Shown: positions 1-64,000 of the stretch, one piece after another
How the letters are laid out: each line of letters opens with the position of its first letter
How positions within the stretch are numbered: position 1 is the stretch's first letter
Assembly: GCA_002415855.1 (NCBI GenBank)
Contig: DIAS01000068.1
Coordinates: 6,484-70,483 of the forward strand
Length of the DNA: 64,000 bases
Direction of reading: 5' to 3'
Source of the DNA: Bacteroidales bacterium UBA5072
Lineage (GTDB): Bacteria; Bacteroidota; Bacteroidia; Bacteroidales; UBA10428
Notes under the pieces: model-generated
What the model saw: the letters and a program-made list of their open reading frames with translations, nothing else
Databases searched by the model: none
Told to the model about the DNA's origin: nothing
Translations under genes and position numbers: made by a program

Positions 1-1467
1 ACCATTAATCATCTTATCGATAGTCTGTCGGGTAAAGGTGGCGGAACACTTTTCTTCCCCGCCGGTAAATATCTCACCGGTCCCATCATTTTAAAAAGTA
101 ACATCACATTATACCTCGATGCCGGAGCGGTAATTGAATTCTCTGATGATTTCGACGATTACCTTCCCATGGTTCAGACCAGGTGGGAAGAAATCAGGGT
201 CAGGAATTTCATCTCGCAGATCTATGCCTTCCAGTGTGAAAATGTAGCCATTCGTGGAGACGGTCATTTCGATGGCAGGGGGCAGAAATGGTGGGATTAT
301 TGGAACAAAATCAAGGTCGGGGGACAGCCCGATCTAAAATGGCAAACGCAGTTTAAAGAGGAAAATGCGGCGTTACTTGAAAAGAATGAATACCTGCGGG
401 GGAAGAACGCTTTTCTCAGGCCTCCCATGTTGATTACTTATGAATGTAAGAATGTGCTGATTGAAGGCGTGAGTTTTTCTAATCCTCCTTTCTGGACAAT
501 AGTCCCCACATTCACCGACAATATCACCATTGAAGGTGTAACGATTGAAAACCCGGATACTTCACCCAATACCGATGGCATCGACTTATCATCGTGCACC
601 AATGTGCATATTTCCAACAGTCACATAACAGTCGGCGACGACTGTATTGTAATCAAGGCAGGCCGGGACGAAGATGGCCGTGAAGCTAACCGGCCTACCG
701 AGAATGTGACCATAACCAATTGCACCATGTTGAAAGGTCACGGAGGTGTCGTTATCGGGAGTGAGATGAGCGGTAACGTTAAGCGGATTGCCATTACCAA
801 CTGCGTATTTGAAGGAACTGATGTCGGGATAAGGATCAAGACGATGCGGGGAAGAGGCGGGATAGTCGAAGATGTCAGGGTGTCCAATATCCTGATGTAT
901 GATATGATCAAGGAAGGTGTGATCATCACCATGCGGTACCAGCCATCAGACCCCGAGGTATTGTCTGAACGCACGCCTGCCATAAAAAATATTCATTTAT
1001 CGGGCATAAACATAAGAAAGGCGGACAGGGCAATTGCCGTTTACGGGCTCGAGGAAAAGGAAGTCTCCCAGATTACCTTCTCCGACATGCAGATTTCTGC
1101 AGATAAGGGGATCCTGGTGGAGAATGCAACAGACATCAGTTTTCATGATTTACGCCTGGAAGTCGGACAGGGGGTACCTTTTGTTGCGAAAGACACCCGG
1201 CAAATAAGTTACGACCGGATTACCGTAAATGCTTTCTCACCGGACACTCCCTACCTGAAATTAAACAATTGCCAGACGGTAAGAATATCCAATTGCTACC
1301 AGCCTGAAAGCATTCCCCTGTTTCTCTTGCAGGATGAAAAATGCAGTACATTGTATTTTATCAGCAACATCTTACCCAATACAAAATCTCTATACAACGA
1401 CCTGGGTACAAAGGTTATCCAGGAGTCCAATTTTATCATGAATAATTCAATACTAATACCTAACTAA
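1..1467 (+). CDS. Glycoside hydrolase family 28 (polygalacturonase-like); 5' end lies outside the window
   Basis: Frame 1 is open from base 1 (TINHLIDSLSGKGGGTLFFPAGKYLTGPI...) into the listed 169..1467 ORF. It carries the GH28-type motifs NTDGIDLSSC and GDDCIVIKAG plus parallel beta-helix repeats. It lies next to SusC/SusD, GH105 and CE8. Confidence 0.85.
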   Translation, partial: TINHLIDSLSGKGGGTLFFPAGKYLTGPIILKSNITLYLDAGAVIEFSDDFDDYLPMVQTRWEEIRVRNFISQIYAFQCENVAIRGDGHFDGRGQKWWDYWNKIKVGGQPDLKWQTQFKEENAALLEKNEYLRGKNAFLRPPMLITYECKNVLIEGVSFSNPPFWTIVPTFTDNITIEGVTIENPDTSPNTDGIDLSSCTNVHISNSHITVGDDCIVIKAGRDEDGREANRPTENVTITNCTMLKGHGGVVIGSEMSGNVKRIAITNCVFEGTDVGIRIKTMRGRGGIVEDVRVSNILMYDMIKEGVIITMRYQPSDPEVLSERTPAIKNIHLSGINIRKADRAIAVYGLEEKEVSQITFSDMQISADKGILVENATDISFHDLRLEVGQGVPFVAKDTRQISYDRITVNAFSPDTPYLKLNNCQTVRISNCYQPESIPLFLLQDEKCSTLYFISNILPNTKSLYNDLGTKVIQESNFIMNNSILIPN

Positions 1468-1477
1468 CTATTTTATT

Positions 1478-4400
1478 ATGAATTCTAAGCTATTAAACCG
1501 CTGTCTGACTTTCCTGGTGCTGATTATGCTGCCGGTGGCAGCCTTGGCCCAGAATGGCAGAACCATTAAAGGGAAAGTCACTGATTCTAACGGGAATCCC
1601 ATGCCAGGTACCAATGTGGTCATCCAGGGCACCCAGATTGGAGTAGTGACTGACGCTAACGGTAATTATCAGATCAATGTTGAGAATCCTGATAATGCTA
1701 TTCTCGAGTTCTCCTTTGTAGGTTTCGTGACAGAAGAATATCCGGCGGGTAACGAGAGTATCATTGATGTTACGTTGGATGAAGATGTTACAACGCTTGA
1801 TGAATTAGTTGTCATTGGTTACGGAACCGTAAAGAAGAGGGACCTGACAGGGTCGGTATCCTCCATCAAGTCTTCCGAAATAACCAAAACCGCTACGAAT
1901 AATGCCTTGCAGTCGATGCAGGGTAAGATTGCAGGCCTAGATATCACAAAGGCCAGCGGGGAATCGGGATCGGAGATCAATGTCGATCTTCGGGGAAACC
2001 GGTCGGTCAATGCATCGAATGCTCCTTTATTCCTTGTGGATGGTATTGAATATGGTTCCACGCTCGACATCAATTCCTCGGATATCGAATCGATCGAGGT
2101 TCTGAAAGATGCCTCTTCTACGGCTATTTACGGTACAAGAGGCGCCAATGGTGTTGTGATCATCACAACTAAGAAAGGAGCCACCTCGTCAGATAAGCTG
2201 AAAGTTGCCCTGAATACCTATTGGTCGGTTAACAGTCCCACCGACCTGCCCAAACTCATGGACGTGGAGCAGGAATACCGTTTCCTGGCTGAACGGGAGC
2301 GATATAATGATGAGAAGGAGGCGGGCAATACCTGGGGAAGCACAAGTTTAAATGATTATCCCGCAGATGAGGTGTTGTCCACCGTGGTAAGCGCTCCATA
2401 TGAAAAATCAGTATATGAAATATACACTGAAGGCGGAGTGGATTGGTTTGATATGATGCTGCACAACGGACTTACACAGAACTATGAACTGTCGCTGTCA
2501 GGCGGAAGTGAGAAGACCTCTTTCAGCCTGTCGCTGGGTTTCATGAATGAAGAAGGGCTTCTGCTCAACGATAACCTTAAGCGTTACAACGGCAGGATAG
2601 CCATGGATCATGCCATTACCAGGAATCTTAAGGTCGGTGCCAACCTGCTTTACACGCTCCGTGACTGGGATCGCAGACAGGATGATGTATACAGTCAGCT
2701 GATCAAGATGCATTCACTCGCCCAGCCTTATCTCGCAGATGGCACAATACTGGATAAACCTTCGGAGCTGGCAACGAGTCATACCAATCCTCTGTTAAAT
2801 GAAGTGGAAGGGTATTATGATAACAATACCATCAGCAACAGGCTGTTCGGAAATGTTTTTCTGGATTGGGAACTGCTAAAGGGATTGCGCTTCAGGTCTG
2901 TATTCGGAATTGACCAGAATTCAAGCCGTTTCGGAGAATATGAAGATTACATGTGCACCGGAAATTACCAATCTGGTCGTGGTTCATATTTTGAGGTGGA
3001 GAACAAACAGGGCTTTGCCTTTACCTGGGAGAACACCCTGAATTATGCTTTCAATCTGAATGACATACATGATTTCCAAATACTTGTTGGCCAGGAAGCT
3101 TATCAGAATGTAAATGAAATGCACAGTACATTTGGTTATGGTTTACAGGACCATTATGGCAAGAATTCATTTTACGATCTGTCGAACATATCGTCAACAG
3201 GAAGGCAGATTGAAGACACCTATGTAAAAAGCAATCTGTTATCTTATTTTGGCCGTTTAAATTACAAGCTCTCTAACCGTTACCTGATCACAGCCTCCTT
3301 AAGGGCTGATGGGTCATCAGTTCTCGCTGAAGGAAACAAATGGGGCTATTTCCCATCGGTTGCCGGCGCCTGGATTATTTCGGAAGAAGCATTTATGAAC
3401 TCATCGCAATTAATCAATCACCTGAAACTGAGAGCAAGCTGGGGTCAGGCAGGAAACTCGGCAGTAAGTCCATATCAGACATTAACCGCATTGGGTGCCG
3501 AAAAGATTTATTACACCTTCGGGTCAACGGTAATAACCGGTCAGGTACCGGCTGTACTCGGGAATCCAGATGTTACCTGGGAAACAACCACCACATGGGA
3601 TCTGGGTGTGGATGTATCATTGCTTAAATCGAGAATTTCGGCAACAGTGGATTTGTATTATGCCAAGACAGATGACCTCTTACTGTTCAAGGGATTGCCA
3701 GCAACATCCGTATATCCGCAGGTACTGGCCAATGTGGGTGAAACAGAAAACAAAGGGATTGAGGTCACCATGAATTTTAGGGTTATTGAAAAAAAGGATC
3801 TCAGGTGGCAGGCCGATGTGGCTTTCTCAGCCAATCGTGACAAAATAGTGGCACTTGCCAGCGGAGAAGAGCGCGATATATCCAATCCGGAACAGGCATT
3901 GGTTGTGGGTGAGCCTGTGCGTGCCTTTTACAATTATGAGGCCGATGGCTGCTGGGGTCTTGACGAAACCGAGCTGGCAGCATCCTATGGTAAGGTACCC
4001 GGCGATATCAGGTTGGTGGATGTGAATCATGATACCATCTACAACGACGATGATAAACGGCTTTATAACAAAAGTCCGAAGTTCATTGCCAGTTTGAACA
4101 CTACGTTGACATACAAACAGTTTGCCTTATCAGCCCTTGTTTATGCGCGTGTAGGTCAGTGGATCCAATACGACTATAATACAGCCTATAAGCCTACCGA
4201 GCAGGACGGTTCACCCGATGTCGACTTTTGGACTCCCGAGAACCAGGGAGCAAAATTCCCCCGGCCGGGTATCGCCTCCCAAAATGATATGCCTGCCCTG
4301 GCCTTTGAAAACGCTTCCTTCCTGAAGATCAGGGAAGTGACCCTGGCCTATACCTTACCCCATACCCTTACCACCAAAATGAGGATGAGCAATCTGCGAA

Positions 4401-4525
4401 TCTATGCTTCACTGCAGAACTATTTCACATTCAGCAACCTCGACAATTATGACCCGGAACGCGGCGGAGATATTTCCAATCCATTGTCGAAGCAAATGGT
4501 ATTCGGTCTTAACGTTGAGTTTTAA
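1478..4525 (+). CDS. susC: SusC/RagA-family TonB-dependent outer-membrane transporter
   Basis: 1015 aa with a signal peptide and an N-terminal carboxypeptidase-regulatory-like segment (GKVTDSNGNPMPGTNVVIQGT). Plug region GYGTVKKRDLTGSVSSI and an aromatic C-terminus (...GLNVEF). A SusD homolog follows immediately. Confidence 0.93.
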   Translation: MNSKLLNRCLTFLVLIMLPVAALAQNGRTIKGKVTDSNGNPMPGTNVVIQGTQIGVVTDANGNYQINVENPDNAILEFSFVGFVTEEYPAGNESIIDVTLDEDVTTLDELVVIGYGTVKKRDLTGSVSSIKSSEITKTATNNALQSMQGKIAGLDITKASGESGSEINVDLRGNRSVNASNAPLFLVDGIEYGSTLDINSSDIESIEVLKDASSTAIYGTRGANGVVIITTKKGATSSDKLKVALNTYWSVNSPTDLPKLMDVEQEYRFLAERERYNDEKEAGNTWGSTSLNDYPADEVLSTVVSAPYEKSVYEIYTEGGVDWFDMMLHNGLTQNYELSLSGGSEKTSFSLSLGFMNEEGLLLNDNLKRYNGRIAMDHAITRNLKVGANLLYTLRDWDRRQDDVYSQLIKMHSLAQPYLADGTILDKPSELATSHTNPLLNEVEGYYDNNTISNRLFGNVFLDWELLKGLRFRSVFGIDQNSSRFGEYEDYMCTGNYQSGRGSYFEVENKQGFAFTWENTLNYAFNLNDIHDFQILVGQEAYQNVNEMHSTFGYGLQDHYGKNSFYDLSNISSTGRQIEDTYVKSNLLSYFGRLNYKLSNRYLITASLRADGSSVLAEGNKWGYFPSVAGAWIISEEAFMNSSQLINHLKLRASWGQAGNSAVSPYQTLTALGAEKIYYTFGSTVITGQVPAVLGNPDVTWETTTTWDLGVDVSLLKSRISATVDLYYAKTDDLLLFKGLPATSVYPQVLANVGETENKGIEVTMNFRVIEKKDLRWQADVAFSANRDKIVALASGEERDISNPEQALVVGEPVRAFYNYEADGCWGLDETELAASYGKVPGDIRLVDVNHDTIYNDDDKRLYNKSPKFIASLNTTLTYKQFALSALVYARVGQWIQYDYNTAYKPTEQDGSPDVDFWTPENQGAKFPRPGIASQNDMPALAFENASFLKIREVTLAYTLPHTLTTKMRMSNLRIYASLQNYFTFSNLDNYDPERGGDISNPLSKQMVFGLNVEF

Positions 4526-4555
4526 TTTATACAAACAGCAAATAAGATTCATCTT

Positions 4556-6520
4556 ATGAAAACGACAATAAAATACTTCATTGCAGTATTTGCCCTGCTT
4601 GCCCTGGCAAATACTTCATGTACCGATTTCCTGGAAGAAGATAACCGGACAGGATCAACGGAAGATGTTAAATATACCACCCGCGCCGGCATCGACGGGC
4701 TTGTCGCATCGAGTTATGCATACCTGCGCGGATGGTACGGCAAGGAGGCAGCTTTTGGACTAAGCGAAGGTGGGACGGATACCTGGCTCACCGGTTATGA
4801 TAACCGGCAGAAAGTATTGATTGATTACAGCGGCATTACACCCGAAGTGGCTACGAGTTCAAGAGAGACCATGAACGCCTGCTTTGATGAATACTGGGAA
4901 CTGTTTTTCACTGCCGTAAACGTTTGTAATACAGGTATAAAATACGTATCCGAAGCACCCGCCGGTATCCTTACAGATGCCGAACAAAGCGCCTACCTCG
5001 GTGAACTGAAGGTTCTCCGCGCATTCTATTACTGGCACCTGGTCGAAACCTGGGGCCCTGTTCAGATCAACACCGAACCGGTCAGCAATATCTCATCGGT
5101 AGCTTACCGCGACAGTGAAGAAGAAGTTTATGACTTTATGCTGAACGATGTGGAGGAAGCCATCACCAACCTTGAAGCTAAAACTGCAAAGACCGGACGC
5201 ATCAATGTATGGGCTGCCAAGGCATTGAAGGCCAGATTGCTTTTATACAAGGGCAGTAAATTCAACGATAACCAGGCTTATGCAGATGCAGCCGCCACTG
5301 CAGAAGATGTGATCTCCGGAAGCGGTTGTTCTTTCTTTGCCAATTATGCAGATTGTTGGAAGGGTGCAAATGAGAACGGAGCTTCGAATCAGGAAGTGGT
5401 ATGGTACATCGACTATTCTGATGTTTTGGAATATAATATCATGCCGAAACGCCTAAAACTCGATGAGGACGGTGAACAGATGACCTGGTCACAAATGATG
5501 ATACGCAATTCAGCCAATACCATCGGTGGAAATGCATCACACCTGATGTTTGTAGGCGTCTGGAACCTGGTCCCCGGACTCACCGGTATACTGATCCGTA
5601 CTGATACAGAAGCAAAAAAGACCCTGAAGTACCTGGACGTCAATTATAATCTGGGCAAAGATTATCAGCCTTACAGCAAGGGATTCACCAGATATGTACC
5701 TTCAGGTTACCTGCTGGATTTGTTCGACGATGCTACCGACCAGCGTTACCAAGCCTCCTTCAGGGATGTATATTACGTTGCCACGTCGCTCCAGCAAGCC
5801 TTTTCAGGTGGTGTCGCACCACCGGCAGGTTATGCCGAGATGAGGGATACGGCAATCTATTTGTCCAGGGAAACCGTCACTGACGCCCAGATTGCCCGTG
5901 CCACCAACCGTTATGTACTGTTCTCAAGAACAGACGTAGGTAATGCGGCAGTATATCCGTTATATCAGAACGAGGAAGGAACATTGCCCACCATTGCCAC
6001 CGGAACCAGCGGCAACAACAATTTCAAAGGCAACCGTATGTATATCCAGCTCAAGAAATTTGATGATTACACCGGTTCGGTTATCCGTGACCTAGGTGGA
6101 CGGGATGCATTTGTTTTCCGTTTGTCCGAGATGTACCTGATTGCTGCAGAAGGCTATATGATGTCGGGAAACAGCTCACAAGCCATGCAATTGTTGAACG
6201 ACCTGCGGACTGCCCGTGCAATTTCAGGTCAGTCGAATGTGCTCACCGCAGAAGAAGAAGCCCAGGTCAGCGCCCAGGATATAGAGGTTATACTCGATGA
6301 ACGGGCCCGTGAACTTTGCGGCGAACAGCAACGGTGGTTCGATCTTAAACGCACCGGCAAGCTGGTTGAACGCGTCACCTTATACAACGGCAGTGCAGGT
6401 CCCAACATCAAGAGTTTCCATGTCCTCCGACCCATCCCTCAGCCCCAGATGGATGCAATAACCAACGCCACTGCCAGTGAAGATCCCGAAGGATTCTGGC
6501 AAAATGACGGATACAATTGA
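4556..6520 (+). CDS. susD: SusD/RagB-family nutrient-binding outer-membrane lipoprotein
   Basis: 654 aa with a lipoprotein signal (ALANTSC). SusD-type helical/TPR-like sequence (RAFYYWHLVETWGPV, ERARELCGEQQRWFDLKR). Canonical position 3' of susC. Confidence 0.9.
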   Translation: MKTTIKYFIAVFALLALANTSCTDFLEEDNRTGSTEDVKYTTRAGIDGLVASSYAYLRGWYGKEAAFGLSEGGTDTWLTGYDNRQKVLIDYSGITPEVATSSRETMNACFDEYWELFFTAVNVCNTGIKYVSEAPAGILTDAEQSAYLGELKVLRAFYYWHLVETWGPVQINTEPVSNISSVAYRDSEEEVYDFMLNDVEEAITNLEAKTAKTGRINVWAAKALKARLLLYKGSKFNDNQAYADAAATAEDVISGSGCSFFANYADCWKGANENGASNQEVVWYIDYSDVLEYNIMPKRLKLDEDGEQMTWSQMMIRNSANTIGGNASHLMFVGVWNLVPGLTGILIRTDTEAKKTLKYLDVNYNLGKDYQPYSKGFTRYVPSGYLLDLFDDATDQRYQASFRDVYYVATSLQQAFSGGVAPPAGYAEMRDTAIYLSRETVTDAQIARATNRYVLFSRTDVGNAAVYPLYQNEEGTLPTIATGTSGNNNFKGNRMYIQLKKFDDYTGSVIRDLGGRDAFVFRLSEMYLIAAEGYMMSGNSSQAMQLLNDLRTARAISGQSNVLTAEEEAQVSAQDIEVILDERARELCGEQQRWFDLKRTGKLVERVTLYNGSAGPNIKSFHVLRPIPQPQMDAITNATASEDPEGFWQNDGYN

Positions 6521-6621
6521 TGAGTTGTTGATTTAGGCCGTTTCATATCTTGTTTATGCCCGGCGGAGTATTAACTCCGCCGGAATTTTGGAAGATCTGT
6601 TGTATCTTTACGCAAAGTCCA

Positions 6622-7803
6622 ATGAAAAAAAACATTATTGTATTCCTGGTCTTGGCCTTGACCGCTTGTGGATACAGGAATCCCGACCAGCAGAATAATG
6701 TCCCGGCTGATCGTTGGTCTGTCCGCATGGCTAATTCGGTAATGGCAAGTTCCGACAGCCTCATTCATTATCTCGATCCCGCCGAAATCAAATGGCAATA
6801 TGATGTGGCATTTCTGGGTCAGGCTATTGATAAACTCGGGGATGTCGATCCCCGATACTCCAAATACATGGAGGACTACGTGGATTACTTTGTGCAGGAT
6901 GACGGCTCTGTTCTCGATTACAGTATGGATGAATACAACCTTGACCGTATCAGCCCAGCCAAAAACATCATTACTGTTTATAAAAGAACCGGTGATTCGA
7001 TCTATCGCAAAGCGCTCGATCAGTTTCTGGTCCAGATGCGATCGCACCCCAGGACCAGGTCAGGCGGTTTCTGGCACAAAAAAATATATCCCTGGCAAAT
7101 GTGGCTCGATGGGATTTATATGGCCTCCCCATTTCTGGCACAATACGCCAAGGAGTTTAATGATCCGGAGTGGTTCGACGTGGTGGCTTATCAAATTAAG
7201 CTTATTTACAGCAAAACCCTGGACAGCAGTACCGGTCTGTTGGTCCACGCCTGGGATGAGAGCCGTCAGCAAAAATGGTGTGATCCGGCTACGGGTAAGT
7301 CACTGTACCCCTGGAGTCGTGCAATGGGTTGGTACACCATGGCCATTACGGATGTCCTTGATTATTTACCTGAAAGCCATCCTGAAAGAGATTCCCTGAT
7401 CAGCATACTCCAGAATACCTGTGAGGCATTGCTAAAGGTGCGTGATTCAAAGACCGGCCTCTGGTTCCAGGTTTTGAACCAGGGTAACAGAGAAGGCAAT
7501 TATATCGAAGGATCCGGTTCCGCCATGTACACCTATGTATTTGCCAAAGGAGCCCACAAAGGATATCTTGACAGGAAATACCTCGATATCGCAGGCGATA
7601 CTTTCGATGACCTGGTAAAGGAACTTATCACAGTGGATGAAAATGGTTTGGTTACCATGCACAACATTTGCGGTGGTTGCGGCCTTGGAGGCAATCCCTA
7701 CCGAGACGGATCCTATGAATATTACATTCACGAAAAACGTGTGGACAATGATCCGAAAGGTGTGGCCCCCTTTATATTGGCAGCCATAGAACTCGGAAGA
7801 TAA
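6622..7803 (+). CDS. Glycoside hydrolase family 105/88 (unsaturated rhamnogalacturonyl hydrolase, YteR-like)
   Basis: The listed ORF starts at 6550, but the internal Met at 6622 begins a lipoprotein-type signal (MKKNIIVFLVLALTACG). The WLDGIYMASPFLAQY motif is typical of the YteR/GH105 (alpha/alpha)6 barrel. Confidence 0.8.
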   Translation: MKKNIIVFLVLALTACGYRNPDQQNNVPADRWSVRMANSVMASSDSLIHYLDPAEIKWQYDVAFLGQAIDKLGDVDPRYSKYMEDYVDYFVQDDGSVLDYSMDEYNLDRISPAKNIITVYKRTGDSIYRKALDQFLVQMRSHPRTRSGGFWHKKIYPWQMWLDGIYMASPFLAQYAKEFNDPEWFDVVAYQIKLIYSKTLDSSTGLLVHAWDESRQQKWCDPATGKSLYPWSRAMGWYTMAITDVLDYLPESHPERDSLISILQNTCEALLKVRDSKTGLWFQVLNQGNREGNYIEGSGSAMYTYVFAKGAHKGYLDRKYLDIAGDTFDDLVKELITVDENGLVTMHNICGGCGLGGNPYRDGSYEYYIHEKRVDNDPKGVAPFILAAIELGR

Positions 7804-7817
7804 CGGCAATACTCACG

Positions 7818-9068
7818 ATGCGACCCGGAATTGCTCTTTTCCTGGCAATATTGCTTCTGCCGGCATATGTTATCCGGGGAAATGAGAGATATGCTGATGT
7901 TACGGTTGCATGGGACGGAAGTGGTGATTACCGATCAATCACCGAAGCCCTTGGCGCAATGCCGATGTTCAATTACCAACGCTACGTCATTTTTATAAAG
8001 AACGGTGTCTACAATGAAAAGATCCTGCTTGACAGGGATTATGTTACTATCCTGGGTGAAAGCAGAAACAGCACCATAATACAATACAGTCAGCTGCGGA
8101 GCGACTGGCAGACAAATCCCGATCATATCGGTGCTGCGGTAATCAATATTACAGCGGATGATGTCATACTTGAAAGCCTTACCATCCGTAATACCCAGCC
8201 GCAAATGGGACCGCATGCCTTTGCAGTTTATGGTACAGGCACGAGGATTATCATCGAAAACTGCCGCGTTACCAGTAAGGGTGGCGATACCGTTTCACTT
8301 TGGAACTACAAAGATGGCATGTACTACCACGCCAATTGCTACTTCGAAGGCGGTATAGACTTTGTTTGCCCGCGCGGATGGTGCTATATCAGAGATTCGC
8401 GGTTCTACGAAAACGATGCTGCGGCTGCATTATGGCATGCTGCCGTTACAAACAAAGATCAGAAACTGGTTTTAAATCGCTGTTCATTCGATGGCGTAAA
8501 GGGCTTTCAACTGGCACGGCATCATTATGAGGCACAATTCTGGTTCCTTGATTGCACATTTTCCGAAACCATGGCCGATGAACCAATATTGCACTTTCTT
8601 TACGCAGATGAACCGGAAAAGAACCGACCCTATTTCTATGGTGACCGGTATTACTTTTACGGCAATCACCGAACCGGCGGAGATTATCCCTGGCACCGTG
8701 ATAACCGGGATTACTGGCCGAAAGGGCTTTCACCTTCGGATATTACCCCTGAATGGACATTCGGCGGATTATGGGATCCGGAATCTGAAAAGAAACCCGC
8801 AATGACCGGTTACAGCATTTCCGGCCTCAAAATCATCATCTTCTTTAATGAATCGATCTGCGTCAGGGGAAAAGTGATCCTGGAAACTTCAACTGGCAGG
8901 AAGCTGATTTTTTCAGAAGGCGTCGGAAGGGATATGCTGGCCTTCACCGCAGAAATTCCTTTGAAAAAGAAAGATTTCATGTACCCTTTGGTCATAACCA
9001 GCGGGGAATTGATTGGGAATACAGCTTCAGTAAAGGAACGATGCATTACCGCCCTTGTGATAAACTAA
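7818..9068 (+). CDS. Pectinesterase (carbohydrate esterase family 8-like)
   Basis: 416 aa with a signal peptide and beta-helix pectin methylesterase-like segments (SITEALGAMP, GVYNEKILL, GGDTVSLW, IDFVCPRGW). It sits in the pectin PUL context. Confidence 0.72.
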   Translation: MRPGIALFLAILLLPAYVIRGNERYADVTVAWDGSGDYRSITEALGAMPMFNYQRYVIFIKNGVYNEKILLDRDYVTILGESRNSTIIQYSQLRSDWQTNPDHIGAAVINITADDVILESLTIRNTQPQMGPHAFAVYGTGTRIIIENCRVTSKGGDTVSLWNYKDGMYYHANCYFEGGIDFVCPRGWCYIRDSRFYENDAAAALWHAAVTNKDQKLVLNRCSFDGVKGFQLARHHYEAQFWFLDCTFSETMADEPILHFLYADEPEKNRPYFYGDRYYFYGNHRTGGDYPWHRDNRDYWPKGLSPSDITPEWTFGGLWDPESEKKPAMTGYSISGLKIIIFFNESICVRGKVILETSTGRKLIFSEGVGRDMLAFTAEIPLKKKDFMYPLVITSGELIGNTASVKERCITALVIN

Positions 9069-9127
9069 TACCAGAATAATTTCTGTAATTGATTAAACCG
9101 GCTTCGACTCACAGGTCATGTCTCAAC

Positions 9128-9964
9128 TTATTCATGCAGATTCCGGCTTTGTGATTTGACCTGATTGACCAAATAATCCGTCAGGTTCTCTGCTGCCCGA
9201 CGGTTCTCAAAATCCTGCGGCAGGCGGTCATGATCGATGTATTCGTTGTATATCCACGGATCCCCGACTGCAAAGACAAAGCCCTTGCCATAACGGCATT
9301 CTGCCATGATCACCTGTCCGTTATCCTTGAGTATGGGAGTGGCATCCCCGGAAAGGCTTATGGATGCTACCTCTTTCAGAAAGATCTTCCTGACATCCTT
9401 GAATACAGGATGATCGGGCAATTCCGTGAAGGCTCCCATTTCGTACTGGTTATTCAAAACAGGTCGCAGCATAGTACCGTTAAAAACCATACCGAACCTG
9501 ACCGACAACTGATTCAGGTATCTCAGCCCGCAATGCTTTCCATCATTGGCCATCAGTACAAGAACTCCTCCGCTTTTAACCCATCGCTCAATCACCAGGA
9601 TGTCATCCGGCAAGATATTATTAGGAGAGGGGGTTTCCGCCGTCGAATCAGGGTCAACGATGATGTATACATCAAGCGGGTCCAGGAATTTGTTACTGGG
9701 CCGTTCAATTGTTGCGATCCTTGCTCCCCTGCCGGTAAAGATATCGCCCCAGCGGGAGTAACCACTGTCTGCAGTATCCCCCCACAGGTAATGGTAGGGT
9801 TTTCCGGTTTTGGTGCTGGTTTCATGGTTAAACCAGTTGTCTAGTCCAATGCTCACCTGTGCCGATCCGCTAAGTGAAGCAACAATACCCATGAATACCA
9901 GGATGCAAATGACTCCTAACTTTATGATCAAGGGCCTGCAAAACGAAGGATATGATCTGTCCAT
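9128..9964 (-). CDS. Hypothetical secreted protein (possibly GATase1-like/DUF4350-like fold)
   Basis: 278-aa ORF with an N-terminal hydrophobic signal. I could not recognise a catalytic motif. The coding call rests on ORF length and clean intergenic boundaries. Confidence 0.45.
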   Translation of the reverse strand: MDRSYPSFCRPLIIKLGVICILVFMGIVASLSGSAQVSIGLDNWFNHETSTKTGKPYHYLWGDTADSGYSRWGDIFTGRGARIATIERPSNKFLDPLDVYIIVDPDSTAETPSPNNILPDDILVIERWVKSGGVLVLMANDGKHCGLRYLNQLSVRFGMVFNGTMLRPVLNNQYEMGAFTELPDHPVFKDVRKIFLKEVASISLSGDATPILKDNGQVIMAECRYGKGFVFAVGDPWIYNEYIDHDRLPQDFENRRAAENLTDYLVNQVKSQSRNLHE

Positions 9965-10084
9965 GAGAGGAATGCTTTCTTTTATTAATTCCCTAATTTA
10001 AGGATTTGTGGCAGATATGTTATACTTTTAGGATGGGAATTCTTCATACTCCGCCCCATAACTGGATGACATCGGCCACAGACT

Positions 10085-11536
10085 ATGAACTGGATATTGC
10101 TATCCGAAATTTGCTATTCGACAATTGTATTTCTGGTTTGCCTGCGTATCATTTATGATACACGCAGCTCAAGCAAAACCCTCGCCTATCTGCTACTGGC
10201 CATTTTTGTCCCGGTTGGCGGAATGGCTTTTTATTTCATATTCGGCATTAATTACCGCAAGCGCATCATTTACAGTAAAAAATTGGTGGCAGATGAGGTA
10301 ATGCTGAAGGAGTTGGACAGAAGGGTAATTTCCATGTCGGCCAGGAACCTCAAAAGGAACATATATGATGTCAGAAGCGCCGGAAGCCTGGTAACACTGA
10401 TCATGAACGACAGCCTGAGTCCGCTTACCGGTGGAAATGTTGTTAAACTGCTGATAAACGGGGAGGAGAAATTCCCGGAGGTGTTAGCTGCTCTTTTACA
10501 GGCAGAACATCACATCCATCTGGAATATTACATTTACGAAGATGATGTGATTGGCAACCGGATCAAGGATGTCCTTATTCAAAAAGCATTGGAAGGCATT
10601 GAGGTTCGGCTTATTTATGATGATTTTGGCAGCAGTTCCCTGCGTGGAAAACTTTTGCATGAATTAAAGGAAGCAGGTGTAGAAGCTCATCCATTCAACC
10701 GTATCCGGTTTCTGTTGCTTGCCAACAGGATCAATTACAGGAACCACCGGAAAATTATCATTGTGGATGGCAAATGTGGATTTGTTGGCGGTATCAACAT
10801 CAGCGACCGGTACATCAACACCGTCGGGGAAAAATCCCGGCAGTACTGGAGGGACACCCATCTGCGGATCGATGGACCAGGCATCATGTATTTGCAGCAT
10901 ATTTTTCTGTGCGACTGGAACTTTTGTTCGGATCAGAAGATCCAGCCTGAACATCACTATTTTGACACTGCTCCAATGCATGCCTCCAATACCAGCGTTC
11001 AAATTGCTGCAAGCGGACCGGATTCCCCAGCCTCAACCATCAAACTGTCATTCCTGAAAGCCATTAACCTGGCACAGCATGAAATCCTGCTTACCACTCC
11101 CTATCTGATCCCTGGTGGAAGTATTATGGATGCGCTGAAGATATCCGCCCTGGGTGGGGTCAAGGTTAAAATTCTCGTTCCCGGAATATCTGATTCACGA
11201 CTGGTGAATGCGGCAGCATGGTCGAATTATGGTGAATTGCTGAAATCAGGTGTGGAAATATTCACCTACCACAAGGGATTCATCCATGCCAAGACCATGG
11301 TGGTGGATGGCTATATTGCAGTAGTGGGTACGGCAAACATGGATCACAGGAGCTTTGACCTGAATTTTGAGGTCAATGCTATTGTCTATTCTGTTGAATT
11401 TGGCGAACAACTGCGCAAGTCGTTCTATAACGACCTTTCAGATGCAGTAACAGTTCGTTATGAACGTTGGAAATCAAGGCCTGTATATGTAAAGCTGGCT
11501 GAAAGAACTGCCAGGCTTTTATCGCCGCTTCTGTAA
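10085..11536 (+). CDS. cls: Cardiolipin synthase (phospholipase D superfamily)
   Basis: Two N-terminal TM helices and two HKD motifs (HRKIIIVDG...GGINISD and HAKTMVVDG...GTANMD). Confidence 0.9.
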   Translation: MNWILLSEICYSTIVFLVCLRIIYDTRSSSKTLAYLLLAIFVPVGGMAFYFIFGINYRKRIIYSKKLVADEVMLKELDRRVISMSARNLKRNIYDVRSAGSLVTLIMNDSLSPLTGGNVVKLLINGEEKFPEVLAALLQAEHHIHLEYYIYEDDVIGNRIKDVLIQKALEGIEVRLIYDDFGSSSLRGKLLHELKEAGVEAHPFNRIRFLLLANRINYRNHRKIIIVDGKCGFVGGINISDRYINTVGEKSRQYWRDTHLRIDGPGIMYLQHIFLCDWNFCSDQKIQPEHHYFDTAPMHASNTSVQIAASGPDSPASTIKLSFLKAINLAQHEILLTTPYLIPGGSIMDALKISALGGVKVKILVPGISDSRLVNAAAWSNYGELLKSGVEIFTYHKGFIHAKTMVVDGYIAVVGTANMDHRSFDLNFEVNAIVYSVEFGEQLRKSFYNDLSDAVTVRYERWKSRPVYVKLAERTARLLSPLL

Positions 11537-11575
11537 ATCCTTTTAATACCTGGATCAGCTCATCAGAAAGATTTC

Positions 11576-14500
11576 CTATTGATTTATCACCAGCTTAACA
11601 TTGTATATTTTTATCCCTGATCTTAATCTCAGGATATATACCCCATCAGGCAGTTCACTTATTTCCATGGTCCCATCCGGCAATGGATCAACTTTCATGA
11701 CAATCTCACCGTACATATTGACAATCTCGACAGAATATCCATGATGAAGATCGCCAGCAGGGCTGAGCGTAATGAAAGTACTTGCAGGATTCGGAAATAC
11801 ATCAGGATGAATTCCATCGAATTTCTGAACGGCTGTAATATTCGTGACGGTTGCGGTCATGGTATCCATGCAAGGGGATATATCCCCCACGGTTACCAGA
11901 TATTCACCTTCGGGTAAACCTGCGAATTCGTTGCTTTGCTGGAAAATTCCGTTATTCAGGGCGTATTTCAATCCTCCGACTGCAGATGTTGCATGAACTA
12001 CGATCTTCCCATCATTTCCTGCCGATTCCGGGACTATATCCAGTGATTGAATTACCGGCGACGGATAAAGGGCAGACATGAACGTGACCGTATCTTTCAG
12101 ATCACCGGGAGCGACAGCAATTACCATGATTTGTGCTTCACCAACCGGTTGATCAGGTTCCAGCGTGATGAGGCGTGAATTTCCTTCCCCGATAAATACA
12201 ATGTGCTCACTGGCTATAAATGTTTCATTGTCTGATATGCCAATGAATTCAACCTCATCGGGACTAAAGAATTCAAAATTCAGGAGTATCTCAGGCATTC
12301 CGTCTCCCTCACAAATCTCCTGGTCTTTAATGGCTTCAATTACCGGTGGTCCAAAGCACAATGCCGCAAGCGGGATATAAACCCTCGCGGCACCTGCCGA
12401 TTTTACTGTTATGCTGTCGTGGTACTCTTTTGCTACCTCAGGCTCAAAAAGTATTACCACCAAAGTTGGTTCGATATGATGATTCGTCAATCCAATTATC
12501 ACGGAGTCGCTGAATACGGGATTCTCACCCGGGGCTATTGCCAGTTTGAAACCCTCCGGGGCTTTCAATACAATTGGACTCATGAGGTTGTTCCCCGAAA
12601 CAATAGTCTCGCGAACCGACTGGTGACCAAGAGGGGTCGGATCAAAAAATCCGGGAAGTTGATTGATGAGAAGTGACGGAGGAAGCTCCGCAACCGTGAA
12701 AGCAACGGAGAATTCCGAAGTATTTCCCTCTGCATCAGTAGCATTTGCGGTAATATGGTTGTAAGGTCCGATAATGGTGCCGTTCCAGGTGAAATTACCA
12801 CTGGCATCCGCTGTGGTTTCACCCTGGAAGACAGCACCTTCATCTTCAGGATCAGAGAATATTTCGATTTTTGCATCCGGCAATCCTGAACCCTTCACCC
12901 ATTCAGGCGTTACATCTTCAACTACAGGTGACTCCAGCTCATGATTACCGCCAGATTCATTATCAATGCCAGCCTGGGTATTGGTTGAGATAAGGTTATG
13001 TGTGATAGTATTTCTGACTGCCTGGGAACCCTCTACTTTAATTCCAGAGCCACCGCTATTTCCAATGAGGTTTCCCTGAACCAGGTTATTGTATGAACCA
13101 TCAGCCATCATAATACCTGATTCATTATTGCCCAGGGTAAGCAACCACCCGGGATCGGTGCCAATCCAGTTCTGGGCTATTAAATTATCATGACATTGAT
13201 TGAGATAAATGCCGTAATTGTTCCCGCTAATATGGTTGTCAACAATTACATTTTCAAAACTTCCGCGTTGAATATGTATCCCTCCATAATTTCCGTTTGG
13301 GATGGCTTTGCTTTCAGTACGGTCCATGCCCACAATATTATTGAGAACAGCATTGTGATAACAGGTATCGTGAATTCCAATTCCAACAAAATTATTGCCC
13401 GAGATTACATTTCTGCATGTATCATAGTGAGAAATGACAACATTTTCGGTGCTGTCGTACAAAATGATGCCATAATCATTGCCTGCAGGCGCCGTGGCGG
13501 AATAATTTGTTCCAATATAGCACCCAGCAATACGTCCACCCTTAACACCTGCCATAACAATACCACATCGGAAATGATTTATCGTTAGTCCCAGAATTTC
13601 TGCATGATTTGTCCTTAAGAACAATCCATCCGTATTTGGTGAGGCATCTGTTCCGGAAATTTGAATCTCAGGACCGTAAGGGTTGGTATCCTCACCCAGA
13701 AATTCTCGCTGTGAGAAACCATCTATGACAATACCTCCTTCCGTCATGGCCTGAAAAAAACTTTTGGGTGAAATGGTCCAAATGCCGGTTGCGGCATCAT
13801 AGCCCGGATCAGATTTGGGAATATTGAAGCGAATGGTATCATAGCCCGGCTGTATTTCTGCCCGGTATATTGCTTCACCAAGCGAACCTGGTCCGGTTTC
13901 CTGTGTGTTGGTCACTACAATGCTGCTGGTTCCGGGACCGGTTGAGGACATCATGATTGAAAAAACGGACAGATGGTCTGTCTGCCCATTGATCATGTTA
14001 TTCTGAACATCCAGGTTGGTTGTTATATCTTCCCAAGCGGATCCGACGGGATTAAAGGCATATAATTTCAAGGCCATTTCCTGGTCCGGACCGATTCCTG
14101 CATCACTGTACCCTATGAACAGTTGAATACCTCCGGCAGAGGTTGCAGTTGTATTGATCTCATAATAATTGGGCAAGCCCTCCGGAATAACCAGCATGCC
14201 TTCAGGAGGTAAAGGACCAACTGGCTGGATTAAGGCTTCAGTATTACCGGGATTAATTACCTCATTGAAGGTGATGCCGACACCGCTGCCTAAATCCACC
14301 TGGACGTTACTTCCGGCTAAAGTGTTGGTCGTTGTTGTTGATGAAATGGTAAACGGAGCATCACTTATATCATTTAATGCGGAATTTGAAGCATCAGAGA
14401 TCCTTACCAGACAATTGTTTGAAGGTGTATTGGGAACTGTCCAGGCGTAGGAGGTGGAAGTTGAATATGAGTTTTCAATGACCGAATATCCCGCTCCCCC

Positions 14501-15577
14501 GTTTGTTGAATATTCAATCTTAACAGGTCCGTTGAACAGATAATTATGCCAGACAATGTAATGAAGACTGCCCACAGTCCAATTCTCATTTCCGTCAGGT
14601 ACATCAACAGTTATCTTTTTATCCGCGGTTATTGCAAACACGCTGTTGCTGACATCGGAGATCTGAGGATTTTGCATTGAAATGCGCACAAGGCATTGCG
14701 TGGAGGCAGCATTTGGAACATCCCAAAGATATGAACCGGAACTGCCGTAATGTGTTACATAGGTGATGAAATTATAAGTGCTGCCATTATCAGTTGAGTA
14801 TTCCAGCTTAAAATCCTTGTCATTTATGTTGGTGGCGGTCCATGTAATGTAATGTGGTGTTTCAGCAGCCCACGACTGTCCTCCGTTGGGATTTGTCAGG
14901 GTTACAGAAGATGTTGATCCGCCGCTTCCGCCAATGGCAGTAACGTTATCAATACTCCAGGCGCCACGGTACCAGCATTCAGCCATGGAAGCATCACCCG
15001 GACCGATAATCCTTATCCTTACATGCTTGACCTTGTATTTTGAAGTATTATTGAGCCAGCTTGCGTTCCATGTAATCTGGTAAAGCTGGCTGAATGTTTT
15101 TATTTCATGAAAAACAAAATCGGTGCCATCATGCTCGGCATAAAGTTTTTCTTTGTTGCCATCAGAAAGATCTATGACTTTCACCTGCAACTGCACATAA
15201 AAGAGACCCGGAAAATCACCCCAGCAAGGTGTATACAGAAGACGCGTCACATCAACACTGAATCCGCTGATGCCCTGCCAGTCGGTATTGGTTGAAAGGT
15301 CAGGAGATTGGAGATAAATGTCATTTTCATCCGCACTTCCAATGAGCAATGCACTGGTGTAGGCCGACAATGCATTGGACGTGTTCATGAGCGTGTACCC
15401 GGACAATGGTGAAAACTTTGTCTGGCTGCTGGATAGATACATCTGATCAAGTGTCCAGCCCTGTGTGGTGCCGTCATTAAAGTTGAATACTCCTGCTCCA
15501 AGAGTTTTAACATTAAAACAGGTGAGCCATATACCATTCATAATCAAAATGGTAATGATCAAATTCCTTTTATTCAT
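11576..15577 (-). CDS. Large secreted beta-helix (PbH1/NosD-like repeat) protein with Ig-like repeats and a T9SS C-terminal sorting domain
   Basis: The ORF runs 11576..15640. The likely start is Met22 at 15577 (MNKRNLIITILIMNG... signal), preceded by GGAGG. There are two about 95-aa tandem repeats (..YITWTATN..EYSTDNGSTY..CLVRIS / ..YIVWHNY..EYSTNGGAGY..CLVRIS). Multiple parallel beta-helix repeats follow (NNIVGM, DNHISGNNYGIYL, QGNLIGNSGGSGI). The C-terminus FPNPASTFITLS...GVYILRLRSG...VKLVINQ is typical of a Por/T9SS CTD. Confidence 0.8.
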   Translation of the reverse strand: MNKRNLIITILIMNGIWLTCFNVKTLGAGVFNFNDGTTQGWTLDQMYLSSSQTKFSPLSGYTLMNTSNALSAYTSALLIGSADENDIYLQSPDLSTNTDWQGISGFSVDVTRLLYTPCWGDFPGLFYVQLQVKVIDLSDGNKEKLYAEHDGTDFVFHEIKTFSQLYQITWNASWLNNTSKYKVKHVRIRIIGPGDASMAECWYRGAWSIDNVTAIGGSGGSTSSVTLTNPNGGQSWAAETPHYITWTATNINDKDFKLEYSTDNGSTYNFITYVTHYGSSGSYLWDVPNAASTQCLVRISMQNPQISDVSNSVFAITADKKITVDVPDGNENWTVGSLHYIVWHNYLFNGPVKIEYSTNGGAGYSVIENSYSTSTSYAWTVPNTPSNNCLVRISDASNSALNDISDAPFTISSTTTTNTLAGSNVQVDLGSGVGITFNEVINPGNTEALIQPVGPLPPEGMLVIPEGLPNYYEINTTATSAGGIQLFIGYSDAGIGPDQEMALKLYAFNPVGSAWEDITTNLDVQNNMINGQTDHLSVFSIMMSSTGPGTSSIVVTNTQETGPGSLGEAIYRAEIQPGYDTIRFNIPKSDPGYDAATGIWTISPKSFFQAMTEGGIVIDGFSQREFLGEDTNPYGPEIQISGTDASPNTDGLFLRTNHAEILGLTINHFRCGIVMAGVKGGRIAGCYIGTNYSATAPAGNDYGIILYDSTENVVISHYDTCRNVISGNNFVGIGIHDTCYHNAVLNNIVGMDRTESKAIPNGNYGGIHIQRGSFENVIVDNHISGNNYGIYLNQCHDNLIAQNWIGTDPGWLLTLGNNESGIMMADGSYNNLVQGNLIGNSGGSGIKVEGSQAVRNTITHNLISTNTQAGIDNESGGNHELESPVVEDVTPEWVKGSGLPDAKIEIFSDPEDEGAVFQGETTADASGNFTWNGTIIGPYNHITANATDAEGNTSEFSVAFTVAELPPSLLINQLPGFFDPTPLGHQSVRETIVSGNNLMSPIVLKAPEGFKLAIAPGENPVFSDSVIIGLTNHHIEPTLVVILFEPEVAKEYHDSITVKSAGAARVYIPLAALCFGPPVIEAIKDQEICEGDGMPEILLNFEFFSPDEVEFIGISDNETFIASEHIVFIGEGNSRLITLEPDQPVGEAQIMVIAVAPGDLKDTVTFMSALYPSPVIQSLDIVPESAGNDGKIVVHATSAVGGLKYALNNGIFQQSNEFAGLPEGEYLVTVGDISPCMDTMTATVTNITAVQKFDGIHPDVFPNPASTFITLSPAGDLHHGYSVEIVNMYGEIVMKVDPLPDGTMEISELPDGVYILRLRSGIKIYNVKLVINQ

Positions 15578-15925
15578 TGTTAATCCTCCGATTTGGTTTA
15601 AGGATCCTTTTGGTAAATACCCTTTTAAATATTGATTCACAAATTTTCATGAAGTAAAAATCGGTTGTTGCTGGAATTTCATTTTTTACATTTGGTTCTC
15701 AAACCAAAAAGGAATATACACAACAGATTTTTGATCCTGCAAGTGAAACCTGGGAGTGTCCTGTCCTTCTTTTGCATAATACTCCAGCAAAAGCAAGTAA
15801 GGAATGGGAAGATGAATCTTAATAATGAGCGATTAAGTTAGTGAATAAGAGCACTAAAGTCAAGTTTTTACCGCGTATTTTGATAAATCAGATTCAGTTG
15901 ATGGCGAAGAGGTAATAAATCCTGC

Positions 15926-15969
15926 AAAATAAAAAACCACTTACCCGGTTTTATCCTTGCAAGTGGTTT
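15926..15969 (-). terminator. Intrinsic terminator downstream of tRNA-Val(TAC)
   Basis: On the minus strand there is a 9-bp perfect stem, AAACCACTT (15961-15969) / AAGTGGTTT (15934-15942), with an 18-nt loop. It is followed by TTTTTTATTTT. Confidence 0.55.
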
Positions 15970-15979
15970 ATTATCAGGG

Positions 15980-16054
15980 TGGGCACTGTTGGAGTCGAAC
16001 CAACGACCCTCTGCTTGTAAGGCAGATGCTCTGAACCAACTGAGCTAAGCGCCC
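15980..16054 (-). tRNA. tRNA-Val (anticodon TAC)
   Basis: Reverse complement is GGGCGCTTAGCTCAGTTGGTTCAGAGCATCTGCCTTACAAGCAGAGGGTCGTTGGTTCGACTCCAACAGTGCCCA. It folds as a cloverleaf with a 7-bp acceptor stem (one G-U), anticodon stem TCTGC/GCAGA, loop CTTACAA and a GGTTCGA T-loop. CCA is not encoded. Confidence 0.93.
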
Positions 16055-16076
16055 TTTTCCTTTTTCTAAGGGATTG

Positions 16077-16084
16077 CAAATATA
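16077..16084 (-). promoter_or_regulatory. Bacteroidota -7 promoter box (TATATTTG) for tRNA-Val(TAC)
   Basis: The minus-strand sequence TATATTTG matches the TAnnTTTG consensus. It lies 23 nt upstream of the tRNA 5' end. Confidence 0.5.
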
Positions 16085-16499
16085 TACCTCATTTTGAAAA
16101 TTGCAAAATATTTCGGATAGAATTCATGTTAACTTTGCATGAATTATCCAAAGATTGTTTCCATAGCGCTCAGGCTTGACAGAAATAAAGTACTTTGTTA
16201 GAAAGTCAGTGGACATAAAACATAAAATTAAAGCGGATTTAATGAATCAGGTTCCGGGATTTGAATTCTATTTCCAGGCCATTACCCACCCAAGAGGGGC
16301 TGTGCCTTTCCTGCGTTGACTTTTTTCTTAATTTTGAAAGAGATACAGGGTAAGCAGGGAAAAGTCCGGGAAGGTGTGGCATAGTCAATCATGGAGAAAA
16401 TCCTGTTCCATACGCATGTTAGTGGGAAGTGTCTGTGAACCTGAAGCAATCGAACAGGGTATATAGATAAATGGTAAATAACAATTTAAAACCAAAAGT

Positions 16500-17003
16500 A
16501 TGGCAACAATTTTAAGAAATGATAAGAGAGCGTTTAAGGAAGATCCTAACAAGATCGACAAATTCCGCTTATTTTCAGATGTTTCAAGAAAAACAAAGGG
16601 AGTAATCCCAAAAAACCTGAACTTCGATCTGAGGCTATTAAATCCGGGGCAGTTTTCTGCACCCTATCATTTTCATCGCTATGCTGAAGAACTGTTTATG
16701 ATCGTATCCGGCTCCATGACGCTGAGAACACCGGATGGATTTGAGGTTGTACAGGGCGGAGATTTAATATTTTTTGACATGGGAGAGACCGGAGCTCATC
16801 AATTTTTCAATCATGGAACAGAACCATGTATATATCTTGATATCAGAACATTTATCGGCTATGATGTGTGTGAATATCCAGACTCCGGAAAAATACTGCT
16901 GGCACCGTCATTTGAGATATTCAACAAGAAATCCGAAGTTAGTTATTTCGAAGGTGAAGAGAATGTTTTGGAAAAATGGGATCAAGTTAAAAACAATCCA
17001 TAA
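16500..17003 (+). CDS. Cupin domain protein
   Basis: 167 aa with cupin metal-site-like motifs (YHFHRYAEELFMIVSGS ... GETGAHQFFNHG). Confidence 0.7.
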   Translation: MATILRNDKRAFKEDPNKIDKFRLFSDVSRKTKGVIPKNLNFDLRLLNPGQFSAPYHFHRYAEELFMIVSGSMTLRTPDGFEVVQGGDLIFFDMGETGAHQFFNHGTEPCIYLDIRTFIGYDVCEYPDSGKILLAPSFEIFNKKSEVSYFEGEENVLEKWDQVKNNP

Positions 17004-17027
17004 CCCCTGCCAACCTGATAATTAAGC

Positions 17028-17570
17028 TTGATGATGCAAACGGACAGAAGCGTTATTCTCTATATAGCAGTTAGTTTAGATGGTTACATTGCCAGTTTAA
17101 ATGATGATCTAAACTTCTTAGACCTGGTTCAGAAAGACGGGGAAGACTATGGTTATGCTGATTTTATTAAAACCATTGACACTGTAATTATTGGCAGAAA
17201 GACCTATGATTGGGTTATAAAACAGGTTTCATATTTTCCTCACGCCGATTTAAATACCTTTGTTATCACGCATCAAAAACGACCGACTTTGGGCAGGACA
17301 GAATTTTATTCCGGGAACCTGAAAGAACTTATCTTAAACCTGAAAAGCCAGCAGGGCAAAAACATTTTCTGTGATGGCGGAGCAGAAGTTGTAAATGAGC
17401 TGTTAAAGTATAATTTAGTAGATGAATTTATCCTATCAGTAACGCCGATTCTTTTAGGCAGCGGAAAAAGACTTTTTGGTGATGGACGACCTGAACAAAA
17501 GCTTTTACTGATTAACACAAAACAGTTTGAAACGGGACTGGTACAATTACATTATCAGGTAACCAATTGA
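17028..17570 (+). CDS. Dihydrofolate reductase-family protein (RibD C-terminal domain type)
   Basis: 180 aa with ILYIAVSLDGYIA, DTVIIGRKTY and GGAEVVNELLKYNLVDEFILSVTPILLGSGKRLF, typical of the RibD_C/DHFR-like fold. Confidence 0.75.
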   Translation: MMMQTDRSVILYIAVSLDGYIASLNDDLNFLDLVQKDGEDYGYADFIKTIDTVIIGRKTYDWVIKQVSYFPHADLNTFVITHQKRPTLGRTEFYSGNLKELILNLKSQQGKNIFCDGGAEVVNELLKYNLVDEFILSVTPILLGSGKRLFGDGRPEQKLLLINTKQFETGLVQLHYQVTN

Positions 17571-17684
17571 GGATTAATAGGCCACCTGCTGACAGCACAT
17601 ATTGACGATTACTCCTGATGCTACCCATTGAAAAATCGCGACAGGCGGTGAGCTTCCTGCATCAGACTTAGACATCAAAGTAAC

Positions 17685-19649
17685 ATGAAAACCAAAATCT
17701 TTGTATTAACGGGCCTTTTTCTGTTGATCTACAACGCCTCTGCTACCAACTATTATATCAGCAACAATGGCAATGACAATAATAACGGCCACAGCAAACA
17801 ATCAGCCTGGAAAACCATAGCCAAAGTCAATGCAACAGCATTGTACGCCGGTGACTCGGTTTTATTTCAAAGAGGAGGAACCTGGCGGGAGGAACTGCTT
17901 ATACAATATAGCGGAACAGAGCAAAGTTACATTGTGTATTCAGCTTATGGTACAGGCCATAAACCCCGCATTCTGGGATCGGACAGATCAGACGCATGGA
18001 CCGAGATACAATCCAACATATGGCAATCAACAAGTGTATTGGCTGCTCCACGGCAAAGAACCGGAAATGCGACAACAAATCATCCTGCAAGTATTTTCTT
18101 TGGTGAGAAGGATGGTAGTATAACATGGGGGAACATGGAAAATATTCATTTGAATAGCGAAGGGGCCCCGACAGATATTTGTGAGTGTACCCGAGACAAT
18201 GGTTTTGCCCTGTTGGACAAAGAGCATGACTGGTGCTGGGAAGCCAACCACATCTATGTGTTCTCAACTCAAAATCCGGCTGAGAGATATGATTTTATTG
18301 AAGTGCCGCAAAGAGTTTCCGCTATAAAAATGGAATCTCATAATGCCCAACAATATATAAAGATCGAAAACCTGGAGCTTATGTTTGCTTTAAAATATGG
18401 ATTTGACGGGGGTTGGCCCATGGCTTATGAAAAAAGAGGATTGCAGATAAAATACTGTCATATCGGATATATGGGTACCAAAGGAGCTGCTTCGGCAATA
18501 GGGCTGCAAGTTTGGCATTCGGATATGCTAATTCAGGGAAATGATATACACGACTGCGGAAGACGTAATATTTCGTACAATGTATATGCCGACACCCGTA
18601 CATCAAGCCTGGTATTTGAGAATGTTGTTTTTGACGGGAACAATTTGCACAATGGCTATCATACCACCGGTGTTGATATTTACGGCGGTTATTCCGATGA
18701 ATTCAGAAATTTTGTAATTAAGAATAACTACATATGGGATAATCCGGAAGATGATCCTGCAAACCAACCCAACGATTTTACCAGTATGGGAACCTATCTG
18801 GCATCAGGGAATGCTACTTTTGACGGATTTAAAGTGTATAACAATGTATTCAGCTTCATCAAGCAAAAGCACATTGTTGCAGACAATTTAAAGAATTCTT
18901 TTGTTGTCAATAATACCTTTTATGGCATGAATCTTCGTGCCGGAGGTTCAGGATACCGTGCCATGATTTCTGTTTCGGCAGATCCAGAAAACTTTGTAAT
19001 TGACAATAACATTTTCTACGGCAATGTCAAAGACGAATATGTGCTCTCTGCAGTCACCTTTTCCGATGATTCTCATTTGGGTACTAGCATGAATAACAAT
19101 CTCTTTTATCAGGAAGATCCCTCCCAACGCATTGTTACGATTAACGTCAGCGGCAATAGCTATAGAATGGCCCAATGGGAAGAGTACAAATCCGGGACGG
19201 GATGGGATGCTGATTCTCCGGCCCCATCCAATCCATTATTTATGAATGCCCCTGATGATCTGAGTTTAAGCCCGAACTCTCCTGCCATAAATGCAGCAGT
19301 TTATTATCCGGAAATAACTACAGATATTCTCGGAATCAGGAGGAATCCAACTCCCTGTATTGGTGCCTATGAATATAATGGTTTGTCTGGAATGCGGGAT
19401 ACAGATAACAATACTGATCTTTTTGTTATTTATCCGAATCCGACAAACGGTATTATAGGATTTGCAGGTAAATCAAACAAATGGATTGAGAACATTACTA
19501 TTTTGGATATTACAGGCAAAACAATTCTTGAGAGAACGGATATGCATCAAAACCAAGTAATTGATATATCAGATTTTGAAAAAGGCATGTATATTGTCAA
19601 GCTGAAAACAGGAAAGGAAACAATTGCTGTAAAAATAGTCAAGGAATAA
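17685..19649 (+). CDS. Right-handed parallel beta-helix protein with a T9SS C-terminal sorting domain
   Basis: 654 aa with a signal peptide and an N-terminus YYISNNGNDNNNGHS typical of pectate-lyase-fold proteins. The C-terminus is IYPNPTNGIIGF...GMYIVKLKTG...VKIVKE. Confidence 0.75.
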   Translation: MKTKIFVLTGLFLLIYNASATNYYISNNGNDNNNGHSKQSAWKTIAKVNATALYAGDSVLFQRGGTWREELLIQYSGTEQSYIVYSAYGTGHKPRILGSDRSDAWTEIQSNIWQSTSVLAAPRQRTGNATTNHPASIFFGEKDGSITWGNMENIHLNSEGAPTDICECTRDNGFALLDKEHDWCWEANHIYVFSTQNPAERYDFIEVPQRVSAIKMESHNAQQYIKIENLELMFALKYGFDGGWPMAYEKRGLQIKYCHIGYMGTKGAASAIGLQVWHSDMLIQGNDIHDCGRRNISYNVYADTRTSSLVFENVVFDGNNLHNGYHTTGVDIYGGYSDEFRNFVIKNNYIWDNPEDDPANQPNDFTSMGTYLASGNATFDGFKVYNNVFSFIKQKHIVADNLKNSFVVNNTFYGMNLRAGGSGYRAMISVSADPENFVIDNNIFYGNVKDEYVLSAVTFSDDSHLGTSMNNNLFYQEDPSQRIVTINVSGNSYRMAQWEEYKSGTGWDADSPAPSNPLFMNAPDDLSLSPNSPAINAAVYYPEITTDILGIRRNPTPCIGAYEYNGLSGMRDTDNNTDLFVIYPNPTNGIIGFAGKSNKWIENITILDITGKTILERTDMHQNQVIDISDFEKGMYIVKLKTGKETIAVKIVKE

Positions 19650-19662
19650 AAAAATTTTAAAA

Positions 19663-20406
19663 ATGGTACAGGCAATGTCGCGATCCGTGTATCAAAAGAT
19701 ACGAAAACCTGTAGTAATAACGACGGCAATATTGTTTCATTTGCTGTTAATCTTTCATTTGTTATTCTCCCCGGTGATAATTGTAATGGCATCCTACAAA
19801 GGAATTATAAATGCCAGTTTTGTCGTTTTTGCTTTAATTATCCTATTATCACTTTTCTTTGGCAGAGCGTATTGTTCATGGTTTTGCCCGGGATGTGGTG
19901 TACAGGAGATCATGTCATTTTTCATTAAAAAGAAATCCAAAAACACTAAAGCTTTATACATCAAGTATTTTCTTTTCACTATCTGGATAGGGGCAATAAC
20001 GGCAGGTTACACTTTAAATGGACTAAATAAGATAGATTTGGCTTATGGGATGTCAGATATTTCTTTTGCACGAAAGATAGTCCTTACACTCGGGGCAATC
20101 GTGATAATTGTTCCCTTAACAGCTATTTTCGGACAGTTTGCTTCCTGCAAATATATTTGTTGGCAGGCCCCTTTTATGATTATTGGAACGAAAATTCGGG
20201 ACTATTTTCATTTTCGCGGCTTGCGATTGCACGTTCATGCAGAAAACTGCAGGAACTGTAAGATCTGCAATTTTAAATGCCCTATGAATATCGATGTAAT
20301 GGGGCATGTGAAAAAGAACAGCATGAATAATTCAGAATGCATATTATGTGGCAACTGTATAGATAGCTGCAAACATAATGTGATCAGGTATGCCATTACA
20401 AAATAG
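19663..20406 (+). CDS. Membrane-bound 4Fe-4S ferredoxin-type protein (NapH/MauN-like architecture)
   Basis: Several TM helices plus Cys motifs CSWFCPGCG, CRNCKICNFKCP and CILCGNCIDSC. Confidence 0.7.
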   Translation: MVQAMSRSVYQKIRKPVVITTAILFHLLLIFHLLFSPVIIVMASYKGIINASFVVFALIILLSLFFGRAYCSWFCPGCGVQEIMSFFIKKKSKNTKALYIKYFLFTIWIGAITAGYTLNGLNKIDLAYGMSDISFARKIVLTLGAIVIIVPLTAIFGQFASCKYICWQAPFMIIGTKIRDYFHFRGLRLHVHAENCRNCKICNFKCPMNIDVMGHVKKNSMNNSECILCGNCIDSCKHNVIRYAITK

Positions 20407-20563
20407 CACGAAGATAGGCAGATGCCAATGGATCCTATGCTGCCGGGCATAGCTGTGGACGCTGATACGCGGCCCTGCCTCAATCAGAAAAACAGCAAAC
20501 CGTCCTGTATTTTCACAAACAGGTTGCACAATGGCATACAGCATTAATTTTCGCCGCGATTGG

Positions 20564-20944
20564 TTAATTCGGATACCAATAGGAAACTGTATAACTTCCG
20601 CCTCCCTCGTAATAGGTTCCGCTTCCTTCATTGCTGCTGCCGGTGCTGGTGCTGGCCGGCGAGATATAAGATCCGACCGTAACCGTATCGCATGAACATA
20701 TCACACCGCCAAGGAAAGTAGAATCCGGTGAAGTGGTTATGGTATCACATGTACATACGCTTCCTGACCCGGGAAAATTTCTCGATGAGGCTACACAGTC
20801 GCATATGCACACTGCGCCTGCCGGTAAAGGCGTTTGGCAGGAAACCGTCAGAATTTCAGAACCCATCTGCCGGATCTGCCGTGCCTCAATGGCCTCAGTT
20901 ATGTCCGGATCAAACAGATGATGCACAGGCTTACCTTCGGGCAT
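20564..20944 (-). other. Tail-coding segment of paralog A (126 aa from MPEGKP to YWYPN-stop); putative modified region
   Basis: Counting from the Met of MPEG, Cys residues sit at tail positions 36, 46/48/50, 64/66 and 83/85. Paralogs B and C have the same positions. Confidence 0.6.
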
Positions 20945-22015
20945 GGACCATAATCTGATGGTATGATCGCTGCTGCCGGAAACAAGAAACCGCCCGTCGG
21001 GACTAAAAGTTACCGAGTTCACGGCGTCCGTGTGTCCTTCAAAAGTGGAAAGAGGATTCCCGTTTTGAACCGACCACAACAATATAGTCTTGTCTTCACT
21101 TCCCGAGGCTATCGTTCTGCCGTCGGGTGCGAAACAAACTGAATTCACAAAGTCCTTATGACCTTTAAGTGTATTTATCAGCATGCCATCAGCCACAGAC
21201 CATATTCTGACACATTTATCCTGACTTCCGGTGGCAAGCATGTCGCTGTCATGATTAAAACACAATGTCAATACCGATTTAGAATGACCTGTCAGGGTTC
21301 TGATAACCTGCCCATCAGGCACAGTCCATAATTTTACAGAATTGTCACCGCTGCAGGATGCCAGGCTCTTACCGTCTGTACTGAAAGCAAGCGAATATAC
21401 AAAACTTGAATGGCCTTCCAGTGTGGTTAGCAGGTTCCCTTCGGGAAATGACCATAATTTAATCTTCTTGTCATAACTTCCGGTTGCCAGAAGCTTACCG
21501 TCAGGTGAAAAGCAGACTGCACTCACCCATCCTCCATGACCATCAAGCTTCTTTAGCAGACTGCCGTCTTTTGCCAGCCAAATGCTCACCGATTTGTCGT
21601 TGCTTCCGCAGGCAATGATTTCACCCAGGGGATGGATACTTATTGACCGGACCGCATTTGCCTCCGTTTCTAATTTGTTCACCAGACCTCCTCCGGGAAT
21701 TGACCAGATTTTGATAACACCCTCCTTGCCGCCTGAATAAAGCAGTTTATCATTTCTCCCAAAACAAAGCGTGTTGATGACATCGGAATGAGCCTGAAAG
21801 GCTGAAGAATTCTTACCTGTGTCTTTTATGATCCCTCCCTGAGGTGTACTATTCTTTTCTGCACATCCCGTTATTGGCAAAAGCGACAGACCTGCCCCGA
21901 GCGTTCCCAGGCTACCCAGAAATCTTTTACGCGAAAGGGATAATCCTTTCCTGTCCTTTTTAAAGGCATATATCTCAGGCCCTTCATCCTGTTTTAAAGC
22001 TCGTTTTTTTATCAT
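20564..22015 (-). CDS. WD40 beta-propeller protein, paralog A: Tat-like signal with lipobox, about 7 WD repeats, C-terminal 8-Cys + Gly/Tyr tail ending YWYPN
   Basis: 483 aa. The N-terminus has SRKRFLGSLGTLGAGLSLLPITGC. WD repeats follow the pattern H.D.V.S..FSPDG..LASGS.D.TIKLWS. The tail is ...SCQTPLPAGAVCICDCVASSRNFPGSGSVCTCDTITTSPDSTFLGGVICSCDTVTVG...GTYYEGGGSYTVSYWYPN. Confidence 0.85.
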   Translation of the reverse strand: MIKKRALKQDEGPEIYAFKKDRKGLSLSRKRFLGSLGTLGAGLSLLPITGCAEKNSTPQGGIIKDTGKNSSAFQAHSDVINTLCFGRNDKLLYSGGKEGVIKIWSIPGGGLVNKLETEANAVRSISIHPLGEIIACGSNDKSVSIWLAKDGSLLKKLDGHGGWVSAVCFSPDGKLLATGSYDKKIKLWSFPEGNLLTTLEGHSSFVYSLAFSTDGKSLASCSGDNSVKLWTVPDGQVIRTLTGHSKSVLTLCFNHDSDMLATGSQDKCVRIWSVADGMLINTLKGHKDFVNSVCFAPDGRTIASGSEDKTILLWSVQNGNPLSTFEGHTDAVNSVTFSPDGRFLVSGSSDHTIRLWSMPEGKPVHHLFDPDITEAIEARQIRQMGSEILTVSCQTPLPAGAVCICDCVASSRNFPGSGSVCTCDTITTSPDSTFLGGVICSCDTVTVGSYISPASTSTGSSNEGSGTYYEGGGSYTVSYWYPN

Positions 22016-22038
22016 ACCATGGTTTTATTGAATAGTGC

Positions 22039-23508
22039 TTAACCAAAAAAATCTCTGAAATCACGCCGATGTGAATAACCGCTTACGTCTTGCCCCGACC
22101 CGATAACCGACAGTAGCACTTTGTATATTGCAGCCAACAGGTAGAAATCAGTAAGCAGAAAAATCCCTTCCATGGTCTTTACATATCTGCTTGAATACGT
22201 TTCGTTGCATACATAAAAGACCACCGAGAAAATAAAGAAATTAAAAAAAATGAGAATGAACTCACGGGGGACCAGGAACCCGGAAACACTCATCTGGTTG
22301 TAGTACAGGGCATAAAGGGAAAGCATCAGGATAACCAGATAAGAATACTGTAACTTATTGAGTGTTCCTGAAAAAAAACCAAAATACACGGCAAGGACGA
22401 TCAGTCCCAGAGCGACTGGTACAGCCAGGTATCTGTAAAGCTTGCTGGTATAAGTTCTTGATCTTTTGAACAGCCAAATTGCTAAAAGGATCATGAGTAG
22501 CGTCAGCAGAAAGGAAAAGGTGAGAAGCGGTGAAAAGCCGGCTTTTATTTTTGCAGGAATATTCAGCAAATACTCAGGGTTATGGCTATAGAAGCTGATC
22601 ACCCTGAGCATATCGAGATGCGTGCCGTGATCAGCATTATAAAAAGCGTTGATGTCATCCCGCCATTCCGGATGCCAGAGTCCATCAGAACAATATTCGT
22701 TGTTACCGTCTAAAAGTACCTCATTGCTTTGGGTTGATACAAAGGTGAAATGGTGTACCTGAGAAGACAGGTAACCCGACCATATCCCGGTTATCGCCAA
22801 GAAACCGATCAGGAATACCAAGGTGTTTAGCAATCTGCCCTTTCTTTTGAACAGCATGCAGTAAAGATCACAGAGGATGACAAGAGGAAAAAGAAGAAGG
22901 GTTGTGCCCTTGTTCAGTACGGAGATTCCCAGGATAGTGCCCAGCAATATGGAAGAGATCACGGATCCCCGGTAATGGAAATAGAGGCATATCGTTATGA
23001 TCGAGAGGAACAAAAACTGCCAGTTTTCAGGCATCAGATGCTCCGGGAACCTTCTGTTAAGTATGAAAAAGGAGATAAAACCCAGTAGGCCGATAAAATA
23101 TCCTTTCTCTCCCCAGAAAAGTTTTCCCGCAACTACCAGCAATATACCGGCACACAGTAATACGATCAGTTGCAAATACTTGATGATTAAGGGATTTACG
23201 CCAAATAACCTGTATGTGACGCATAAGAACACGGGGTAGAAAGGCGGCCTGTGAAATGCTTTGATTCCGGAAAAATGCTGCCAGAACCTTATTTTCTCCT
23301 CAGTGAGATCAACGATCTTATACCGGTCTATTTCCTCTATCAGGCCTGTTACAGGATACCCATGTCCGTCACAATAATTTACTGCAATGGACTGGTAGTC
23401 CCATTCGTCTCCGGTAAAGATCACGGAATTGGTAAAGTGACCCCGGCGTAAAGCAAAAAGCAATAAAATGGCACCAATAACGAGTAATATCAGGCTTTTC
23501 TTCTTCAA
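22039..23508 (-). CDS. Polytopic GT-C fold glycosyltransferase (PMT/ArnT, GT39/GT83-like)
   Basis: 489 aa with about 11-13 predicted TM segments. The first extracytoplasmic loop carries a DE motif (FTGDEWDYQSIAVNY), as in PMT_2/ArnT-type lipid-linked-sugar transferases. Confidence 0.6.
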   Translation of the reverse strand: MKKKSLILLVIGAILLLFALRRGHFTNSVIFTGDEWDYQSIAVNYCDGHGYPVTGLIEEIDRYKIVDLTEEKIRFWQHFSGIKAFHRPPFYPVFLCVTYRLFGVNPLIIKYLQLIVLLCAGILLVVAGKLFWGEKGYFIGLLGFISFFILNRRFPEHLMPENWQFLFLSIITICLYFHYRGSVISSILLGTILGISVLNKGTTLLLFPLVILCDLYCMLFKRKGRLLNTLVFLIGFLAITGIWSGYLSSQVHHFTFVSTQSNEVLLDGNNEYCSDGLWHPEWRDDINAFYNADHGTHLDMLRVISFYSHNPEYLLNIPAKIKAGFSPLLTFSFLLTLLMILLAIWLFKRSRTYTSKLYRYLAVPVALGLIVLAVYFGFFSGTLNKLQYSYLVILMLSLYALYYNQMSVSGFLVPREFILIFFNFFIFSVVFYVCNETYSSRYVKTMEGIFLLTDFYLLAAIYKVLLSVIGSGQDVSGYSHRRDFRDFFG

Positions 23509-23512
23509 TCTG

Positions 23513-25114
23513 CTATAATCCTGAATTTTCGATTTTCATCAATACGTTATTCTTATCAGCCAGCCACCAGAACCGTATCAGGTGATCAAGCCCGCATGTG
23601 ATAAAATAAAATGAATTTGGCGCAATACTTATAGAAGTAACTGAGGTCTGGTGGGCCTGAAACGATCTTAGTAACTTTCCGGAACCAAGATCCCAGATCT
23701 TGACCACCCCATCCAGATCACCGCTGATCAAATAATTTCCGTCCCTGCTTATTTCCAGATCCCGGACATAAGACTTATGGCCTTCGAAGGTTTTCGACAG
23801 CGTACCTGTTTCCGTATCATAGATTCTGATCACATTGTTTTTTGAACAGGCTGCTATGTATCTTCCGTTCGGAGTAATATCCAAATCCATTACGGGTGAA
23901 TTATTTCTGATGGTCCTGAGCAGGTTACCGGTTTTCAGGTCCCATATCCGGATAGTTTCGTCCCAGCCGCCTGAGACTATCTTTCCTGCTTTTTCAGAAG
24001 CAGCTATTGAAGTGATGGGCTTCCCGGAACCGGAAACGATATTGATCCTCGCACCTGTACTGATATTCCAGCCAACAACACTCCCATCCCAGGAGGAAGT
24101 AAAAAGCACACCATTGCTCAGCAGCAACATATCGGATATCATGGAGGATTGTCCTGCAACCGACTGCGGTTTCTTATCGGAGAACAGCGGGTGGCTGATG
24201 ACCAGGCTGTCGGTTACTCCCAGTACATTCCACTCCACATTCCCCGCAATGAATCCTCTATATACCGCAGGTTGTACAGGCTGTTTTATTTGACCTTCGC
24301 TGAACAGGCTGGTGAGTTTGAGCTCATAGTTCTCCGAATTGGAAATAACGGCATAGTCCGTTAAAAGAACAGCTTCGTTCTCCGGCAGGTTCTTGTCGAA
24401 TATTTTACCATCAGGAATTCCCCTGAGTAGTTCAGCTATTTTCTTTGTGCAAATCCCTGTACTATCCAGATTACCTGCCTTTCTGTAACAATCCATTGCC
24501 CAGCCGTACCATCCGTTTGCATAAAATTGTCTTCCGACAGCTTTATATCCTTCGGATTCCAGATCTGCCATACCAAAGTATTTCAAGGCCTGAACATAAT
24601 CAGCTGACGCGATCAGTAAACTGCCGATCCGTCGGGCACCCCGCTCCGCCTCATTTGCCTTTTTATAAAATGCAAAAGCGTTTTCCAGATCATTGCCCTT
24701 AAGCAATGTATCCGCAATTCTGAGGGCGGCAGTTTTTCCTTCTCCGGCTATGTTGTAATAAGTATAGGAGGCTTCATAATAACCCGACTTAAATAAATAT
24801 TCTGCCATCTTTTTACTGCCTTCTTTTTCCTTTCCTGCCTTCTGATAAGCATCCAAAGCCTTCTCATAGTTGATTTTATAGTAGTAGGGAGCCAGGGTGT
24901 TATCGTTGAATTTAATCTCATTAACATAGGCTTCTGCTACTGAGAAATAGCAGGCTTTTTGTTCATCACCCTTTGTTTTACTGCAAAACTGTTCCGCTTC
25001 AGCCAGTTTACTTTCTGAAATAAGCATTTCAAGCGAAACGCATGATGAGGCTATAAACGGGAGGCACGTTACCAAAACAGCGAACAGTGTCTGAATATAT
25101 GTTCTTTTTGTCAT
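23513..25114 (-). CDS. Lipoprotein with an N-terminal TPR/Sel1-like repeat half and a C-terminal WD40 half (no Cys tail)
   Basis: 533 aa with lipobox FIASSC. Repeated A..Y.KAG/A..FYKKAN helical-repeat motifs are followed by WD repeats (SGGWDETIRIWDL, SGDLDGVVKIWDL). Confidence 0.7.
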   Translation of the reverse strand: MTKRTYIQTLFAVLVTCLPFIASSCVSLEMLISESKLAEAEQFCSKTKGDEQKACYFSVAEAYVNEIKFNDNTLAPYYYKINYEKALDAYQKAGKEKEGSKKMAEYLFKSGYYEASYTYYNIAGEGKTAALRIADTLLKGNDLENAFAFYKKANEAERGARRIGSLLIASADYVQALKYFGMADLESEGYKAVGRQFYANGWYGWAMDCYRKAGNLDSTGICTKKIAELLRGIPDGKIFDKNLPENEAVLLTDYAVISNSENYELKLTSLFSEGQIKQPVQPAVYRGFIAGNVEWNVLGVTDSLVISHPLFSDKKPQSVAGQSSMISDMLLLSNGVLFTSSWDGSVVGWNISTGARINIVSGSGKPITSIAASEKAGKIVSGGWDETIRIWDLKTGNLLRTIRNNSPVMDLDITPNGRYIAACSKNNVIRIYDTETGTLSKTFEGHKSYVRDLEISRDGNYLISGDLDGVVKIWDLGSGKLLRSFQAHQTSVTSISIAPNSFYFITCGLDHLIRFWWLADKNNVLMKIENSGL

Positions 25115-25187
25115 CTCTACTGGTAATTAATTTTGATTTTGAAAGTGCAGATTATTAATTGAGCATTAAACCCCGAATGATAAGCCT

Positions 25188-25565
25188 TTAGTTGGGATAC
25201 CAATATGTCCGGTAATAGGTAGTCCCGCCGTAATAAGTACCTGGATTGTAATAGGTTGTCCCACCATGGTAACCCGAGTACGTGGAGCTGCTTCCGATCG
25301 TAATTGTATTGCAGATGCATATCATGGTGCCTGATAAGGCAGCACCAGCGGGAAGTGTAATTGTATTACATGTGCAAACCATTTCTGTACCCGGGTAGCT
25401 TCTTGAATCCGCAATACAATCACATATGCAGGTAGCACCGGGGGGTATGGGAGAACCACAGGGCAATGTCAAAACACCCGGGCCCATTTGCTTTACCTGC
25501 ATGGCATCTGTTTTTTCAGTAACAGAAGGATCAAAGATCACAAAGCATGGATCACCTTCCGGCAT
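25188..25565 (-). other. Tail-coding segment of paralog B (125 aa); putative modified region
   Basis: Same Cys spacing as A and C (tail positions 36, 46/48/50, 64/66, 83/85). One extra Cys sits at tail position 7. Confidence 0.6.
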
Positions 25566-26588
25566 TGTCCATAGACGGATTGTTTTATCAGCACCTCCTG
25601 CTACCAAGGTCTGTCCGTCGGGGGTGAAACAAACAACATTGACATCTTCATTTGTCTCTATTTTCAGAGTCAATAGATCCGACCCTTCGGGTACAGACCA
25701 GATTTTAACCGTATTGTCACTGCTGCCCGATGCGAGCCAATTGCCGCCCGGATTAAAACAAACCGAGTTGACAGTTTGGGTATGGCCTTCCAGTGTTTTA
25801 ATGAGCGTACCTTCAGGAACGGACCAAAGCATAATTGTTTTGTCCTCACCCGCAGAAGCCAATATTTTGCCATCACTCCTAAAACACAGATCTGTGGCTT
25901 TTTCACGGTGTCCTGCCAGCATCTTCAGTACTTTATCTTCGTGCAGGGACCAGAGTGTGATCTGATGATCCATTCCGGACCATGCAAGCAGTTTGCTGTC
26001 GGGACTGAAGCATACCACCTCAATCTTATCCTTCAGCGATAACGTTTTCAAGGGTTTCAGACCTGTGAGGGAGGTTAACCTGATGGTGTTGTTCAGGGGG
26101 AGCGTGGCAACCATTTTGCTGTCGGGGCTGATACGTACCTTATGTCCCATCACTCTGCCAAGGCTTTTTCCGGTCGGTAAATACCAGAACTCCGTCTGAT
26201 TAATATTGCGGTAACCGATCGCCAGAATTTTACCGTCGGGACTAAAACTCAGGTCATCCACCGAGCCGCAAGGGAATGTCTTCAGTAATTTTCCGTCAGG
26301 CAAAGACCAAAGTTTGGCAGTTCCGTCGGAACTTCCCGATGCAATTATCTCACCGTCAGCTCTGACTTTGAGTGCAGTTACTTCATTATTATGTGCCTTG
26401 AAGACCGACAGATCCAATCCCTTTACTTCAATCTTATCGGCAAGCGCCTCGACAGGCTTGAGTGAAAGTACGGCTCCGATGGTGCCAATTGCTCCAAGAA
26501 ATTCCTTTCTGGTGAAGATCAGCTTATCCCTGGTCTTTTTAATTCCGTAAATTTCAGCCTCTCCATTCTTTTTATTGGGTGTTTTCAT
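25188..26588 (-). CDS. WD40 beta-propeller protein, paralog B: Tat-like signal, C-terminal 8-Cys + Gly/Tyr tail ending YWYPN
   Basis: The listed ORF extends to 26651. Met22 at 26588 (MKTPNKKNGEAEIYGIKK...) aligns with the starts of paralogs A and C and avoids overlapping the tail of paralog C. The tail is ...PCGSPIPPGATCICDCIADSRSYPGTEMVCTCNTITLPAGAALSGTMICICNTITIG...YYGGTTYYRTYWYPN. Confidence 0.85.
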   Translation of the reverse strand: MKTPNKKNGEAEIYGIKKTRDKLIFTRKEFLGAIGTIGAVLSLKPVEALADKIEVKGLDLSVFKAHNNEVTALKVRADGEIIASGSSDGTAKLWSLPDGKLLKTFPCGSVDDLSFSPDGKILAIGYRNINQTEFWYLPTGKSLGRVMGHKVRISPDSKMVATLPLNNTIRLTSLTGLKPLKTLSLKDKIEVVCFSPDSKLLAWSGMDHQITLWSLHEDKVLKMLAGHREKATDLCFRSDGKILASAGEDKTIMLWSVPEGTLIKTLEGHTQTVNSVCFNPGGNWLASGSSDNTVKIWSVPEGSDLLTLKIETNEDVNVVCFTPDGQTLVAGGADKTIRLWTMPEGDPCFVIFDPSVTEKTDAMQVKQMGPGVLTLPCGSPIPPGATCICDCIADSRSYPGTEMVCTCNTITLPAGAALSGTMICICNTITIGSSSTYSGYHGGTTYYNPGTYYGGTTYYRTYWYPN

Positions 26589-26589
26589 A

Positions 26590-26616
26590 TCAGTTGGGTT
26601 AGGGTTCTCAGTTGGG
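26590..26616 (-). repeat. 9-nt direct repeat CCCAACTGA x2 (9-nt spacer) at the paralog C stop / paralog B start junction
   Basis: The minus strand reads TAC TGG TAT CCC AAC TGA GAA CCC TAA CCC AAC TGA T ATG. This gives three in-frame stops in 27 nt, and the second copy abuts the paralog B ATG. Confidence 0.8.
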
Positions 26617-26946
26617 ATACCAGTATGTAGTGTAATAGCCTCCGCCGCCATAATAAGTTGGAGGAGAATAGGTTCCTACTGTTATGGTATTGCATATGCA
26701 AATCATCCCGGCGGATAAAGGCGAACCGGCCGGTATGGTAATGGTATCACACGTACAAATGGTATGAGAACCAGGATAGCTCCGTGAAGAAGAAATGCAG
26801 TCGCAGATACAAGTAGCTCCGGCAGGCAGGGGCGTACCACAGGGCATGGTTAGTGTTTCAGGCCCCATTTGACGGACCCTTCGTGCATCTGTTTTTTCAG
26901 TATTTGCCGGATCGAACAAAATATAGGCTGGTTTGCCTTCAGGCAT
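26608..26946 (-). other. Tail-coding segment of paralog C (112 aa); putative modified region
   Basis: Same Cys spacing as A and B. It has the shortest Gly/Tyr segment (21 aa after the last CxC block). Confidence 0.6.
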
Positions 26947-27996
26947 GGTCAACAACCGGATTTTGTCATCATTGCTTCCGGTTGCAAGGGTCTGTCCGTC
27001 GGGACTGAAGCAAACCGCATTAATATCACCTGACTGGCCCATGAAGGTATTCAGAGTTTTCCTGTCATTCACCGACCAGAGTTTAAGCATACCCGAGTTA
27101 TTTTCGTAAGCGGTGGCAACCATTCTGCCATCGGGACTAAAAGTGAGCGCATTCACCTGTTTGCCTAATTCTTCCTTCGTTTGAATAAGTTCGAATTCAG
27201 GAATCCTCCAGAACTTCATGGCATGATCCGTACTTCCTGAAGCCAGTATTCTGCCATCGGGACTGAAACACAGGGAATTTATACTTCCTGTATGGCCCTC
27301 GAGGGTATTCAGCAACTGCCCATCAGGCAAAGACCACAGTTTAATGTTCTGATCACTGCCCGATGCCAGGATCTTGCCATAAGGGCTGAAACAAACGGCA
27401 TAGACCTTGCCGTCAGAATAGGACTGCAGTTGTGTTGTCAGATTTCCTTGCTGAACAGACCAAAGTCTCACGGTATTATCATCACTGCAGGAGGCCAGCG
27501 ATTTTCCGTCAGGGCTGAAACATAAGCTTCTTACCCCGTAGGTGTGCCCTTTCAGCGTTTTTTGAAGATTCCCGTCAGGAACCGACCAAAGCCTGATGGT
27601 TTTATCGTTGCTGGCTGAGGCCAGCGTTTTACCATCGGGACTGAAGCAAACGGTTGTGACCTCCTCAGTATGTTGTTTGATCTTTTTGATGATCTTCCCG
27701 TCCGGGATGGACCACAATTTGATGGTATTATCGCTGCTTCCGGAAGCGAGCATTTTGCCGTCGGGACTAAAACAGACGGACTTTACCGCATCCGAATGCG
27801 ACTTAAAATCCGACACACCCGTACCTGTATCTTCTATCTTTTCCGCATGTCCTTCAACGGACAATAGTGCCATTCCGGCACCCAATGTGCCAATAGCACC
27901 CAGGAATTCTTTACGCGAGAAGGAAAGCCCTTCATTCTCTTTTTTCAGGGCATAGATCTCAGGTTTTTCATCGGATTTCTTTTTGGGGGTTTTCAT
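26608..27996 (-). CDS. WD40 beta-propeller protein, paralog C: Tat-like signal, C-terminal 8-Cys + Gly/Tyr tail ending YWYPN
   Basis: The listed ORF extends to 28035. Met14 at 27996 (MKTPKKKSDEKPEIYALKK...) aligns with paralogs A and B. The tail is ...PCGTPLPAGATCICDCISSSRSYPGSHTICTCDTITIPAGSPLSAGMICICNTITVGTYSPPTYYGGGGYYTTYWYPN. Confidence 0.85.
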   Translation of the reverse strand: MKTPKKKSDEKPEIYALKKENEGLSFSRKEFLGAIGTLGAGMALLSVEGHAEKIEDTGTGVSDFKSHSDAVKSVCFSPDGKMLASGSSDNTIKLWSIPDGKIIKKIKQHTEEVTTVCFSPDGKTLASASNDKTIRLWSVPDGNLQKTLKGHTYGVRSLCFSPDGKSLASCSDDNTVRLWSVQQGNLTTQLQSYSDGKVYAVCFSPYGKILASGSDQNIKLWSLPDGQLLNTLEGHTGSINSLCFSPDGRILASGSTDHAMKFWRIPEFELIQTKEELGKQVNALTFSPDGRMVATAYENNSGMLKLWSVNDRKTLNTFMGQSGDINAVCFSPDGQTLATGSNDDKIRLLTMPEGKPAYILFDPANTEKTDARRVRQMGPETLTMPCGTPLPAGATCICDCISSSRSYPGSHTICTCDTITIPAGSPLSAGMICICNTITVGTYSPPTYYGGGGYYTTYWYPN

Positions 27997-29332
27997 GGAT
28001 TTTATAATTGATTGATTTTCCGTCGCATACACCACCGCTATCTATCATGCATCGTATCAGCAGTTCCCTTGTTATATCACGGTTTACATCACAGCGGCTG
28101 GAAAACGTTGTATTGCCGAAACTCCCCGGCAATATTGTTTTCGCCGGACAATCCCCCGCACAATGCCAGTAACAATAACATTCCCGGCACAATAGTTTTC
28201 TTTCTGCAATCCGATTTTGAAAATCTTCCCGTTTCTTAAAATCAATCCTCATTTCTCCGGTTGCTGAAAGTTGTCCGAAGTGAAAGGCTTCTGCCAGCGG
28301 ATGACTTCCGCCTGATATCTCATAGCACGATGACAATATCCCATCGGGAGTAACCACCAGGGCATTGTCATGGGCGGTGCAAAAACAATCCGTATTCACC
28401 CAGGGCCTGGCACCGGAATAATATAACCAGCGTTTGTTTTCCCTGGCTATGTCATATGCCTTTAAAAAACTCTCGACAAAAAGCTTGTTGTTTTGAATAG
28501 TCTGGTGATTGGCTACAGCCCTTCCGGCACCGAATGCAGGTTCCACCTGGAAAGTCTGGCATTTTGTTTCATTGCAAAGGAAAGCAATGCTCCGTTCCAG
28601 GTGATTCACACTGTTGTTGGTAACTGTGAGCCTTATACCATAACGGATACCGGATTGATCAAGCTTCCGGATATTATTCATGATGACATCAAAGGTGCTG
28701 CCTCCAATTGTCAATGGCCGTTGCTGATCCTGAACCTCTTTTATCCCGTCAAAGGAAAGGGTAAGTGTGTCGATATTGGATATAATCCAGGCTGCTTTGT
28801 TATTGTTCCAGTAACCATTCGATGTAAGCTCTATACTGCAGGGCAGATCCTTGTTCCTTGCATACCGGGTAAAATCCTGCAGCTTTTGAAAAGGCAAGGC
28901 AGGTTCACCTCCGCCGTGAAAAGCCACAGTAAATTGACCTGTACCAGCCTTTACTGCATGATCATATACAAAATCAATTGCTTTTTTACCTGTATCAAGG
29001 GACAATTCCGATGGTACAGCGTCCCCGCCATTGGCAAAGCAATAGGTGCACCTGAAGTTGCATGCCGATGTCATGCACAGAACAGCTACCGTGGGCTTAA
29101 ATTCAGTGGTGGTATTTTTTGAACTCTCAAAATGACGGGTATTAAAGAATCCATGTGCCTGCAAAAACGACAGAACTTTTTTATTCTTCTCAGGGTTAAC
29201 TATTTTCTTGCCCATGACATCGCCTATGAGATCCACGGTAGCCTGGTTACCTACAAATGCAAATTTGTTGAGCGGCTGATAAATGATATATTTATCCAGG
29301 TAAGGTATGGTATAGGTATCCGGATGAAGCAT
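27968..29332 (-). CDS. Radical SAM enzyme with a full SPASM domain (peptide/protein-modifying maturase type, anSME/QhpD-like architecture)
   Basis: 454 aa. The CX3CX2C motif is CNFRCTYC, after an about 85-aa N-terminal extension (YIIYQPLNKFAFVGNQATVDLI, RRE-like). SPASM motifs seen directly: C-x12-G-x4-C (CTAHDNALVVTPDGILSSC) and C-x2-C-x5-C-x3-C (CRECYCYWHCAGDC). The stop overlaps the paralog C start by 29 nt. Confidence 0.85.
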   Translation of the reverse strand: MLHPDTYTIPYLDKYIIYQPLNKFAFVGNQATVDLIGDVMGKKIVNPEKNKKVLSFLQAHGFFNTRHFESSKNTTTEFKPTVAVLCMTSACNFRCTYCFANGGDAVPSELSLDTGKKAIDFVYDHAVKAGTGQFTVAFHGGGEPALPFQKLQDFTRYARNKDLPCSIELTSNGYWNNNKAAWIISNIDTLTLSFDGIKEVQDQQRPLTIGGSTFDVIMNNIRKLDQSGIRYGIRLTVTNNSVNHLERSIAFLCNETKCQTFQVEPAFGAGRAVANHQTIQNNKLFVESFLKAYDIARENKRWLYYSGARPWVNTDCFCTAHDNALVVTPDGILSSCYEISGGSHPLAEAFHFGQLSATGEMRIDFKKREDFQNRIAERKLLCRECYCYWHCAGDCPAKTILPGSFGNTTFSSRCDVNRDITRELLIRCMIDSGGVCDGKSINYKIHENPQKEIR

Positions 29333-31022
29333 CCTCTAAATTTAACAAGTTAATTTGATTATTATCATAGCGTTTCATCTTTTCTTTTAGTCTCTCCCAG
29401 AATTCTGATATAAAGGGGAGATTACAGTCATTCTTATGGTTGCAGGAGCTGCAATTAAAACAATCGGGTAAATTCATCCTGTGAAATACGTCCCGCGGTC
29501 TGAAACTTTCATTTCCTCCACAGAGGGATCTCAGGAATGGCAAGGATTGCATCTCGCTGAGCGAAAAGTGGTCCGAAATTCTGCCCTGCAGAATACTGAA
29601 ACTGATCAGGCCAAGGAGTTGCTCCGAATTTAACCGGCCAACCGGGTGCTTTGGATAATACCTGAAATAATCACCGGTGTGAAATTCCTTATCGGGCGAG
29701 ACATCAACGTACTTCTGCAACGAACGGAGCATGTTTGTTCGTTCTTTGCCGGTGCTCCTTTTCAGGTTTGCCATTACCGGCAGGAACTGATCAAACTCGA
29801 GAAATGCGGTTGAAAATGAGTTGTCAGGGAAACTGGTAATTTCACTCATACCTGGAATGTAGACAGAATAGGCAGGTTGCCCCAGAAATGAATTATCCCT
29901 TACAAAGAGTTTCCTGCTGTCTCTTTTCAAAATAGCGAAGAGAAATTGAAGATCCTGCTGATCAGAAACAGATTCGGGATGCTCAAATCCTGCAAATTCA
30001 TAAGAAGGAGCATCTGCCAAAAGATCAGGAGGCCATTGACCGGCATAGGCTTGAATTGTCCGACCCAGACTCTTTCTCCAAAAATCAGCATCGAGGTTAT
30101 AGGGCAGGTTTTCAATGAGTTCTTTCGCAGGCTGAAAAAGTATGGCCCCACCCTGGAAAATTTCTGTAAAGCAACGTTCCAGTGCCGTTATAGGGCTGGG
30201 ATCCGCGCCAAGATGAAAGGCGTGGCCGTTCTCATCATTGCTCAGCAATACACCTATAACCGGGTATCCCTTGCCCATTGAACAATCCTTAATCCTTATG
30301 CGATAGCCAAACTGATGTATTAACAGGTTGATCTTTTCAGAGATTTCTGTTCCTTCGAAACAGGACAAAGGGATATCAGGGGGACAAAACGGATCTTTAT
30401 ACAGGGACTTCATGACAAACCGTTCAAAGATCTCTGAGATACCCTGTATCAGGGCTTCTTCAGGCGTATTGCCACTGCACATACCATTACTGCCGACGAT
30501 GACCTGCATTTCCCTGAAAGGGAAATATGCCGTCTTTCTTTCAAATATTTCATAAAACGGGATGCCTGCATGCCAATGGCTGTTTTTATATTGATGCCGA
30601 GATATACCGGTGAGGAAGAAAAAATTATCTGCAAAAACGGAATTTGAATGTTTTCCTGTTAAAAAGTATTTCTCATCGGGGAAATGAAAGAACTGATGGA
30701 TTGTCTGTTTCTCTCGCTCACCTTCGGAGGGATATAGAAGCACCGAATAAAAAGCGAGATTCTGAACTCTTTCGATCATTTCGCCCCAGGCACTGGCTGA
30801 GGCCCATTCACTTGAGCCACCTTTGCCATAGGTTGTGAAAACCTCCTGCTGATTTTCCGGGTTAATTAAACTTAATTTGCAGGCCTTGAAATAAGCATTG
30901 CCTTCAACTGGTGTTTCGATCATTTCCGCACCAAGATCACTGAATATGGCCCTGATGATCCTGACAGTTTCATGCGGAGGTTTTGCTTTATAGGGCTTGA
31001 CCCTTTTCAACGGCTTTGCCAT
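29292..31022 (-). CDS. Stand-alone YcaO-domain protein (ATP-dependent backbone-amide-activating family; E. coli YcaO-like length and architecture)
   Basis: 576 aa. The N-proximal motif TYGKGGSSEWASASAWGEMIERV corresponds to the YcaO signature (E. coli TNGKGATKKAALASALGEYFERL). There is no fused E1-like/Ocin-ThiF N-domain. The C-terminus carries a Cys cluster, CFNCSSCNHKNDC. It overlaps both flanking radical SAM genes (35 nt and 41 nt). Confidence 0.8.
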   Translation of the reverse strand: MAKPLKRVKPYKAKPPHETVRIIRAIFSDLGAEMIETPVEGNAYFKACKLSLINPENQQEVFTTYGKGGSSEWASASAWGEMIERVQNLAFYSVLLYPSEGEREKQTIHQFFHFPDEKYFLTGKHSNSVFADNFFFLTGISRHQYKNSHWHAGIPFYEIFERKTAYFPFREMQVIVGSNGMCSGNTPEEALIQGISEIFERFVMKSLYKDPFCPPDIPLSCFEGTEISEKINLLIHQFGYRIRIKDCSMGKGYPVIGVLLSNDENGHAFHLGADPSPITALERCFTEIFQGGAILFQPAKELIENLPYNLDADFWRKSLGRTIQAYAGQWPPDLLADAPSYEFAGFEHPESVSDQQDLQFLFAILKRDSRKLFVRDNSFLGQPAYSVYIPGMSEITSFPDNSFSTAFLEFDQFLPVMANLKRSTGKERTNMLRSLQKYVDVSPDKEFHTGDYFRYYPKHPVGRLNSEQLLGLISFSILQGRISDHFSLSEMQSLPFLRSLCGGNESFRPRDVFHRMNLPDCFNCSSCNHKNDCNLPFISEFWERLKEKMKRYDNNQINLLNLEDASSGYLYHTLPG

Positions 31023-31974
31023 GACCAGCTATGGGATTATAAAACCTTTGAATTCTGAATGACAGACAACCACCGTTGCACCGGTTATTGAACAAAGGGC
31101 AGGAGGAACAGTACGGGTATATTCCTATGGTCTTATATGATGTCAATGCCTCCTCGAATTTTCCAATCAGGTCTCCAGCCTGCAATTCATCGTGGATTTT
31201 AATTTTTGTCAGATTATTCAACGGGTAGCATGAAATAAAAGAGCCATCGGACAGCAAATCAATTATGGGATGGCAGCAGGTTCCGGCTTTCACCAATTCA
31301 TCCGCTAAAAGTTCATAATGCTCCTGTGGAAACATACAGGGAACAAAGCCACAGTCAAATCCCAGCGATATTCCCGATTTTTTTGCATCGAGCTTGAATT
31401 TTGCGATCTTTTGCCCAATTTTGGGATATTCCTTCGGATGCAGGTAAATATTGACCATGCTCAGAACCGAATGTGATATCCCCATCCGGATCTCCTTTTT
31501 GAGCCCGAATTTATTCACATAATCCAGCAGGTAATGCAATTCCTGCCTGGCGTTGTATATATTCACCCCGGCAATGATAACCGGTCCAAGCTTTTGCATC
31601 ACCTCCAGCTGACGCCTGGTGCCTGCCTCATTCTTCTCCTCCGGCTGTATGGTGTTCAGCAAAATAGAAAGCTTTTCTCGGGGTATGGAATACAGAAATT
31701 CCAGAACTTTATCCGAGATAAGTCCATTGGTAAAAAGCATTACGCTGAGACCACGGTTCAGTGCTTTCCCAACAAAACTTATAAATGCCGGATGAAGCGT
31801 AGGTTCTCCACCCAGCAGCCGGGCCTGCCGTATACCCGATCTCTCAAGGTAATCCAGCGCTTTTTCATAAAGCCCCTCCTCCATATGGGCTTTGCCATAC
31901 TCATTTCGCGTATCGTTGGCAAAACAATACACACAGCTTTTGTTGCAGACATTGGTAATTGACAGGTTGGCCAT
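30988..31974 (-). CDS. Radical SAM enzyme with a SPASM/twitch-like C-terminal Cys domain
   Basis: 328 aa. The CX3CX2C motif is at the extreme N-terminus (CNKSCVYC). The C-terminal region has C-x9-G-x4-C (CHPIIDLLSDGSFISC) and C-x2-C-x6-C-x3-C (CSSCPLFNNRCNGGC). Confidence 0.8.
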   Translation of the reverse strand: MANLSITNVCNKSCVYCFANDTRNEYGKAHMEEGLYEKALDYLERSGIRQARLLGGEPTLHPAFISFVGKALNRGLSVMLFTNGLISDKVLEFLYSIPREKLSILLNTIQPEEKNEAGTRRQLEVMQKLGPVIIAGVNIYNARQELHYLLDYVNKFGLKKEIRMGISHSVLSMVNIYLHPKEYPKIGQKIAKFKLDAKKSGISLGFDCGFVPCMFPQEHYELLADELVKAGTCCHPIIDLLSDGSFISCYPLNNLTKIKIHDELQAGDLIGKFEEALTSYKTIGIYPYCSSCPLFNNRCNGGCLSFRIQRFYNPIAGHGKAVEKGQAL

Positions 31975-31985
31975 GCTGTAGGGAA

Positions 31986-32420
31986 CTATTTGTCTGACAA
32001 TCCTATTTCATCCATGTTAAATGATTCTCTGGGATGGCAGATCCGCCATGATGCCAATCTGAAAAACAAGGAGGTGACGGTACTGTAAATATTGTGGTAA
32101 GGCAGATCCGCCTCATTCCGGATCAACAGTGCGGTTTGTTGAAGCGATTTGCCTTGCTGAAAATATTCGAATGCCTTGAGCTCAGTTTCGTTTAGCTCCA
32201 CACACAGGTATTTGTTAAACCTGCTTTCCGGTATGATAAAGAGGTTATTGTCCAAATGCCAGTTCTCCTCGGGAAAGAATACCGGTTCTATTTGCTCAAT
32301 CATCTTTTCAGGCAGTTCATGCAACCTGTTCAGCGGTATATGCTGAACACCGCGGATCTCATCGCGCAGAACGCCCAACTGACCAATAAACTGCCTGAAA
32401 AAGTCCCTTCTTGAATGCAT
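31986..32420 (-). CDS. Small cytoplasmic protein, possible PqqD-like peptide-binding (RRE) or chaperone component
   Basis: 144 aa and the first gene of the packed block. The segment LNETELKAFEYFQQGKSLQQTALLIRNEADLPYHNIYSTVTSLFFRLASWRI follows the PqqD/RRE winged-helix pattern. The N-terminus SRRDFFRQF looks like a twin-arginine motif but has no hydrophobic h-region. Confidence 0.4.
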   Translation of the reverse strand: MHSRRDFFRQFIGQLGVLRDEIRGVQHIPLNRLHELPEKMIEQIEPVFFPEENWHLDNNLFIIPESRFNKYLCVELNETELKAFEYFQQGKSLQQTALLIRNEADLPYHNIYSTVTSLFFRLASWRICHPRESFNMDEIGLSDK

Positions 32421-32459
32421 GGTAGAGAATCGCTATCCTAAATCATCAGGGTTGTTATC

Positions 32460-33707
32460 CTATTTTACCTTATCCATTATCTCCTTCACCGCATCCTTAT
32501 GCACCATAAAATCCATCATCTTCAACTTCACATAATCCTCCGAAAAGAAATAATAACCGAACTCCTTAGCATTCTCATCGTTATTGCGTGAACCGGAACC
32601 TGAATCCTTGATCAGGTACCAGTCTTTACCATCCTTTTCAAGGTAACCCACCAGGTGTATGCCATGGTCATCGGTGGTGGTCCTGTTGGAGAATCTGAAC
32701 TGACGGGCATCGTCATTGATATATGTTGCGGGTATATCAAAATCGGGTACTATTGCACATTGGGTGTAACGGTCGAATCCAGGTTCAGAAACATCGCCAC
32801 CGATACTGAGCGTATACCCTTTTCTGATTGCACTTTTCAATGCAGACATGTAAACATCAAGTGGAACATTGATGTAGGCTGTGCTGTGCCACCAGTTGTC
32901 AGGCACTTTATACTCAACCAGCTGATAAAAAGGTTCCTGCCTGTATGAAAGGATGTCAACATAATCATCCGGGTTGATCTTCACAACATCGTTAAGGTAT
33001 TGCAGGGGTGTTAACTTTTTCCCGTTCACGATAATTTCCGCCGGAGGCTCTCCCAGGTAATGGTTCATAATGGACTTGATGGTGGCAATGGCGGCCTCTT
33101 CGTTCCAGCCTGAGTTGGCCTTCAAGGATTCGAGGTAGCTTTTCATTTCTTCTATCATGAGCTCATGATTGTGGTATTTTCGGCCATTCAGCAACCCGGT
33201 ATAAGCTTCGGCGGGTACCACACCGTATTTTTTCCAGATGCGGGTGGTGGCATTGGCCTCAGATCCTTCATCAAACACTGAGTTCCCTCGCTCCTGTACA
33301 TACCGCCTTGCTTTTTCAACATATTCCCAATAAACACTATAAATCTCGGACAATTTCACCTGTATTTTATTGATCCTGTAAGCCTCCGATTCCAGAAAGG
33401 ATGTTGTGGAAAAACACCAGCATGTGCCCGTATTCCCTTGCGAAATCGGTGCATTGTGCCAGTACTGGTTTGTATACAGATCAACCTTGTTTGGGAAAGA
33501 AGCATCACTGAGATCTGCCACGAAGCTTCTGGCAGGTTTCGGTGGTTCAAGCTTTTCATTCATTTCCCGGTCGTCCCTGAGAATGGAATTCTGGTAAAAA
33601 CCCGGTCTGGACTCCCTGAATGTGGCTTTGTCCTTGTTCTGGCAGTATACATGACCTGAGACAGAGCAGGCAGCAAAAGTTGCTATAAATAATATCCTCG
33701 TTTTCAT
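32460..33707 (-). CDS. pepC: C1-family cysteine peptidase (aminopeptidase C / bleomycin hydrolase-like) with a signal peptide
   Basis: 415 aa with the catalytic-Cys motif QGNTGTCWCFSTTSFLESE and later His/Asn regions (DDHGIHLVGY...). The N-terminal signal is MKTRILFIATFAACSVSG. Confidence 0.8.
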   Translation of the reverse strand: MKTRILFIATFAACSVSGHVYCQNKDKATFRESRPGFYQNSILRDDREMNEKLEPPKPARSFVADLSDASFPNKVDLYTNQYWHNAPISQGNTGTCWCFSTTSFLESEAYRINKIQVKLSEIYSVYWEYVEKARRYVQERGNSVFDEGSEANATTRIWKKYGVVPAEAYTGLLNGRKYHNHELMIEEMKSYLESLKANSGWNEEAAIATIKSIMNHYLGEPPAEIIVNGKKLTPLQYLNDVVKINPDDYVDILSYRQEPFYQLVEYKVPDNWWHSTAYINVPLDVYMSALKSAIRKGYTLSIGGDVSEPGFDRYTQCAIVPDFDIPATYINDDARQFRFSNRTTTDDHGIHLVGYLEKDGKDWYLIKDSGSGSRNNDENAKEFGYYFFSEDYVKLKMMDFMVHKDAVKEIMDKVK

Positions 33708-33737
33708 GCTGGGTAATTAATAATTTGATTGCGGAAT

Positions 33738-34478
33738 TTACATTTTTTTTTGATTTGAATCATCAAGAACTATGACTTCTTCCTGTTCGAGTATTTTCTC
33801 ACCTTTGTAACGCAGCATCAGTTGGGCCAGGGTGATGACATCACGCCGGCAATACTCCACTATTCTTCCTAAATCCTTGTCTTTCCAATAAACCATGGCA
33901 ACCTGCCCGCCATCCATATCGGATTTGGGACTTTCCAGGCCGAAAAGAGCAGCCAGTAGTTCCAGAGAGGTATAATGCTTGTGGTCCCCAAATTTCCACA
34001 ATTCCAGGGTATCCAGGTGCCGGGTTTCCCATGGACGTTTGCCCGCAATATCAAAAGGAGAAGGTAATCTCACGCCATTGACCAGCATTCGCCTTGCAAT
34101 AAAAGGATAATCAAATTCCTTCCCGTTATGGGCACAGAGATCGATATCCCTTTTCTGACACAGTCGGGTAACCAGATCCGCAAAAGCTAACAATAGTTCT
34201 TTTTCCTCATCCGCATAGAATGATTTCAACCGGAACACCCGCTTGTCTTCCTGCAAGCCGATCATACCAGTCGAAATGCAGATGATCCGGCCAAATTCGG
34301 CATAAATGCCGGCACGCGGGTACAAGATCTCAGGCGTCTCAGCCTCCTTTTTCAGATACACAGCTTTCTTTTCCCAAAGATTTCTGAATGGTTCGGGAAC
34401 CTGGTCAAAGGACGGCCAGGCTGGAACTGTTTCAATGTCGAGAAACAGAATGTTACTGATTTTTACCTGCTCTAACAT
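33738..34478 (-). CDS. DEDD-type 3'-5' exonuclease (RNase H-like fold, PolB-exo-related)
   Basis: 246 aa with FLDIETV (ExoI) and AHNGKEFDYPF (ExoII-like) motifs. Confidence 0.65.
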   Translation of the reverse strand: MLEQVKISNILFLDIETVPAWPSFDQVPEPFRNLWEKKAVYLKKEAETPEILYPRAGIYAEFGRIICISTGMIGLQEDKRVFRLKSFYADEEKELLLAFADLVTRLCQKRDIDLCAHNGKEFDYPFIARRMLVNGVRLPSPFDIAGKRPWETRHLDTLELWKFGDHKHYTSLELLAALFGLESPKSDMDGGQVAMVYWKDKDLGRIVEYCRRDVITLAQLMLRYKGEKILEQEEVIVLDDSNQKKM

Positions 34479-34498
34479 GGGTATGATTTAAGAATCAC

Positions 34499-34506
34499 TA
34501 TTTTTG
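34499..34506 (+). promoter_or_regulatory. Bacteroidota -7 box (TATTTTTG) upstream of manA
   Basis: Matches TAnnTTTG and lies 64 nt upstream of the ATG at 34570. Confidence 0.4.
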
Positions 34507-34569
34507 CAATTTCCTCAAAATTTACGAACATTCAGGCAGAAACAAAAGATATAACTCAAATATCCTAAG

Positions 34570-35598
34570 ATGAACAGGCTTTACCCTTTAAAATTCAAAC
34601 CCATCATCAAAGACAAGATCTGGGGAGGTATTAGGCTTAAAACGCTGCTCAACAAAAGCTGCAAGACAGACAAAGCCGGGGAGAGCTGGGAGATCAGTGG
34701 TTTTCCCGGAAATATTTCACGGGTGAAAAATGGCTTCCTTGCCGGAAACAGCCTTGAAGAACTTGTTGAAGTATACATGGGTGACCTGGTGGGCGATGGT
34801 GTTTTTGAGCATTTCGGAACGCTCTTTCCTTTGCTGATAAAATTCATTGATGCCAACGACAATTTGTCGGTTCAGGTTCATCCCGGTGATGAACTTGCGC
34901 TGAAGCAATTCGGTTCCTATGGCAAAACCGAAATGTGGTATGTTATTGAAGCAGAAGAAAATGCGGAGATCATAGTGGGTTTTAACCAGGCCATTGATCG
35001 GGAAAAATACATGCAACAGCTGAACAACAAATCCCTGCTGTCCATTTTAAATGTTGAAAAAACCAGGGCCGGAGATGTATTTTTTCTTCCAGCCGGAAGA
35101 ATACATGCCATAGGACCAGGTATTCTCCTTGCTGAAATTCAGCAAACCTCTGATGCCACACTCCGGATATACGATTATGAGCGCCTCGATGACAAAGGAG
35201 AACCCCGTGAACTACATATCGAAAAAGCACTGGAGGCTATGGATTTCCGGTTGGCTGATGCCTATAAAACAGGTTACACGAAAAACCCTGACACGCCCAA
35301 TAAGCTTGTATCCTGCCAGTACTTCACTACGAATTACCTTGAGCTGACCAGGTCTATCAGTCGCGATTACAATGCACTTGATTCCTTCGTCATTTACATG
35401 TGTATCGCAGGCAGTTTTACCGTCCTTTACCATGATACCGAACGTGAACCAGTCACTAAAGGTGAAACTGTTCTGCTGCCGGCTGAGATAAAAAACGTAC
35501 AGCTCATCCCCGATCAGGGTGCCAAAATTCTGGAAGTCTATATCGAAGGGTTGAAAGCCACAGACAGAACCGAGGAATTACTGGACAGCATCATATGA
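34570..35598 (+). CDS. manA: Mannose-6-phosphate isomerase, class I
   Basis: 342 aa with LSVQVHP, GKTEMWYV and AGRIHAIGPG, the metal-ligand motifs of type I PMI cupins. Confidence 0.8.
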   Translation: MNRLYPLKFKPIIKDKIWGGIRLKTLLNKSCKTDKAGESWEISGFPGNISRVKNGFLAGNSLEELVEVYMGDLVGDGVFEHFGTLFPLLIKFIDANDNLSVQVHPGDELALKQFGSYGKTEMWYVIEAEENAEIIVGFNQAIDREKYMQQLNNKSLLSILNVEKTRAGDVFFLPAGRIHAIGPGILLAEIQQTSDATLRIYDYERLDDKGEPRELHIEKALEAMDFRLADAYKTGYTKNPDTPNKLVSCQYFTTNYLELTRSISRDYNALDSFVIYMCIAGSFTVLYHDTEREPVTKGETVLLPAEIKNVQLIPDQGAKILEVYIEGLKATDRTEELLDSII

Positions 35599-36203
35599 TG
35601 GATATCCAAAGCGTCAGATTCATCAAAAGCAGTCCGGACCTGAAATCCTGTCCGCCGGCCGGTCCGCCTGAATACGCCTTTGCCGGGCGTTCTAATGTAG
35701 GGAAATCCTCGCTGCTCAACCTGCTCGTCAACATGAAGAACCTGGCCAAGACTTCCGCCACACCCGGTAAAACAAGGCTTATCAACCACTACCTGGTTAA
35801 TGAAAGCTGGTACATGGTTGATCTGCCCGGATATGGTTACGCAAGGACAGGGAAAAAGACACGTGATACCTTTCTTACTGCAATCGGTGACTATGCATTG
35901 CATCGTGAAACACTGGGCTGTCTTTTTATACTCATTGACTGCCGGCACAAGCCACTTGCCAACGACCTGGAATTTATAAATTGGGCCGGCACCGGCCAGA
36001 TCCCGCTTGCACTTGTTTTTACCAAAACCGATAAGCTTTCCGCCCCTGGCCTGGACAGTAACCTGACTATTTACAAAAAAAGCCTGGCGCAAAGCTGGGA
36101 AGAACTTCCTGTTATGTTCTTCACTTCGTCGTTTAACCGTACCGGAAGCGAGGAAATTCTGAAGTTCATTGAAAAGAGCAATGAGAGTTATAGAAACAAG
36201 TGA
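35595..36203 (+). CDS. engB: Ribosome biogenesis GTPase YsxC/EngB
   Basis: G1 GRSNVGKSSLLN, G3 DLPGYG, G4 TKTDK. There is a 4-nt ATGA overlap with the manA stop. Confidence 0.88.
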   Translation: MMDIQSVRFIKSSPDLKSCPPAGPPEYAFAGRSNVGKSSLLNLLVNMKNLAKTSATPGKTRLINHYLVNESWYMVDLPGYGYARTGKKTRDTFLTAIGDYALHRETLGCLFILIDCRHKPLANDLEFINWAGTGQIPLALVFTKTDKLSAPGLDSNLTIYKKSLAQSWEELPVMFFTSSFNRTGSEEILKFIEKSNESYRNK

Positions 36204-36277
36204 CTGTTGATTATAGCCTGTTAAAAACTGATTCATTAAAATATTACTCCCTCAATTCATGTTGAGCAGATATTTTC

Positions 36278-36285
36278 TACATTTG
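36278..36285 (+). promoter_or_regulatory. Bacteroidota -7 box (TACATTTG) upstream of prs
   Basis: Matches TAnnTTTG and lies 32 nt upstream of the ATG at 36317. Confidence 0.45.
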
Positions 36286-36316
36286 CAGCACCCTAAAAAT
36301 CTGAAATGCTTCATCA

Positions 36317-37255
36317 ATGAAAATAAAGGCTCCGATTAAGTTTTTCTCCGGCCGGGCATCCCACTACCTGGCTGAAAAAATCACAAAAAGTTATGGTACA
36401 GAATTGGGAAAGACTTCCGTTCTGGAGTTCAGTGACGGTGAATTTCAACCATATTTTGAAGAGTCGGTTCGCGGCTGTATAGTTTTCATTGTCCAATCGA
36501 CCTTTCCCCCATCGGATAATCTGATGGAACTTTTATTGCTGATCGATGCGGCCAAACGCGCATCAGCCTACCAGGTTGTAGCAGTTATGCCCTATCTGGG
36601 TTTGGCAAGGCAGGACAGGAAGGACAGGCCCAGATGCAGCATCGGGGCCAAGCTGGTAGCGGATATCCTTACTGCCGCCGGGGCCGACCGCGTCATGACC
36701 ATGGACCTCCATGCCGACCAGATCCAGGGATTCTTTAATGTACCGGTTGATCATCTTTACGGATCAACAATATTTGTTCCTTATATAAAAAGCCTGGCTC
36801 TTGAGAACCTCGTCATCGCAGCTCCGGATATGGGCGGTACCAAAAGAGCCAATGCATATTCAAGGTTCCTGAATTGTGAAATGGTGATTTGTTATAAAGT
36901 AAGGAAGGTTGCCAATGTTGTTGAAGAAATAAAGGTTATCGGTGAAATTAAGGATAAAAATATTGTGATCGTGGATGACATGATCGACACTGCCGGCACG
37001 GTATGCCTGGCCTCTAAACTCATGATGGATCAGGGCGCCAGGAGTGTCAGGGTGGTTTGTTCCCATCCGGTTTTGTCAGGCCCTGCTTATGAACGTATTG
37101 AAAAATCTCAGATTACCGAAGTGGTTGTTACTGATACAATACCCCTGAGAGGACAATCGGAGAAGATCAAGGTTCTGACAATTGCAGACTTGTTTGCGGA
37201 TGTGATCCACAAAGTCTATAAGTATAAGTCGATTACGAAGAACTTTATTGTTTGA
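36317..37255 (+). CDS. prs: Ribose-phosphate pyrophosphokinase
   Basis: DLHADQIQGFF and the PRPP-binding loop VDDMIDTAGT. The conserved prs-rplY(ctc)-pth gene order supports the call. Confidence 0.93.
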   Translation: MKIKAPIKFFSGRASHYLAEKITKSYGTELGKTSVLEFSDGEFQPYFEESVRGCIVFIVQSTFPPSDNLMELLLLIDAAKRASAYQVVAVMPYLGLARQDRKDRPRCSIGAKLVADILTAAGADRVMTMDLHADQIQGFFNVPVDHLYGSTIFVPYIKSLALENLVIAAPDMGGTKRANAYSRFLNCEMVICYKVRKVANVVEEIKVIGEIKDKNIVIVDDMIDTAGTVCLASKLMMDQGARSVRVVCSHPVLSGPAYERIEKSQITEVVVTDTIPLRGQSEKIKVLTIADLFADVIHKVYKYKSITKNFIV

Positions 37256-37269
37256 GATCATTCGTAAGA

Positions 37270-37304
37270 ATTCACTATTCATCATTCATCATTCATAATT
37301 CATA
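37270..37304. repeat. Five tandem heptamers (ATTCACT ATTCATC ATTCATC ATTCATA ATTCATA)
   Basis: Read directly from the sequence. It lies between the prs stop and the -7 box upstream of rplY. Confidence 0.85.
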
Positions 37305-37313
37305 ATTAATTTC

Positions 37314-37321
37314 TATATTTG
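37314..37321 (+). promoter_or_regulatory. Bacteroidota -7 box (TATATTTG) upstream of rplY
   Basis: Matches TAnnTTTG, about 108 nt upstream of the rplY ATG. The leader contains an imperfect hairpin (ACCACTGTTTA/TAAACAATGGT). Confidence 0.4.
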
Positions 37322-37429
37322 CCCTCCTTTTTAAACCACTGTTTATTATTAAACAATGGTGTAATGGGGAATCCGCATTGATCGGAATTCCAAGTAGCAC
37401 ATTGTAGAATTGTTTAATTAATTTTTGAA

Positions 37430-38077
37430 ATGAAATCCATCGATTTAAAAGTAACCGTGCGCAAAAGCACAGGAAAGAAAGATGCCAAAATGCTCAGGAG
37501 AAACAATCAGGTACCCTGCGTGCTTTATGGCGGTAAGGAAAATCTGCATTTTTATACTGAAGAAAGAGACTTCAAAGACCTTGTTTATACCCATCATGTA
37601 TACCTGGTGAATCTCGACATTGAAGGCAAGAAGCACAAGGCTTTTATGAAGGAGATACAGTTCCATCCTGTATCGGACCGGTTGAACCACATTGATTTTA
37701 TAGAAGTGAGTTCCGATAAGCCTGTTGTTATTGAGCTGCCAGTAGAAATTACCGGGAGCTCCATCGGTATCCGGGCAGGTGGTAAGTTACGGCAACGTAA
37801 GAGACTCATAAAGGTTAAAGGATTAATAGAGCATTTACCCGATTCACTGGTAATTGATATTTCGGATCTCGATATCGGGCATTCTGTTCTTGCCGGCGAT
37901 CTGAAATATCCTCATGTTGAGATTCTCGAATCTAATCGCGCTCTTGTTGTTGGTGTGATTTCTTCAAGAGTTGCCAAGGGTATGGAAGAAGGTGCTGAAG
38001 TTGCTGCTGCAGAAGGTGCTCCTGCTGCCGCTGCCGCTGCTGCACCCGCACCTGCGTCTGCAGAAACCAAGAAATAA
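37430..38077 (+). CDS. rplY: 50S ribosomal protein L25/general stress protein Ctc form
   Basis: 215 aa with N-terminus RKSTGKKDAKMLRRNNQVPCVLYG typical of L25/Ctc. It has an Ala-rich C-terminal tail (AAEGAPAAAAAAAPAPASAETKK). Confidence 0.9.
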   Translation: MKSIDLKVTVRKSTGKKDAKMLRRNNQVPCVLYGGKENLHFYTEERDFKDLVYTHHVYLVNLDIEGKKHKAFMKEIQFHPVSDRLNHIDFIEVSSDKPVVIELPVEITGSSIGIRAGGKLRQRKRLIKVKGLIEHLPDSLVIDISDLDIGHSVLAGDLKYPHVEILESNRALVVGVISSRVAKGMEEGAEVAAAEGAPAAAAAAAPAPASAETKK

Positions 38078-38090
38078 TAACTGAACTGCC

Positions 38091-38654
38091 TTGAAATACC
38101 TGGTTACCGGACTGGGTAATGTTGGTGACGAATACCACGAAACCCGTCACAATATAGGATTTATGATACTGGATGCCCTTGCCGGGGCATCCAGTTTAAC
38201 ATTTTCCGACAGGAGATACGGCTTCACCGCAGAATACCGTTACAAAGGACGCACCTTTGTTCTCCTGAAGCCGAATACCTATGTGAATCTTAGTGGGAAA
38301 GCCGTTAATTACTGGCTTCAGAAAGAATCCATACCTATAGAAAATCTTCTGGTGCTAGCCGATGATCTGGCCCTTCCTTTCGGCATCATCCGGCTTCGCC
38401 CCAGAGGTGGAGACGGTGGTCATAACGGATTGACCAGTATTATCGAAATGCTGGGAACCCAGGAATTTGCACGACTCCGGTTTGGCATTGGCGGTAATTT
38501 CTCTTATGGGACCCAGGTTGATTATGTGTTAGGGAAATGGAGCACCGATGAAGCTGCCAGGTTGCAGGAAAGAATTGATGTCTGTCACGAGATTATCCGG
38601 AGTTTTGGTGCTGTTGGTATCGACCGTACCATGAATGCTTTCAACAATCGTTAA
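38091..38654 (+). CDS. pth: Peptidyl-tRNA hydrolase
   Basis: KYLVTGLGNVGDEYHETRHNIGF (catalytic His region). The start codon is TTG at 38091, 13 nt after the rplY stop. Confidence 0.9.
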   Translation: MKYLVTGLGNVGDEYHETRHNIGFMILDALAGASSLTFSDRRYGFTAEYRYKGRTFVLLKPNTYVNLSGKAVNYWLQKESIPIENLLVLADDLALPFGIIRLRPRGGDGGHNGLTSIIEMLGTQEFARLRFGIGGNFSYGTQVDYVLGKWSTDEAARLQERIDVCHEIIRSFGAVGIDRTMNAFNNR

Positions 38655-38719
38655 AGTTTTGTTAAATAGGCCGGTAGCTAAAGCTATTAATGTTAGCTTT
38701 GCAAATCTTATCCATATTT

Positions 38720-40000
38720 ATGCGCCCGATTACTGTCAAGATTATTCTTTTGGTTTCATCACTCGCCCTGTTAGGTTTAGTTGTCACACAAACATTCTGG
38801 ATCCGGGAAGAGATTATCCTCGGAAGAAGGCAATTTGATCACCGGGCCGACAATGCCTTGATGGATATCATGAATGAACTGCAGGATTATTCCGACAGTT
38901 CATCCCGCTTCCGTCCCAGAAATATGTCCTGTCCCGTTCCCGGAAAAAAGCGCGACATTCTGGATGTGCTTGATACGGCGCTTCTGGATGTTTTGGTAAA
39001 AAAGTATGTCGAATACCACCGCCTGGATTATCAATACAGCTATGCTGTCGTCAAAACCGTCAACGATTCGGTTATTTACAGATCGCGCGGATTCCCCATG
39101 ATCAAGAGTTCTGTCAGGCCCTATAAAGCCTGTCTGAGTTGCATCTACAAAGAGGCCTACTATCATCTCGCCCTTTACTTCCCCAGAAAGAACAAGGCCG
39201 TTTTTTTTGAACAGGGCATCTGGCTTGGCCTGACTATTCTCTTTCTGACCATCATCACTTTTGGCGTGGCGGCGATTGTGATTACATACCTGAGACAAAA
39301 GAAACTGACAGAGATGAAGAATGATTTCATCAACAACATCACGCATGAATTCAAGACGCCGGTTTCAACCATAGCTCTGGCTGCCGAAGTACTGATGAAC
39401 CTGGAACCAAAATCGCTGCCCGAACGTGTAAAGCGTTACTCTAAAATCATATTCGACGAAAATGCCAGGATGCAGCAACAGGTGGAACGCGTTTTGGAAA
39501 TTGCCCAGCAGGATTACCATGATATTAAGCTGAACCCGGTTGAGCTGGATGTACACGATTTGCTCAAAACCGTGATTCCTGCTCTGTGTTTTGAAAAGAG
39601 CGACAAGGATGTAAAGATCCATTACCAGTTCAAAGCCGCTCATCCGGTAATTTTTGCCGATAAGATGTATGTCACCGGAATTATTACCAACATCACTGAA
39701 AATGCCATCAAATATTCCGGCAATTCTCCCGAATTAACCGTCATTACCGACGATTATAAAGAGGGGATCCTTATCTCATTTGTTGACAATGGTATTGGCA
39801 TGAGCCGGGAGTCGCTGAAACATGTCTTTGAGAAATTCTACCGGGTACCCACCGGCAACATACATAATGTCAAGGGATTTGGTTTGGGCCTTTATTATGC
39901 AAGAACCATGGCGGAGGCCCATAACGGTAAAATTACAGCAACAAGTGAATTGAACAAAGGCAGCAGGTTCGATGTTTATTTACCCGGGAATAGCCAATAA
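38720..40000 (+). CDS. Sensor histidine kinase (HisKA + HATPase_c)
   Basis: H-box FINNITHEFKTP, N/G boxes (NAIKYSG, DNGIGM, GFGLGL) and two TM segments. The likely start is Met11 at 38720 rather than 38690. Confidence 0.85.
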   Translation: MRPITVKIILLVSSLALLGLVVTQTFWIREEIILGRRQFDHRADNALMDIMNELQDYSDSSSRFRPRNMSCPVPGKKRDILDVLDTALLDVLVKKYVEYHRLDYQYSYAVVKTVNDSVIYRSRGFPMIKSSVRPYKACLSCIYKEAYYHLALYFPRKNKAVFFEQGIWLGLTILFLTIITFGVAAIVITYLRQKKLTEMKNDFINNITHEFKTPVSTIALAAEVLMNLEPKSLPERVKRYSKIIFDENARMQQQVERVLEIAQQDYHDIKLNPVELDVHDLLKTVIPALCFEKSDKDVKIHYQFKAAHPVIFADKMYVTGIITNITENAIKYSGNSPELTVITDDYKEGILISFVDNGIGMSRESLKHVFEKFYRVPTGNIHNVKGFGLGLYYARTMAEAHNGKITATSELNKGSRFDVYLPGNSQ

Positions 40001-40018
40001 TTCAAATACTGACCATTC

Positions 40019-40729
40019 ATGCCAAAGACAAAGGGACGGATATTGCTGGTGGAAGATGATAAGAACCTTGGCATTGTCCTCAGTGATTTCCTGGAAATGT
40101 CAGACTATCAGGTTAATCACAAAGAGAACGGACAGGACGGGCTTCATGAATTCTTTAAAGGATCCTATGACCTCGTTTTGCTTGATATCATGCTGCCGAT
40201 GATTGACGGTTTCACAGTGGCAGAAGAAATACGGAAACATGACTCCGAGATCCCCATTGTTTTTATGACAGCCAAAGTCATGAAAGAAGATAAGATCAGG
40301 GGATTCAGGATCGGTGCAGATGACTATATCACCAAACCTTTCAGCACCGAGGAACTCAAACTCAGAATCCATGCAATTCTGAGAAGGGTGCAGGGCAAAC
40401 CGGACATTTCTGCCAGATCGGCCCGATACATCATAGGGAAGTACTCCTTTGATTTTGCCAATCATCTTCTATCCTCTTCTTCCGGTGACAAGCGCCTTAC
40501 TAAACGTGAAGCCGAACTTCTTCACCTGCTCTGCCTGAACATGAACCAGGTTCTGCGCAGGGAGGTCGCTTTAAAAACCATCTGGGGGGAGGATGACTAC
40601 TTTATGGGCCGCAGCATGGATGTTTACATCACCAAACTCAGAAAACTGCTTGCCGGGGATCCGTCAGTTACCATTACCAATATCCACAATACAGGATTTA
40701 AGCTCGAAGTGAAAGACAATAACCAGTAA
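40019..40729 (+). CDS. OmpR/PhoB-family response regulator
   Basis: Receiver domain (ILLVEDD...DLVLLDIMLP...TAK) plus a winged-helix C-terminus (LTKREAELLHLL...VYITKLRKKL-like). Confidence 0.9.
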   Translation: MPKTKGRILLVEDDKNLGIVLSDFLEMSDYQVNHKENGQDGLHEFFKGSYDLVLLDIMLPMIDGFTVAEEIRKHDSEIPIVFMTAKVMKEDKIRGFRIGADDYITKPFSTEELKLRIHAILRRVQGKPDISARSARYIIGKYSFDFANHLLSSSSGDKRLTKREAELLHLLCLNMNQVLRREVALKTIWGEDDYFMGRSMDVYITKLRKLLAGDPSVTITNIHNTGFKLEVKDNNQ

Positions 40730-40822
40730 TTCATGTAATGCTTCACGAAGTTTTTTGTTATCTTTCCGGCCTGCGAAACAGTCTTTTATTCACTGAATAC
40801 TAACCAAGCTCTGTACCAGTCC

Positions 40823-42115
40823 ATGACCAAAGACCGTACTTCATTTCCTCCTGTATTCTGGATTGCCAACACGGTCGAGATTCTTGAGAGATTCGCCTAT
40901 TATGGCATTTACATGGGATTCCCCATTTATTTTGCAACCCTGGGGTATAAAACTGAACAGTTGGGATTAATCCAAGGATTGTTTCTTTTCATTTCCTACA
41001 CTGTCCCTGTCTTCTCGGGCACCTTTGCCGACAAATACGGATTTAAAAAAATTCTTCTAATATCCTACCTGGCCTATCTTCCTTCTGTTTTGCTCCTTAT
41101 TTTTACCAGGTCATTTTCAGGGATAGCCCTGTCAATGCTATGCATAGGATTTGCAGCCGGAATCTTCAAGCCTCTCATATCAGGTACGGTACGGGTGGTG
41201 ACCGATGGTACAAACCGCACGGTGGGTTTTGGAATTTTTTATGCCATGGTAAATATTGGGGCATCCTTTGGACCGCTTATCCTTGGTAACTTGAGAGCCG
41301 TTTCATGGGAAAATGCTTATATAGCTGCCGCTGTTGGCATAGGTATAATGTTTTTTATAACCCTGATTTTCTATAAAGAACCTGAAAGGACACTCGAGGG
41401 AGAAACGCTGGCAAAAAAATTCAGGGGCATGGGCGAAACATTCTCCGATATCAGATTTGTCAGTTTTCTGGTGATTCTGGGATTGTTTTTCTGGCTTCCT
41501 TTCTGGTCATTCTTTAATTTATGTTCCAAGTATGTCGAGACCCAACTTGATGGTGCAGCGCTATACAACGATATCAGAACCACACTCGGAACAGGTATTG
41601 CCAATTTCCTGTCAAAAGACTACGAAGGGACACGCAAGGTGCTTGGTGAAACCATTTCTCATACCGGATGGGTGATTATGGTATTTCAGGTATTTGTTGC
41701 CTGGATCTTCGAACGTTTCCGCACTATCCCTTCGTTCGTCTTCGGACTTTTTGTGCTGAGTATCGCATTTGGCTTTCTTGGTCTGGCCGGAATAACTAAT
41801 CCGGCCTGGATCTTCCTCGGGATCTTTTTATTTGCCATCGGTGAAATGATAACTTCTCCGCGCATTCAGGAGTATATAGCCTGGATTGCCCTTAAAGAAA
41901 AGGCAGGTTTGTACATGGGCTCCAATTTTCTTGCCGTTGGCATTGGCGGTTTCCTGAGCGGGGTGATTTATACGTCGCGCATTTACGACTATTTTGAACG
42001 GACCGGTCACACCGAATATCTGTGGTTGGTGCTGGGAACCCACACGCTCATCGGTATTATCGTTCTGGTATTATTCTCCAGATTTGCAGGACAATTCAGG
42101 GAACAGGAAATATGA
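40823..42115 (+). CDS. MFS transporter, POT/PTR2 (peptide:proton symporter) type
   Basis: N-terminal EILERFAYYG motif (ExxERFxYYG) and about 12 TM segments. Confidence 0.72.
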   Translation: MTKDRTSFPPVFWIANTVEILERFAYYGIYMGFPIYFATLGYKTEQLGLIQGLFLFISYTVPVFSGTFADKYGFKKILLISYLAYLPSVLLLIFTRSFSGIALSMLCIGFAAGIFKPLISGTVRVVTDGTNRTVGFGIFYAMVNIGASFGPLILGNLRAVSWENAYIAAAVGIGIMFFITLIFYKEPERTLEGETLAKKFRGMGETFSDIRFVSFLVILGLFFWLPFWSFFNLCSKYVETQLDGAALYNDIRTTLGTGIANFLSKDYEGTRKVLGETISHTGWVIMVFQVFVAWIFERFRTIPSFVFGLFVLSIAFGFLGLAGITNPAWIFLGIFLFAIGEMITSPRIQEYIAWIALKEKAGLYMGSNFLAVGIGGFLSGVIYTSRIYDYFERTGHTEYLWLVLGTHTLIGIIVLVLFSRFAGQFREQEI

Positions 42116-42162
42116 CCTTTTTACATGGGTACAACCTTCAGGAACCGGATAGATAACCAGCT

Positions 42163-44331
42163 ATGAAAAGGAATCAGCAGCTCCATATTATCCTGTTGGT
42201 TATTGGTTTGCTGGTTATCCTGTTGCCTTTCAGCAGAATTCATGCGATGGGCACCGGCATCGTGCCTGATGGTATCACGAAAGACACTGTGGTCACGGCC
42301 GGGATCGACCTCCGGCATTTCACCGACAAGCTTTTGCAGTCGCCCGGTATCCTGATCCTGCAACTGATCATCATCATGGTGATTGCACGGATAATGGGGT
42401 ATCTCTTTCAGATCATCGGTCAGCCCCTGGTGATCGGGGAAATCGTTGCCGGGCTGCTCCTGGGTCCTTCTGTTTTAGGTGCCCTGGCTCCCGGGGTATC
42501 AGCATTTATTTTCCCCGGAAGTTCGATCAGCATACTCCAGCAACTCAGTCAGCTGGGCCTGATCTTCTTCATGTTCATTATCGGAATGGAACTTGATACG
42601 CAGTCATTCAAACGATCCGCCAATAAGGCCATGCTGATCAGTGTCGTAAGTATCGTTGTACCTTTTATTTCTGGCATCATTCTGGCCTATTATCTTGAGG
42701 GGGATTTCTCCCCCCGAGATGTGAATTTCAGCTCCTTTGCCCTTTTCATGGGAACAACCATGTGTATTACGGCATTCCCTATCCTGGCACGGATAGTCCA
42801 GGAGCGTAAACTTACCAGAAAACCGGTAGGTATTATGGCCATCACGGTTGCAGCTATCGGTGATGTCGTTGCCTGGTGTATTCTGGCTGTCGTTATTGCC
42901 ATTGTGAAATCAGGAGGTATCAGTCACTCCTTTCTGACCATTGGTCTTTCTGTTGTTTATATCTTTCTGATGTTCTCCGTCGTTAAGCCTTTCATGTACC
43001 GTCTTGGAAGAGTGTATGCAACACGTGAAACAATGGGCAAACCCATTGTTGCTTTCGTCTTCCTGCTCATCCTCATTTCATCCCTCATCACAGAGGCACT
43101 TGGCATACACGCTTTGTTCGGGGCTTTTATGGCTGGCGTGGTAATGCCGGAGAACCTGAGCTTCAAACGGGTATTTACAGAAAAAATAGAGGATGTTTCT
43201 CTTGTCATCCTGTTGCCGCTGTTTTTCGTTTCAACAGGACTCCGTACGGAGATTGGGCTTCTCAATTCGTGGCACCTCTGGTCTGTTTGTATCATCATTA
43301 CCCTTACCGCTATCATCGGAAAATTTGGCGGAACGCTGATAGCCTCCAGATTCGTTGGTCTGAACTGGAAACATTCGCTTACCCTGGGTGTGCTTATGAA
43401 CTCAAAAGGCCTGATGGAACTGATTGTCCTGAACATCGGCTATGACCTGGGTATACTGAGTCCTGAAGTTTTTGTCATGCTGGTGATCATGGCCCTGGCG
43501 ACCACTTTGCTGACCGGTCCGGGATTAAACCTGATTGATGCCTTTCGTCCAAAAAGAGAATCCCAGATCTTACGCGATAAGAAATACAAGATCATGCTTT
43601 CTTTTGCCAATCCCAAGATGGGAGGAACCTTGCTAAACCTTACCCATCAGCTGATCTCTGCAAAAGCCTGTGATACTGTTTTCACCGCTTTGCACATTTC
43701 ACCGCGAACCGATCTTTCGCCCGATGATGCCATTGTTTTCGAAAAGGAAAGCTTCACACCGGTACGTCGTTATGCTGAAAAAAACGGGCTCTCCCTGAGT
43801 ACCCTATACCGCAATACCAATGACATACATGGTGAGATCCTGAAGAACTGCAAATCAGAAAAGCCTGATTTTCTCATTGTGGGGAGTGCCAGATCAGTCT
43901 TCAGTACGGATATCCTGGGCGGTATTCTCAAACGGATCATCCATGAAGCAGTTTGTGATGTGCTGATTTTTAACGAACGGAGTTTTAATGAAATCCAATC
44001 GGTTTTAATTGTGTATTTCGGCAATGGTGACGAGTACCTTTTTGATTATGCCCGCATGCTGAATCATAGCAGTGGCAGGAAGTTTTATGCTTACCACCGC
44101 GGTCTCGAGAACAAAGACAGCGCAGATGCCTTTAACAACTCGGGTATACCTATTGTACCTGTTACAGGTAGCCTGTTGCAGCCTGCTTTTCTCCGGTCAG
44201 TAGACCTGGTGATGGTTTCAGAAACTAATTGGAAGGTACTTGAGGAAAAGTATAACCTGCCGCTCGGCCAATTTCCCTCGCTGCTGATCGTTCATAAGGG
44301 AAAGAATGGTAACAGGATCCTTGGCAATTAA
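42163..44331 (+). CDS. Cation:proton antiporter (CPA2 family) with an extended cytoplasmic C-terminal domain
   Basis: 722 aa with a Na+/H+ exchanger-type TM core (GQPLVIGEIVAGLLLGPS, GMELD). The C-terminal domain is about 270 aa and alpha/beta (USP-like). Confidence 0.8.
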   Translation: MKRNQQLHIILLVIGLLVILLPFSRIHAMGTGIVPDGITKDTVVTAGIDLRHFTDKLLQSPGILILQLIIIMVIARIMGYLFQIIGQPLVIGEIVAGLLLGPSVLGALAPGVSAFIFPGSSISILQQLSQLGLIFFMFIIGMELDTQSFKRSANKAMLISVVSIVVPFISGIILAYYLEGDFSPRDVNFSSFALFMGTTMCITAFPILARIVQERKLTRKPVGIMAITVAAIGDVVAWCILAVVIAIVKSGGISHSFLTIGLSVVYIFLMFSVVKPFMYRLGRVYATRETMGKPIVAFVFLLILISSLITEALGIHALFGAFMAGVVMPENLSFKRVFTEKIEDVSLVILLPLFFVSTGLRTEIGLLNSWHLWSVCIIITLTAIIGKFGGTLIASRFVGLNWKHSLTLGVLMNSKGLMELIVLNIGYDLGILSPEVFVMLVIMALATTLLTGPGLNLIDAFRPKRESQILRDKKYKIMLSFANPKMGGTLLNLTHQLISAKACDTVFTALHISPRTDLSPDDAIVFEKESFTPVRRYAEKNGLSLSTLYRNTNDIHGEILKNCKSEKPDFLIVGSARSVFSTDILGGILKRIIHEAVCDVLIFNERSFNEIQSVLIVYFGNGDEYLFDYARMLNHSSGRKFYAYHRGLENKDSADAFNNSGIPIVPVTGSLLQPAFLRSVDLVMVSETNWKVLEEKYNLPLGQFPSLLIVHKGKNGNRILGN

Positions 44332-44378
44332 GGATTGCAAGAAATGGCTGATGTCACTGTCAATCGCGAAAGTAGCTG

Positions 44379-45227
44379 CTAATCGACGGTAGCGGAGAAG
44401 GTATCTCCCTGTTCCAGGTCACCGGTTTTGTACCCTTTCAGGAACCAGCTCTTGCGCTGCTCAGAGGTGCCATGGGTAAATGCATCAGGTACAACATAGC
44501 CCTGCGATTGCATCTGGATACGGTCGTCACCAACTGCCGTGGCGGCATTCATGGCTTCTTCAAGATCCCCCTCCTCCAGCACGTTCTTTGTTCTGTCGGC
44601 ATAGTGTGCCCATACGCCTGCCATAAAATCGGCCTGCAGTTCAAGCCTTACCAGATTCCGGTTGTACTCAGCTTCTGATACCCTGCCGCGCATGTTGTTC
44701 AATTCGTCGGTTATCCCAAGCTGCTTCTGTACATGATGACCAACTTCATGCGCAATGATATAGGCCATGGCAAAATCACCTTCTGCATCAAGCTTCTGCT
44801 GCAGATCCGCCAGAAATGACAGATCAATGTATACCTTTTCGTCTCCGGGACAGTAAAACGGACCGGTGGCGGAGGATGAATACCCGCAGGCCGATTCAAC
44901 CGAATTGCTGAACAAGACCAGTGTGGGTTCCCGATAGGAGCGTCCGTCCTGTGCAAAAATATCATTCCAGATATCTTCCGTATCCTTTAATACAACTGAC
45001 GCAAAATCAGCCAGTTCCTCTTCAGCCTGGACAACCGCCGGATCAGCAGCACCCTCGGTACCCTCTGACTGCAGGTTGTTCATGATCTCGGCAGGATTCC
45101 CGCCAAGTAACCATACAATGATGACAATGGCCAATGTTCCGATGCTGCCACCTGCAATCATCTTGCCGGAACTCATACCACGTCGGTCTTCAACGTTGCT
45201 GCTTTTTTCACGGCCCTTCCAACGCAT
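44379..45227 (-). CDS. YpfJ-family neutral zinc metallopeptidase
   Basis: N-terminus MRWKGREKSSNVEDRRG, one TM segment, and HExxH (IAHEVGHHVQ). Confidence 0.8.
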   Translation of the reverse strand: MRWKGREKSSNVEDRRGMSSGKMIAGGSIGTLAIVIIVWLLGGNPAEIMNNLQSEGTEGAADPAVVQAEEELADFASVVLKDTEDIWNDIFAQDGRSYREPTLVLFSNSVESACGYSSSATGPFYCPGDEKVYIDLSFLADLQQKLDAEGDFAMAYIIAHEVGHHVQKQLGITDELNNMRGRVSEAEYNRNLVRLELQADFMAGVWAHYADRTKNVLEEGDLEEAMNAATAVGDDRIQMQSQGYVVPDAFTHGTSEQRKSWFLKGYKTGDLEQGDTFSATVD

Positions 45228-45289
45228 GACAAGGAATGTTTAAGATAATTCCAGAAAAGAAATCCGACTAAGAACGGATAAGAATGATG

Positions 45290-45364
45290 TGGGCATTACT
45301 GGATTCGAACCAGTGACCCCTACCCTGTCAAGGTAATGCTCTAAACCAACTGAGCTAAATGCCC
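45290..45364 (-). tRNA. tRNA-Val (anticodon GAC)
   Basis: Reverse complement is GGGCATTTAGCTCAGTTGGTTTAGAGCATTACCTTGACAGGGTAGGGGTCACTGGTTCGAATCCAGTAATGCCCA. Acceptor stem GGGCATT/AATGCCC, anticodon loop TTGACAG, T-loop GGTTCGA. Confidence 0.92.
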
Positions 45365-45381
45365 ATCATATAGTAGTGCGA

Positions 45382-45389
45382 CAAAAATA
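45382..45389 (-). promoter_or_regulatory. Bacteroidota -7 box (TATTTTTG) for tRNA-Val(GAC)
   Basis: The minus strand matches TAnnTTTG, 18 nt upstream of the tRNA 5' end. Confidence 0.5.
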
Positions 45390-45469
45390 ACACAAAATTT
45401 TCAAAATCAAATTCCCAACCGGGAATGTAAATAAAATTACATTTTCACGTATACAAAAAAAATGAATGT

Positions 45470-46501
45470 ATGAAAAGGATATATCTTACAGGAGCAGCTG
45501 TCATTGTCATGGTGCTGTGCAGCAGTTCCGCCTGGGTTAAGCTCACCCTTATCAGGCCTTCAGAGCTTGTTATGCCTGAAAATATAAGGACAATCGCCTT
45601 ACTTGACAGGACAAAGCAAGAGGATAATTCCCAGAATAACCTTGAACAGGTTGTTACAGGTGAGTTTTTCAGGCAGGATGAGCAGGCTGTTCTTCAGGTT
45701 GCAGAAGGGTTTATTGATGCCTGTTCCGGCATGAACCGTTTTCAGCTGGTCCGAACAGCTGAAAGGTATACCAGCAATGGCACCAAGACAACCTTTCCTG
45801 AACCACTCGACTGGAATACGGTCTCCGATATCTGTAACAAATACCAGACGGATGCCCTGTTTTCAGTTGAGATCTTTGATACGGATTTTCTGCTTTCGAA
45901 CATGCCGGTCAGGATTGATGTGAAGGATGACCAGGGTAACATTTCTACCAGACTCGAATTTAAGGCAACCGGTGTTGCCGTTATCAACATAGGCATCCGG
46001 CTGTATGATGCGGCTAACAGGGTAATACTCGACGAATATCATACAACCCACCGGCTCAATTTTGACGCTCAGGCAAATACCTTACAGGCTGCCATGAATC
46101 AGTTGCTTGACAAAGTTGAAGCCATTAACCAGGCAAGTTTTGACGCCGGTCTGGTGTACGGACAGCGAATTACTCCTACTTATTACAGGGTTACCCGGTA
46201 TTTCTTTGATAAGCCCAAAAAGGAGCTGGGTGACGGGGTCAGATACTCGGAAGTTGCAGACTGGCAGGGTGCTATCAATTCGTGGCTTGAAGTGGTGGAA
46301 AAGGGCAACCGGAAGGATGCCGGCAGGGCTGCCTACAATATTGCCGTTGCTTACGAAGTACTGGGTGATCTGGAAGAGGCAAAAAAGTGGGCTGCCCGGT
46401 CACACACCGAGTTCGAGGAGAAAGATGCCGATGAGTATTACAGGTTGTTATCCGACCGGATCAGGGAGGAAGAGGTTGTTAAGGATCAACTTCCGGAGTA
46501 A
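45470..46501 (+). CDS. Hypothetical exported/lipoprotein with a C-terminal TPR-like helix pair
   Basis: 343-aa ORF with an N-terminal hydrophobic signal (AAVIVMVLCSSS). The C-terminus is AGRAAYNIAVAYEVLGDLEEAKKWAARS. No catalytic motif was recognised. Confidence 0.45.
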   Translation: MKRIYLTGAAVIVMVLCSSSAWVKLTLIRPSELVMPENIRTIALLDRTKQEDNSQNNLEQVVTGEFFRQDEQAVLQVAEGFIDACSGMNRFQLVRTAERYTSNGTKTTFPEPLDWNTVSDICNKYQTDALFSVEIFDTDFLLSNMPVRIDVKDDQGNISTRLEFKATGVAVINIGIRLYDAANRVILDEYHTTHRLNFDAQANTLQAAMNQLLDKVEAINQASFDAGLVYGQRITPTYYRVTRYFFDKPKKELGDGVRYSEVADWQGAINSWLEVVEKGNRKDAGRAAYNIAVAYEVLGDLEEAKKWAARSHTEFEEKDADEYYRLLSDRIREEEVVKDQLPE

Positions 46502-46507
46502 CAGTAC

Positions 46508-47062
46508 CTATAACTCCCGCTCCCCCCTCTCCACCTGCAAGAAGATCTGTGACAAGATCGCGAGCAGCCTGCTGAAAGAAGCCATGGCAACTTCCGTTTC
46601 CCGGCTCACCGATTGCTTTTTCAGGCGCAGCAGAAGCAATCCATATAACGCATTCAGGCATGTCTCTATGTCACCTGCATCCGGATTGAGGGTTTTATTC
46701 CTGAATTCTTCAATGTAGTCCGATGCTTTCCGGGCTATCTCCTGGTATTGTCTCTCCTCGTCATTGTTTAGCAGGCGGATATGCAGATCTGTCATCTCGG
46801 CCACCAGGGTTTTCAGTATACTTAAATGCCCCCTTTCCCTGATTCCTTCGCGGTACATCATCAACAACAGGTTGGCATACCAATCGCGCACTTCATTCTT
46901 GATCTTTGCCGGCTGGGAATACTGTGAAATAAGGTTCTCTTCGATCAGGTCGATGTTGAACTGATGGGCACGGATCAGGTCTTCCACCTGCCACATATAC
47001 AAGATGTATTCTGCAATATTTGTTTTCCGTTTTTCCTGCGCGATCAGCATCTCAATTGTCAC
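46508..47062 (-). CDS. Conserved hypothetical protein (DUF4924-like, all-helical)
   Basis: 184-aa ORF whose start overlaps the hslR stop by 1 nt. I am not confident about the family name. Confidence 0.45.
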   Translation of the reverse strand: MTIEMLIAQEKRKTNIAEYILYMWQVEDLIRAHQFNIDLIEENLISQYSQPAKIKNEVRDWYANLLLMMYREGIRERGHLSILKTLVAEMTDLHIRLLNNDEERQYQEIARKASDYIEEFRNKTLNPDAGDIETCLNALYGLLLLRLKKQSVSRETEVAMASFSRLLAILSQIFLQVERGEREL

Positions 47063-47445
47063 TAGTGTTTATCAAAAATATTATCCAACAACCTTCTCTC
47101 TTTCTTTGTCGGTCTTCCGGCTCCCCTGTCACGTGTGAAGAAGGCAGTATCTTTTATTTTCAGCTTATCCACTTCCTCAGGGGATGTAAGATCCTCAACA
47201 AATTCCACCACGCGATGTGCCGGTAAGCGATTATGAACCAATTCCTTAACCTTCAGTGTATAAATTACCGGAAGTTTACGGACAAAAATGATTTCTCCCG
47301 TCTTTACTTCGTGCGATGGTTTAACTTCTGATCCATTAATTATGATCCTGCCTTTCTTGCAGGCTTCCGCGGCCATGCTGCGGGTTTTAAACACCCTTAC
47401 CGCCCAAAGCCATTTATCAATCCTGACTTTTTCGGATACTGCCAT
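47062..47445 (-). CDS. hslR: S4-domain RNA-binding protein (heat-shock protein 15-like)
   Basis: RIDKWLWAVRVFKTRSMAAEACKKGRIIINGSEVKPS is a typical S4/Hsp15 N-terminus. Confidence 0.8.
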   Translation of the reverse strand: MAVSEKVRIDKWLWAVRVFKTRSMAAEACKKGRIIINGSEVKPSHEVKTGEIIFVRKLPVIYTLKVKELVHNRLPAHRVVEFVEDLTSPEEVDKLKIKDTAFFTRDRGAGRPTKKERRLLDNIFDKH

Positions 47446-47468
47446 ATGGGAAAATGGTAATTACCCGG

Positions 47469-47476
47469 CAAAGATA
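47469..47476 (-). promoter_or_regulatory. Bacteroidota -7 box (TATCTTTG) for hslR
   Basis: The minus strand matches TAnnTTTG, 24 nt upstream of the ATG at 47445. Confidence 0.4.
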
Positions 47477-47496
47477 GCCAATAAACCATAGTAAAT

Positions 47497-47525
47497 AAAA
47501 AAGACCGTCCTCTGACGGCCTTTTT
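47497..47525. terminator. Bidirectional-looking intrinsic terminator (A6 - hairpin - T5)
   Basis: AAAAAAGACCGTCCTCTGACGGCCTTTTT. The stem is CCGTC/GACGG, extended by G-C and A-T pairs around one mismatch, with loop CTCT. It lies about 175 nt downstream of the GGGPS-like gene and just upstream of the hslR promoter. Confidence 0.5.
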
Positions 47526-47698
47526 CACATTAAACAAAACTACTAACTAAACCAACTTGGGCAAATCTTTATGCTAATTTCTGAGTGTTTCCGAATTACT
47601 GTCTGTTTCTGTTCTGTGTAGGATGATACGCAGACCAGGGAGGGATGTTCGCTTTATTCAACGAACAGGAAAGTAGTGTTGATGAATGCGTGATTTAT

Positions 47699-48445
47699 TT
47701 ACATCAATTGAAATTCATTCCTGATTGCGGTCAGGGACGGCAGTATCCTGTAATCTTCCTCAACGGTTGTTCCTACGACAACGCCGTTAACCCCGGCCTT
47801 ATAAAGGTTCCGGATGTCTCCGGGAGTTCTGATGCCGCCCCCTACTACCAGGGGTATGGTGATATTCTCCTTCACCTGCATTACAATTTCTTCTTTCACC
47901 CGGTCATGGGCCCCGCTTCCGGCTTCGAGGTAAATCATTTTCAGTCCAAGCTGCTCTCCGGCCAGTGCAGTGGCAACAATTATATCCGGTTTATCGGAGG
48001 GTATCGGTCTGGTATTACTGATGTATTCCACAGATGATAAATGATGGCCGTCTATCAGGATGTATCCGGTAGGAATGATTTCCAATCCCGATCGTTTGAT
48101 AAACTGTGAGGCAAGCACGTGGTTCCCTATAAGATATTCAGGATTACGGCCCGACAGCAAAGACATCAGCAGAATACCGTCGGCCCTGGTGCTCAGTTGC
48201 AGCAAATTGCCAGGAAACAACACTACCGGGATATTTGTAATACTTTTAATTGTGATAATGGTCTCATCGATGGGTAAGGAAGTCAGACTGCCACCTGCAA
48301 GGATAACATCAACGCCAGCCCTGGAGGCCATTTCTGCAGTCCTTTTCAATAAATCTCCCCGGCATTTCTCCGGGTCAACCAGCAGGAAGAAGACTTTGCG
48401 CTCCCCGGTAAAAAAAGATTTGTAAATTTCCGCACTCATGGGCAT
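47699..48445 (-). CDS. Geranylgeranylglyceryl/heptaprenylglyceryl phosphate synthase family protein (PcrB/GGGPS-like)
   Basis: 248 aa, TIM-barrel family motifs LLVDPEK, VLFPGN, IYLEAGSGA and VGGGIRTPGD. Confidence 0.8.
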   Translation of the reverse strand: MPMSAEIYKSFFTGERKVFFLLVDPEKCRGDLLKRTAEMASRAGVDVILAGGSLTSLPIDETIITIKSITNIPVVLFPGNLLQLSTRADGILLMSLLSGRNPEYLIGNHVLASQFIKRSGLEIIPTGYILIDGHHLSSVEYISNTRPIPSDKPDIIVATALAGEQLGLKMIYLEAGSGAHDRVKEEIVMQVKENITIPLVVGGGIRTPGDIRNLYKAGVNGVVVGTTVEEDYRILPSLTAIRNEFQLM

Positions 48446-48468
48446 TCAGCTTTTCAATACTACTCCTG

Positions 48469-49101
48469 TTATTTGCAACACCAGACCACCACATAATTTC
48501 CCAGGCTGAAATAATTCAGATCAAAAAGTTCATTTCTGGAACGGTTGTGCACACGACCCTGAATCACTCCTTTATCCAGGGGTTCAAATGCTTCGATCGT
48601 CAGATTATCCTTGAAATTAATATCCTGCTTGTCACAAATCTTGTATAGCGCTTCTTTGGCGCACCAATGAATGTAAAGGTGGTATTTTTTATGCTCCTTA
48701 TCCTGCGTGATCACATCGTTCTCATTGATGAATTTATGTTCGATACTACTGATCCGGTGCGACATGTATTCCAGATCGATACCCACTTTCTTCTGCCGGT
48801 TCAGGATAATCGCCGTCAGGTCGCGGGAATGTGAAATGCTGATGAAGTGTGTATTGCCTTTAATAAAAGGCTTTCTGTTGCCATTATAATATATGGATAA
48901 CTCCTTGTCCGTCATTTCGCTCAACAAAACCCTTACACTCAGCCATTCTATTTTACGGGGCATATGCGTGAACCGCTCCAGCGATTCAAGTTCCTCACGG
49001 CTCAGCGTGATCTTCGAAAGCAATGTATTATAATCTTCGGTAATTTTCCAGATTCCCAGGTGGCAACCGTTATCCAAATGCTCATTTAATACTATAGCCA
49101 T
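48469..49101 (-). CDS. 4'-phosphopantetheinyl transferase superfamily protein
   Basis: GIDLEYM and WCAKEALYK motifs. Confidence 0.75.
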   Translation of the reverse strand: MAIVLNEHLDNGCHLGIWKITEDYNTLLSKITLSREELESLERFTHMPRKIEWLSVRVLLSEMTDKELSIYYNGNRKPFIKGNTHFISISHSRDLTAIILNRQKKVGIDLEYMSHRISSIEHKFINENDVITQDKEHKKYHLYIHWCAKEALYKICDKQDINFKDNLTIEAFEPLDKGVIQGRVHNRSRNELFDLNYFSLGNYVVVWCCK

Positions 49102-49121
49102 GGTGTGTTTGTGTTAATGGG

Positions 49122-49727
49122 TTACTTCCAGTTCAGGGTCTCAATGAGGTGTTCGATATCGGCAGAAAAGAAACTGACAACCGGTGCGAGAGAATCCTTG
49201 TTCGGGATAACATTGAAGTACAAAGCGCCACTCAGAAAATTACGGCTGCTGTCGGTAGCATAAAAGTTAAATGATGAGGCGGTGTTCCCCTTGATATCAT
49301 ATATAATCCCGTATACTTTTCGTTCGGGAAAAGAAAAAGGTTGTTCAATGATATCATCAGCCTTAATGATATGTTTATAGGCAATAGTATGGATATCCTC
49401 GACAAGCATGTCGAGATTATCTTGCAACTCCTTGTAGGTTAAATGAATGGTTCCTTTGTAATCCGGAAAATCGATATTCAGCCAGCAGGGTTCCGGATGG
49501 TTACCCCGATAGGGATCTACTTTGGCATAAACGGGGACTTCAAAGCTGTAACTGCAATCGGACTGGTAAAGGATGTACTTCTTTTCGGGAAAATCGATTC
49601 TGAAATAACTCCTGGGCTTGGGAGTGTAAGCCCTGGTGCACGCGGCAAAAGCCATGATGAGCAAAGTCAGAGCCGAAAGGTATGCAAGGCAACGTTGCCT
49701 GAAGAAACTTCTGTTGTTAATTTTCAT
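49122..49727 (-). CDS. gldD: Gliding motility lipoprotein GldD
   Basis: Lipobox AFAAC followed by PKPRSYFRIDFPEKKY, characteristic of GldD. It lies immediately downstream of gldE with an 11-nt overlap. Confidence 0.75.
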   Translation of the reverse strand: MKINNRSFFRQRCLAYLSALTLLIMAFAACTRAYTPKPRSYFRIDFPEKKYILYQSDCSYSFEVPVYAKVDPYRGNHPEPCWLNIDFPDYKGTIHLTYKELQDNLDMLVEDIHTIAYKHIIKADDIIEQPFSFPERKVYGIIYDIKGNTASSFNFYATDSSRNFLSGALYFNVIPNKDSLAPVVSFFSADIEHLIETLNWK

Positions 49728-51081
49728 GCCTGCTTGTGTCTTTGAGGGTCACCTGAATTTGTTTAATTCGACGCTGGTCAACCGATTTAACAGTGAAGTC
49801 AAATCCCTTGCAGGAAATCACTTCATTCTTTTTCGGCAACTCACCTTTCAGTTCAAGGATTAGCCCTGCCAATGTTTCTGCCTCACCTTTCACATCGTTG
49901 AAGATTTCCTCGTCCGCCCGGATGACCTTGAAAAAATCATTCAGCAACACTTTGGCTTCGAAAAGATAGTTTTCTTCATCCAGCTTTACGTAGAATATCT
50001 CATCATTGTCTGATTCATCAGTGATCTCTCCGACAATTTCCTCCAATATGTCTTCGAGGGTAATAATGCCGGAGGTCCCTCCGTATTCATCTATTACAAC
50101 GGCCATGTGTATCTTTGTTGTCTGAAATTCCTTCAGCAGATCATTTATCATTTTGGTTTCCGGAACATAATAGGGCGGACGCATGATCGACTGCCAGTTG
50201 AAGGAATCGGGCTTGCCGAGAAAGGGTAAAAGATCTTTGATGTAAAGAATACCTTTGATGTTGTCAAGATCCTGGTTGTAAACAGGAATACGCGAATAGC
50301 CCGAATCCACGATAAGCTTGATAAGTTTTTTAAAACGCGTCTGTATGGATACACCAATGATGTCCACCCGGGGCGTCATGATTTCCTGAACATCCATATT
50401 CCCTAACTTGACAATACCCTCCAGTATTTTTTTCTCCTCGGTGATCCCCTGTTGCGTAAGATCAAGGGCATCTGACAGGTCATCAATGGATATCTGTTTC
50501 CCCTGGTGTGAAAACTTTTGCTGAATCCGGGCGGTGGTATTGATCAGCAAAAAATTCAGCGGCCTGCAAACCTTTTCAATCACTTCAAGCGGTGCAGCCA
50601 TAAACCTGGCTACCTTCTCCGAATAACGGATGGCATAAATTTTAGGCAATATTTCACCAAAGAAAACAATCAAGAAAGTAATGGATACTACCTCAATGAT
50701 AAAGCCCATGATCGGGGCATTGGTAAAATCGAAAAGTGAATTGCTGAAGTAGGCGGAAATGACAATAATACCAATATTTACCAGGTTGTTGGTGACCAGG
50801 ATGGTTGCCAGCAACTTTTCGGGCATGCTCAAAAGCTTTTCGATGATCAGGTTGGATTTTGATCTTGTAGATTTGATTGAACTTAGTTCAGTCGGGGATA
50901 ATGAGAAAAAAGCTGCTTCAGCACCTGAAACCAAGGCAGAAAGTACCAGGAGTACCAGAATCGCGATTAGAGCCGCCAACAGGCTCAGGTTAAATGAGTT
51001 TACCGTAAAATCAAACACTGATCCTATTGTTGCCTGGTGATAGGGTTCTTCGTCCAATTCAGCTATCAATTGGTTAATCAA
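49717..51081 (-). CDS. gldE: Gliding motility-associated protein GldE (DUF21 - CBS pair - CorC/HlyC)
   Basis: 454 aa with a 4-TM DUF21 N-domain, tandem CBS domains and a CorC_HlyC C-terminus. It sits in the mutY-ssb-gldE-gldD gene order known from Flavobacterium. Confidence 0.8.
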   Translation of the reverse strand: MINQLIAELDEEPYHQATIGSVFDFTVNSFNLSLLAALIAILVLLVLSALVSGAEAAFFSLSPTELSSIKSTRSKSNLIIEKLLSMPEKLLATILVTNNLVNIGIIVISAYFSNSLFDFTNAPIMGFIIEVVSITFLIVFFGEILPKIYAIRYSEKVARFMAAPLEVIEKVCRPLNFLLINTTARIQQKFSHQGKQISIDDLSDALDLTQQGITEEKKILEGIVKLGNMDVQEIMTPRVDIIGVSIQTRFKKLIKLIVDSGYSRIPVYNQDLDNIKGILYIKDLLPFLGKPDSFNWQSIMRPPYYVPETKMINDLLKEFQTTKIHMAVVIDEYGGTSGIITLEDILEEIVGEITDESDNDEIFYVKLDEENYLFEAKVLLNDFFKVIRADEEIFNDVKGEAETLAGLILELKGELPKKNEVISCKGFDFTVKSVDQRRIKQIQVTLKDTSRHEN

Positions 51082-51089
51082 TGCATAAA

Positions 51090-51524
51090 CTAAAAGGGCA
51101 GGTCATCGCCGACTGCCGGCTCTTCCATTGGTGGTTTATCTGCCGGATGCTGATCCATAGGCTGAGCCTGCACTGCAGATGCACCCGGTTCATCAGCTCT
51201 CTTACCCAGGAGTTGCATTACGTCGGCAACTATCTCGGTAGCATACCTTTTGTTTTTATCCTTGTCCTCCCATGACCGTGTGCGGATCTTCCCCTCAATA
51301 TAGATCTGGCTTCCTTTTTTAACATACTTTTCTGCCACCTCGGCAAGCCCTCTCCACAGAACAACACTGTGCCATTCTGTTGTAGTAACCCGTTCCCCGC
51401 TTTTATTTTTATAAACGTCACTTGTTGCCATCCTCAGCGTGCATACAGGTGTATTATTATCCAAATAACGAACTTCAGGGTCCTGACCGACATGACCCAC
51501 CAAAATGACTTTGTTAACCGACAT
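51090..51524 (-). CDS. ssb: Single-stranded DNA-binding protein
   Basis: The OB-fold N-terminus is [20 protein letters not shown]. The C-terminal region is Pro/Gln-rich and ends in the acidic tip DDLPF. Confidence 0.93.
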
Positions 51525-51575
51525 AGGATTGGTATTTAAATTCGGGTAAAATTATAAAAAATTATGATTTCACCT

Positions 51576-52640
51576 TTAAAGTATTCCTTCCTGATGCAAA
51601 TCGGCCAGATATTTGTCAATCACCCTCGGTACGGCATATTCCGCTAAGCCTTCAAGCGGAATCTGCTGGTAACGGAAGGCACCACGATCGGGTTCCCGGT
51701 TGATCCTGATCTGATAAAAGCTGCAATGAAGGGTTTGATGTGTCAGCTGATGCCTGTAAGTTCTGGGGTGGAAATCCGCTTCAGGCTGAGTTTTTCCGAA
51801 AATGACCTTCCAGGCAGGCATTGATGTAAGCGTTTCATAATCAACCGGTGTTTCAGATTCGATCAGTGGAAACTCATAGAGTGAATTCCAGATATCGTTG
51901 CCCAGCCTTTTGTTCAGATAAGTATAACCCTTGTGCCGAATAAACAGATAATTGAAAAAACGTGCCTTTGTTTTCACCTTGCCTTCTTTTACCGGGAGGA
52001 CGTTGGTTTTGCCCTCACAATTGGCTTTGCAGAGATGTGACAGCACGCAATGACGGCAATCCGGGTTTCTGGGCAGGCAGATCAATGCCCCGAATTCCAT
52101 CAGCGCCTGGTTATGAATATCCGGTCTTTCACGATTCAGGATCTCTTCAGCCTTCTCTTTAAAGACACGCTTTCCGTAGGGTGAGTCAATCGGATCATGA
52201 ATGCCGTACAATCTTGACAATACCCTGTATACATTGCCATCCACCAAAGCAACAGGTTCCCCGAATGCTATGGATGCTATGGCTGCAGCGGTATAAGTCC
52301 CAACTCCCTTGAGCTTTGCCAATTCCTCGTGTTTCCGAGGGAAAATGCCACCATGGTCGTTTACCACCTTCCTGGCAGTTTCATGCAGATTCCGTGCCCT
52401 GGTATAATAACCCAAACCCTGCCAGAGCTTCAGCACTTCATCCATGGGGGCATTTGCCAGGTCAGTAACCGTGGGAAACCGCTCTACAAACCTGTTGTAA
52501 TAATCAGTTCCTTGAGCAACACGCGTTTGCTGAAGAATAATTTCGGAAAGCCAAATGTGATAAGGGGAATCCGATCTTCGCCATGGTAGATCTCTCCGGT
52601 TCTCCAGGTACCATTTTTCAAGGATTTTTGAAACCAACAT
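51576..52640 (-). CDS. mutY: A/G-specific adenine DNA glycosylase
   Basis: HhH-GPD (LKGVGTYTAAAI), a 4Fe-4S loop (CLPRNPDCRHCVLSHLC) and a NUDIX-like C-domain. Confidence 0.9.
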   Translation of the reverse strand: MLVSKILEKWYLENRRDLPWRRSDSPYHIWLSEIILQQTRVAQGTDYYNRFVERFPTVTDLANAPMDEVLKLWQGLGYYTRARNLHETARKVVNDHGGIFPRKHEELAKLKGVGTYTAAAIASIAFGEPVALVDGNVYRVLSRLYGIHDPIDSPYGKRVFKEKAEEILNRERPDIHNQALMEFGALICLPRNPDCRHCVLSHLCKANCEGKTNVLPVKEGKVKTKARFFNYLFIRHKGYTYLNKRLGNDIWNSLYEFPLIESETPVDYETLTSMPAWKVIFGKTQPEADFHPRTYRHQLTHQTLHCSFYQIRINREPDRGAFRYQQIPLEGLAEYAVPRVIDKYLADLHQEGIL

Positions 52641-52717
52641 CGGTTCTTTTGGAATAAATAATATTAAAAGATTGTCAAAATTAATGGTTTACTATTTTAT
52701 TTATCGAAGGAAATGCT

Positions 52718-52725
52718 TTATATTT
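52718..52725 (+). promoter_or_regulatory. Bacteroidota -7 box (TATATTTG) upstream of the HU gene
   Basis: Matches TAnnTTTG, 55 nt upstream of the ATG at 52780. Confidence 0.5.
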
Positions 52726-52779
52726 GCAACTCAGATTTTTGAAAACATCTAATTTATTGATAATTAAAGAATTTTAACA

Positions 52780-53064
52780 ATGACGAAAGCGGATATTGTA
52801 AACGAAATCTCAAAAAACACCGGGATTGAGAAAATCACTGTCCAGAAGACGGTAGAAGCTTTTATGGAAGCTGTAAAAGACTCTCTAGTAGTAAACAAGA
52901 ACGTTTACCTGAGAGGATTCGGTAGTTTCATTATTAAGAAAAGGGCAAAGAAAACGGCCAGGAATATTTCCAAGAATACCACACTCATCATTCCGGCCCA
53001 TAATATCCCTTCGTTTAAACCTGCAAAAACCTTTGTGAACAAGGTTAAAGCAAACGTTAAATAA
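52780..53064 (+). CDS. HU/IHF-family DNA-binding protein
   Basis: 94 aa with MTKADIVNEISKNTG...LRGFGSFIIKKRAKKTARN...PAHNIPSFKP. Confidence 0.9.
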   Translation: MTKADIVNEISKNTGIEKITVQKTVEAFMEAVKDSLVVNKNVYLRGFGSFIIKKRAKKTARNISKNTTLIIPAHNIPSFKPAKTFVNKVKANVK

Positions 53065-53088
53065 ATTGTCCCTATAAATTAACAGGAA

Positions 53089-53184
53089 ATGCCAAGCGGA
53101 AAGAAGCGTAAGAGACATAAAATGGCTACCCACAAACGTAAAAAGCGTTTGCGGAAGAACAGGCATAAGAAGAAGAACAGATAG
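53089..53184 (+). CDS. Unlisted 31-aa highly basic ORF (possible bS22-like small ribosomal protein)
   Basis: ATG at 53089 to TAG at 53182-53184 encodes MPSGKKRKRHKMATHKRKKRLRKNRHKKKNR (18 of 31 residues are K/R). It starts 24 nt after the HU stop and is followed by a perfect 11-bp-stem terminator. It is below the ORF-track length cut-off. Confidence 0.5.
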   Translation: MPSGKKRKRHKMATHKRKKRLRKNRHKKKNR

Positions 53185-53210
53185 TCTGTAACTAATTCAT
53201 CATAAGCATA

Positions 53211-53248
53211 AATAAACCTAAAGTTGAACCAGTTTCACTTTAGGTTTA
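53211..53248 (+). terminator. Intrinsic terminator after the HU / small-basic-ORF unit
   Basis: Perfect 11-bp stem AAACCTAAAGT (53213-53223) / ACTTTAGGTTT (53236-53246), extendable by 2 A-T pairs, with a 12-nt loop. It is followed by a T-rich tract. Confidence 0.6.
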
Positions 53249-53314
53249 TTATGTTTATTTAATGGCGATCATGCAGCTTTCAAAAATATTCGTTCGTCAT
53301 AATAACGAGGAAAT

Positions 53315-54865
53315 GTGAGCAAAGAATTGATTATTGATACATCCACCAGTGATGTTAGTATTGCTCTTTTAGAGGATAAAAAGTTAGTCGAATTAAATAA
53401 GGAAAAAAGCAACCCAAAATTTGCTGTAGGTGATATTTACCTGGGTAAGGTAAAAAAGCTGATGCCGGGACTTAATGCTGCCTTTGTTGATGTCGGCTAT
53501 GAAAAGGATGCATTCCTGCATTACCTGGATCTGGGTCCCCAGGTCAGATCTTTACACCGTTACCTCGATGGTTGTGTCAACAAAAGGGGCAAGATTCCTT
53601 CCTTCCAAAAATTCAAACGTGAGCGTGACATCGACAAAGAAGGGACAATAACTGACGTACTGGCTCAGGGTCAATTGGTTATGGTACAAATTGCCAAGGA
53701 GCCCATTTCAACCAAGGGACCACGTCTGACATCAGAAATATCCATCGCCGGTAGAAACCTGGTACTGATGCCGTTTCACGACAAGGTTTCTGTTTCGCAG
53801 AAAATACAGTCAGCCGAAGAGAGAAACCGGCTTAAAACCCTTATTCAAAGTATTAAACCGCATAATTACGGGATCATTGTCCGTACAGTCGCCGAAGGCA
53901 AAAAGGTAAAGGACCTCGATACCGAGCTGAAAGGCCTGATACGAAAATGGGAAAATGCCTTTGATAACCTGAAAGGCATAAAACCCCCGCACCTGTTTAT
54001 CGGTGAGATAAACAGGACCTCTGCCATATTGCGGGATATCCTGAATGTATCCTTCAACAGCATAACCGTTGATGATGAGACCATCTTCAGGGAAATCAAG
54101 GAATACATCAGCACCATTGCCCCTGAAAAGGAAAAGATCGTCAAACTGCACAAAGGTGACATTCCCATCTTTGAGCATTACGGCATTGAAAAACAAATCA
54201 AGTCAGCTTTTGGCAAGACCGTTTCGTTTAAGAACGGCGCCTATCTGATCATTGAGCATACCGAAGCACTTCATGTAATCGACGTAAACAGCGGCAACCG
54301 CTCAAAAACAGTCTCCAACCAGGAGACCAACGCATTTGAGACCAACCTGTCTGCTGCTGAGGAAATTGCACGGCAGCTCAGGCTGCGTGATATGGGCGGC
54401 ATTATCGTTATTGATTTCATTGACATGCAATCGAGTGACCACAAGCAAAAGGTCAACGAGAAGATCAAGCAGTCCATGGAAAACGACCGTGCCAAGCACA
54501 GCATACTCCCGCTCAGCAAATTCGGGCTGATGCAGATCACACGCCAGCGCGTCAGGCCCGAAATGCACATCAGCACCACTGAGAAATGTCCCACCTGCAA
54601 CGGTTCAGGTGAGATCTCTCCAAGCATTCTGTTTGTCGATAAGATCGAAAACCAGATCGAAACCATACTTCAGAAAGAAAAACATAATCTGGTCATCATC
54701 AAACTTCATCCTTATGTGGCTGCCTATCTGAAAAAGGGGGTAGTACCACAGTATATGAAATGGCGGTTCAAATATAAAACCCGGATCAGGATCGTGGCCA
54801 TATCATCCTACGATTTCCTGGAATACCATATCTTTGGTGCAAACGGGGAGGAGATCGTTTCTTGA
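53315..54865 (+). CDS. rng: Ribonuclease E/G family (RNase G-like)
   Basis: GTG start. S1 domain (GDIYLGKVKKLMPGLNAAFVDVG), the catalytic region HVIDVNSG and a Zn-link-like CPTCNGSG. Confidence 0.88.
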   Translation: MSKELIIDTSTSDVSIALLEDKKLVELNKEKSNPKFAVGDIYLGKVKKLMPGLNAAFVDVGYEKDAFLHYLDLGPQVRSLHRYLDGCVNKRGKIPSFQKFKRERDIDKEGTITDVLAQGQLVMVQIAKEPISTKGPRLTSEISIAGRNLVLMPFHDKVSVSQKIQSAEERNRLKTLIQSIKPHNYGIIVRTVAEGKKVKDLDTELKGLIRKWENAFDNLKGIKPPHLFIGEINRTSAILRDILNVSFNSITVDDETIFREIKEYISTIAPEKEKIVKLHKGDIPIFEHYGIEKQIKSAFGKTVSFKNGAYLIIEHTEALHVIDVNSGNRSKTVSNQETNAFETNLSAAEEIARQLRLRDMGGIIVIDFIDMQSSDHKQKVNEKIKQSMENDRAKHSILPLSKFGLMQITRQRVRPEMHISTTEKCPTCNGSGEISPSILFVDKIENQIETILQKEKHNLVIIKLHPYVAAYLKKGVVPQYMKWRFKYKTRIRIVAISSYDFLEYHIFGANGEEIVS

Positions 54866-54930
54866 TTCTTATGCTGCTTGAAGATGCCCATCAGGTTTTC
54901 CGGAATCTTCCATTAGCATCAGAATCAATC

Positions 54931-56067
54931 TTATACCTTAATAAATATCTTGTTCCGGTACATATACCGCAGTATCAGGAAGATCACCAGAAATGCGCCG
55001 ACTGACCTGATCAGGTCGTACCAATTGCCTGTAACGGCTTGTAATCCCCCTGTGAATACCTCTGCAACCAGCCCGAAATCGAACAGGTGCCAGGCGGTAT
55101 AAGCAACTATGGAATTTGAACCGATTATTACAAATGCCCTGGCCCAGCCCTGAAGCTTCATCTCATCAACAACCAGGTAAAAAAGGGCTAATGAAAGGGA
55201 ACAGATACCTCCGGCAAAAAGTACAAAGGATCCGGTCCAGATGTGCTTGATGATCGGGTGAAACGGATGCCAGAGCCTACCCAGAACGATCAGTCCGATC
55301 CCCATGACAGTCAGCTGCCATACCTTGCGCATTCCTGAACCCTCTGCCTTAAGCACGTAACCCGCAAAAACACCCAACATGGCAGTGGCGCCGAAATTAA
55401 GGCTGCTCAGTATCCAGGTATAGGTGGTGCCATCCTGGAAATTACCCAGAACCAACTTGTCGATATACAGTGCCATGTTTTCATGCGGATTGTATAAACC
55501 GGCACCCAGACCGGGAATCGGGATCAATGCCATAACAAACCAATAAACCAGCATGAGACCCAGGGTCGCCAGTAACTGTGCCCTTACCCCAATATACAAA
55601 ACAAACACCGAGGCAATCAGGTAACCTGCGGCAATCGACTGAAGCGTATTGCTGTAAAACTTGATCCCGGAAAAATCATACCCGAGCAGATTGCCCTGAA
55701 CAGCCATTCCCAAAATCCACAGGATGATGATACGTTTGATGATATGCGGCCACAGGTCAGCCTTTGAACGGGAAGTCCCAAGCCGCCTGGCAAATGAGAA
55801 CGGGATAGATACACCTGCAAGCCAGACAAAAAGTGGCATGATAATGTCATAAAACCTGAAACCCAGCCAATCCACATGATCGAGTTGAATATTGATAAAT
55901 GAGGTAGCAGGACTGTGGAATATCTTATCAAGGCTTTTGAAGATCACCTCACCACCCATAATCCAGAACATATCGAAGCCACGTAACGCATCAACCGACA
56001 GAATTCTTTTGCCTGAAGAGGCTTCAGGCCCGATCCTGAACTTTTCAAGTGATTCCAGTGTTCTCAT
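54931..56067 (-). CDS. Polytopic membrane acyltransferase-like protein (DUF5009 / heparan-alpha-glucosaminide N-acetyltransferase-like)
   Basis: 378 aa with about 10 TM segments. The N-terminal motif is LSVDALRGFDMFWIMGGE. Confidence 0.55.
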   Translation of the reverse strand: MRTLESLEKFRIGPEASSGKRILSVDALRGFDMFWIMGGEVIFKSLDKIFHSPATSFINIQLDHVDWLGFRFYDIIMPLFVWLAGVSIPFSFARRLGTSRSKADLWPHIIKRIIILWILGMAVQGNLLGYDFSGIKFYSNTLQSIAAGYLIASVFVLYIGVRAQLLATLGLMLVYWFVMALIPIPGLGAGLYNPHENMALYIDKLVLGNFQDGTTYTWILSSLNFGATAMLGVFAGYVLKAEGSGMRKVWQLTVMGIGLIVLGRLWHPFHPIIKHIWTGSFVLFAGGICSLSLALFYLVVDEMKLQGWARAFVIIGSNSIVAYTAWHLFDFGLVAEVFTGGLQAVTGNWYDLIRSVGAFLVIFLILRYMYRNKIFIKV

Positions 56068-56114
56068 ATGAATTTAATTTAATTTAAATTTGCATAAATT
56101 ATTACACAATACCA

Positions 56115-58145
56115 ATGAAGCGTATCATACTTTCTTTTCTGGCTATAGCGTTTATCTTTCAGTTTGCGGACCCGCAGGTTATCAAACCGGTAAAATGGAC
56201 CCTCTCCACCAGGGATGTGGACAAAGATCATACAGATCTGGTTTTCACTGCTGTCATCAAAAGCCCCTGGCATATGTATGGCCTCAATATACCCGAAGGA
56301 GGACCTATCCCTACCACCATCAGTTTTCAGGATATTAAAGGCTTTGCCCTTGCAGGTAAACCCACCCAGTCACCTGAACCGGAAGTTGTTGACGATAAGA
56401 TCTTCAACATGAAGCTTGAACTGCACAGCAACAAGGTTACCTTCACCCAGCGTGTCAAAAGGCTGCAGACCGACAGCATCATTATTACAGGTATGCTGGA
56501 TTATATGACCTGCAGCGACATGCAGTGCGTGCTGGGGGATCAGGATTTTACGTTCCGGCTGAAGGGAAAGGATACAGGAGCAGCGGCAGGAGTAACCTTA
56601 ACTGGGACCTCAGTAACAGGACAGTCACCGGCTGATGTTCCAAATGATTCTGCTGCAACTGCTGTTTCTACTGCCGCTGCAGATACAACTGCTGCCAGCA
56701 GGAAATCCCTGCTCGGTGTATTCCTCCTATCCCTGCTGGCCGGTCTTGGCGGATTGCTTACCCCGTGCGTATATCCCATGATCCCCATGACGGTTTCCTT
56801 TTTCCTGCGTGGCAACAAGACAAGAGCACGGGCCATCTCCGAAGCACTGGTTTTTGGTCTGTCCATTGTATTCCTTTATACATTTATCGGAGTTTTGGTG
56901 GCCGTATTTAAAAATCCAAATGCTGTCAACAATTTTACAACGCACTGGCTTACCAATCTGATATTCTTCATGGTTTTTATGCTTTTATCAGCGTCTTTCT
57001 TCGGCATGTTTGAGATCATGCTGCCTTCAGGACTAGCCAATAAAGTGGACAGGCAGGCCGACAAGGGAGGATATCTCGGAGCATTTTTCATGGCCGTGGC
57101 CATGGCTGTACTGTCCTTTTCCTGCACGGGCCCTATTGTGGCCTCGCTGCTTATTAAAGCCTCACAGGGCCAGGTCCTCGAACCTGTTATCGGAATGGCA
57201 GGCTTCTCCCTGGTATTTGCACTTCCATTTACGCTTTTCGCAGTCTTTCCTTCCTGGCTGCAGGGACTCCCGAAATCAGGAAGCTGGCTGAATGCCGTTA
57301 AGGTGTTCTTTGCATTTATCATGCTGGCATTTTCCCTGTACTTCCTGGGCAAGATCGACCAGTCCTATCACCTGCATCTGATCAGCCGTACACTGTTCCT
57401 CAGCATCTGGATTGTGATATTTGCACTACTGGGCGTCTACATGCTGGGGAAGATCAGGTTTGCCCATGACAGCGACCTTCCCCATATTGGCGTACCCAGG
57501 TTTATTTTTGCCGTGGCCAGCCTTTCATTCGCCCTTTACCTGTTTACCGGACTTTTTGGAAACGAACTGAGGGGACTCTCCACCATACTACCCCCCTCTG
57601 CCAATACCACGGCTGCAGTTGCCGGACAGCCGGCGGGGACTGCCAGTAGGGCGCAGACAAATGGATCTGCTCCCAGCGGCCTGTGCAATACCCCTAAATA
57701 TGCTGACTTTCTCACACTCCCCCATGGTCTGCAGGGGTACTTCGACTATCAGGAAGCCCTTGCCTGTGCCCGCGAATTGAACAAGCCAGTACTGGTAGAC
57801 TTCGTTGGCCACACCTGTTCCAATTGCAAGAAGATGTACAGTGAGGTCTGGTCGGATCCAAGGGTACTTAAAAAGCTTCAGGATGAATTCATCGTTGTGG
57901 CCCTCTACACCGATGATAAAACCAGGCTGCCTGAAAACGAATGGATCACATCCTCAGTCGATGGCAGGGTGAAAAATACCATCGGAAAAAAGAACCAGGA
58001 CTTTCAGATTTCACGGTTCAATTCCAATGCACTTCCACTTTATGCCATTGTGGATGGCAACGGGAACGATCTGACGAAAGAATATTACACCTATGATCCG
58101 GGTGTGGAGAAATTCCTGCAATGGCTTACGAACGGAAGCCGGTAA
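56115..58145 (+). CDS. dsbD: Thiol:disulfide interchange protein DsbD-like (N-domain + CcdA-type TM core + C-terminal thioredoxin)
   Basis: TM core with CVYPMIPMT and FSCTGP, plus a C-terminal thioredoxin fold with CSNC (GHTCSNCKKM). Confidence 0.8.
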   Translation: MKRIILSFLAIAFIFQFADPQVIKPVKWTLSTRDVDKDHTDLVFTAVIKSPWHMYGLNIPEGGPIPTTISFQDIKGFALAGKPTQSPEPEVVDDKIFNMKLELHSNKVTFTQRVKRLQTDSIIITGMLDYMTCSDMQCVLGDQDFTFRLKGKDTGAAAGVTLTGTSVTGQSPADVPNDSAATAVSTAAADTTAASRKSLLGVFLLSLLAGLGGLLTPCVYPMIPMTVSFFLRGNKTRARAISEALVFGLSIVFLYTFIGVLVAVFKNPNAVNNFTTHWLTNLIFFMVFMLLSASFFGMFEIMLPSGLANKVDRQADKGGYLGAFFMAVAMAVLSFSCTGPIVASLLIKASQGQVLEPVIGMAGFSLVFALPFTLFAVFPSWLQGLPKSGSWLNAVKVFFAFIMLAFSLYFLGKIDQSYHLHLISRTLFLSIWIVIFALLGVYMLGKIRFAHDSDLPHIGVPRFIFAVASLSFALYLFTGLFGNELRGLSTILPPSANTTAAVAGQPAGTASRAQTNGSAPSGLCNTPKYADFLTLPHGLQGYFDYQEALACARELNKPVLVDFVGHTCSNCKKMYSEVWSDPRVLKKLQDEFIVVALYTDDKTRLPENEWITSSVDGRVKNTIGKKNQDFQISRFNSNALPLYAIVDGNGNDLTKEYYTYDPGVEKFLQWLTNGSR

Positions 58146-58172
58146 CAGTGCATCCTATTTACCTGTTGTGCG

Positions 58173-61148
58173 TTAAAAAATCCGGTTCTTCAGTTTGAAC
58201 GGATTGATCACATTGAAATCAATGATGTAACGGATCGTCTGCCAGTAGTTCCCGGTAAGGGATTCATTCACCCTGGAAATATCTCCCGAGGTCAGGAGCG
58301 GAAAATAGATCTTAATGAGATTTCCGAGATTCACCATTGCACCTATTTCATATGCCATGTTTTCGGAGTAAATGATGTCATCCTCCGAAATATTCCAGGT
58401 GGTTGAACCGGCACCTGAATAAGTGCCGGCATTTGCAAATACATATAACGGGGTTTTGGGCACCCGAAGTGTAGCGCCTACCGTTGCCAGCCAACTGTCA
58501 GATACTGCAAACGGATTGTTGGAGACAAAACCTCCCTCCTGCATGACAAACTGCTGAGAAAGCAGAATCTGGCGATTTTCATCCTGGATGTCTTCAAATC
58601 TGCCTAAAAACAGGTGTTCATACCGGTAATCATGAATCCCCGAGGAACCACTGAGCTGAATGGCATAAACATCACTAAAATTGCTTCCCCTGCTGAGGAA
58701 TCCCGATACAAATAACCGGATATGCAAAGCATCCCGCGCGTACTTCATGGAATGCCCGTAATTCAATTCCAGTGACGATCTGGAATAGTCCTTATTAACC
58801 TCAGCATTTAAATTTATCCTGTATGGATTCAAAATATTGTGATTGGCATAGTTGGCATCCATGGTAAGAAAGTAGATATCCAGCAACCGGTCAGTGTGGA
58901 GGGTTGCCACCCCCGATGTGCCGGTCAGCCCAAATCTGAGCGTTTTACTTGCCTGGCTCCTTGCATCAGCATTTCTGAAAGTAAAAAGGACCTCCCCTCT
59001 GGCCTTGTTATAGCTGGCCCCGTTTTCAATCCCGTATCCGAAACGCCGGGCATCCGCACTCAACTGAATAGCCCGAAAGATGGATGAACCTGGGTAAAAG
59101 TTGAACGAGATCCTGCCCATCCCGGCAATATCGTGGTTTCCAAGTCCAAACATTGGAACAAATTGATATTCCAATAATTGCTGAGGTATAACGGGACTGT
59201 AAAGTAAGAACCCTACCAGTGTTTTGTTATAGTTATTCCAGCCAAGTGCAGGCATAATCCCTATGGAAGTTCTTTCCGGATTTTCCAGGATCTGAAAGGG
59301 GTGTATATTCACCGGCTCCACCCATTTTACTGGGCCGTGCGTTCTGCGCGTATTGTTTTTCTGCCTGATCTCCGGAAGCCAGATGGAATCAAAAAGAACC
59401 ACCTTGTCAGCGGATTGCAGGGATAAGGGGAGCCATTGTTTCCCCGTAAAACCGGGATACCAATGCGATTGATCTTCACTGCCATTCCTAACGGCAGTCA
59501 ATAATACAGGCGAGGCAACAGCTCCTGCATTTTTCACCAAAACACCGTCGGGTCTTGTCCGGGTGATGGCATAATCTAATTTTCGCGTAGTAGCAAGCAG
59601 GTCATTAAAGAACCAGGTCAGGTCCTCCTTGCAGCCCAATCGAAATGCCTGCTCCAGCTCCTCGGGACCAGGATGTTTGAATTGCCATTTCTGATAAAAC
59701 TGTTGCATGATCTGGTTGAACTTTTCTTCTCCCAGATATTCCATCAGGTAGCTAAAAGATAGTGCAGCTTTGTCATACACCACCAGCCCGTAATTCATGG
59801 TGCTGTAGTCCCCGCTTGGCAGGTTCAAAGGCTGATCCAGGTTATTCCTGGCAGACAGCAGGAATGAATATTCATAATAGTAACCATGTAGTTGCTTGTG
59901 GATATTCAGTTTCCGGGCCAGGGACTCATTGTTCAGGAACATTTTATAGAGCTTCAGTCCGGGATATTTGGTATGCAGGTAGCGGAATTCACTGAAGGAG
60001 TTGATCCCTTCATCGAGGTAAGGATATCGCCGCTCATTAAAACCAAGGATCCCATAAAACCAGTTGTGTCCCACCTCGTGCATGATAAATTCCTCCAGCA
60101 TAGTTGGTGTGCTTGCATCACCCACTACCGTTATTGTAGGATATTCCATTGCGCCTCCGGACTGAAGGGAACCATACACTGCACTGCAATTGCTGTAGGG
60201 ATAATTCCCGTACCACCGGGAATAATACTTCAAAGCATCATTGATATATTCAATGGCATTTTTCCACAACCCGGCCTGTTTGTCAGTATACATGGCCCAG
60301 GTGGTCACTTTTTGATTGCCGGGCAGCATGACTTCACCCTTGCTGACCCGGTAGCGCTTATCTGCAAACCATGCAAAATCATGAATGTTTTTTTCGGTAT
60401 ACCGGATGGTTTTTAATATCTTATCCGATGCAGGGAAATTCTGCACCATGGTGGAGTCTGTTGTCTTTCGCTCAAGCCAGTCCAATTCCTCGATTGTCTC
60501 CAGGTTACCTGTCGCTCCCACAACATAGTTCCTGGGTAGTGTGATGGAAACATCAAATGAACCAAACTCGGAATAAAATTCTCCCTGTTCAAGATAAGGC
60601 ATTTGATTCCAGCCATGCTGGTCATATACCGCCGGTTTCGGGTACCACTGGGATATCTGGTAAGACTGACCAACATGGCCAAACCGTGAAAATGATCCGG
60701 GGATCTTTACATAAAACGGCGTGGTTATAACAATGGTGTCACCCGGTGCCAAAGGGTCATTCAGGATAAGCCTGCAAATGTCTATATGAAAATCATCCGG
60801 TATCCAGTTGATGATCTTATGATCAACCCTGAATTCCAGGGAATCGATATAGCCTCTGTCCTCCTCCCTGGCATAATAAAACCCCACGCTGCCGCTTGCG
60901 ATCTGTTGCAGGGCAAATGCGGTGGACCGGTCCTTATAGGCATTCGGCCAAAGGTGAAAATAAAGATATTTCAGGGTAACCGGGGAGTTGTTGATGTATT
61001 GTATGGTTTCAAATCCTTTCAGAGAGTGCTTTGTATCATTCAGCGTCACTGAAATGGTATAATTTACTTCCTGCTGGAAGTAGGCCTGACCTGAAACCAC
61101 TCTGAAACTTGTCATCAGCAAAAACAGGAAAAGCACATGAAGTTTCAT
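58173..61148 (-). CDS. M1-family zinc metallopeptidase (aminopeptidase N-like) with a long C-terminal extension
   Basis: 991 aa with a signal peptide. It has HEXXH-x18-E, read directly as HEVGHNWFYGILGFNERRYPYLDE. Confidence 0.82.
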   Translation of the reverse strand: MKLHVLFLFLLMTSFRVVSGQAYFQQEVNYTISVTLNDTKHSLKGFETIQYINNSPVTLKYLYFHLWPNAYKDRSTAFALQQIASGSVGFYYAREEDRGYIDSLEFRVDHKIINWIPDDFHIDICRLILNDPLAPGDTIVITTPFYVKIPGSFSRFGHVGQSYQISQWYPKPAVYDQHGWNQMPYLEQGEFYSEFGSFDVSITLPRNYVVGATGNLETIEELDWLERKTTDSTMVQNFPASDKILKTIRYTEKNIHDFAWFADKRYRVSKGEVMLPGNQKVTTWAMYTDKQAGLWKNAIEYINDALKYYSRWYGNYPYSNCSAVYGSLQSGGAMEYPTITVVGDASTPTMLEEFIMHEVGHNWFYGILGFNERRYPYLDEGINSFSEFRYLHTKYPGLKLYKMFLNNESLARKLNIHKQLHGYYYEYSFLLSARNNLDQPLNLPSGDYSTMNYGLVVYDKAALSFSYLMEYLGEEKFNQIMQQFYQKWQFKHPGPEELEQAFRLGCKEDLTWFFNDLLATTRKLDYAITRTRPDGVLVKNAGAVASPVLLTAVRNGSEDQSHWYPGFTGKQWLPLSLQSADKVVLFDSIWLPEIRQKNNTRRTHGPVKWVEPVNIHPFQILENPERTSIGIMPALGWNNYNKTLVGFLLYSPVIPQQLLEYQFVPMFGLGNHDIAGMGRISFNFYPGSSIFRAIQLSADARRFGYGIENGASYNKARGEVLFTFRNADARSQASKTLRFGLTGTSGVATLHTDRLLDIYFLTMDANYANHNILNPYRINLNAEVNKDYSRSSLELNYGHSMKYARDALHIRLFVSGFLSRGSNFSDVYAIQLSGSSGIHDYRYEHLFLGRFEDIQDENRQILLSQQFVMQEGGFVSNNPFAVSDSWLATVGATLRVPKTPLYVFANAGTYSGAGSTTWNISEDDIIYSENMAYEIGAMVNLGNLIKIYFPLLTSGDISRVNESLTGNYWQTIRYIIDFNVINPFKLKNRIF

Positions 61149-61274
61149 GGGGAGGGATTTATTAGATCAAATATAATAACTTTTAAGGAAGGTCAAAGGT
61201 CGTAGGGTATTAGCCTATAACAGATGCCATATTGACCGATTATTTGACATATATATGCCATTATGTCTGTTTTT

Positions 61275-61282
61275 TATGTTTG
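61275..61282 (+). promoter_or_regulatory. Bacteroidota -7 box (TATGTTTG) upstream of hsp20
   Basis: Matches TAnnTTTG, 73 nt upstream of the ATG at 61355. Confidence 0.4.
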
Positions 61283-61340
61283 GTATTGAATTTGAAAATA
61301 TGCTGTTGTAGTTTTTAATAACCAATGTCTAACTAAATAT

Positions 61341-61346
61341 AGGAGG
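61341..61346 (+). promoter_or_regulatory. Strong Shine-Dalgarno (AGGAGG) 8 nt upstream of the hsp20 ATG
   Basis: Read directly as ATATAGGAGGAATTAACCATG. Most other genes in this window lack any SD. Confidence 0.6.
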
Positions 61347-61354
61347 AATTAACC

Positions 61355-61786
61355 ATGTTACCTTCATTGAGAACAAGAAGCACCTGGCCGAATCTGGTTG
61401 ATGAATTTTTCAACGGAGAACTTTTCCCGCGGTTCATGGAAAACGAGACCAGGTATACCCTGCCTGCGGTTAATATAATTGAAGGCAAGGAGGATTTCCG
61501 GATTGAAATAGCAGCACCCGGACTGAACAAGGAGGATTTCAAGATCAACCTGGAAAACAACGTGCTGACTGTTTCATCGGAAAAAGAAGAAAAGCAGGAG
61601 CAGAAAGATGAAAAAGTAATGCGCAGGGAATTTAACTATTACTCTTTCAGCCGTTCCTTCACGCTGCCGCAGACGGTAAACGCCGAAAAGATCAGGGCAG
61701 CACACAAGGATGGTATCCTGCAGGTCATCATCCCCAAAAGGGAAGAGGCCAAGGAGAAACCCTCACGGGAAATCAAGATCTCGTAA
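61355..61786 (+). CDS. Hsp20/alpha-crystallin family small heat-shock protein
   Basis: Alpha-crystallin domain (PAVNIIEGKEDFRIEIAAPGLNKEDFKINLENNVLTVS ... GILQVIIPK). Confidence 0.92.
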   Translation: MLPSLRTRSTWPNLVDEFFNGELFPRFMENETRYTLPAVNIIEGKEDFRIEIAAPGLNKEDFKINLENNVLTVSSEKEEKQEQKDEKVMRREFNYYSFSRSFTLPQTVNAEKIRAAHKDGILQVIIPKREEAKEKPSREIKIS

Positions 61787-61819
61787 AGGATGTATTCCAG
61801 CAGCCTTGGAATGGCAACT

Positions 61820-61859
61820 AAACCTTCAAGCGGTCGCGGACTCTTGAAGGTTTTTTTTT
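61820..61859 (+). terminator. Intrinsic terminator after hsp20
   Basis: 10-bp perfect stem AACCTTCAAG (61821-61830) / CTTGAAGGTT (61843-61852), followed by a T-run to 61859. Confidence 0.8.
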
Positions 61860-62063
61860 GATAAACTTTGCCCTGATAAAATCCGGCCGGTAAATACTCC
61901 TTTGGCAGGCCAACCGCCTTCACCTTAAAGCAGGCCCTGATGCAACCTATACGTACACATTTAACAGCATAATATTTTGTATGCTTGTGTTATATAATTT
62001 ATTAGCTTTGTTAACTTGTACGTATATGTTTATTTTGTAATATTGTGAACTGATCCAAACAAC

Positions 62064-62774
62064 ATGGGAACGCTATACCGGAAGGTACAGCATGATCTGA
62101 AATCACAGATCATTGCCGGAGTATACGGCGAAGGTGATCTCCTGCCCTCGGAAAGTGAATTACAGCGGTTGCATGGTGTTACACGCAGCACCATACGGCA
62201 GGCTTTGGAAGAACTGGTGAAGGAAGGTTATATCCGGAAAAAACAGGGGAAAGGCAGTATTGTTATCAGGAGGCAAAGGCGAACGTTGGGCATGCTTTCG
62301 GTTAAAGGTTTTTCAGAGGTGGTCAGCAGTCGAAGGATGGCAGTCAGTACGGTCATGATCCAAAAACCTGTGATTAGCCGGTGGGAAGAACCCTTTTTTT
62401 ATCCGCTTGATGACCTGGAGCAAAAAGCCGGTTGCATTTTTCTGAAAAGGATACGCTGCGTGGAGGACGAGCCGGTAATGCTCGAATCGACCTATCTGCC
62501 CAACACCAATCTTCCGCGGTTCTGCACCCGACCCCTCATTCACGGATCATTGTTTGAAACGCTGAGTGTGAATTACTCCCTTGAAATTACCCGGGTTGAA
62601 CAGGACTTAAGGGCTGTGCCGGCTGATGATGATGCAGCTGCGCGGCTCAGGATTGGACCCGGTAAACCGCTTTTGCTGATTTATCTGAAGTTTTATACCA
62701 ACCGCGAGCATTTGTCGGTTTACAGTTCATTGCTTTGCAACACTACCGGGTATTCGATCGGGAATATCCTGTAA
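62064..62774 (+). CDS. GntR-family transcriptional regulator (HutC/UTRA subfamily)
   Basis: wHTH (LPSESELQRLHGVTRSTIRQALEELVKEGYI) plus a UTRA-like effector domain. Confidence 0.85.
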   Translation: MGTLYRKVQHDLKSQIIAGVYGEGDLLPSESELQRLHGVTRSTIRQALEELVKEGYIRKKQGKGSIVIRRQRRTLGMLSVKGFSEVVSSRRMAVSTVMIQKPVISRWEEPFFYPLDDLEQKAGCIFLKRIRCVEDEPVMLESTYLPNTNLPRFCTRPLIHGSLFETLSVNYSLEITRVEQDLRAVPADDDAAARLRIGPGKPLLLIYLKFYTNREHLSVYSSLLCNTTGYSIGNIL

Positions 62775-62825
62775 ATGATACAAAACAAGATCATTTCTAA
62801 ATATTAAATTATTCATCAATACCTT

Positions 62826-63548
62826 GTGAAAATGACAACCCTAAGAGAATTGGCAAAAATGATCGACCACTCCATCCTTCAACCCACTCATACGGACGAA
62901 GACCTTAGGACACAATGCGCATTAGCCCGAAAATACGAAGTGGCCTCGGTATGTGTGAAGCCCTATGCGGTTAAACAGGCTGTTGAACTGCTAAAAGGCT
63001 CGGAAGTAGCAGTAGGTTGTGTGATCGGGTTTCCCCATGGCAACAGCTCCACGGCGGTTAAAGTTTTCGAGACTGAACAGGCTTGCAACGACGGTGCCAC
63101 AGAGATCGATATGGTCATCAATATTGGGAAGGCACTGGGCGGTGACTGGCCTTACGTGGAAAATGAAGTTAAAGTCGTAACCGATACCTGTCACCGGAAC
63201 CGTGCCATTGTGAAGGTAATATTTGAAAACGATTTCATCACCCGGACCGAAGACAAAATCAGGCTTTGCGAGATCTGTACCAAAATCGGAGCTGATTTTG
63301 TAAAGACTTCAACCGGATATGGCTTTGTGAAGCAGCCCAACGGGGATTTTAATTACAAAGGAGCCACGGTTGCTGATGTGGCGCTGATGCGGAAACACTC
63401 CGGGCAAAAAGTACAGGTCAAATGCGCCGGTGGTGTTCGCACGCTGGATGATCTGCTGAAAATGAAGGATGCCGGTGCTACACGTGCCGGTGCAACAGCC
63501 ACCGAGGCCATTCTCGGAGAAGCCGCAAAACGGTATGCAAATACCTGA
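62826..63548 (+). CDS. deoC: Deoxyribose-phosphate aldolase
   Basis: IDHSILQP, a Schiff-base Lys context (FVKTSTGYG) and a C-terminal GATRAG-type segment. The start is GTG 62826 or ATG 62832. Confidence 0.85.
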   Translation: MKMTTLRELAKMIDHSILQPTHTDEDLRTQCALARKYEVASVCVKPYAVKQAVELLKGSEVAVGCVIGFPHGNSSTAVKVFETEQACNDGATEIDMVINIGKALGGDWPYVENEVKVVTDTCHRNRAIVKVIFENDFITRTEDKIRLCEICTKIGADFVKTSTGYGFVKQPNGDFNYKGATVADVALMRKHSGQKVQVKCAGGVRTLDDLLKMKDAGATRAGATATEAILGEAAKRYANT

Positions 63549-63596
63549 CCCCAATTCCATAAAACCGCCTGTTTCACATCTTAAAAACAAATCGCC

Positions 63597-64000
63597 ATGT
63601 TCATCATCAACGCCTATTCACTCGCAGTTGTATTCTGCGTAATCACCATGATCTGTTGGGGATCGTGGGCAAATACACTTAAGCTCAGCACCAGGGATTG
63701 GCCCTTCCAGCTGTATTACTGGGATTATTCAATCGGACTGGTACTTACGGCACTCTTGCTGGCTTTTACATTGGGTAGTATGGGCAGCAGCGGACGGCCC
63801 TTTGTTACCGACCTCCTGCAGGCAAAAGCTCAGGCGCTTGGATCGGCATTTCTGGGCGGCGTGATCTTTAACCTGTCGAACCTGTTGATCGTTGCTGCCA
63901 CAGATATTGCCGGCATGGCTGTCGCGTTTCCCATAGCCGTGGGACTTGCACTTGTTATTGGCGTGGTGGTGAATTATATGGCAGTTCCCATTGGCGATCC
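63597..64000 (+). CDS. Partial (3'-truncated) polytopic membrane transporter, DMT/GRP sugar-uptake-like
   Basis: The frame is open from ATG 63597 to the window end: MFIINAYSLAVVFCVITMICWGSWANTLKL...IAGMAVAFPIAVGLALVIGVVVNY. It has 4 hydrophobic helices. It is absent from the ORF track because no stop is reached. Confidence 0.55.
   Translation, partial: MFIINAYSLAVVFCVITMICWGSWANTLKLSTRDWPFQLYYWDYSIGLVLTALLLAFTLGSMGSSGRPFVTDLLQAKAQALGSAFLGGVIFNLSNLLIVAATDIAGMAVAFPIAVGLALVIGVVVNYMAVPIGD

What the first reader, a model, noticed from the sequence alone, without database searches (positions are those of the whole stretch)
26608..26946. Identically spaced 8-Cys module plus a Gly/Tyr-rich terminus ending in invariant YWYPN-COOH in all three propeller paralogs
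The three tails were aligned from the shared MPEG(K/D)P motif. Their coordinates are A 20564..20944, B 25188..25565 and C 26608..26946.

Cysteines fall at exactly the same tail positions in all three: 36, 46/48/50, 64/66 and 83/85. This gives the pattern C-x9-CxCxC-x13-CxC-x16-CxC, while many intervening residues differ.

Conserved blocks:
- FDPxxTE...[IV][RK]QMG...LTxxC
- P[LI]PxGAxCICDC[IV]xxSRx[YF]PG
- [VI]C[TSI]C[DN]T[IV]T, present twice (an internal duplication)

A 21-35-aa low-complexity Gly/Tyr/Thr/Ser stretch follows (for example YYGGGGYYTT and YYNPGTYYGGTTYYRT). Its length varies, but it always ends Y-W-Y-P-N-stop.

Cys flanked by Asp/Asn/Thr is the kind of donor/acceptor pairing used in sactionine/ranthionine-type and QhpC-type Cys-Asp thioethers. 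CxC/CxCxC strings are also typical azoline/thioamide YcaO substrates. An aromatic motif anchored at the free C-terminus recalls the C-terminus-anchored rSAM targets (FxSxx-COOH cyclophanes, mycofactocin GVY, PQQ Glu/Tyr). Two distinct rSAM enzymes and two distinct target-like regions would fit together.
Basis: seen in the sequence. Interest (0 to 1): 0.85.

Follow-up and report, generated by a model that had tools for sequence, protein, structure and literature searches.

The report
Radical-SAM-targeted Cys-rich tail on exported propeller proteins
Three neighbouring WD40 propeller proteins end in a conserved 8-cysteine tail finishing in YWYPN; related tails occur in many bacterial phyla, almost always beside a peptide-crosslinking radical SAM enzyme, so they look like an undescribed class of full-size secreted proteins modified the way small natural-product peptides are.

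Summary
Three minus-strand paralogs carry tails with eight cysteines at identical positions, then a Gly/Tyr-rich stretch ending YWYPN-stop.

This is a family feature. In 31 diverse relatives, all eight Cys, P41, G43 and Y-W-x-P are invariant, and every CxC is followed by Asp/Asn (His in 2 sequences at one site).

About 80 loci from many phyla carry the core motif PCGxPxPxGAxCxC[DN]C.
- A homolog of the window's CteB-like radical SAM/SPASM enzyme (≥100 bits) lies within the fetched flanks in 70 loci: within 300 bp in 59, always on the same strand.
- A second, small radical SAM enzyme and a PqqD-like leader-binding protein occur only with tails ending YW[YHR]P[NSTC] (29/43 and 30/43 loci, against 0/36).
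- YcaO occurs only in a small subclade.

Carriers begin with a conserved PE[IV]Y leader fused to a twin-arginine-type signal, often with a lipobox. The window's paralogs have Arg-Lys instead.

Best reading: exported (lipo)proteins whose C-terminal tail is crosslinked in the cytoplasm by radical SAM enzymes. The chemistry is untested.

No Pfam or NCBIfam model and no paper was found. I rate it a new variant of a known kind.

The parts
26608..27996 (-). Carrier paralog C (462 aa): leader plus signal, 7-blade WD40 propeller, Cys-rich tail ending YWYPN
   Evidence: Translation; WD40 Pfam hits; start at MKTPKKK matches the public gene call of 462 aa
26608..26946 (-). Tail of C (the finding): LFDP..RQMG linker, three PxGxxCxC[DN]x[IV] units holding 7 of the 8 invariant Cys (the eighth, C36, sits in the preceding PCG), Gly/Tyr filler, YWYPN-COOH
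   Evidence: AlphaFold2 gives no confident fold (pLDDT 44)
27844..27996 (-). N-terminal leader plus signal of C: KPEIYALKK..FSRKEFLG, hydrophobic stretch, then VEGHA (AxA-type cleavage site)
   Evidence: The PE[IV]Y motif lies 14-18 aa upstream of RR/RK and is conserved across carriers
25188..26588 (-). Carrier paralog B (466 aa); tail 25188-25565; leader plus signal 26439-26588
   Evidence: P0003 is this protein starting from MKTPNKK
20564..22015 (-). Carrier paralog A (483 aa); tail 20564-20944; leader plus signal 21866-22015, with lipobox LLPITG|C
27968..29332 (-). Radical SAM/SPASM maturase (454 aa), CteB/PapB-like: CNFRCTYC and the SPASM motif CRECYCYWHCAGDC. It is the family-wide partner of the Cys module
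   Evidence: (CteB 5wgg, E=1e-25). Homolog in 72/80 loci; at >=100 bits in 70 loci, within 300 bp in 59 and on the same strand in all 70
29292..31022 (-). Standalone YcaO (576 aa), E. coli-YcaO-like. It overlaps both flanking maturase genes and is a subclade-specific component
   Evidence: Orthologs sit inside the maturase block in L081, L086 and L087 only
30988..31974 (-). Small radical SAM enzyme (328 aa): CNKSCVYC at residue 10, C-terminal CSSCPLFNNRCNGGC. It is specific to tails ending YWxPx
   Evidence: Found in 29/43 YW-type loci against 0/36 others, Fisher p=2.4e-11
31986..32420 (-). 144-aa RRE (PqqD-like leader-binding) protein with an N-terminal Tat-like RRxFF motif
   Evidence: Profile against PDB hits PqqD 3g2b at E=1.2e-3. 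Pfam PqqD hits 7/15 members. AF2 pLDDT 73; Foldseek top hits are lasso B1 and TbiB1 bound to leader peptides, then PqqD. Found in 30/43 YW-type loci against 0/36
22039..23508 (-). Polytopic membrane protein (489 aa), ArnT/PMT_2-like glycosyltransferase. It is a conserved neighbour in the window's subclade
   Evidence: IMG name. Homologs in L083-L085. A same-sized (489-aa) gene with no Pfam hit in L098 and a PMT_2 gene in L100 sit in the equivalent position, but their homology was not tested
23513..25114 (-). TPR-like plus WD40 lipoprotein-like protein (533 aa) without the Cys tail, lying between the paralogs
   Evidence: Its N-terminal part has homologs in L005, L007 and L017
32460..33707 (-). 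Papain-family (C1) peptidase, same strand and tightly spaced. A possible processing protease, but not conserved elsewhere
   Evidence: 0/79 loci

Best explanation
The tail is the C-terminal 'core' of a ribosomally made, post-translationally modified protein.

Each carrier is synthesised with an N-terminal conserved PE[IV]Y hairpin-like leader. The leader is fused to a twin-arginine-type signal peptide, which reads R-K in the window's lineage and often carries a lipobox Cys.

Proposed steps:
1. In the cytoplasm the leader is held by an RRE. This is either the discrete PqqD-like 144-aa protein or the N-terminal domain of the SPASM enzyme.
2. The CteB/PapB-like radical SAM/SPASM enzyme crosslinks the Cys thiols of the three PxGxxCxC[DN]x[IV] units to side-chain carbons of nearby Asp/Asn/Thr, forming ranthionine-type thioethers.
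3. The small radical SAM enzyme, together with the RRE protein, modifies the invariant Y-W-x-P-N-COOH end.
4. In the window's subclade, YcaO adds an ATP-dependent backbone modification.
5. The folded, crosslinked protein is exported through a pathway that tolerates folded cargo (Tat). The signal peptidase removes leader and signal together.
6. The result is a periplasmic or lipid-anchored propeller carrying a rigid modified tail.

Shown here: the anatomy, its conservation, the gene linkage and the RRE fold.
Inferred: every chemical step, the order of steps, the export route and the final function.
For: - Eight Cys, P41, G43 and Y-W-x-P are invariant in 31 diverse tails. D/N follows every CxC.
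- A SPASM homolog is present in 72/80 loci. At >=100 bits it is present in 70, within 300 bp of a carrier in 59 and on the same strand in all 70.
- The closest solved structure is the thioether-forming SCIFF maturase CteB (E=1e-25). The best NCBIfam hits are the SCIFF and PapB maturases.
- The small radical SAM enzyme and the RRE protein are restricted to YW-ending carriers.
- p144 has an RRE fold; its top structural hits are RREs bound to leader peptides.
- Short relatives (123-167 aa) keep the leader and the tail but lack WD40. Leader plus core is therefore the conserved unit.
- The conserved leader sits at a fixed distance from RR and is followed by a hydrophobic region, in many cases with a lipobox. 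The NCBI Tat-signal model hits relatives, and NCBI names one member a Tat-signal protein.
- The tail has no confident autonomous fold (pLDDT 44).
- Beta-thioethers to Asn or Asp made by NxxcB and PapB, and gamma-thioethers made by CteB, are precedents (PMC9389541).
Against: - No modification has been observed. The evidence is entirely comparative.
- The SPASM enzyme scores far below the curated cut-offs of every named maturase family (107 vs 425 bits for SCIFF, 105 vs 340 for PapB). Its chemistry could therefore differ.
- The window's three paralogs have R-K rather than R-R and do not hit the Tat-signal model.
- A substrate of 460-480 aa, with leader and core about 400 residues apart, is unusual for RRE-dependent enzymes.
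- CxC-rich sequences with conserved D/N are also what a metal site would look like.
- The co-occurrence statistics treat loci as independent although they are phylogenetically related.
Confidence: 0.6

Rival explanations
1. The tail is an unmodified metal- or iron-sulfur-binding (or disulfide-knotted) domain. It is loaded in the cytoplasm and exported folded. The neighbouring radical SAM enzymes act on something else or only help cofactor assembly.
For: There are eight invariant Cys in CxC/CxCxC strings with conserved D/N next to them. Twin-arginine-type signals are typical of cofactor-bearing proteins. AF2 fails to fold the apo sequence, as would be expected for a metal-dependent fold.
Against: - The tail is tightly linked in operons to a CteB-like peptide maturase in 70 loci across phyla.
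- A dedicated RRE protein is present, which is a hallmark of leader-guided peptide modification.
- The conserved N-terminal leader is not needed for metal binding.
- The number of CxC repeats varies widely (1-9 after the core), which does not fit fixed cluster stoichiometry.
- The tail matches no known Fe-S or metallothionein model.
Confidence: 0.12
2. This is a classical RiPP pathway. The tail is cut off and released as a small crosslinked peptide, and the WD40 propeller is only an oversized leader or carrier that is discarded.
For: The core sits at the extreme C-terminus, as in RiPP precursors. Short WD40-less precursors exist. Several precursor paralogs per locus is a RiPP habit (7 carriers in L018). 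A C1 peptidase lies in the window's operon.
Against: - No protease or peptide exporter is conserved across loci; the C1 peptidase is in 0/79 loci.
- The signal peptide and lipobox direct the whole protein out of the cytoplasm.
- The linker between propeller and core is itself conserved (LFDP..RQMG).
- WD40 or other folded domains are retained in the great majority of carriers.
Confidence: 0.15
3. YWYPN-COOH with the Cys-rich stretch is a C-terminal sorting or anchoring signal. It would be recognised by a processing or attachment machinery, like sortase, exosortase or T9SS signals, rather than a modification target.
For: The motif is invariant and anchored at the free C-terminus. The carriers are exported surface or periplasmic proteins, and the host has T9SS cargo nearby.
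Against: There is no transmembrane or basic segment after the motif. No sortase-like gene is conserved in the loci. The motif co-varies with a radical SAM enzyme plus an RRE protein. No hit to any CTERM or T9SS sorting model.
Confidence: 0.05

Closest known systems
SCIFF / ranthipeptide systems (CteA-CteB, PapA-PapB, NxxcA-NxxcB)
   Same: - A radical SAM/SPASM maturase whose closest solved relative is CteB.
- A Cys-rich C-terminal core with conserved Asp/Asn/Thr acceptors next to the Cys.
- RRE-type leader recognition.
- Several precursor paralogs per locus.
   Different: - Substrates are 420-690-aa signal-bearing propeller proteins; the shortest relatives are about 120-170 aa, not about 45-aa peptides.
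- The maturase is far below the family cut-offs.
- The leader is merged with a Tat-like signal.
- There is an extra invariant YWxPN end with its own enzyme.
- Up to five radical SAM domains occur per locus.
QhpC/QhpD of quinohemoprotein amine dehydrogenase
   Same: - Modification at the protein level: a SPASM radical SAM enzyme makes Cys-to-Asp/Glu thioethers in a Cys-rich polypeptide.
- That polypeptide then works in the periplasm and also holds a Trp-derived cofactor (my knowledge of the family).
- QhpD is among the hits of the window's enzyme (65 bits).
   Different: The window's enzyme is not a QhpD ortholog (cut-off 453 bits). No dehydrogenase subunits lie nearby. Export appears to use a signal peptide, not a dedicated ABC exporter. 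The tail is fused to a propeller.
PqqA/PqqD/PqqE and MftA/MftB/MftC (C-terminus-anchored aromatic targets)
   Same: A small radical SAM enzyme with a C-terminal auxiliary-cluster motif is paired with a discrete PqqD-like RRE protein, and it co-varies with an aromatic motif fixed at the free C-terminus.
   Different: The small enzyme is not a member of the PqqE or MftC families (33 bits against a cut-off of 265 for MftC). The motif is Y-W-x-P-N rather than E..Y or G-V-Y. The substrate is a large exported protein.
Tat signal peptides and their proofreading chaperones (TorD, DmsD, NapD); signal-peptide-bearing RiPP precursors such as bufferins
   Same: A twin-arginine motif plus hydrophobic region is present in most carriers. 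A small cytoplasmic protein probably binds the N-terminal region before export. Precursors that carry an export signal are known from bufferins (my knowledge).
   Different: The n-region carries a conserved extra motif. The binder has an RRE fold, not a TorD or NapD fold. The window's lineage has R-K. Nothing about export was tested.

Membership tests
Ranthipeptide/SCIFF-type RiPP system | Radical SAM/SPASM maturase with CxxxCxxC and a SPASM Cys motif | tested here: met
   Pfam Radical_SAM; CNFRCTYC and CRECYCYWHCAGDC read in the sequence; CteB 5wgg at E=1e-25
Ranthipeptide/SCIFF-type RiPP system | Maturase reaches the curated family score (SCIFF TIGR03974 or PapB NF047865) | tested here: not met
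   106.9 bits against a cut-off of 425; 104.8 against 340
Ranthipeptide/SCIFF-type RiPP system | Short precursor peptide (tens of residues) with a Cys-rich C-terminal core | tested here: not met
   The core is C-terminal and Cys-rich, but the precursors are 462-483 aa in the window and 123-167 aa at the shortest
Ranthipeptide/SCIFF-type RiPP system | Non-alpha thioether crosslinks in the product | not testable with these tools
   Needs mass spectrometry or NMR of the co-expressed product
RRE-dependent RiPP pathways | A PqqD-like RiPP recognition element encoded in the locus | tested here: met
   The p144 profile hits PqqD. The AF2 model matches lasso B1, TbiB1 and PqqD (TM 0.61-0.74 normalised to the target)
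Twin-arginine (Tat) signal peptide | S/T-R-R-x-F-L-K motif followed by a hydrophobic region and a cleavage site | tested here: inconclusive
   Most relatives have [ST]RRxF[LI] plus a hydrophobic region plus a lipobox or AxA site. TIGR01409 passes its cut-off in 2 of 7 relatives tested. The window's three paralogs have R-K and give no hit
YcaO-dependent azoline/thioamide RiPPs (TOMM-type) | YcaO with an E1-like/Ocin-ThiF or TfuA partner, conserved together with the precursor family | tested here: not met
   A YcaO domain is present, but no partner domain was found among the neighbours scanned. YcaO is absent from 79/79 genome loci and from L098-L103. It is present only in the window, L081, L086 and L087
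QHNDH gamma-subunit system (QhpC/QhpD) | QhpD-family maturase | tested here: not met
   TIGR03906 scores 65 bits against a cut-off of 453
PqqE / MftC / FxsB-type C-terminus-anchored radical SAM systems | Small radical SAM enzyme belongs to one of these curated families | tested here: not met
   The best hits of the 328-aa enzyme are generic: W-cofactor maturase at 58 bits, MftC at 33 bits against 265. PqqE in the PDB matches at E=0.002, N-terminal part only
PqqE / MftC / FxsB-type C-terminus-anchored radical SAM systems | Conserved aromatic motif at a fixed distance from the free C-terminus that co-occurs with the enzyme | tested here: met
   Y108, W109 and P111 are invariant and 2-5 residues from the end. 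The enzyme is in 29/43 YW loci against 0/36 others

The most novel reading that the evidence does not exclude
The N-terminal extension of a Tat signal peptide doubles as a RiPP leader. The RRE protein, which itself starts with a Tat-like RRxFF pseudo-leader, acts as a proofreading chaperone: it holds the twin-arginine region in the cytoplasm until up to five radical SAM enzymes have finished. The exported product would be a beta-propeller carrying a covalently built, peptide-derived cofactor or metal site. This would be made from the crosslinked Cys ladder and the invariant Tyr-Trp end, comparable to cysteine tryptophylquinone in QHNDH.
Probability: 0.12. Interest if true: 0.92.

Novelty: new variant of a known kind. 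Interest (0 to 1): 0.78.

Why it matters
If true, RRE-guided radical SAM 'RiPP' chemistry would extend from short peptides to full-size secreted proteins in at least a dozen phyla. These include Bacteroidota, Desulfobacterota, Chloroflexota, Acidobacteriota, Nitrospirota, Planctomycetota and Pseudomonadota.

It would also show a leader peptide built into an export signal. That links maturation to export control.

Standard mining pipelines discard precursor genes longer than 600 bp (PMC10288494). This explains how a family with hundreds of sequence clusters could go unnoticed.

The modular pairing gives directly testable enzyme-substrate assignments for several uncharacterised radical SAM clades. 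The pairs are: core Cys module with the SPASM enzyme; YWxPN end with the small radical SAM enzyme plus RRE; and, in some lineages, YcaO and a ChuW-like enzyme.

Tried and rejected
- Plus-strand translation of the given coordinates gives only stop-ridden frames. The genes are on the minus strand.
- Pfam and NCBIfam scans of the tail, of short carriers and of all accessory enzymes found no model reaching its cut-off.
- Word-indexed protein searches with the tail returned only 2 and 20 hits. The exhaustive HMM search (309 clusters) and the genome pattern scan (79 loci) were what revealed the family.
- AlphaFold2 of the tail with a 19-sequence alignment gave pLDDT 44, so no fold search was attempted on it.
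It was repeated with the three window tails.
- I tested whether the ChuW/HemN-like radical SAM enzyme tracks the number of extra CxC repeats, which would explain why the window lacks both. There is no significant relation (Mann-Whitney p=0.29).
- NapH/MauN-like ferredoxin, C1 peptidase, exonuclease and ArnT-like protein as family-wide partners: 0/79 genome loci. The ArnT-like protein is conserved only in the window's subclade.
- The promoter/terminator scan of the operon was no better than shuffles.
- Literature searches for the motifs and for radical SAM + WD40/Tat/propeller combinations found nothing relevant.
- Single-linkage clustering of all ORFs merged WD40 and radical SAM genes and was polluted by shadow ORFs in high-GC loci. 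It was replaced by greedy gene selection.

Full report
**Observation.** The three coordinate ranges lie on the minus strand; plus-strand frames are full of stops. On the minus strand they are the 3' ends of three paralogous genes: A 20564-22015, B 25188-26588 and C 26608-27996. The later start codons of B and C agree with public gene calls.

Each protein has a basic N-terminus with a PEIY motif, an [ST]RK[ER]FLG motif followed by a hydrophobic stretch, seven WD40 repeats and then the tail. Aligned from MPEG(K/D)P, the tails have Cys at positions 36, 46, 48, 50, 64, 66, 83 and 85 in all three. A Gly/Tyr/Ser/Thr-rich stretch of about 20-34 residues follows, and all three end YWYPN-stop. The description is accurate.

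**More than paralog similarity.** An exhaustive profile search of 1.84 billion representative proteins found 309 clusters at E<=0.001. A pattern scan of one genome per species found 79 loci in MAGs labelled Desulfobacterales, Bacteroidales/Rikenellaceae, Competibacteraceae, Myxococcales, Nitrospira, Acidobacteriota, Chloroflexota, Planctomycetota, Verrucomicrobiota, Actinomycetes and Alphaproteobacteria.

In an alignment of 31 diverse tails of the window's type (mean column identity 43%), the invariant columns are the eight Cys, P41, G43 and Y108-W109-x-P111. The residue after each CxC is Asp or Asn in 31/31, 31/31 and 29/31 sequences, followed by Cys/Thr and then Ile/Val. The module is therefore three copies of P-x-G-x-x-C-x-C-[DN]-[CT]-[IV]. 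The 9/13/16 spacing is the modal one.

The Gly/Tyr filler is specific to the window's lineage. Most relatives have CxCNT[IV] or CSCVGxx repeats in that place.

**Family anatomy.** All carriers share the core [TS]xPCGxPxPxGAxCxC[DN]C[VI]. They fall into two groups.
- One group ends [HST]-Y-W-[YHR]-P-[NSTC]. It has either the long three-unit module, as in the window, or a short core plus CSCVG repeats.
- The other group ends CTCVP[IV]x.

Both groups start with a conserved leader. PE[IV][YV] sits 14-18 residues before an RR motif and a hydrophobic region. The second group has an extra PRFELTRVYxDG strand. Many members have a lipobox Cys after the hydrophobic region; others have an AxA site.

The NCBI Tat-signal model passes its cut-off in some relatives, and NCBI names one member a Tat-signal protein. 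The window's subclade has R-K instead of R-R and gives no hit, so export by Tat is inferred, not shown.

The middle of the protein is usually a WD40 propeller. It can instead be an SH3-like or Pro/Thr-rich segment, or nothing at all: P0001, P0007, P0029 and the L042 carrier are 132-167 aa, with leader, signal and tail only. Leader plus tail is the conserved unit, and the propeller is cargo.

**Gene linkage.**
- tblastn with the window's neighbours shows a homolog of the 454-aa radical SAM/SPASM enzyme in 72 of 80 loci. At >=100 bits it is present in 70 loci, within 300 bp of a carrier gene in 59 and on the same strand in all 70.
- Several of the loci without it come from MAGs that have the enzyme at another carrier locus, judging by the contig names. 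L022 and L068 share a MAG with L067; L024 and L063 share one with L041.
- The 328-aa radical SAM enzyme is found in 29 of 43 loci with YW-type ends and in none of 36 others (Fisher p=2.4e-11).
- The 144-aa protein family is found in 30 of 43 against 0 of 36.
- These counts ignore phylogenetic relatedness, but they span several phyla.
- YcaO is in none of the 79 genome loci. It is embedded in the maturase block in three metagenome relatives, L081, L086 and L087. It is absent from other close relatives, L098-L103.
- Typical YW-type loci carry further radical SAM genes that the window lacks: a second and third SPASM paralog, a ChuW/HemN-like enzyme and a PFL-activase-like enzyme. These are sometimes fused into 900-1600-aa proteins.

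**The enzymes.**
- The SPASM enzyme has CNFRCTYC and a CRECYCYWHCAGDC motif. Its closest solved relative is CteB, the SCIFF thioether synthase (E=1e-25 over nearly the full length). Its best NCBIfam hits are SCIFF, PapB, CcpM and CefB, all far below their cut-offs.
- The small enzyme has its radical SAM motif at residue 10 and a C-terminal CxxCx6CxxxC motif. Only its N-terminal half resembles known enzymes.
- The 144-aa protein matches PqqD by profile (E=1.2e-3; Pfam PqqD in 7 of 15 members). Its AlphaFold2 model (pLDDT 73; above 85 in the core) matches RREs best: lasso-peptide B1 and TbiB1 bound to their leader peptides, then PqqD (TM 0.61-0.74 normalised to the target).
- Its disordered N-terminus carries a conserved RRxFF motif that resembles the carriers' RRxFL.
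- YcaO is of the standalone E. coli type. No E1-like or TfuA partner was seen.

**Mechanism proposed.** The leader is bound by an RRE in the cytoplasm. The CteB-like enzyme makes thioethers from the Cys ladder to neighbouring Asp/Asn/Thr side chains. The precedents are NxxcB (Asn), PapB (Asp) and CteB (Thr) (PMC9389541). The small enzyme with its RRE modifies the YWxPN-COOH end, and YcaO adds a lineage-specific backbone change. The crosslinked, folded protein then leaves through Tat, and signal cleavage removes the leader.

The ArnT/PMT-like membrane protein is conserved in the window's subclade. It could glycosylate the Tyr/Thr/Ser-rich filler outside the cytoplasm; this is speculation. All chemical steps are inferred.

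AlphaFold2 gives no confident fold for the tail (pLDDT 44). That fits a segment needing modification or metal, but it does not discriminate between the two.

**Rivals.**
- An unmodified metal/Fe-S domain fits the Cys pattern and the Tat-like signal. It does not explain the leader, the RRE or the near-universal adjacent peptide maturase.
- A released small RiPP fits the C-terminal core and the short precursors. No protease or exporter is conserved, and the whole protein carries an export signal.
- A sorting signal fits the C-terminal anchoring. It does not fit the enzyme partners.

**Novelty.** No Pfam or NCBIfam model covers the tail, the leader, the RRE protein or (at cut-off) any enzyme. Database names are 'hypothetical' or 'WD40 repeat protein'. 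Four literature searches found nothing. RiPP mining pipelines discard precursor genes above 600 bp (PMC10288494).

I class it as a new variant of a known kind. The kind is RRE-guided radical SAM maturation of a Cys-rich C-terminal core. Here it is applied to large exported proteins, with the leader built into the signal peptide.

Noticed in passing
window 31986-32420 (-): The RRE protein begins MHSRRDFFRQF. This is a twin-arginine-like motif with no hydrophobic region. It is conserved across the family (RRxF[FLY]) and predicted disordered. It mimics the carriers' RRxFL and could be a pseudo-leader.
   Followed up: partly
window 22039-23508 (-); L083 3877-5352; L084 1561-3036; L085 924-2189: An ArnT/PMT_2-like polytopic membrane glycosyltransferase sits among the carrier genes and is conserved in the window's subclade only. 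It may glycosylate the Tyr/Thr/Ser-rich filler after export.
   Followed up: partly
L098 10438-10695; L102 530-784; L086 12232-12489; L100 17866-18144: A conserved 84-92-aa ORF with no Pfam hit lies next to the small radical SAM gene in relatives: directly upstream in L098, L102 and L086, adjacent on the minus strand in L100. It is missing from the window, where only 11 nt separate the RRE gene and the small radical SAM gene.
   Followed up: no
L018 8714-19579: An Anaerolineales MAG carries seven tandem carrier paralogs (WD40 plus short core plus CSCVG repeats plus SHYWYPN) next to three SPASM genes and an RRE gene.
   Followed up: no
L014, L015, L031, L033, L042, L044, L055-L062 and others: A second large carrier group ends CTCVP[IV]x and has the leader PRFELTRVYxDG..PEI..RRGFLG. 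It is accompanied only by the SPASM maturase, with no RRE protein and no small radical SAM enzyme. Some members (L051, L056, L070, L077, L079) have a further 150-400-aa domain after the Cys core.
   Followed up: partly
L002 5934-10682; L005 13484-16846; L037 9388-12156: Giant fusion proteins join the small radical SAM enzyme, its C-terminal extension, a SPASM enzyme and a ChuW/HemN-like radical SAM domain in one 920-1580-aa polypeptide. This argues that these enzymes work together.
   Followed up: partly
window 23513-25114 (-): A 533-aa protein with a lipoprotein-like start (LPFIASSC), a TPR-like helical region and four or more WD40 repeats, but no Cys tail, lies between carriers A and B. Its N-terminal part has homologs next to carriers in L005, L007 and L017.
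   Followed up: partly
window 32460-33707 (-) and 33738-34478 (-): A papain-family (C1, bleomycin-hydrolase-like) peptidase and a PolB-exonuclease-like protein continue the same-strand gene array upstream of the RRE gene. Neither is found in other loci.
   Followed up: partly
window 11576-15640 (-), 17685-19649 (+), 19663-20406 (+): Two T9SS C-terminal-sorting-domain proteins point to a Bacteroidota-type host. One is a 1354-aa beta-helix/NosD-like protein. A NapH/MauN-like membrane ferredoxin flanks the locus. None is linked to the family elsewhere.
   Followed up: partly
L092-L097: The identical SPASM protein and gene order occur on contigs from several independent metagenomes, including JGI samples whose record names begin 'WSSed'. 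The same organism therefore recurs in several samples.
   Followed up: no

What the first reader, a model, noticed from the sequence alone, without database searches (positions are those of the whole stretch)
27847..27996. Tat-like (R-K) signal peptides with an unusually conserved n-region on all three propeller proteins
N-termini:
- A (21863..22015): MIKKRALKQDEGPEIYAFKKDRKGLSLSRKRFLGSLGTLGAGLSLLPITGC
- B (26439..26588): MKTPNKKNGEAEIYGIKKTRDKLIFTRKEFLGAIGTIGAVLSLKPVEALA
- C (27847..27996): MKTPKKKSDEKPEIYALKKENEGLSFSRKEFLGAIGTLGAGMALLSVEGHA

The [ST]-R-K-x-F-L-G motif followed by a Gly/Ala-rich h-region resembles the twin-arginine consensus (S/T-R-R-x-F-L-K), with the second Arg replaced by Lys. 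Tat export of pre-folded, pre-modified proteins would fit cytoplasmic rSAM/YcaO maturation before export.

The about 25 residues in front of the motif (EIYxxKK...L.F) are also conserved. That is unusual for a signal n-region. They could be a recognition (leader-like) element for the PqqD-like protein or a Tat proofreading chaperone.

Only paralog A has a lipobox (ITGC). B and C look like signal-peptidase-I substrates, so the three paralogs may end up in different envelope locations.
Basis: partly seen in the sequence, partly recalled or inferred. Interest (0 to 1): 0.6.

Follow-up and report, generated by a model that had tools for sequence, protein, structure and literature searches.

The report
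Leader motif fused to Tat signal
The three propeller proteins start with an export signal of the folded-protein (Tat) type. In front of it sits a short, strongly conserved motif that probably lets cytoplasmic radical-SAM enzymes grip the protein before export, a combination I could not find described in the literature.

Summary
Paralogs A, B and C start exactly as quoted.

The module is not private to these paralogs. A profile of it finds 175 protein clusters among 1.84 billion, and 143 of the 150 listed carry the motif. The consensus is E-x-P-E-[IV]-Y-A-h-[KR]-[KQ], then 11 residues, then S-R-R-D-F-L-K and a Gly/Ala-rich core.
- RR occurs in 127 of 143 and RK in 15, so the window's S-R-K is a minority variant.
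- The PE[IV]Y motif is as conserved as the twin-arginine motif, and the spacing is fixed in 135 of 143.
- 75 of 78 full-size members end in the Cys-rich [YH]YW[YH]PN tail.
- Curated Tat-signal models hit 35-40 of 54 family N-termini, but not the window copies.
- The genome has tatA, tatC and about 45 RR-type signals. The propeller h-regions match those in hydrophobicity, not Sec lipoprotein signals.

A CteB-like SPASM maturase with a predicted N-terminal RRE-like domain is the constant neighbour. The 144-aa protein also has an RRE fold, but one genome keeps the motif without it.

Best reading: a composite RiPP-type leader plus Tat signal. Export route and receptor are inferred, not shown. I found no description of it in the searchable literature.

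The parts
27847..27996 (-). N-terminal module of paralog C (residues 1-50): n-region with leader-like motif, S-R-K-E-F-L-G, and Gly/Ala-rich h-region
   Evidence: Translation. Matches the family profile over positions 1-58 at 98-105 bits.
27940..27969 (-). Leader-like motif E-K-P-E-I-Y-A-L-K-K of paralog C (residues 10-19)
   Evidence: Family logo: E 85%, P 99%, E 81%, V/I 98%, Y/F 99%, A 82%. Fixed 11-residue spacer to xRR in 135 of 143 members.
27898..27918 (-). Twin-arginine-type motif S-R-K-E-F-L-G of paralog C (residues 27-33)
   Evidence: In the family the first R is 100% conserved; the second position is R in 89% and K in 9% of the anchored set, or RR 127 / RK 15 / RG 1 of 143. F is 99% and L 86%. 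PF10518 and TIGR01409 hit 35-40 of 54 family N-termini.
27844..27897 (-). h-region AIGTLGAGMALLSV plus putative signal-peptidase-I site E-G-H-A|E-K of paralog C (residues 34-51)
   Evidence: Maximum 12-residue Kyte-Doolittle mean is 1.78. The genome's RR signals give 1.69 +/- 0.36 and its Sec lipoprotein signals 2.62 +/- 0.44.
26439..26588 (-). N-terminal module of paralog B (A-E-I-Y-G-I-K-K ... T-R-K-E-F-L-G ... A-L-A|D)
21863..22015 (-). N-terminal module of paralog A (P-E-I-Y-A-F-K-K ... S-R-K-R-F-L-G ... lipobox I-T-G-C)
26608..27996 (-). Paralog C gene: N-module, seven-repeat WD40 propeller, 8-Cys tail ending YWYPN
25188..26588 (-). Paralog B gene
20564..22015 (-). Paralog A gene (lipoprotein-type)
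27968..29332 (-). CteB-like radical SAM/SPASM maturase. Residues 1-60 (29153-29332) form a three-strand, two-helix RRE-like domain. It is the constant neighbour of module-bearing precursors.
   Evidence: NCBIfam SCIFF/PapB maturase hits. PDB 5WGG at 1e-25. AF2 pLDDT 82 with E6-11, E14-19, E24-28, H30-40, H51-59. Foldseek gives CteB over 459 columns at E 1e-18. Locus census.
31986..32420 (-). 144-aa protein: disordered N-terminus with a bare S-R-R-D-F-F motif, then an RRE (PqqD-like) domain. Candidate second reader of the N-module, or partner of the RRE-less radical SAM next to it.
   Evidence: Alignment of 27 homologs. AF2 pLDDT 76.5. Foldseek top hits are lasso B1 6JX3_B, PqqD 5SXY and TbiB1 5V1V.
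30988..31974 (-). Second radical SAM enzyme without a fused RRE. It lies next to the 144-aa protein in this window and in L006, L037 and L039; in L038, L053, L071 and L081 the two genes share the locus but are not adjacent.
29292..31022 (-). YcaO. Seen only here and in the Paludibacter locus, so it is an accessory rather than a core partner of the module.

Best explanation
The first ~50 residues of A, B and C form a two-part targeting module, which is removed after use.

**Part 1: a leader-like strand motif.** E-x-P-E-I-Y-A-h-K-K sits a fixed 11 residues upstream of part 2.

**Part 2: a Tat-type signal peptide.** It has S-R-[R/K]-x-F-L-[K/G], a weakly hydrophobic Gly/Ala core, and then a signal-peptidase-I site (B, C) or a lipobox (A).

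**Proposed order of events**
1. The propeller folds in the cytoplasm.
2. The CteB-like SPASM radical-SAM maturase, and probably the RRE-less radical SAM via the 144-aa RRE protein, docks on the leader motif through an RRE domain.
3. These enzymes crosslink or modify the Cys-rich C-terminal tail.
4. The finished, folded protein leaves through TatAC.
5. Signal peptidase I or II cuts the whole module off.

**Shown here**
- The motif, its fixed spacing and its family-wide conservation.
- Its near-obligatory pairing with the tail.
- The Tat-type composition of the signal and the presence of Tat genes.
- The RRE folds and the gene neighbourhoods.

**Inferred**
- Binding of the motif by an RRE.
- Tat dependence of the R-K copies.
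- The order of events and the cleavage.
For: **Family and motif**
- A profile search of 1.84 billion representatives gave 175 proteins at E <= 1e-3. Of the 150 listed, 143 carry the motif.
- Among the 143: RR 127, RK 15, RG 1. The spacer is 11 residues in 135 of 143.
- Information content of E-x-P-E-[VI]-Y-A equals that of R-R-x-F-L.
- 75 of 78 members of 380 aa or more end in the [YH]YW[YH]PN tail, as do all 6 such ORFs in the own genome.
- The motif survives when the propeller is absent (140-170-aa precursors) and when the spacer is shortened, as in KPEIYSVKKGRREFI.

**Tat-type signal**
- PF10518 hits 35 of 54 and TIGR01409 hits 40 of 54 family N-termini.
- In 300 other genomes of the same order, the profile's second half matches only ordinary Tat signals.
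- TatC and TatA are in the genome. TatC is also in three other carrier genomes.
- h-region hydrophobicity is 1.36-2.11, against 1.69 +/- 0.36 for the genome's ~45 RR signals and 2.62 +/- 0.44 for Sec lipoprotein signals.
- In the majority group the c-region carries Arg before an AxA site, e.g. GLNSRFVRPVSA. This is the Sec-avoidance pattern described in PMC7317946.

**Enzyme partners**
- A close SPASM-maturase homolog is adjacent to precursors in most loci with flanking sequence.
- Its N-terminal 60 residues fold as three strands and two helices at pLDDT ~90, and the whole model aligns with CteB 5WGG over its full length.
- I9, P10, Y18, P20 and N29 are invariant among 14 homologs that are 31-40% identical to the window enzyme.
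- The 144-aa protein has an RRE fold.

**Precedents**
- CrpA/CrpC: a SPASM enzyme with an RRE modifies a large Cys-rich protein, and the paralogs share an N-terminus (PMC13692751).
- QhpC/QhpD (cited there).
- Bufferins use Sec signals, and bulky macrocycles are said to suit SecY poorly (PMC11626156).
Against: - The window copies have R-K. Lys substitution is 'poorly tolerated' in E. coli Tat signals (PMC7317946), and neither Tat HMM reaches threshold on them.
- Paralog C has no basic residue in its c-region.
- No binding, export or cleavage was tested. No multimer model could be run.
- Conservation percentages come from sequences picked by a profile of the same motif, which inflates them somewhat.
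- Two RRE-type candidates exist and the data do not assign the motif to either.
- In bufferins the signal peptide proved dispensable for modification (PMC11626156), so a signal-embedded leader is not a given.
Confidence: 0.55

Rival explanations
1. Export-gating chaperone. The conserved n-region and/or the adjacent R-R motif is bound mainly by the 144-aa RRE-fold protein. This protein would act as a Tat proofreading or escort factor that masks the signal until the tail is finished. Its own bare S-R-R-D-F-F peptide would serve as a decoy or a TatC-docking element. This rival is not exclusive of the main reading.
For: - The protein has an RRE fold, and its best matches are leader-bound lasso B1 proteins and PqqD.
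- The R-R-x-F-[FL] motif at residues 3-10 is nearly invariant in 27 homologs, including distant ones. It has no h-region and is predicted disordered.
- The protein occurs with module-bearing precursors in the window and in 7 other loci.
- REMP chaperones are known to recognise Tat signal sequences (PMC3316669 abstract).
Against: - Genome G531 (99% complete) has a module-bearing precursor, a SPASM maturase and TatC, but no homolog of this protein at E <= 0.01.
- The protein often sits beside the RRE-less radical SAM (window, L006, L037, L039). That fits an ordinary PqqD/PqqE-type partnership.
- It has no similarity to TorD, DmsD or NapD.
Confidence: 0.2
2. The window's R-K copies no longer use Tat. 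They would be Sec substrates or uncleaved signal-anchored proteins, and the Tat look would be a vestige of R-R ancestors.
For: - R-K instead of R-R in A, B, C and the C177 paralog.
- Tat HMMs do not hit them.
- R-K members have slightly more hydrophobic cores: 1.83 versus 1.72, one-sided p = 0.026 without phylogenetic correction.
- Lys is poorly tolerated in E. coli (PMC7317946).
Against: - Their hydrophobicity is still in the Tat range, about 2 SD below the genome's Sec lipoprotein signals.
- The rest of the motif (S/T before, F-L after) and the leader motif are fully kept under purifying selection.
- R-K and R-R paralogs share operons in L006 and L038.
- A folded seven-repeat propeller with a radical-SAM-crosslinked tail is a poor Sec client.
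- Increased hydrophobicity can compensate weak R-R recognition on Tat (PMC7317946).
Confidence: 0.15
3. The motif acts in cis on the export step itself. For example, a beta-hairpin formed by EIYALKK, a turn and LSFSRK could tune presentation of the R-R motif to TatC, with no RRE partner.
For: - The spacer is fixed at 11 residues and the residues just before S-R-R are semi-conserved (G 49%, W 48%, one variable residue, then I/F/L 89%).
- The motif always directly abuts the twin-arginine motif.
Against: - Members with the spacer cut to 5-7 residues keep PE[IV]Y but lose the second strand.
- The motif is obligatorily paired with the tail and with radical-SAM neighbours, not with Tat substrates in general.
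Confidence: 0.07
4. The n-region similarity is only shared ancestry of recent paralogs and has no function.
For: A, B and C are tandem or nearby paralogs.
Against: - The motif is 81-99% conserved across 129 cluster representatives at 50% identity, on different middle domains.
- Synonymous sites are saturated between the paralogs.
- The N-module is more conserved than the mature propeller.
Confidence: 0.03

Closest known systems
Twin-arginine (Tat) signal peptides, S-R-R-x-F-L-K type (Pfam PF10518, TIGR01409)
   Same: - Tripartite layout.
- Family consensus S-R-R-D-F-L-K.
- Gly/Ala-rich, weakly hydrophobic h-region.
- Basic c-region and AxA site or lipobox in many members.
- Tat genes present.
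   Different: - The window copies have R-K and fall below the HMM thresholds.
- The n-region carries a motif (E-x-P-E-[IV]-Y-A-h-[KR]-[KQ]) as conserved as the R-R motif, at fixed spacing. Ordinary Tat signals, including the ~45 in this genome, lack it.
RiPP leader peptides read by RRE domains: CteA/CteB (SCIFF), PapA/PapB, QhpC/QhpD, and the protein-scale CrpA/CrpC system (PMC13692751)
   Same: - A conserved N-terminal recognition sequence is shared by all precursors of a cluster.
- The Cys-rich C-terminal region is the target.
- A CteB-like SPASM enzyme with an N-terminal RRE-like domain, plus a discrete RRE protein.
   Different: - The leader is embedded in an export signal.
- Leader and core are separated by a ~300-residue folded propeller.
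- Removal would be by general signal peptidases and export by Tat, not by a dedicated protease and ABC pump.
Bufferins, MNIO-modified RiPPs with Sec signal peptides (PMC11626156)
   Same: Precursors of a cytoplasmically modified, Cys-based product carry a general-secretion signal instead of a classical leader, and end up in the periplasm.
   Different: - Sec rather than Tat.
- MNIO/DUF2063 enzymes rather than radical SAM.
- Small proteins.
- In bufferins the signal peptide was dispensable for modification and has no extra conserved n-region motif.
REMP-guarded Tat signals (TorA/TorD, DmsA/DmsD, NapA/NapD; PMC3316669)
   Same: A cytoplasmic maturation step must finish before Tat export, and a dedicated protein binds the signal peptide of one specific client.
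   Different: - No TorD/DmsD/NapD-family gene is present here.
- The clients are not cofactor-bearing redox enzymes.
- The candidate binders have the RRE fold.

Membership tests
Tat signal peptide | Consecutive arginine pair within S/T-R-R-x-F-L-K | tested here: inconclusive
   - Window copies A, B, C and the C177 paralog have S/T-R-K-x-F-L-G.
- In the family, RR occurs in 127 of 143 members, including two paralogs on C118 of the same genome.
- The first R is invariant.
Tat signal peptide | Match to curated Tat-signal profiles (PF10518, TIGR01409) | tested here: not met
   The one window copy whose table was returned (paralog C) has no hit at E <= 0.1. Of the 54 family N-termini scanned, 35 (Pfam) and 40 (NCBIfam) hit, with best E 1.7e-8.
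Tat signal peptide | Weakly hydrophobic, Gly/Ala-rich h-region of about 12 residues or more | tested here: met
   - Maximum 12-residue Kyte-Doolittle mean is 1.51 (A), 2.11 (B) and 1.78 (C).
- Own-genome RR signals give 1.69 +/- 0.36 and Sec lipoprotein signals 2.62 +/- 0.44.
- Family RR members give 1.72 and RK members 1.83.
Tat signal peptide | c-region with cleavage site, often a basic Sec-avoidance residue | tested here: inconclusive
   - A has lipobox ITGC, B has K-P-V-E-A-L-A|D, and C has E-G-H-A|E with no basic residue. These were read from the sequence.
- The majority group has R..R before AxA.
- No SignalP or TatP was available.
Tat signal peptide | Tat translocase encoded in the genome | tested here: met
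   TatC at C29:7611-8315 (224 bits). TatA at C98:8375-8518 (64 bits). TatC is also present in G301, G302 and G531.
Tat signal peptide | Export abolished in a tat mutant | not testable with these tools
   Needs reporter fusions in wild-type and tat-deletion laboratory strains.
RiPP-type leader recognised by an RRE | Conserved N-terminal motif shared by all precursors, separate from the modified core | tested here: met
   PE[IV]Y motif logo. Present on propeller-bearing, long and propeller-less precursors. Paired with the tail in 75 of 78 full-size members.
RiPP-type leader recognised by an RRE | RRE (PqqD-like) domain in a maturase or partner protein of the cluster | tested here: met
   - The 144-aa protein matches 6JX3_B, 5SXY and 5V1V on Foldseek, with probability 1.00 and TM (target) 0.61-0.74.
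- The SPASM maturase has a confident N-terminal three-strand, two-helix domain and aligns with CteB over its full length.
RiPP-type leader recognised by an RRE | Physical binding of the leader motif to the RRE, and dependence of modification on it | not testable with these tools
   No multimer prediction or experiment was possible. The only indirect evidence is that G531 keeps the motif with the SPASM enzyme but without the 144-aa protein.
REMP / Tat proofreading chaperone system (TorD, DmsD, NapD families) | A TorD/DmsD- or NapD-family chaperone encoded with the client | tested here: not met
   No such Pfam or NCBIfam hit among the ten cluster proteins. The small protein has an RRE fold instead.

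The most novel reading that the evidence does not exclude
The module is a maturation-coupled export checkpoint.
- An RRE domain bound to the PE[IV]Y strand sits directly on the neighbouring twin-arginine motif, so TatC cannot see the signal until the radical-SAM enzymes release the finished tail.
- The 144-aa RRE protein, with its own h-region-less S-R-R-D-F-F peptide, acts as a decoy or hand-over adaptor between maturase and translocase.
- The R-K variants are deliberately weakened signals that lengthen the cytoplasmic dwell time.
Probability: 0.2. Interest if true: 0.8.

Novelty: new variant of a known kind. Interest (0 to 1): 0.64.

Why it matters
Tat signal n-regions are normally free to vary, and RiPP leaders are normally separate from general export signals. 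This family shows both functions apparently fused in one ~45-residue module. It comprises 175 clusters at 50% identity, on propellers, longer proteins and short precursors.

If the reading holds, it would be the first natural case I can find of two things together:
- radical-SAM, RiPP-style chemistry applied to full-size folded proteins that leave the cell by Tat;
- a compact, portable tag (PE[IV]Y, 11 residues, S-R-R-x-F-L) that couples enzymatic maturation to export.

It also gives a simple sequence signature for finding such precursors in genomes. And it offers a natural series of R-R, R-K and R-Q signals for studying Tat recognition.

Tried and rejected
- **Word-index search with residues 1-60 of C:** nothing found. 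The module is too short for that tool.
- **The search for related loci with the 8-sequence alignment:** The 5-sequence R-K alignment found only one genome locus, a Paludibacter MAG.
- **Pfam and NCBIfam:** no family covers the PE[IV]Y part. The 144-aa protein has no Pfam hit even at E = 10.
- **Velcro-strand idea:** that the motif closes the propeller as a velcro strand. Rejected because it lies upstream of the signal core and also occurs on precursors without a propeller.
- **Gene-conversion idea:** that recent conversion explains the paralog similarity. Rejected by synonymous divergence.
- **The 144-aa protein as universal reader of the motif:** weakened by G531.
- **Its N-terminus as a copy of the precursor signal:** the similarity is only the 6-8-residue sRRdF[LF] core, at 6 bits or less.
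- **YcaO as part of the module's core machinery:** rejected. It appears only in the window and in L006.
- **Literature:** searches for Tat combined with RiPP or radical SAM found no description of a natural system.
Full report
**Observation**

The three genes lie on the minus strand. Translating the given coordinates on the + strand yields stops. On the minus strand they give exactly the quoted N-termini.
- Paralog C is 26608-27996, B is 25188-26588 and A is 20564-22015.
- All three are WD40 propellers with a shared Cys-rich tail ending YWYPN.
- They lie behind a 144-aa protein, a radical SAM, a YcaO and a CteB-like radical SAM/SPASM enzyme.

**The same genome holds more copies**

A six-frame scan of the 4.5-Mb assembly found four further items:
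- a fourth R-K propeller on contig C177;
- a 738-aa member on C118, reading SPEIYAVKINKQGTGFERRDFLKTLGTLTTATLVGC, with a true R-R, the F-L-K consensus and a lipobox;
- a 144-aa propeller-less precursor on C118, reading PVVYKIRIKNRRDALKK...LLSGC, followed by a Cys-rich tail ending YWYPN;
- a 39-aa relic on C141.

Every ORF ending in YWYPN carries the N-terminal module. Both members on C118 sit next to SPASM radical SAM genes.

**The module defines a wide family**

A 59-position profile of twelve N-termini was searched against 1.84 billion representative proteins. It returned 175 hits at E <= 1e-3. Of the 150 listed, 143 carry the motif at the N-terminus.

The consensus is e-k-P-E-[VI]-Y-A-[LVI]-[RK]-[KQ]-d-g-x-G-W-x-[IFL]-S-R-R-D-F-L-K-A-A-G-x-G-A-A-A.
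- R-R occurs in 127 members, R-K in 15 and R-G in 1.
- The spacer between Y and x-R-R is 11 residues in 135 of 143.
- Conservation is P 99%, Y/F 99%, V/I 98%, E(-2) 85% and A 82%. The information content equals that of R-R-x-F-L.
- 75 of 78 members of 380 aa or more end in [YH]YW[YH]PN or a close variant.
- The middle part varies. It is usually a ~300-residue propeller, sometimes longer, sometimes absent.

Some members shorten the spacer, as in KPEIYSVKKGRREFI and KPEIYKIVNRNRRKFIK. The PE[IV]Y strand is therefore the constant element.

One caveat applies. The sequences were selected with a profile of this very motif, so the percentages are upper estimates.

**Is it a Tat signal?**

Evidence in favour:
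- Curated Tat-signal models hit 35 of 54 (PF10518) and 40 of 54 (TIGR01409) family N-termini.
- In 300 other genomes of the same order, the profile matches only through its second half (positions ~17-57), on ordinary Tat substrates. Full-length matches are confined to the own genome.
- The genome encodes TatC and TatA. So do three other carrier genomes for TatC.
- About 45 ORFs in the genome have canonical R-R signals. Their h-region hydrophobicity is 1.69 +/- 0.36, against 2.62 +/- 0.44 for Sec-type lipoprotein signals. The propeller paralogs score 1.36-2.11.
- In the majority group the c-region carries Arg residues before an AxA site. This is the Sec-avoidance pattern described in PMC7317946.

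Evidence against for the window copies:
- They have R-K, they miss the HMM thresholds, and Lys is poorly tolerated in E. coli (PMC7317946).
- R-K members are only marginally more hydrophobic (1.83 versus 1.72).

R-K and R-R paralogs share operons in the Paludibacter locus L006 and in L038. I rate Tat export of the family as very likely, and of the R-K copies as likely but unproven.

**Who reads the n-region motif?**

A census of 20-odd loci was built from homologs of the 144-aa protein, from family members and from a metagenome scan. It shows:
- a close homolog of the window's SPASM maturase next to the precursors in most loci with flanking sequence;
- the second radical SAM and the 144-aa protein in the window and seven other loci;
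- YcaO only in the window and in L006.

The SPASM enzyme:
- It is CteB-like (5WGG at 1e-25 by sequence).
- Foldseek aligns it with CteB over 459 columns at E 1e-18.
- Its first 60 residues are predicted with pLDDT ~90 as three strands plus two helices.
- Five residues there are invariant among 14 homologs that are 31-40% identical to the window enzyme.

The 144-aa protein:
- It has no Pfam hit.
- It folds as an RRE. Its best matches are lasso-peptide B1 proteins bound to their leaders, and PqqD.

A 99%-complete Bacteroidota genome (G531) has a short module-bearing precursor, a SPASM maturase and TatC, but no homolog of the 144-aa protein. The SPASM enzyme's own RRE-like domain is therefore the more economical reader. 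The 144-aa protein probably serves the RRE-less radical SAM that often lies beside it.

Binding itself was not testable here.

**Not mere paralogy**

Between A, B, C and the C177 copy, the N-module is 45-65% identical, the propeller 39-54% and the tail 52-70%. In five of the six pairs, more than half of the identical N-module residues use different codons.

**Comparison with known systems**
- The nearest published analogues of a conserved N-terminus plus a SPASM/RRE enzyme acting on a large Cys-rich protein are CrpA/CrpC and QhpC/QhpD (PMC13692751).
- The nearest analogue of a RiPP-type precursor with a general export signal is the bufferin family. It uses Sec, and its signal is dispensable for modification. 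Its authors note that bulky macrocycles suit SecY poorly (PMC11626156).
- Chaperone-guarded Tat signals (REMPs) are the nearest analogue of maturation-before-export (PMC3316669 abstract). No such chaperone family is present here.
- Full-text searches found no natural Tat-routed RiPP or radical-SAM-modified protein family.
- Earlier AI notes of this scan describe the same enzyme-substrate pairing in other genomes. I treat them as leads only.

**Verdict**

- The Tat-type nature and the n-region conservation hold.
- The receptor is probably an RRE domain, most economically that of the SPASM maturase.
- The route of the R-K copies remains inferred.

Relative to the literature this is a new variant of known kinds: a Tat signal carrying a built-in leader motif.

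**Unexplained**
- The nearly invariant bare S-R-R-D-F-F peptide on the 144-aa protein.
- The reason for R-K in one subgroup of the family.

Noticed in passing
window 32345-32420 (-), residues 1-25 of the 144-aa protein: The RRE-fold protein starts with a nearly invariant bare twin-arginine consensus, M-x-S-R-R-D-F-[FL]. It has no hydrophobic core and is predicted disordered. The motif is kept even in distant homologs (SRRNFF, YRRGFF, SRRQAF). It could be a decoy signal, a TatC contact or an enzyme interface; this is unresolved.
   Followed up: partly
own genome contig C141:17473-17541 (+) = L004:1474-1542: A 39-codon relic, SSEIYELKKLCFSRKRFLGIIGTN*, of an N-module. It lies between a MarR-like gene and a cation-efflux gene and is a decayed family member.
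   Followed up: no
own genome C118:9493-11795 (L002); L006:1867-2926; L037:7555-10004; L082:641-3102: A recurrent minimal three-gene unit: a short propeller-less precursor (N-module plus Cys tail), a small outer-membrane beta-barrel-like protein, and a SPASM radical SAM.
   Followed up: partly
L006:9479-12107, L037:13075-18934 and family members P0062, P0069, P0134, P0146, P0158: Lipoprotein-type members from Lys-rich (Bacteroidota-like) sequences have acidic runs right after the lipobox Cys (C-EEEV, C-ETEI, C-KKDDSKD, C-EDDDKP). This resembles, from my own knowledge, the Bacteroidota lipoprotein surface-export signal. Window paralog A has only C-AEKNST.
   Followed up: no
window 27835-27846 and 26427-26438 (-); homologs P0001, P0057, P0060, P0067 and L006:8001: In the R-K, non-lipoprotein subgroup, the residues just after the predicted cleavage site are conserved (A|[DE]-K-I-[EIM]-D-x-G). 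This suggests a defined mature N-terminus, or an uncleaved juxtamembrane element.
   Followed up: no
L037:10438-10695, L039:530-784, L038:17866-18144 (-): An additional ~85-aa classical PqqD-like ORF lies next to rSAM2 in these loci, and in L037 and L039 it sits between the 144-aa homolog and rSAM2. It is absent from the window, where those two genes are 11 nt apart.
   Followed up: no
L039:2807-3298: A family precursor with S-R-Q-E-F-L-K, i.e. Gln at the second arginine position. With R-K and R-G it is a third natural variant of the pair in this family.
   Followed up: no
L006:14898-15839: A 313-aa Cys-rich ORF follows the two SPASM genes in the Paludibacter locus. The window has no equivalent in the stretch I examined.
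   Followed up: no

Follow-up and report, generated by a model that had tools for sequence, protein, structure and literature searches.

A Rare p144, Radical SAM and YcaO Cassette Beside Cys-Tailed Propeller Genes in an Uncultured Bacteroidales Genome

Results

The window, a stretch of 64,000 nucleotides from the uncultured Bacteroidales bacterium UBA5072, carries a rare four-gene cassette. It encodes p144, a stand-alone protein of the RRE/PqqD fold, two SPASM-type radical SAM enzymes (rSAM2 and rSAM1) and a YcaO of the E. coli type. The targets of the cassette are most likely the Cys-rich tails of propeller proteins encoded directly downstream and predicted to be exported. We give a probability of about 0.75 to the reading that the block supplies the core enzymes for a RiPP-like maturation guided by a leader, in which the Cys-rich C-terminal tails would be modified in the cytoplasm before export through Tat. 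No paper on the p144/rSAM2/YcaO/rSAM1 system was found in the literature, and no curated family matched it.

Gene Layout and Overlapping Reading Frames

All four ORFs lie on the minus strand, p144 (144 aa) at 31986..32420, rSAM2 (328 aa) at 30988..31974, YcaO (576 aa) at 29292..31022 and rSAM1 (454 aa) at 27968..29332, and the first propeller gene, paralogue C (462 aa from ATG), occupies 26608..27996 on the same strand. The three overlaps claimed in the sequence-only reading were all present when computed from the coordinates: 35 nt between the rSAM2 stop and the YcaO start (30988..31022), 41 nt between the YcaO stop and the rSAM1 start (29292..29332) and 29 nt between the rSAM1 stop and the paralogue C start (27968..27996). 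The last was counted from the ATG at 27996 (MKTPKKK...), and it extends to 68 nt from an upstream GTG at 28035. The N-terminus MKTPKKK...PEIY of paralogue C agrees with that of paralogue B and of the homologues in a related locus, L001, and such agreement among homologues supports the start codons used in the sequence-only reading.

At each overlap, the conserved N-terminal residues of the downstream protein fall within the shared stretch (R7, K9, K12 and P16 of YcaO; I9 of rSAM1), and the upstream protein gives only a non-conserved C-terminal tail. Residues 317-328 of rSAM2 were not conserved and were disordered in the model (pLDDT <50), and the alignment of YcaO with its L001 orthologue stopped at residue 561 of 576. 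The YcaO N-terminus was conserved from residue 7 on, and I9, Y18 and P20 were invariant in that of rSAM1. With an alternative TTG at YcaO codon 5, the rSAM2/YcaO overlap shrinks to 23 nt and the genes still overlap; the corresponding overlaps in related loci measured 4-46 nt. The overlapping frames would couple the enzymes tightly to the first substrate on a single transcript, and they may give the stoichiometric expression suggested in the sequence-only reading.

The Modelled Fold of p144 Matches Those of RREs

The PqqD/RRE domain (PF05402) is a leader-peptide-binding winged-helix fold made of a three-stranded sheet and three helices. Sequence searches of p144 against Pfam, NCBIfam and the PDB gave no match, and PF05402 returned nothing even at E 10. 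In the AF2 model, residues 45-130 had high pLDDT and formed a beta-sheet with three helices. The top Foldseek matches in the PDB were all RREs, namely lasso B1 (6jx3_B), TbiB1, PqqD (5sxy), ThcOx and PbtF, with E-values of 1.4e-3 to 1e-2 and TMt of 0.62-0.75. The label "PqqD-like", given to this ORF from the sequence, is supported at the level of the fold; the likeness is invisible to sequence models.

p144 shares with the discrete RREs (PqqD; lasso-peptide B1 proteins such as TbiB1) the sheet and three-helix fold of residues 45-130, the small stand-alone form and a gene beside enzymes without a recognition domain. Unlike them, it has no detectable sequence similarity to the group, and its N-terminus is longer by 40 residues that include an invariant, Tat-consensus-like SRRxFF; a C-terminal CHP is likewise invariant. 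Among its 52 homologues, each of about 144 aa, the invariant residues were R4, R5, F7 ... C128, H129 and P130, that is, an N-terminal S-R-R-x-F-F and a C-terminal C-H-P. p144 is proposed to be the leader-binding adaptor serving rSAM2 and YcaO, neither of which has a recognition domain of its own. Fuller loci encode a second, more PqqD-like protein of 85 aa, and the window is without it.

Two SPASM-Type Radical SAM Enzymes

Radical SAM proteins (PF04055) bind the SAM-cleaving [4Fe-4S] cluster through CX3CX2C in a partial TIM barrel, and the SPASM domain is a C-terminal region of 7-8 Cys (CX9-15GX4C ... CX2CX5CX3C ... C) holding two auxiliary clusters. PF04055 matched rSAM1 (E 5.3e-11) and rSAM2 (E 2.7e-14), and both have the radical SAM features. 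All Cys motifs that had been read from the sequence were found: CNFRCTYC, C-x12-G-x4-C and Cx2Cx5Cx3C (CRECYCYWHCAGDC), the canonical SPASM Cys, in rSAM1, and CNKSCVYC (CX3CX2C) at residues 10-17, C-x9-G-x4-C (CHPIIDLLSDGSFISC) and Cx2Cx6Cx3C (CSSCPLFNNRCNGGC) in rSAM2. These motifs are not due to chance, because PF04055 matched both proteins and the Cys were invariant in the family alignments. Neither protein reached E 0.01 with the Pfam SPASM model; the SPASM character of rSAM1 was recognized by its seven Cys and its alignment with the SPASM domain of CteB, and that of rSAM2 by its eight Cys and its fold.

rSAM1 resembles the thioether-forming CteB/SCIFF and PapB maturases. Its seven invariant SPASM Cys (C318, C336, C382, C385, C391, C395 and C414) were canonically spaced, residues 56-418 aligned with CteB, the best solved relative (PDB 5wgg, E 1.1e-25), and the family profile matched CteB at E 1.8e-41 and anSME at 5.6e-23. 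The L001 orthologue shares 39% identity. The NCBIfam scores, all under their cut-offs, were 106.9 bits for the SCIFF maturase, 104.8 for PapB, 90 for CcpM, 86 for CefB and 70.9 for anSME. SCIFF maturase (TIGR03974, cut-off 425) and PapB (NF047865, cut-off 340) are therefore the closest relatives only, and membership in either was rejected. The sequence-only reading had named a place squarely among the sulfatase maturases as the outcome that would count against it; rSAM1 instead scored higher with SCIFF (107) and PapB (105) than with anSME (71 against a cut-off of 349, TIGR03942), its PDB match to anSME was weaker than that to CteB, and no window ORF had a sulfatase motif (CxPxR; C/S-x-P-x-R). 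QhpD (TIGR03906) was also rejected, with 65 bits against 453 and a match to the N-terminal half only. The N-terminal extension of about 85 aa is plausible as a built-in RRE; profile comparisons gave this no support.

rSAM2 is a leaderless enzyme of a large uncharacterised family, with relatives in 251 clusters at 50% identity (E<=1e-30). C10, C14, C17, C208, C213, C234, C249, C289, C292 and C299 were invariant in the family alignment, and C303 was conserved in at least 90%. The AF2 model (pLDDT 93) matched SuiB in Foldseek over about 334 columns (E 1.8e-10, TMq 0.67-0.69), and also anSME, SkfB, CteB and PqqE; every score with the NCBIfam equivalogs was far under cut-off. The description of rSAM2 as "twitch-like" had to be dropped, because eight auxiliary Cys are conserved in the protein and its SPASM-like fold is complete, matching SuiB and anSME over the full length.

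YcaO Retains Its ATP Site

PF02624 matched YcaO with 133.6 bits (E 1.3e-38) and TIGR00702 with 92.8 bits against a cut-off of 75.65, which places it in the YcaO superfamily. The best PDB match, over residues 62-398, was to the closest solved relative, E. coli YcaO (4q84, E 2e-28). Invariant across 32 relatives were S77, E81, E84, R85, N185, E189, E197, E200, R201, E282 and E287, together with C521, C524, C527 and C533 of a C-terminal CxxCxxCx5C motif (residues 521-533, 29462..29424, minus strand). S77, E81, E84 and R85 align with the ATP/Mg-binding residues S71, E75, E78 and R79 of the E. coli protein, and the later motifs are invariant; judged from these residues, the ATP site is intact, and the protein is predicted to be an ATP-dependent enzyme that activates backbone amides. 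It differs from E. coli YcaO in its C-terminal region with CxxCxxCx5C, in its place in a peptide-maturation operon where E. coli YcaO stands alone, and in reaching 158 of the 700 bits required by the S12 methylthiotransferase accessory model (NF040716, YcaO_for_S12), which was rejected.

Two other types were rejected. The azoline-forming TOMM cyclodehydratases (SagD, TIGR03604) gave 36.9 bits against a subfamily cut-off of 219; they also have an E1-like/Ocin-ThiF partner and usually an FMN dehydrogenase, and no gene for an E1-like, ThiF-like or azoline dehydrogenase protein was found in the operon with Pfam and NCBIfam. p144 could replace the RRE part of the TOMM partner protein. For the thioamide-forming YcaO-TfuA type, the McrA-type model gave 30.3 bits against 365, and the same searches showed no TfuA-like protein among the operon products. 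The identities first proposed, a SPASM-type radical SAM enzyme, a YcaO and a second SPASM radical SAM enzyme, are supported by NCBIfam, Pfam, the PDB and Foldseek; no enzyme of the block inherits a function by membership, because the NCBIfam equivalog scores were far under their cut-offs.

Predicted Substrates with a Common Leader and Tail

Three propeller paralogues on the minus strand are the predicted substrates. Paralogue C has seven WD40 repeats, matched by Pfam WD40 as seven stretches, and comparison across loci placed its PEIY leader at 27963, an RK Tat-like motif at 27915 and a 77-aa Cys-rich tail, ending in YWYPN, at 26841..26611. Paralogue B lies at 25188..26588 (longest ORF from 26651) with its tail at 25460..25191, and paralogue A at 20564..22015 with a lipobox (ITGC) after the RK motif and its tail at 20839..20567. 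The seven-repeat propellers of all three are intact. Between paralogues B and A, on the same strand, are two accessory genes. One encodes a 533-aa predicted lipoprotein (23513..25114) with a helical N-terminal half, a C-terminal WD40 region and no Cys tail, and is not conserved in related loci; the other encodes a 489-aa polytopic membrane protein (22039..23508) for which no family or structure match was found.

Throughout the precursor family, a P-E-I-Y leader precedes a Tat signal, the repeats read C-x-C-[DN]-x-[VI], and the C-terminus is YWYP[NC] (...YWYPN). These features occur in small forms of 123-166 aa as well as in WD40-containing ones, the propeller being an optional insert. A Tat signal consists of S/T-R-R-x-F-L-K, a moderately hydrophobic h-region and an AxA site or lipobox. 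The window substrates have S/T-R-K-x-F-L-G, an h-region and then GHA, ALA or ITGC, with RK in place of the RR of homologues at other loci. Export through Tat is predicted from these signals.

The Enzyme Set Co-occurs with Tail-Bearing Precursors

The 144-aa protein, rSAM2, YcaO and CteB-like radical SAM enzymes recurred in at least five independent loci (Bacteroidales and Victivallales MAGs and metagenome contigs), always adjoining precursors with P-E-I-Y, Tat signal, Cys repeats and YWYPN. At thresholds of >190 bits for rSAM2 and >180 bits for the CteB-like enzyme, p144, these two and tail-bearing precursors were found together in L001/L008, L002, L003, L004/L012, L010, L011 and the window, and the set was absent from about 75 other loci with more distant YcaOs. 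The link first drawn between the enzymes and the propeller tails gained strength here, as the enzymes were encountered in independent loci solely alongside proteins of the same leader and Cys-rich tail. Among the best 80 loci from 185,579 species genomes, five had a close (>=39% identity) full-length YcaO, in addition to a 2.9-kb fragment (L014), and four of these five had the whole system. The close YcaO of L009 (51% identity) stands alone without partner genes, which counts against the favoured reading. The window carries a minimal version of the system, and this defines the core.

These distributions bear on a housekeeping role, in which YcaO would be the S12 methylthiotransferase accessory factor and the radical SAM enzymes unrelated general ones (MoaA/NifB/PqqE-like, or a maturase for sulfatases elsewhere). 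JGI does name YcaO [quoted passage not shown] and rSAM2 "MoaA/NifB/PqqE/SkfB family", and YcaO_for_S12 is the best NCBIfam match of YcaO. However, this match and that of rSAM1 to anSME are far under cut-off, Pfam and NCBIfam found no MTTase (UPF0004/TRAM) domains, the window lacks sulfatase motifs, and the genes are strictly co-inherited with Cys-rich precursors. A close YcaO in so few of the best loci, mostly with the whole system, also fits a housekeeping gene poorly. This explanation is highly improbable and already largely refuted.

The small precursors with the same leader and tail and no propeller would suit a classical secreted RiPP, whose natural product, an antimicrobial or a signal, would be the tail or small precursor, cleaved and set free as a cross-linked peptide; the propeller would then be only a carrier or extended leader. 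A C1-family peptidase gene 39 nt upstream of p144 would also suit it. But this peptidase is not conserved in related loci, nor do these have in common any protease, PCAT or other exporter. Furthermore, the fusion of the leader to a Tat signal, often accompanied by a lipobox, indicates a product retained in the periplasm or anchored to the membrane, and the three paralogues keep intact propellers. We consider a released peptide unlikely.

Discussion

Comparison with Known Systems

The closest known enzymes to rSAM1 are the SCIFF/ranthipeptide maturase CteB (PDB 5wgg/5why), with which it shares the CX3CX2C core and the seven-Cys SPASM domain, and the PapB family. Like ranthipeptides with Cys-Asp thioethers, the predicted substrates are Cys-rich and have a conserved Asp/Asn or Thr near Cys. 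The system differs in that rSAM1 scores only about 1/4-1/3 of the SCIFF and PapB cut-offs (107/425; 105/340), the substrates are tails of 460-490-aa Tat-signal proteins instead of the ~45-aa peptides of SCIFF, the repeat unit C-x-C-[DN]-x-[VI] is unlike that of SCIFF and CxxxD, and YcaO and a second radical SAM enzyme are obligatory partners.

QhpD, a radical SAM-SPASM enzyme, forms several Cys-to-Asp/Glu thioethers in the cytoplasm in QhpC, a small Cys/Asp-rich protein that later lies in the periplasm beside a seven-bladed propeller; in QHNDH, a propeller subunit with seven blades is joined by a small subunit bearing multiple cross-links. The cassette resembles this system in having a radical SAM-SPASM enzyme and a Cys/Asp-rich polypeptide beside a seven-bladed propeller, and QhpD is among the rSAM1 matches. 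In contrast, QhpC forms a subunit of its own, has its own leader and is served by a dedicated protease and an ABC exporter, and Qhp has no YcaO. In the system described here, tail and propeller belong to one polypeptide, for which export through Tat is predicted. The Cys/Asp/Trp-rich tail, once cross-linked, might be a redox cofactor or metal-binding module that makes up an enzyme together with the propeller, as happens in quinohemoprotein amine dehydrogenase; the tail CxC motifs resemble metal-binding motifs and the Trp/Tyr end is invariant. Against this, the 65 bits with QhpD fall far short of 453 and are exceeded by the SCIFF and PapB scores, Pfam and NCBIfam showed no cytochrome, flavoprotein or any further redox partner in the operon, and propeller-less precursors exist. 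Quinone formation requires oxygen, and the hosts appear anaerobic. Such cofactor biogenesis is quite improbable.

The combination of radical SAM enzymes with a YcaO, described as uncommon in the sequence-only reading, is indeed so, but it has precedents: BAGEL4 mining of Bacteroidales turned up such clusters (PMC10352776, PMC11002830), and the itf cluster of Bacteroides thetaiotaomicron, in which ItfB is the YcaO and ItfD the radical SAM enzyme, has been characterised (Clark and Seyedsayamdost 2022; PMC11002830, PMC10352776). ItfB (WP_004319383.1) is described as an E. coli-like YcaO fused to an Fe-S-type domain, and it installs a backbone amidine at a conserved C-terminal motif of its precursor; the cluster has a GG-type leader, a C39 ABC exporter, a TonB transporter and a short peptide product (PMC11002830, PMC10352776). 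Both systems place a Bacteroidales radical SAM enzyme beside an E. coli-like YcaO, here with an invariant C-terminal four-Cys motif, and both have precursors with a conserved C-terminus, invariant in the present family; the likeness of the window YcaO to ItfB is drawn from the descriptions in these reviews (PMC11002830, PMC10352776), not from sequence. Unlike itf, the cassette has a Tat-signal leader, the stand-alone RRE p144, a second, leaderless radical SAM enzyme and propeller-bearing substrates.

Proposed Maturation

In the leader-guided maturation that we favour, p144 would bind the conserved leader, which directly precedes the Tat motif, and present the substrate to rSAM2 and YcaO, and rSAM1 would use its own N-terminal domain for recognition. 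The chemistry, Cys-Asp/Asn thioethers and YcaO backbone activation, possibly at the conserved C-terminus, is inferred by analogy. rSAM1 would link Cys to the beta-carbon of the invariant repeat Asp/Asn, as PapB, QhpD and NxxC enzymes do. YcaO with ATP would activate a backbone amide, either at the invariant YWYPN, as the ItfB amidine would suggest, or at Cys (thiazoline), and rSAM2 may add a second cross-link by radical chemistry, perhaps within the Tyr/Trp-rich end. Tat would then export the stapled, folded protein, and the leader would be cleaved off with the signal peptide by signal peptidase I or II.

As a bolder idea, which is less likely than not, the system may represent a new protein-maturation class in which the Tat signal peptide doubles as a RiPP leader. 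p144, with its Tat-consensus-like N-terminus, would keep the precursor cytoplasmic and mask or proofread the Tat signal. During this time the CxC[DN]x[VI]-repeat tail would receive redox-insensitive staples and a backbone modification at the C-terminus from the two SPASM radical SAM enzymes and the Fe-S-motif YcaO; only thereafter would the propeller protein or lipoprotein, by then folded, be exported and lose its leader to signal peptidase. If this is true, RiPP-type chemistry would reach full-size envelope proteins of anaerobes.

Gene Organization and Overlapping Reading Frames

The genes of the system formed a compact series on the minus strand. The 144-aa ORF p144 (32420..31986) was followed by the radical SAM enzyme rSAM2 (31974..30988, 328 aa), the YcaO enzyme (31022..29292, 576 aa), the second radical SAM enzyme rSAM1 (29332..27968, 454 aa) and three WD40 propeller paralogues with a Cys-rich C-terminal tail, the predicted substrates, which start at 27996 (C, 27996..26608), 26588 (B, 26588..25188) and 22015 (A, 22015..20564). 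A 533-aa lipoprotein-like WD40 protein without the tail (23513..25114) and the 489-aa polytopic membrane protein p489 (22039..23508) were encoded between the propeller genes on the same strand. No family or structure matched p489 in NCBIfam, Pfam and structure searches, and neither of these two operon genes was kept in the related loci. The radical SAM and cysteine motifs quoted in the sequence-only reading were all found at the claimed residues of the window ORF translations, and its radical SAM and YcaO identities agreed with Pfam (Radical_SAM, E 2.7e-14 and 5.3e-11 for the two rSAMs; YcaO, E 1.3e-38).

Overlaps of 35 nt (rSAM2/YcaO), 41 nt (YcaO/rSAM1) and 29 nt (rSAM1/paralogue C) had also been proposed, and they were borne out when the starts were checked against homologues; the last value presumes the propeller ATG at 27996, since an upstream GTG would give 68 nt. 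Conservation of the downstream proteins began a few codons past the proposed starts (R7, K9, K12 and P16 in YcaO; I9, Y18 and P20 in rSAM1; MKTPKKK...PEIY in the propeller). Residues 317-328 of rSAM2, which lie in the overlap, were a non-conserved C-terminal extension with a pLDDT below 50, and the alignment of YcaO with its orthologue stopped at residue 561, past which its tail was also a non-conserved extension. As conservation lies in the downstream N-termini and the upstream proteins add no more than non-conserved tails there, the overlaps are real. The rSAM2/YcaO overlap measured 4-46 nt in the related loci. Judged from the sequence, this arrangement would be compatible with translational coupling of the enzymes and the first propeller. 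Scans of the window for sigma-70 promoters and terminators, with models ill-suited to Bacteroidetes, gave hits at chance level.

The surroundings were also inspected. The gene for a secreted cysteine peptidase of the C1 family (aminopeptidase C-like; 32460..33707), on the same strand, ends 39 nt upstream of p144, and it was not kept beside the system in other loci. A NapH-like membrane ferredoxin (Fer4_5 plus dicluster domain, 19663..20406) is convergent with the operon end, and two proteins (17685..19649 and the larger 11576..15640, a beta-helix protein) carry type IX secretion C-terminal sorting domains. Two ORFs of 454 and 144 aa at 49717..51524 have the sizes of rSAM1 and p144. Read by eye from their translations, they were a hemolysin/CorC-like membrane protein and an SSB, and not a second copy.

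Two SPASM-Type Radical SAM Enzymes

The top NCBIfam matches of rSAM1 were the SCIFF maturase (106.9 bits) and PapB (104.8 bits), followed by CcpM and CefB, all under the cut-offs. The anSME model scored 70.9 bits and QhpD 65 bits, both also under their cut-offs. The best solved relative was the thioether-forming CteB (E 1.1e-25; 1.8e-41 with the family profile), ahead of anSME. The sulfatase-maturase reading, as well as the annotation-based housekeeping reading, is essentially excluded. All seven SPASM Cys of rSAM1 were invariant. Its N-terminal 85 residues were conserved (I9, Y18, P20, L21, N29) and aligned co-linearly with the start of the models for CefB and CcpM, and the suggestion that they form a built-in RRE found no support from hhalign against the p144 family or from the PDB profile search.

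The AF2 model of rSAM2 (pLDDT 93) matched SPASM enzymes over its full length in Foldseek, with SuiB at E 1.8e-10 and TMq 0.67-0.69, and also anSME, SkfB, CteB and PqqE. Together with eight further conserved Cys beyond CX3CX2C in the family alignment, this settled the earlier 'SPASM/twitch-like' label in favor of the SPASM type and against the twitch type. The CX3CX2C motif begins at residue 10, and rSAM2 thus has no N-terminal recognition domain. By an exhaustive HMMER search, this family spans at least 251 clusters (50% identity, E<=1e-30), and no NCBIfam equivalog came near its cut-off.

Many rSAM2 homologues (P0198, P0203, P0220 and others) carried a fused domain of about 330 aa. Its homologue in a Paludibacter MAG locus (L001, 18643-19578) is a 311-aa protein, which itself has no family assignment. 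Other relatives sit within proteins of 1563-1577 aa with three radical SAM domains. A candidate 'pseudo-rSAM' subgroup, whose members start around residue 35 and seemingly lack CX3CX2C, was rejected because the orthologues L002 9046-10020 and L003 9015-10004 do encode the motif, in frame but ahead of an internal Met that public gene calls had wrongly taken as the start. The same artefact is probably behind many database entries beginning around residue 35.

An E. coli-Like YcaO With a Four-Cysteine Motif

In both NCBIfam and the PDB, the best relative of the window YcaO was E. coli YcaO (158 bits in NCBIfam, cut-off 700; PDB 4q84, E 2e-28), while a SagD-type identity (36.9 against a cut-off of 219) and an McrA thioamidation-type identity were rejected by NCBIfam. 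The ATP/Mg ligands were kept in the alignment (S77/E81/E84/R85, corresponding to E. coli S71/E75/E78/R79), and the later motifs NxxxE, ExxER and ERxxxE were invariant. There were about 60 close homologues with 36-57% identity, nearly all metagenomic. The C-terminal CxxCxxCx5C (C521-C533; 29462..29424) was invariant in 32 relatives, down to 31% identity, including relatives from unrelated cluster types. The four Cys are a possible Fe-S or Zn site, and may be the counterpart of the '[Fe-S]-recognition domain' described for ItfB. This Bacteroides enzyme is the sole characterised E. coli-like YcaO that we found in an rSAM cluster (PMC11002830, PMC10352776).

A Predicted RRE Fold in p144

By sequence, p144 had no match in Pfam (even at E 10), NCBIfam or a PDB profile search, and 52 homologues of equal size were found. 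The AF2 model built from 39 homologues was confident at residues 45-130, a beta-sheet followed by three helices. Its top Foldseek matches in the PDB were almost all RRE domains (E 1.4e-3 to 1e-2, TMt 0.62-0.75), including the lasso-peptide B1 proteins 6jx3_B and TbiB1, PqqD (5sxy, 3g2b), and the RREs of ThcOx, TglI, PbtF, MibB, McbB and CteB. The earlier description of this protein as PqqD-like is therefore supported at the level of the fold, but not by the sequence models.

The p144 family alignment showed two new features of this protein, an invariant N-terminal SRRxFF...IPLxRLxELP segment, which fits the Tat consensus without the normal hydrophobic region, and an invariant CHP in the C-terminal region. 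Within residues 1-40 (32420..32300), the invariant S-R-R-x-F-F-K is the same as the Tat consensus, and is similar to the substrates' RR/RK motif. As only about eight hydrophobic residues follow before a charged stretch, the N-terminus does not resemble a genuine signal peptide; mimicry, autoinhibition and translocon targeting are possibilities.

Precursors With a Shared Leader and Cysteine-Rich Tails

The precursors of the window and the related loci had a common leader, in which P-[EK]-[IV]-[YF]-x-[IVLF]-x-[KR] comes after an acidic stretch. An R-[RK]-x-F-[LIF] motif came 8-12 residues past it, then a hydrophobic stretch with an AxA-like site or a lipobox at its end. In paralogue A the RK motif is followed by a lipobox (ITGC), whereas B and C carry AxA-like sites, so the three window substrates may end in different envelope locations. 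Some precursors contained seven WD40 repeats, and others were small (123-166 aa) and without a propeller; the window held propeller forms only. The tails had between two and seven C-x-C-[DN]-x-[VI] units, then a spacer rich in Gly, Ser and Tyr, and a ...TYWYP[NC] C-terminus. Searching for homologues of the 116-aa tail yielded no more than three proteins, probably due to the low-complexity query and a limiting word index, and the tails were instead collected by a regular expression over the fetched loci. No ItfA-like (...ITF) precursor was found in the 87 loci.

Co-occurrence of the Core Genes

The system was found in a Paludibacter MAG (L001/L008), a JGI contig (sample 3300075153), L002, L003, a Victivallales MAG (L004/L012) and two Bacteroidales MAGs (L010 and L011); the window host is also a Bacteroidales MAG. 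The recurrent set comprised p144, rSAM2, YcaO and one to five CteB-like SPASM rSAMs, usually with an 85-aa weakly PqqD-like protein. In a systematic scan of 87 loci, which represent about 85 distinct places, strong matches to rSAM2 and rSAM1 occurred together with p144 and tailed precursors exactly in these examined loci and the window, and in none of the about 75 loci with more distant YcaOs. A single YcaO sequence gave no match in the genome collection. With the YcaO alignment A2 as query, the full system was found in only four representatives (L008, L010, L011 and L012) among the best 80 loci from 185,579 species genomes. The window holds the smallest enzyme set among the loci, which identifies p144, rSAM2, YcaO and one CteB-like rSAM as the core.

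The extra protein of the fuller loci (75-89 aa; weak PqqD Pfam match, E 0.06-0.12) lies between p144 and rSAM2 (L001 8788-9045; L002 8776-9045; L004 8234-8491), and tblastn found no counterpart in the window. One close YcaO was an orphan without partner genes: that of L009 (a MAG labelled Proteobacteria, JAHIRD010000070.1; 9992-11647) was 51% identical to the window YcaO, with the housekeeping neighbors guaA, efp, rtcB, topA, dprA and secDF and no p144, rSAM or precursor within 10 kb. Related YcaOs also occurred in other cluster types. In Candidatus Limiplasma (L006, L020, L021), the cluster combined two YcaOs with five or more radical SAM genes, and it also had a precursor of the Nif11 type and a C39 ABC exporter. 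In Bacteroides sp. (L007/L022), the YcaO was accompanied by three rSAM-like genes and by a Cys-rich precursor of 55 aa, and the relaxase and integrases adjoining the cluster in L007 suggest a mobile RiPP cluster.

Proposed Mechanism and Significance

From the enzyme identities and their co-inheritance with the precursors, both of which were observed, we infer the following steps. p144 is most likely a leader-binding adaptor for rSAM2 and YcaO, because neither enzyme has a recognition domain and both are always accompanied by a p144 gene. Relatives of rSAM1 make Cys thioethers, and PapB, QhpD and NxxC enzymes link Cys to the beta-carbon of Asp/Asn. As an Asp/Asn is invariant after the CxC, this analogy suggests that rSAM1 would form such links in the tails. 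The expected reaction of YcaO is ATP-dependent activation of a backbone amide; by analogy with ItfB, which is reported to install a backbone amidine in a conserved C-terminal motif of its precursor, the invariant YWYPN end is a plausible target, with a thiazoline at Cys as the alternative. A second kind of cross-link is probably made by rSAM2. The predicted Tat-type signal implies modification before export of the folded protein and removal of the leader by signal peptidase.

The tail or the small precursor is a possible source of a released-peptide natural product, but no protease or exporter was conserved across the loci. A built-in cofactor like that of QHNDH is also possible, though redox partners were absent. 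The preferred reading is tailoring of the exported proteins themselves. Its enzymes come from known superfamilies, its logic is RiPP-like and its chemistry is suggested by analogy. NCBIfam and Pfam have no model for p144, for the precursors, or for the 85-aa and 311-aa proteins, and the literature searched gave no description of this combination of genes, of the YWYPN motif or of RiPP leaders linked to Tat.

If this is true, RiPP-style tailoring, with radical SAM cross-linking, YcaO backbone activation and a signal peptide that doubles as leader, would not be limited to small secreted peptides and would reach the tails of full-length Tat-exported beta-propellers and lipoproteins. It would also define a new substrate motif, in which YWYPN closes a series of C-x-C-[DN]-x-[VI] repeats, a new RRE family (p144) and a large SPASM rSAM family (rSAM2). 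Moreover, specialists in RiPPs, radical SAM enzymes and YcaO proteins would gain a compact, naturally minimal four-gene system for finding the role of an E. coli-type YcaO with the four-Cys motif. For anaerobes, thioether staples could stabilise envelope proteins without disulfides.
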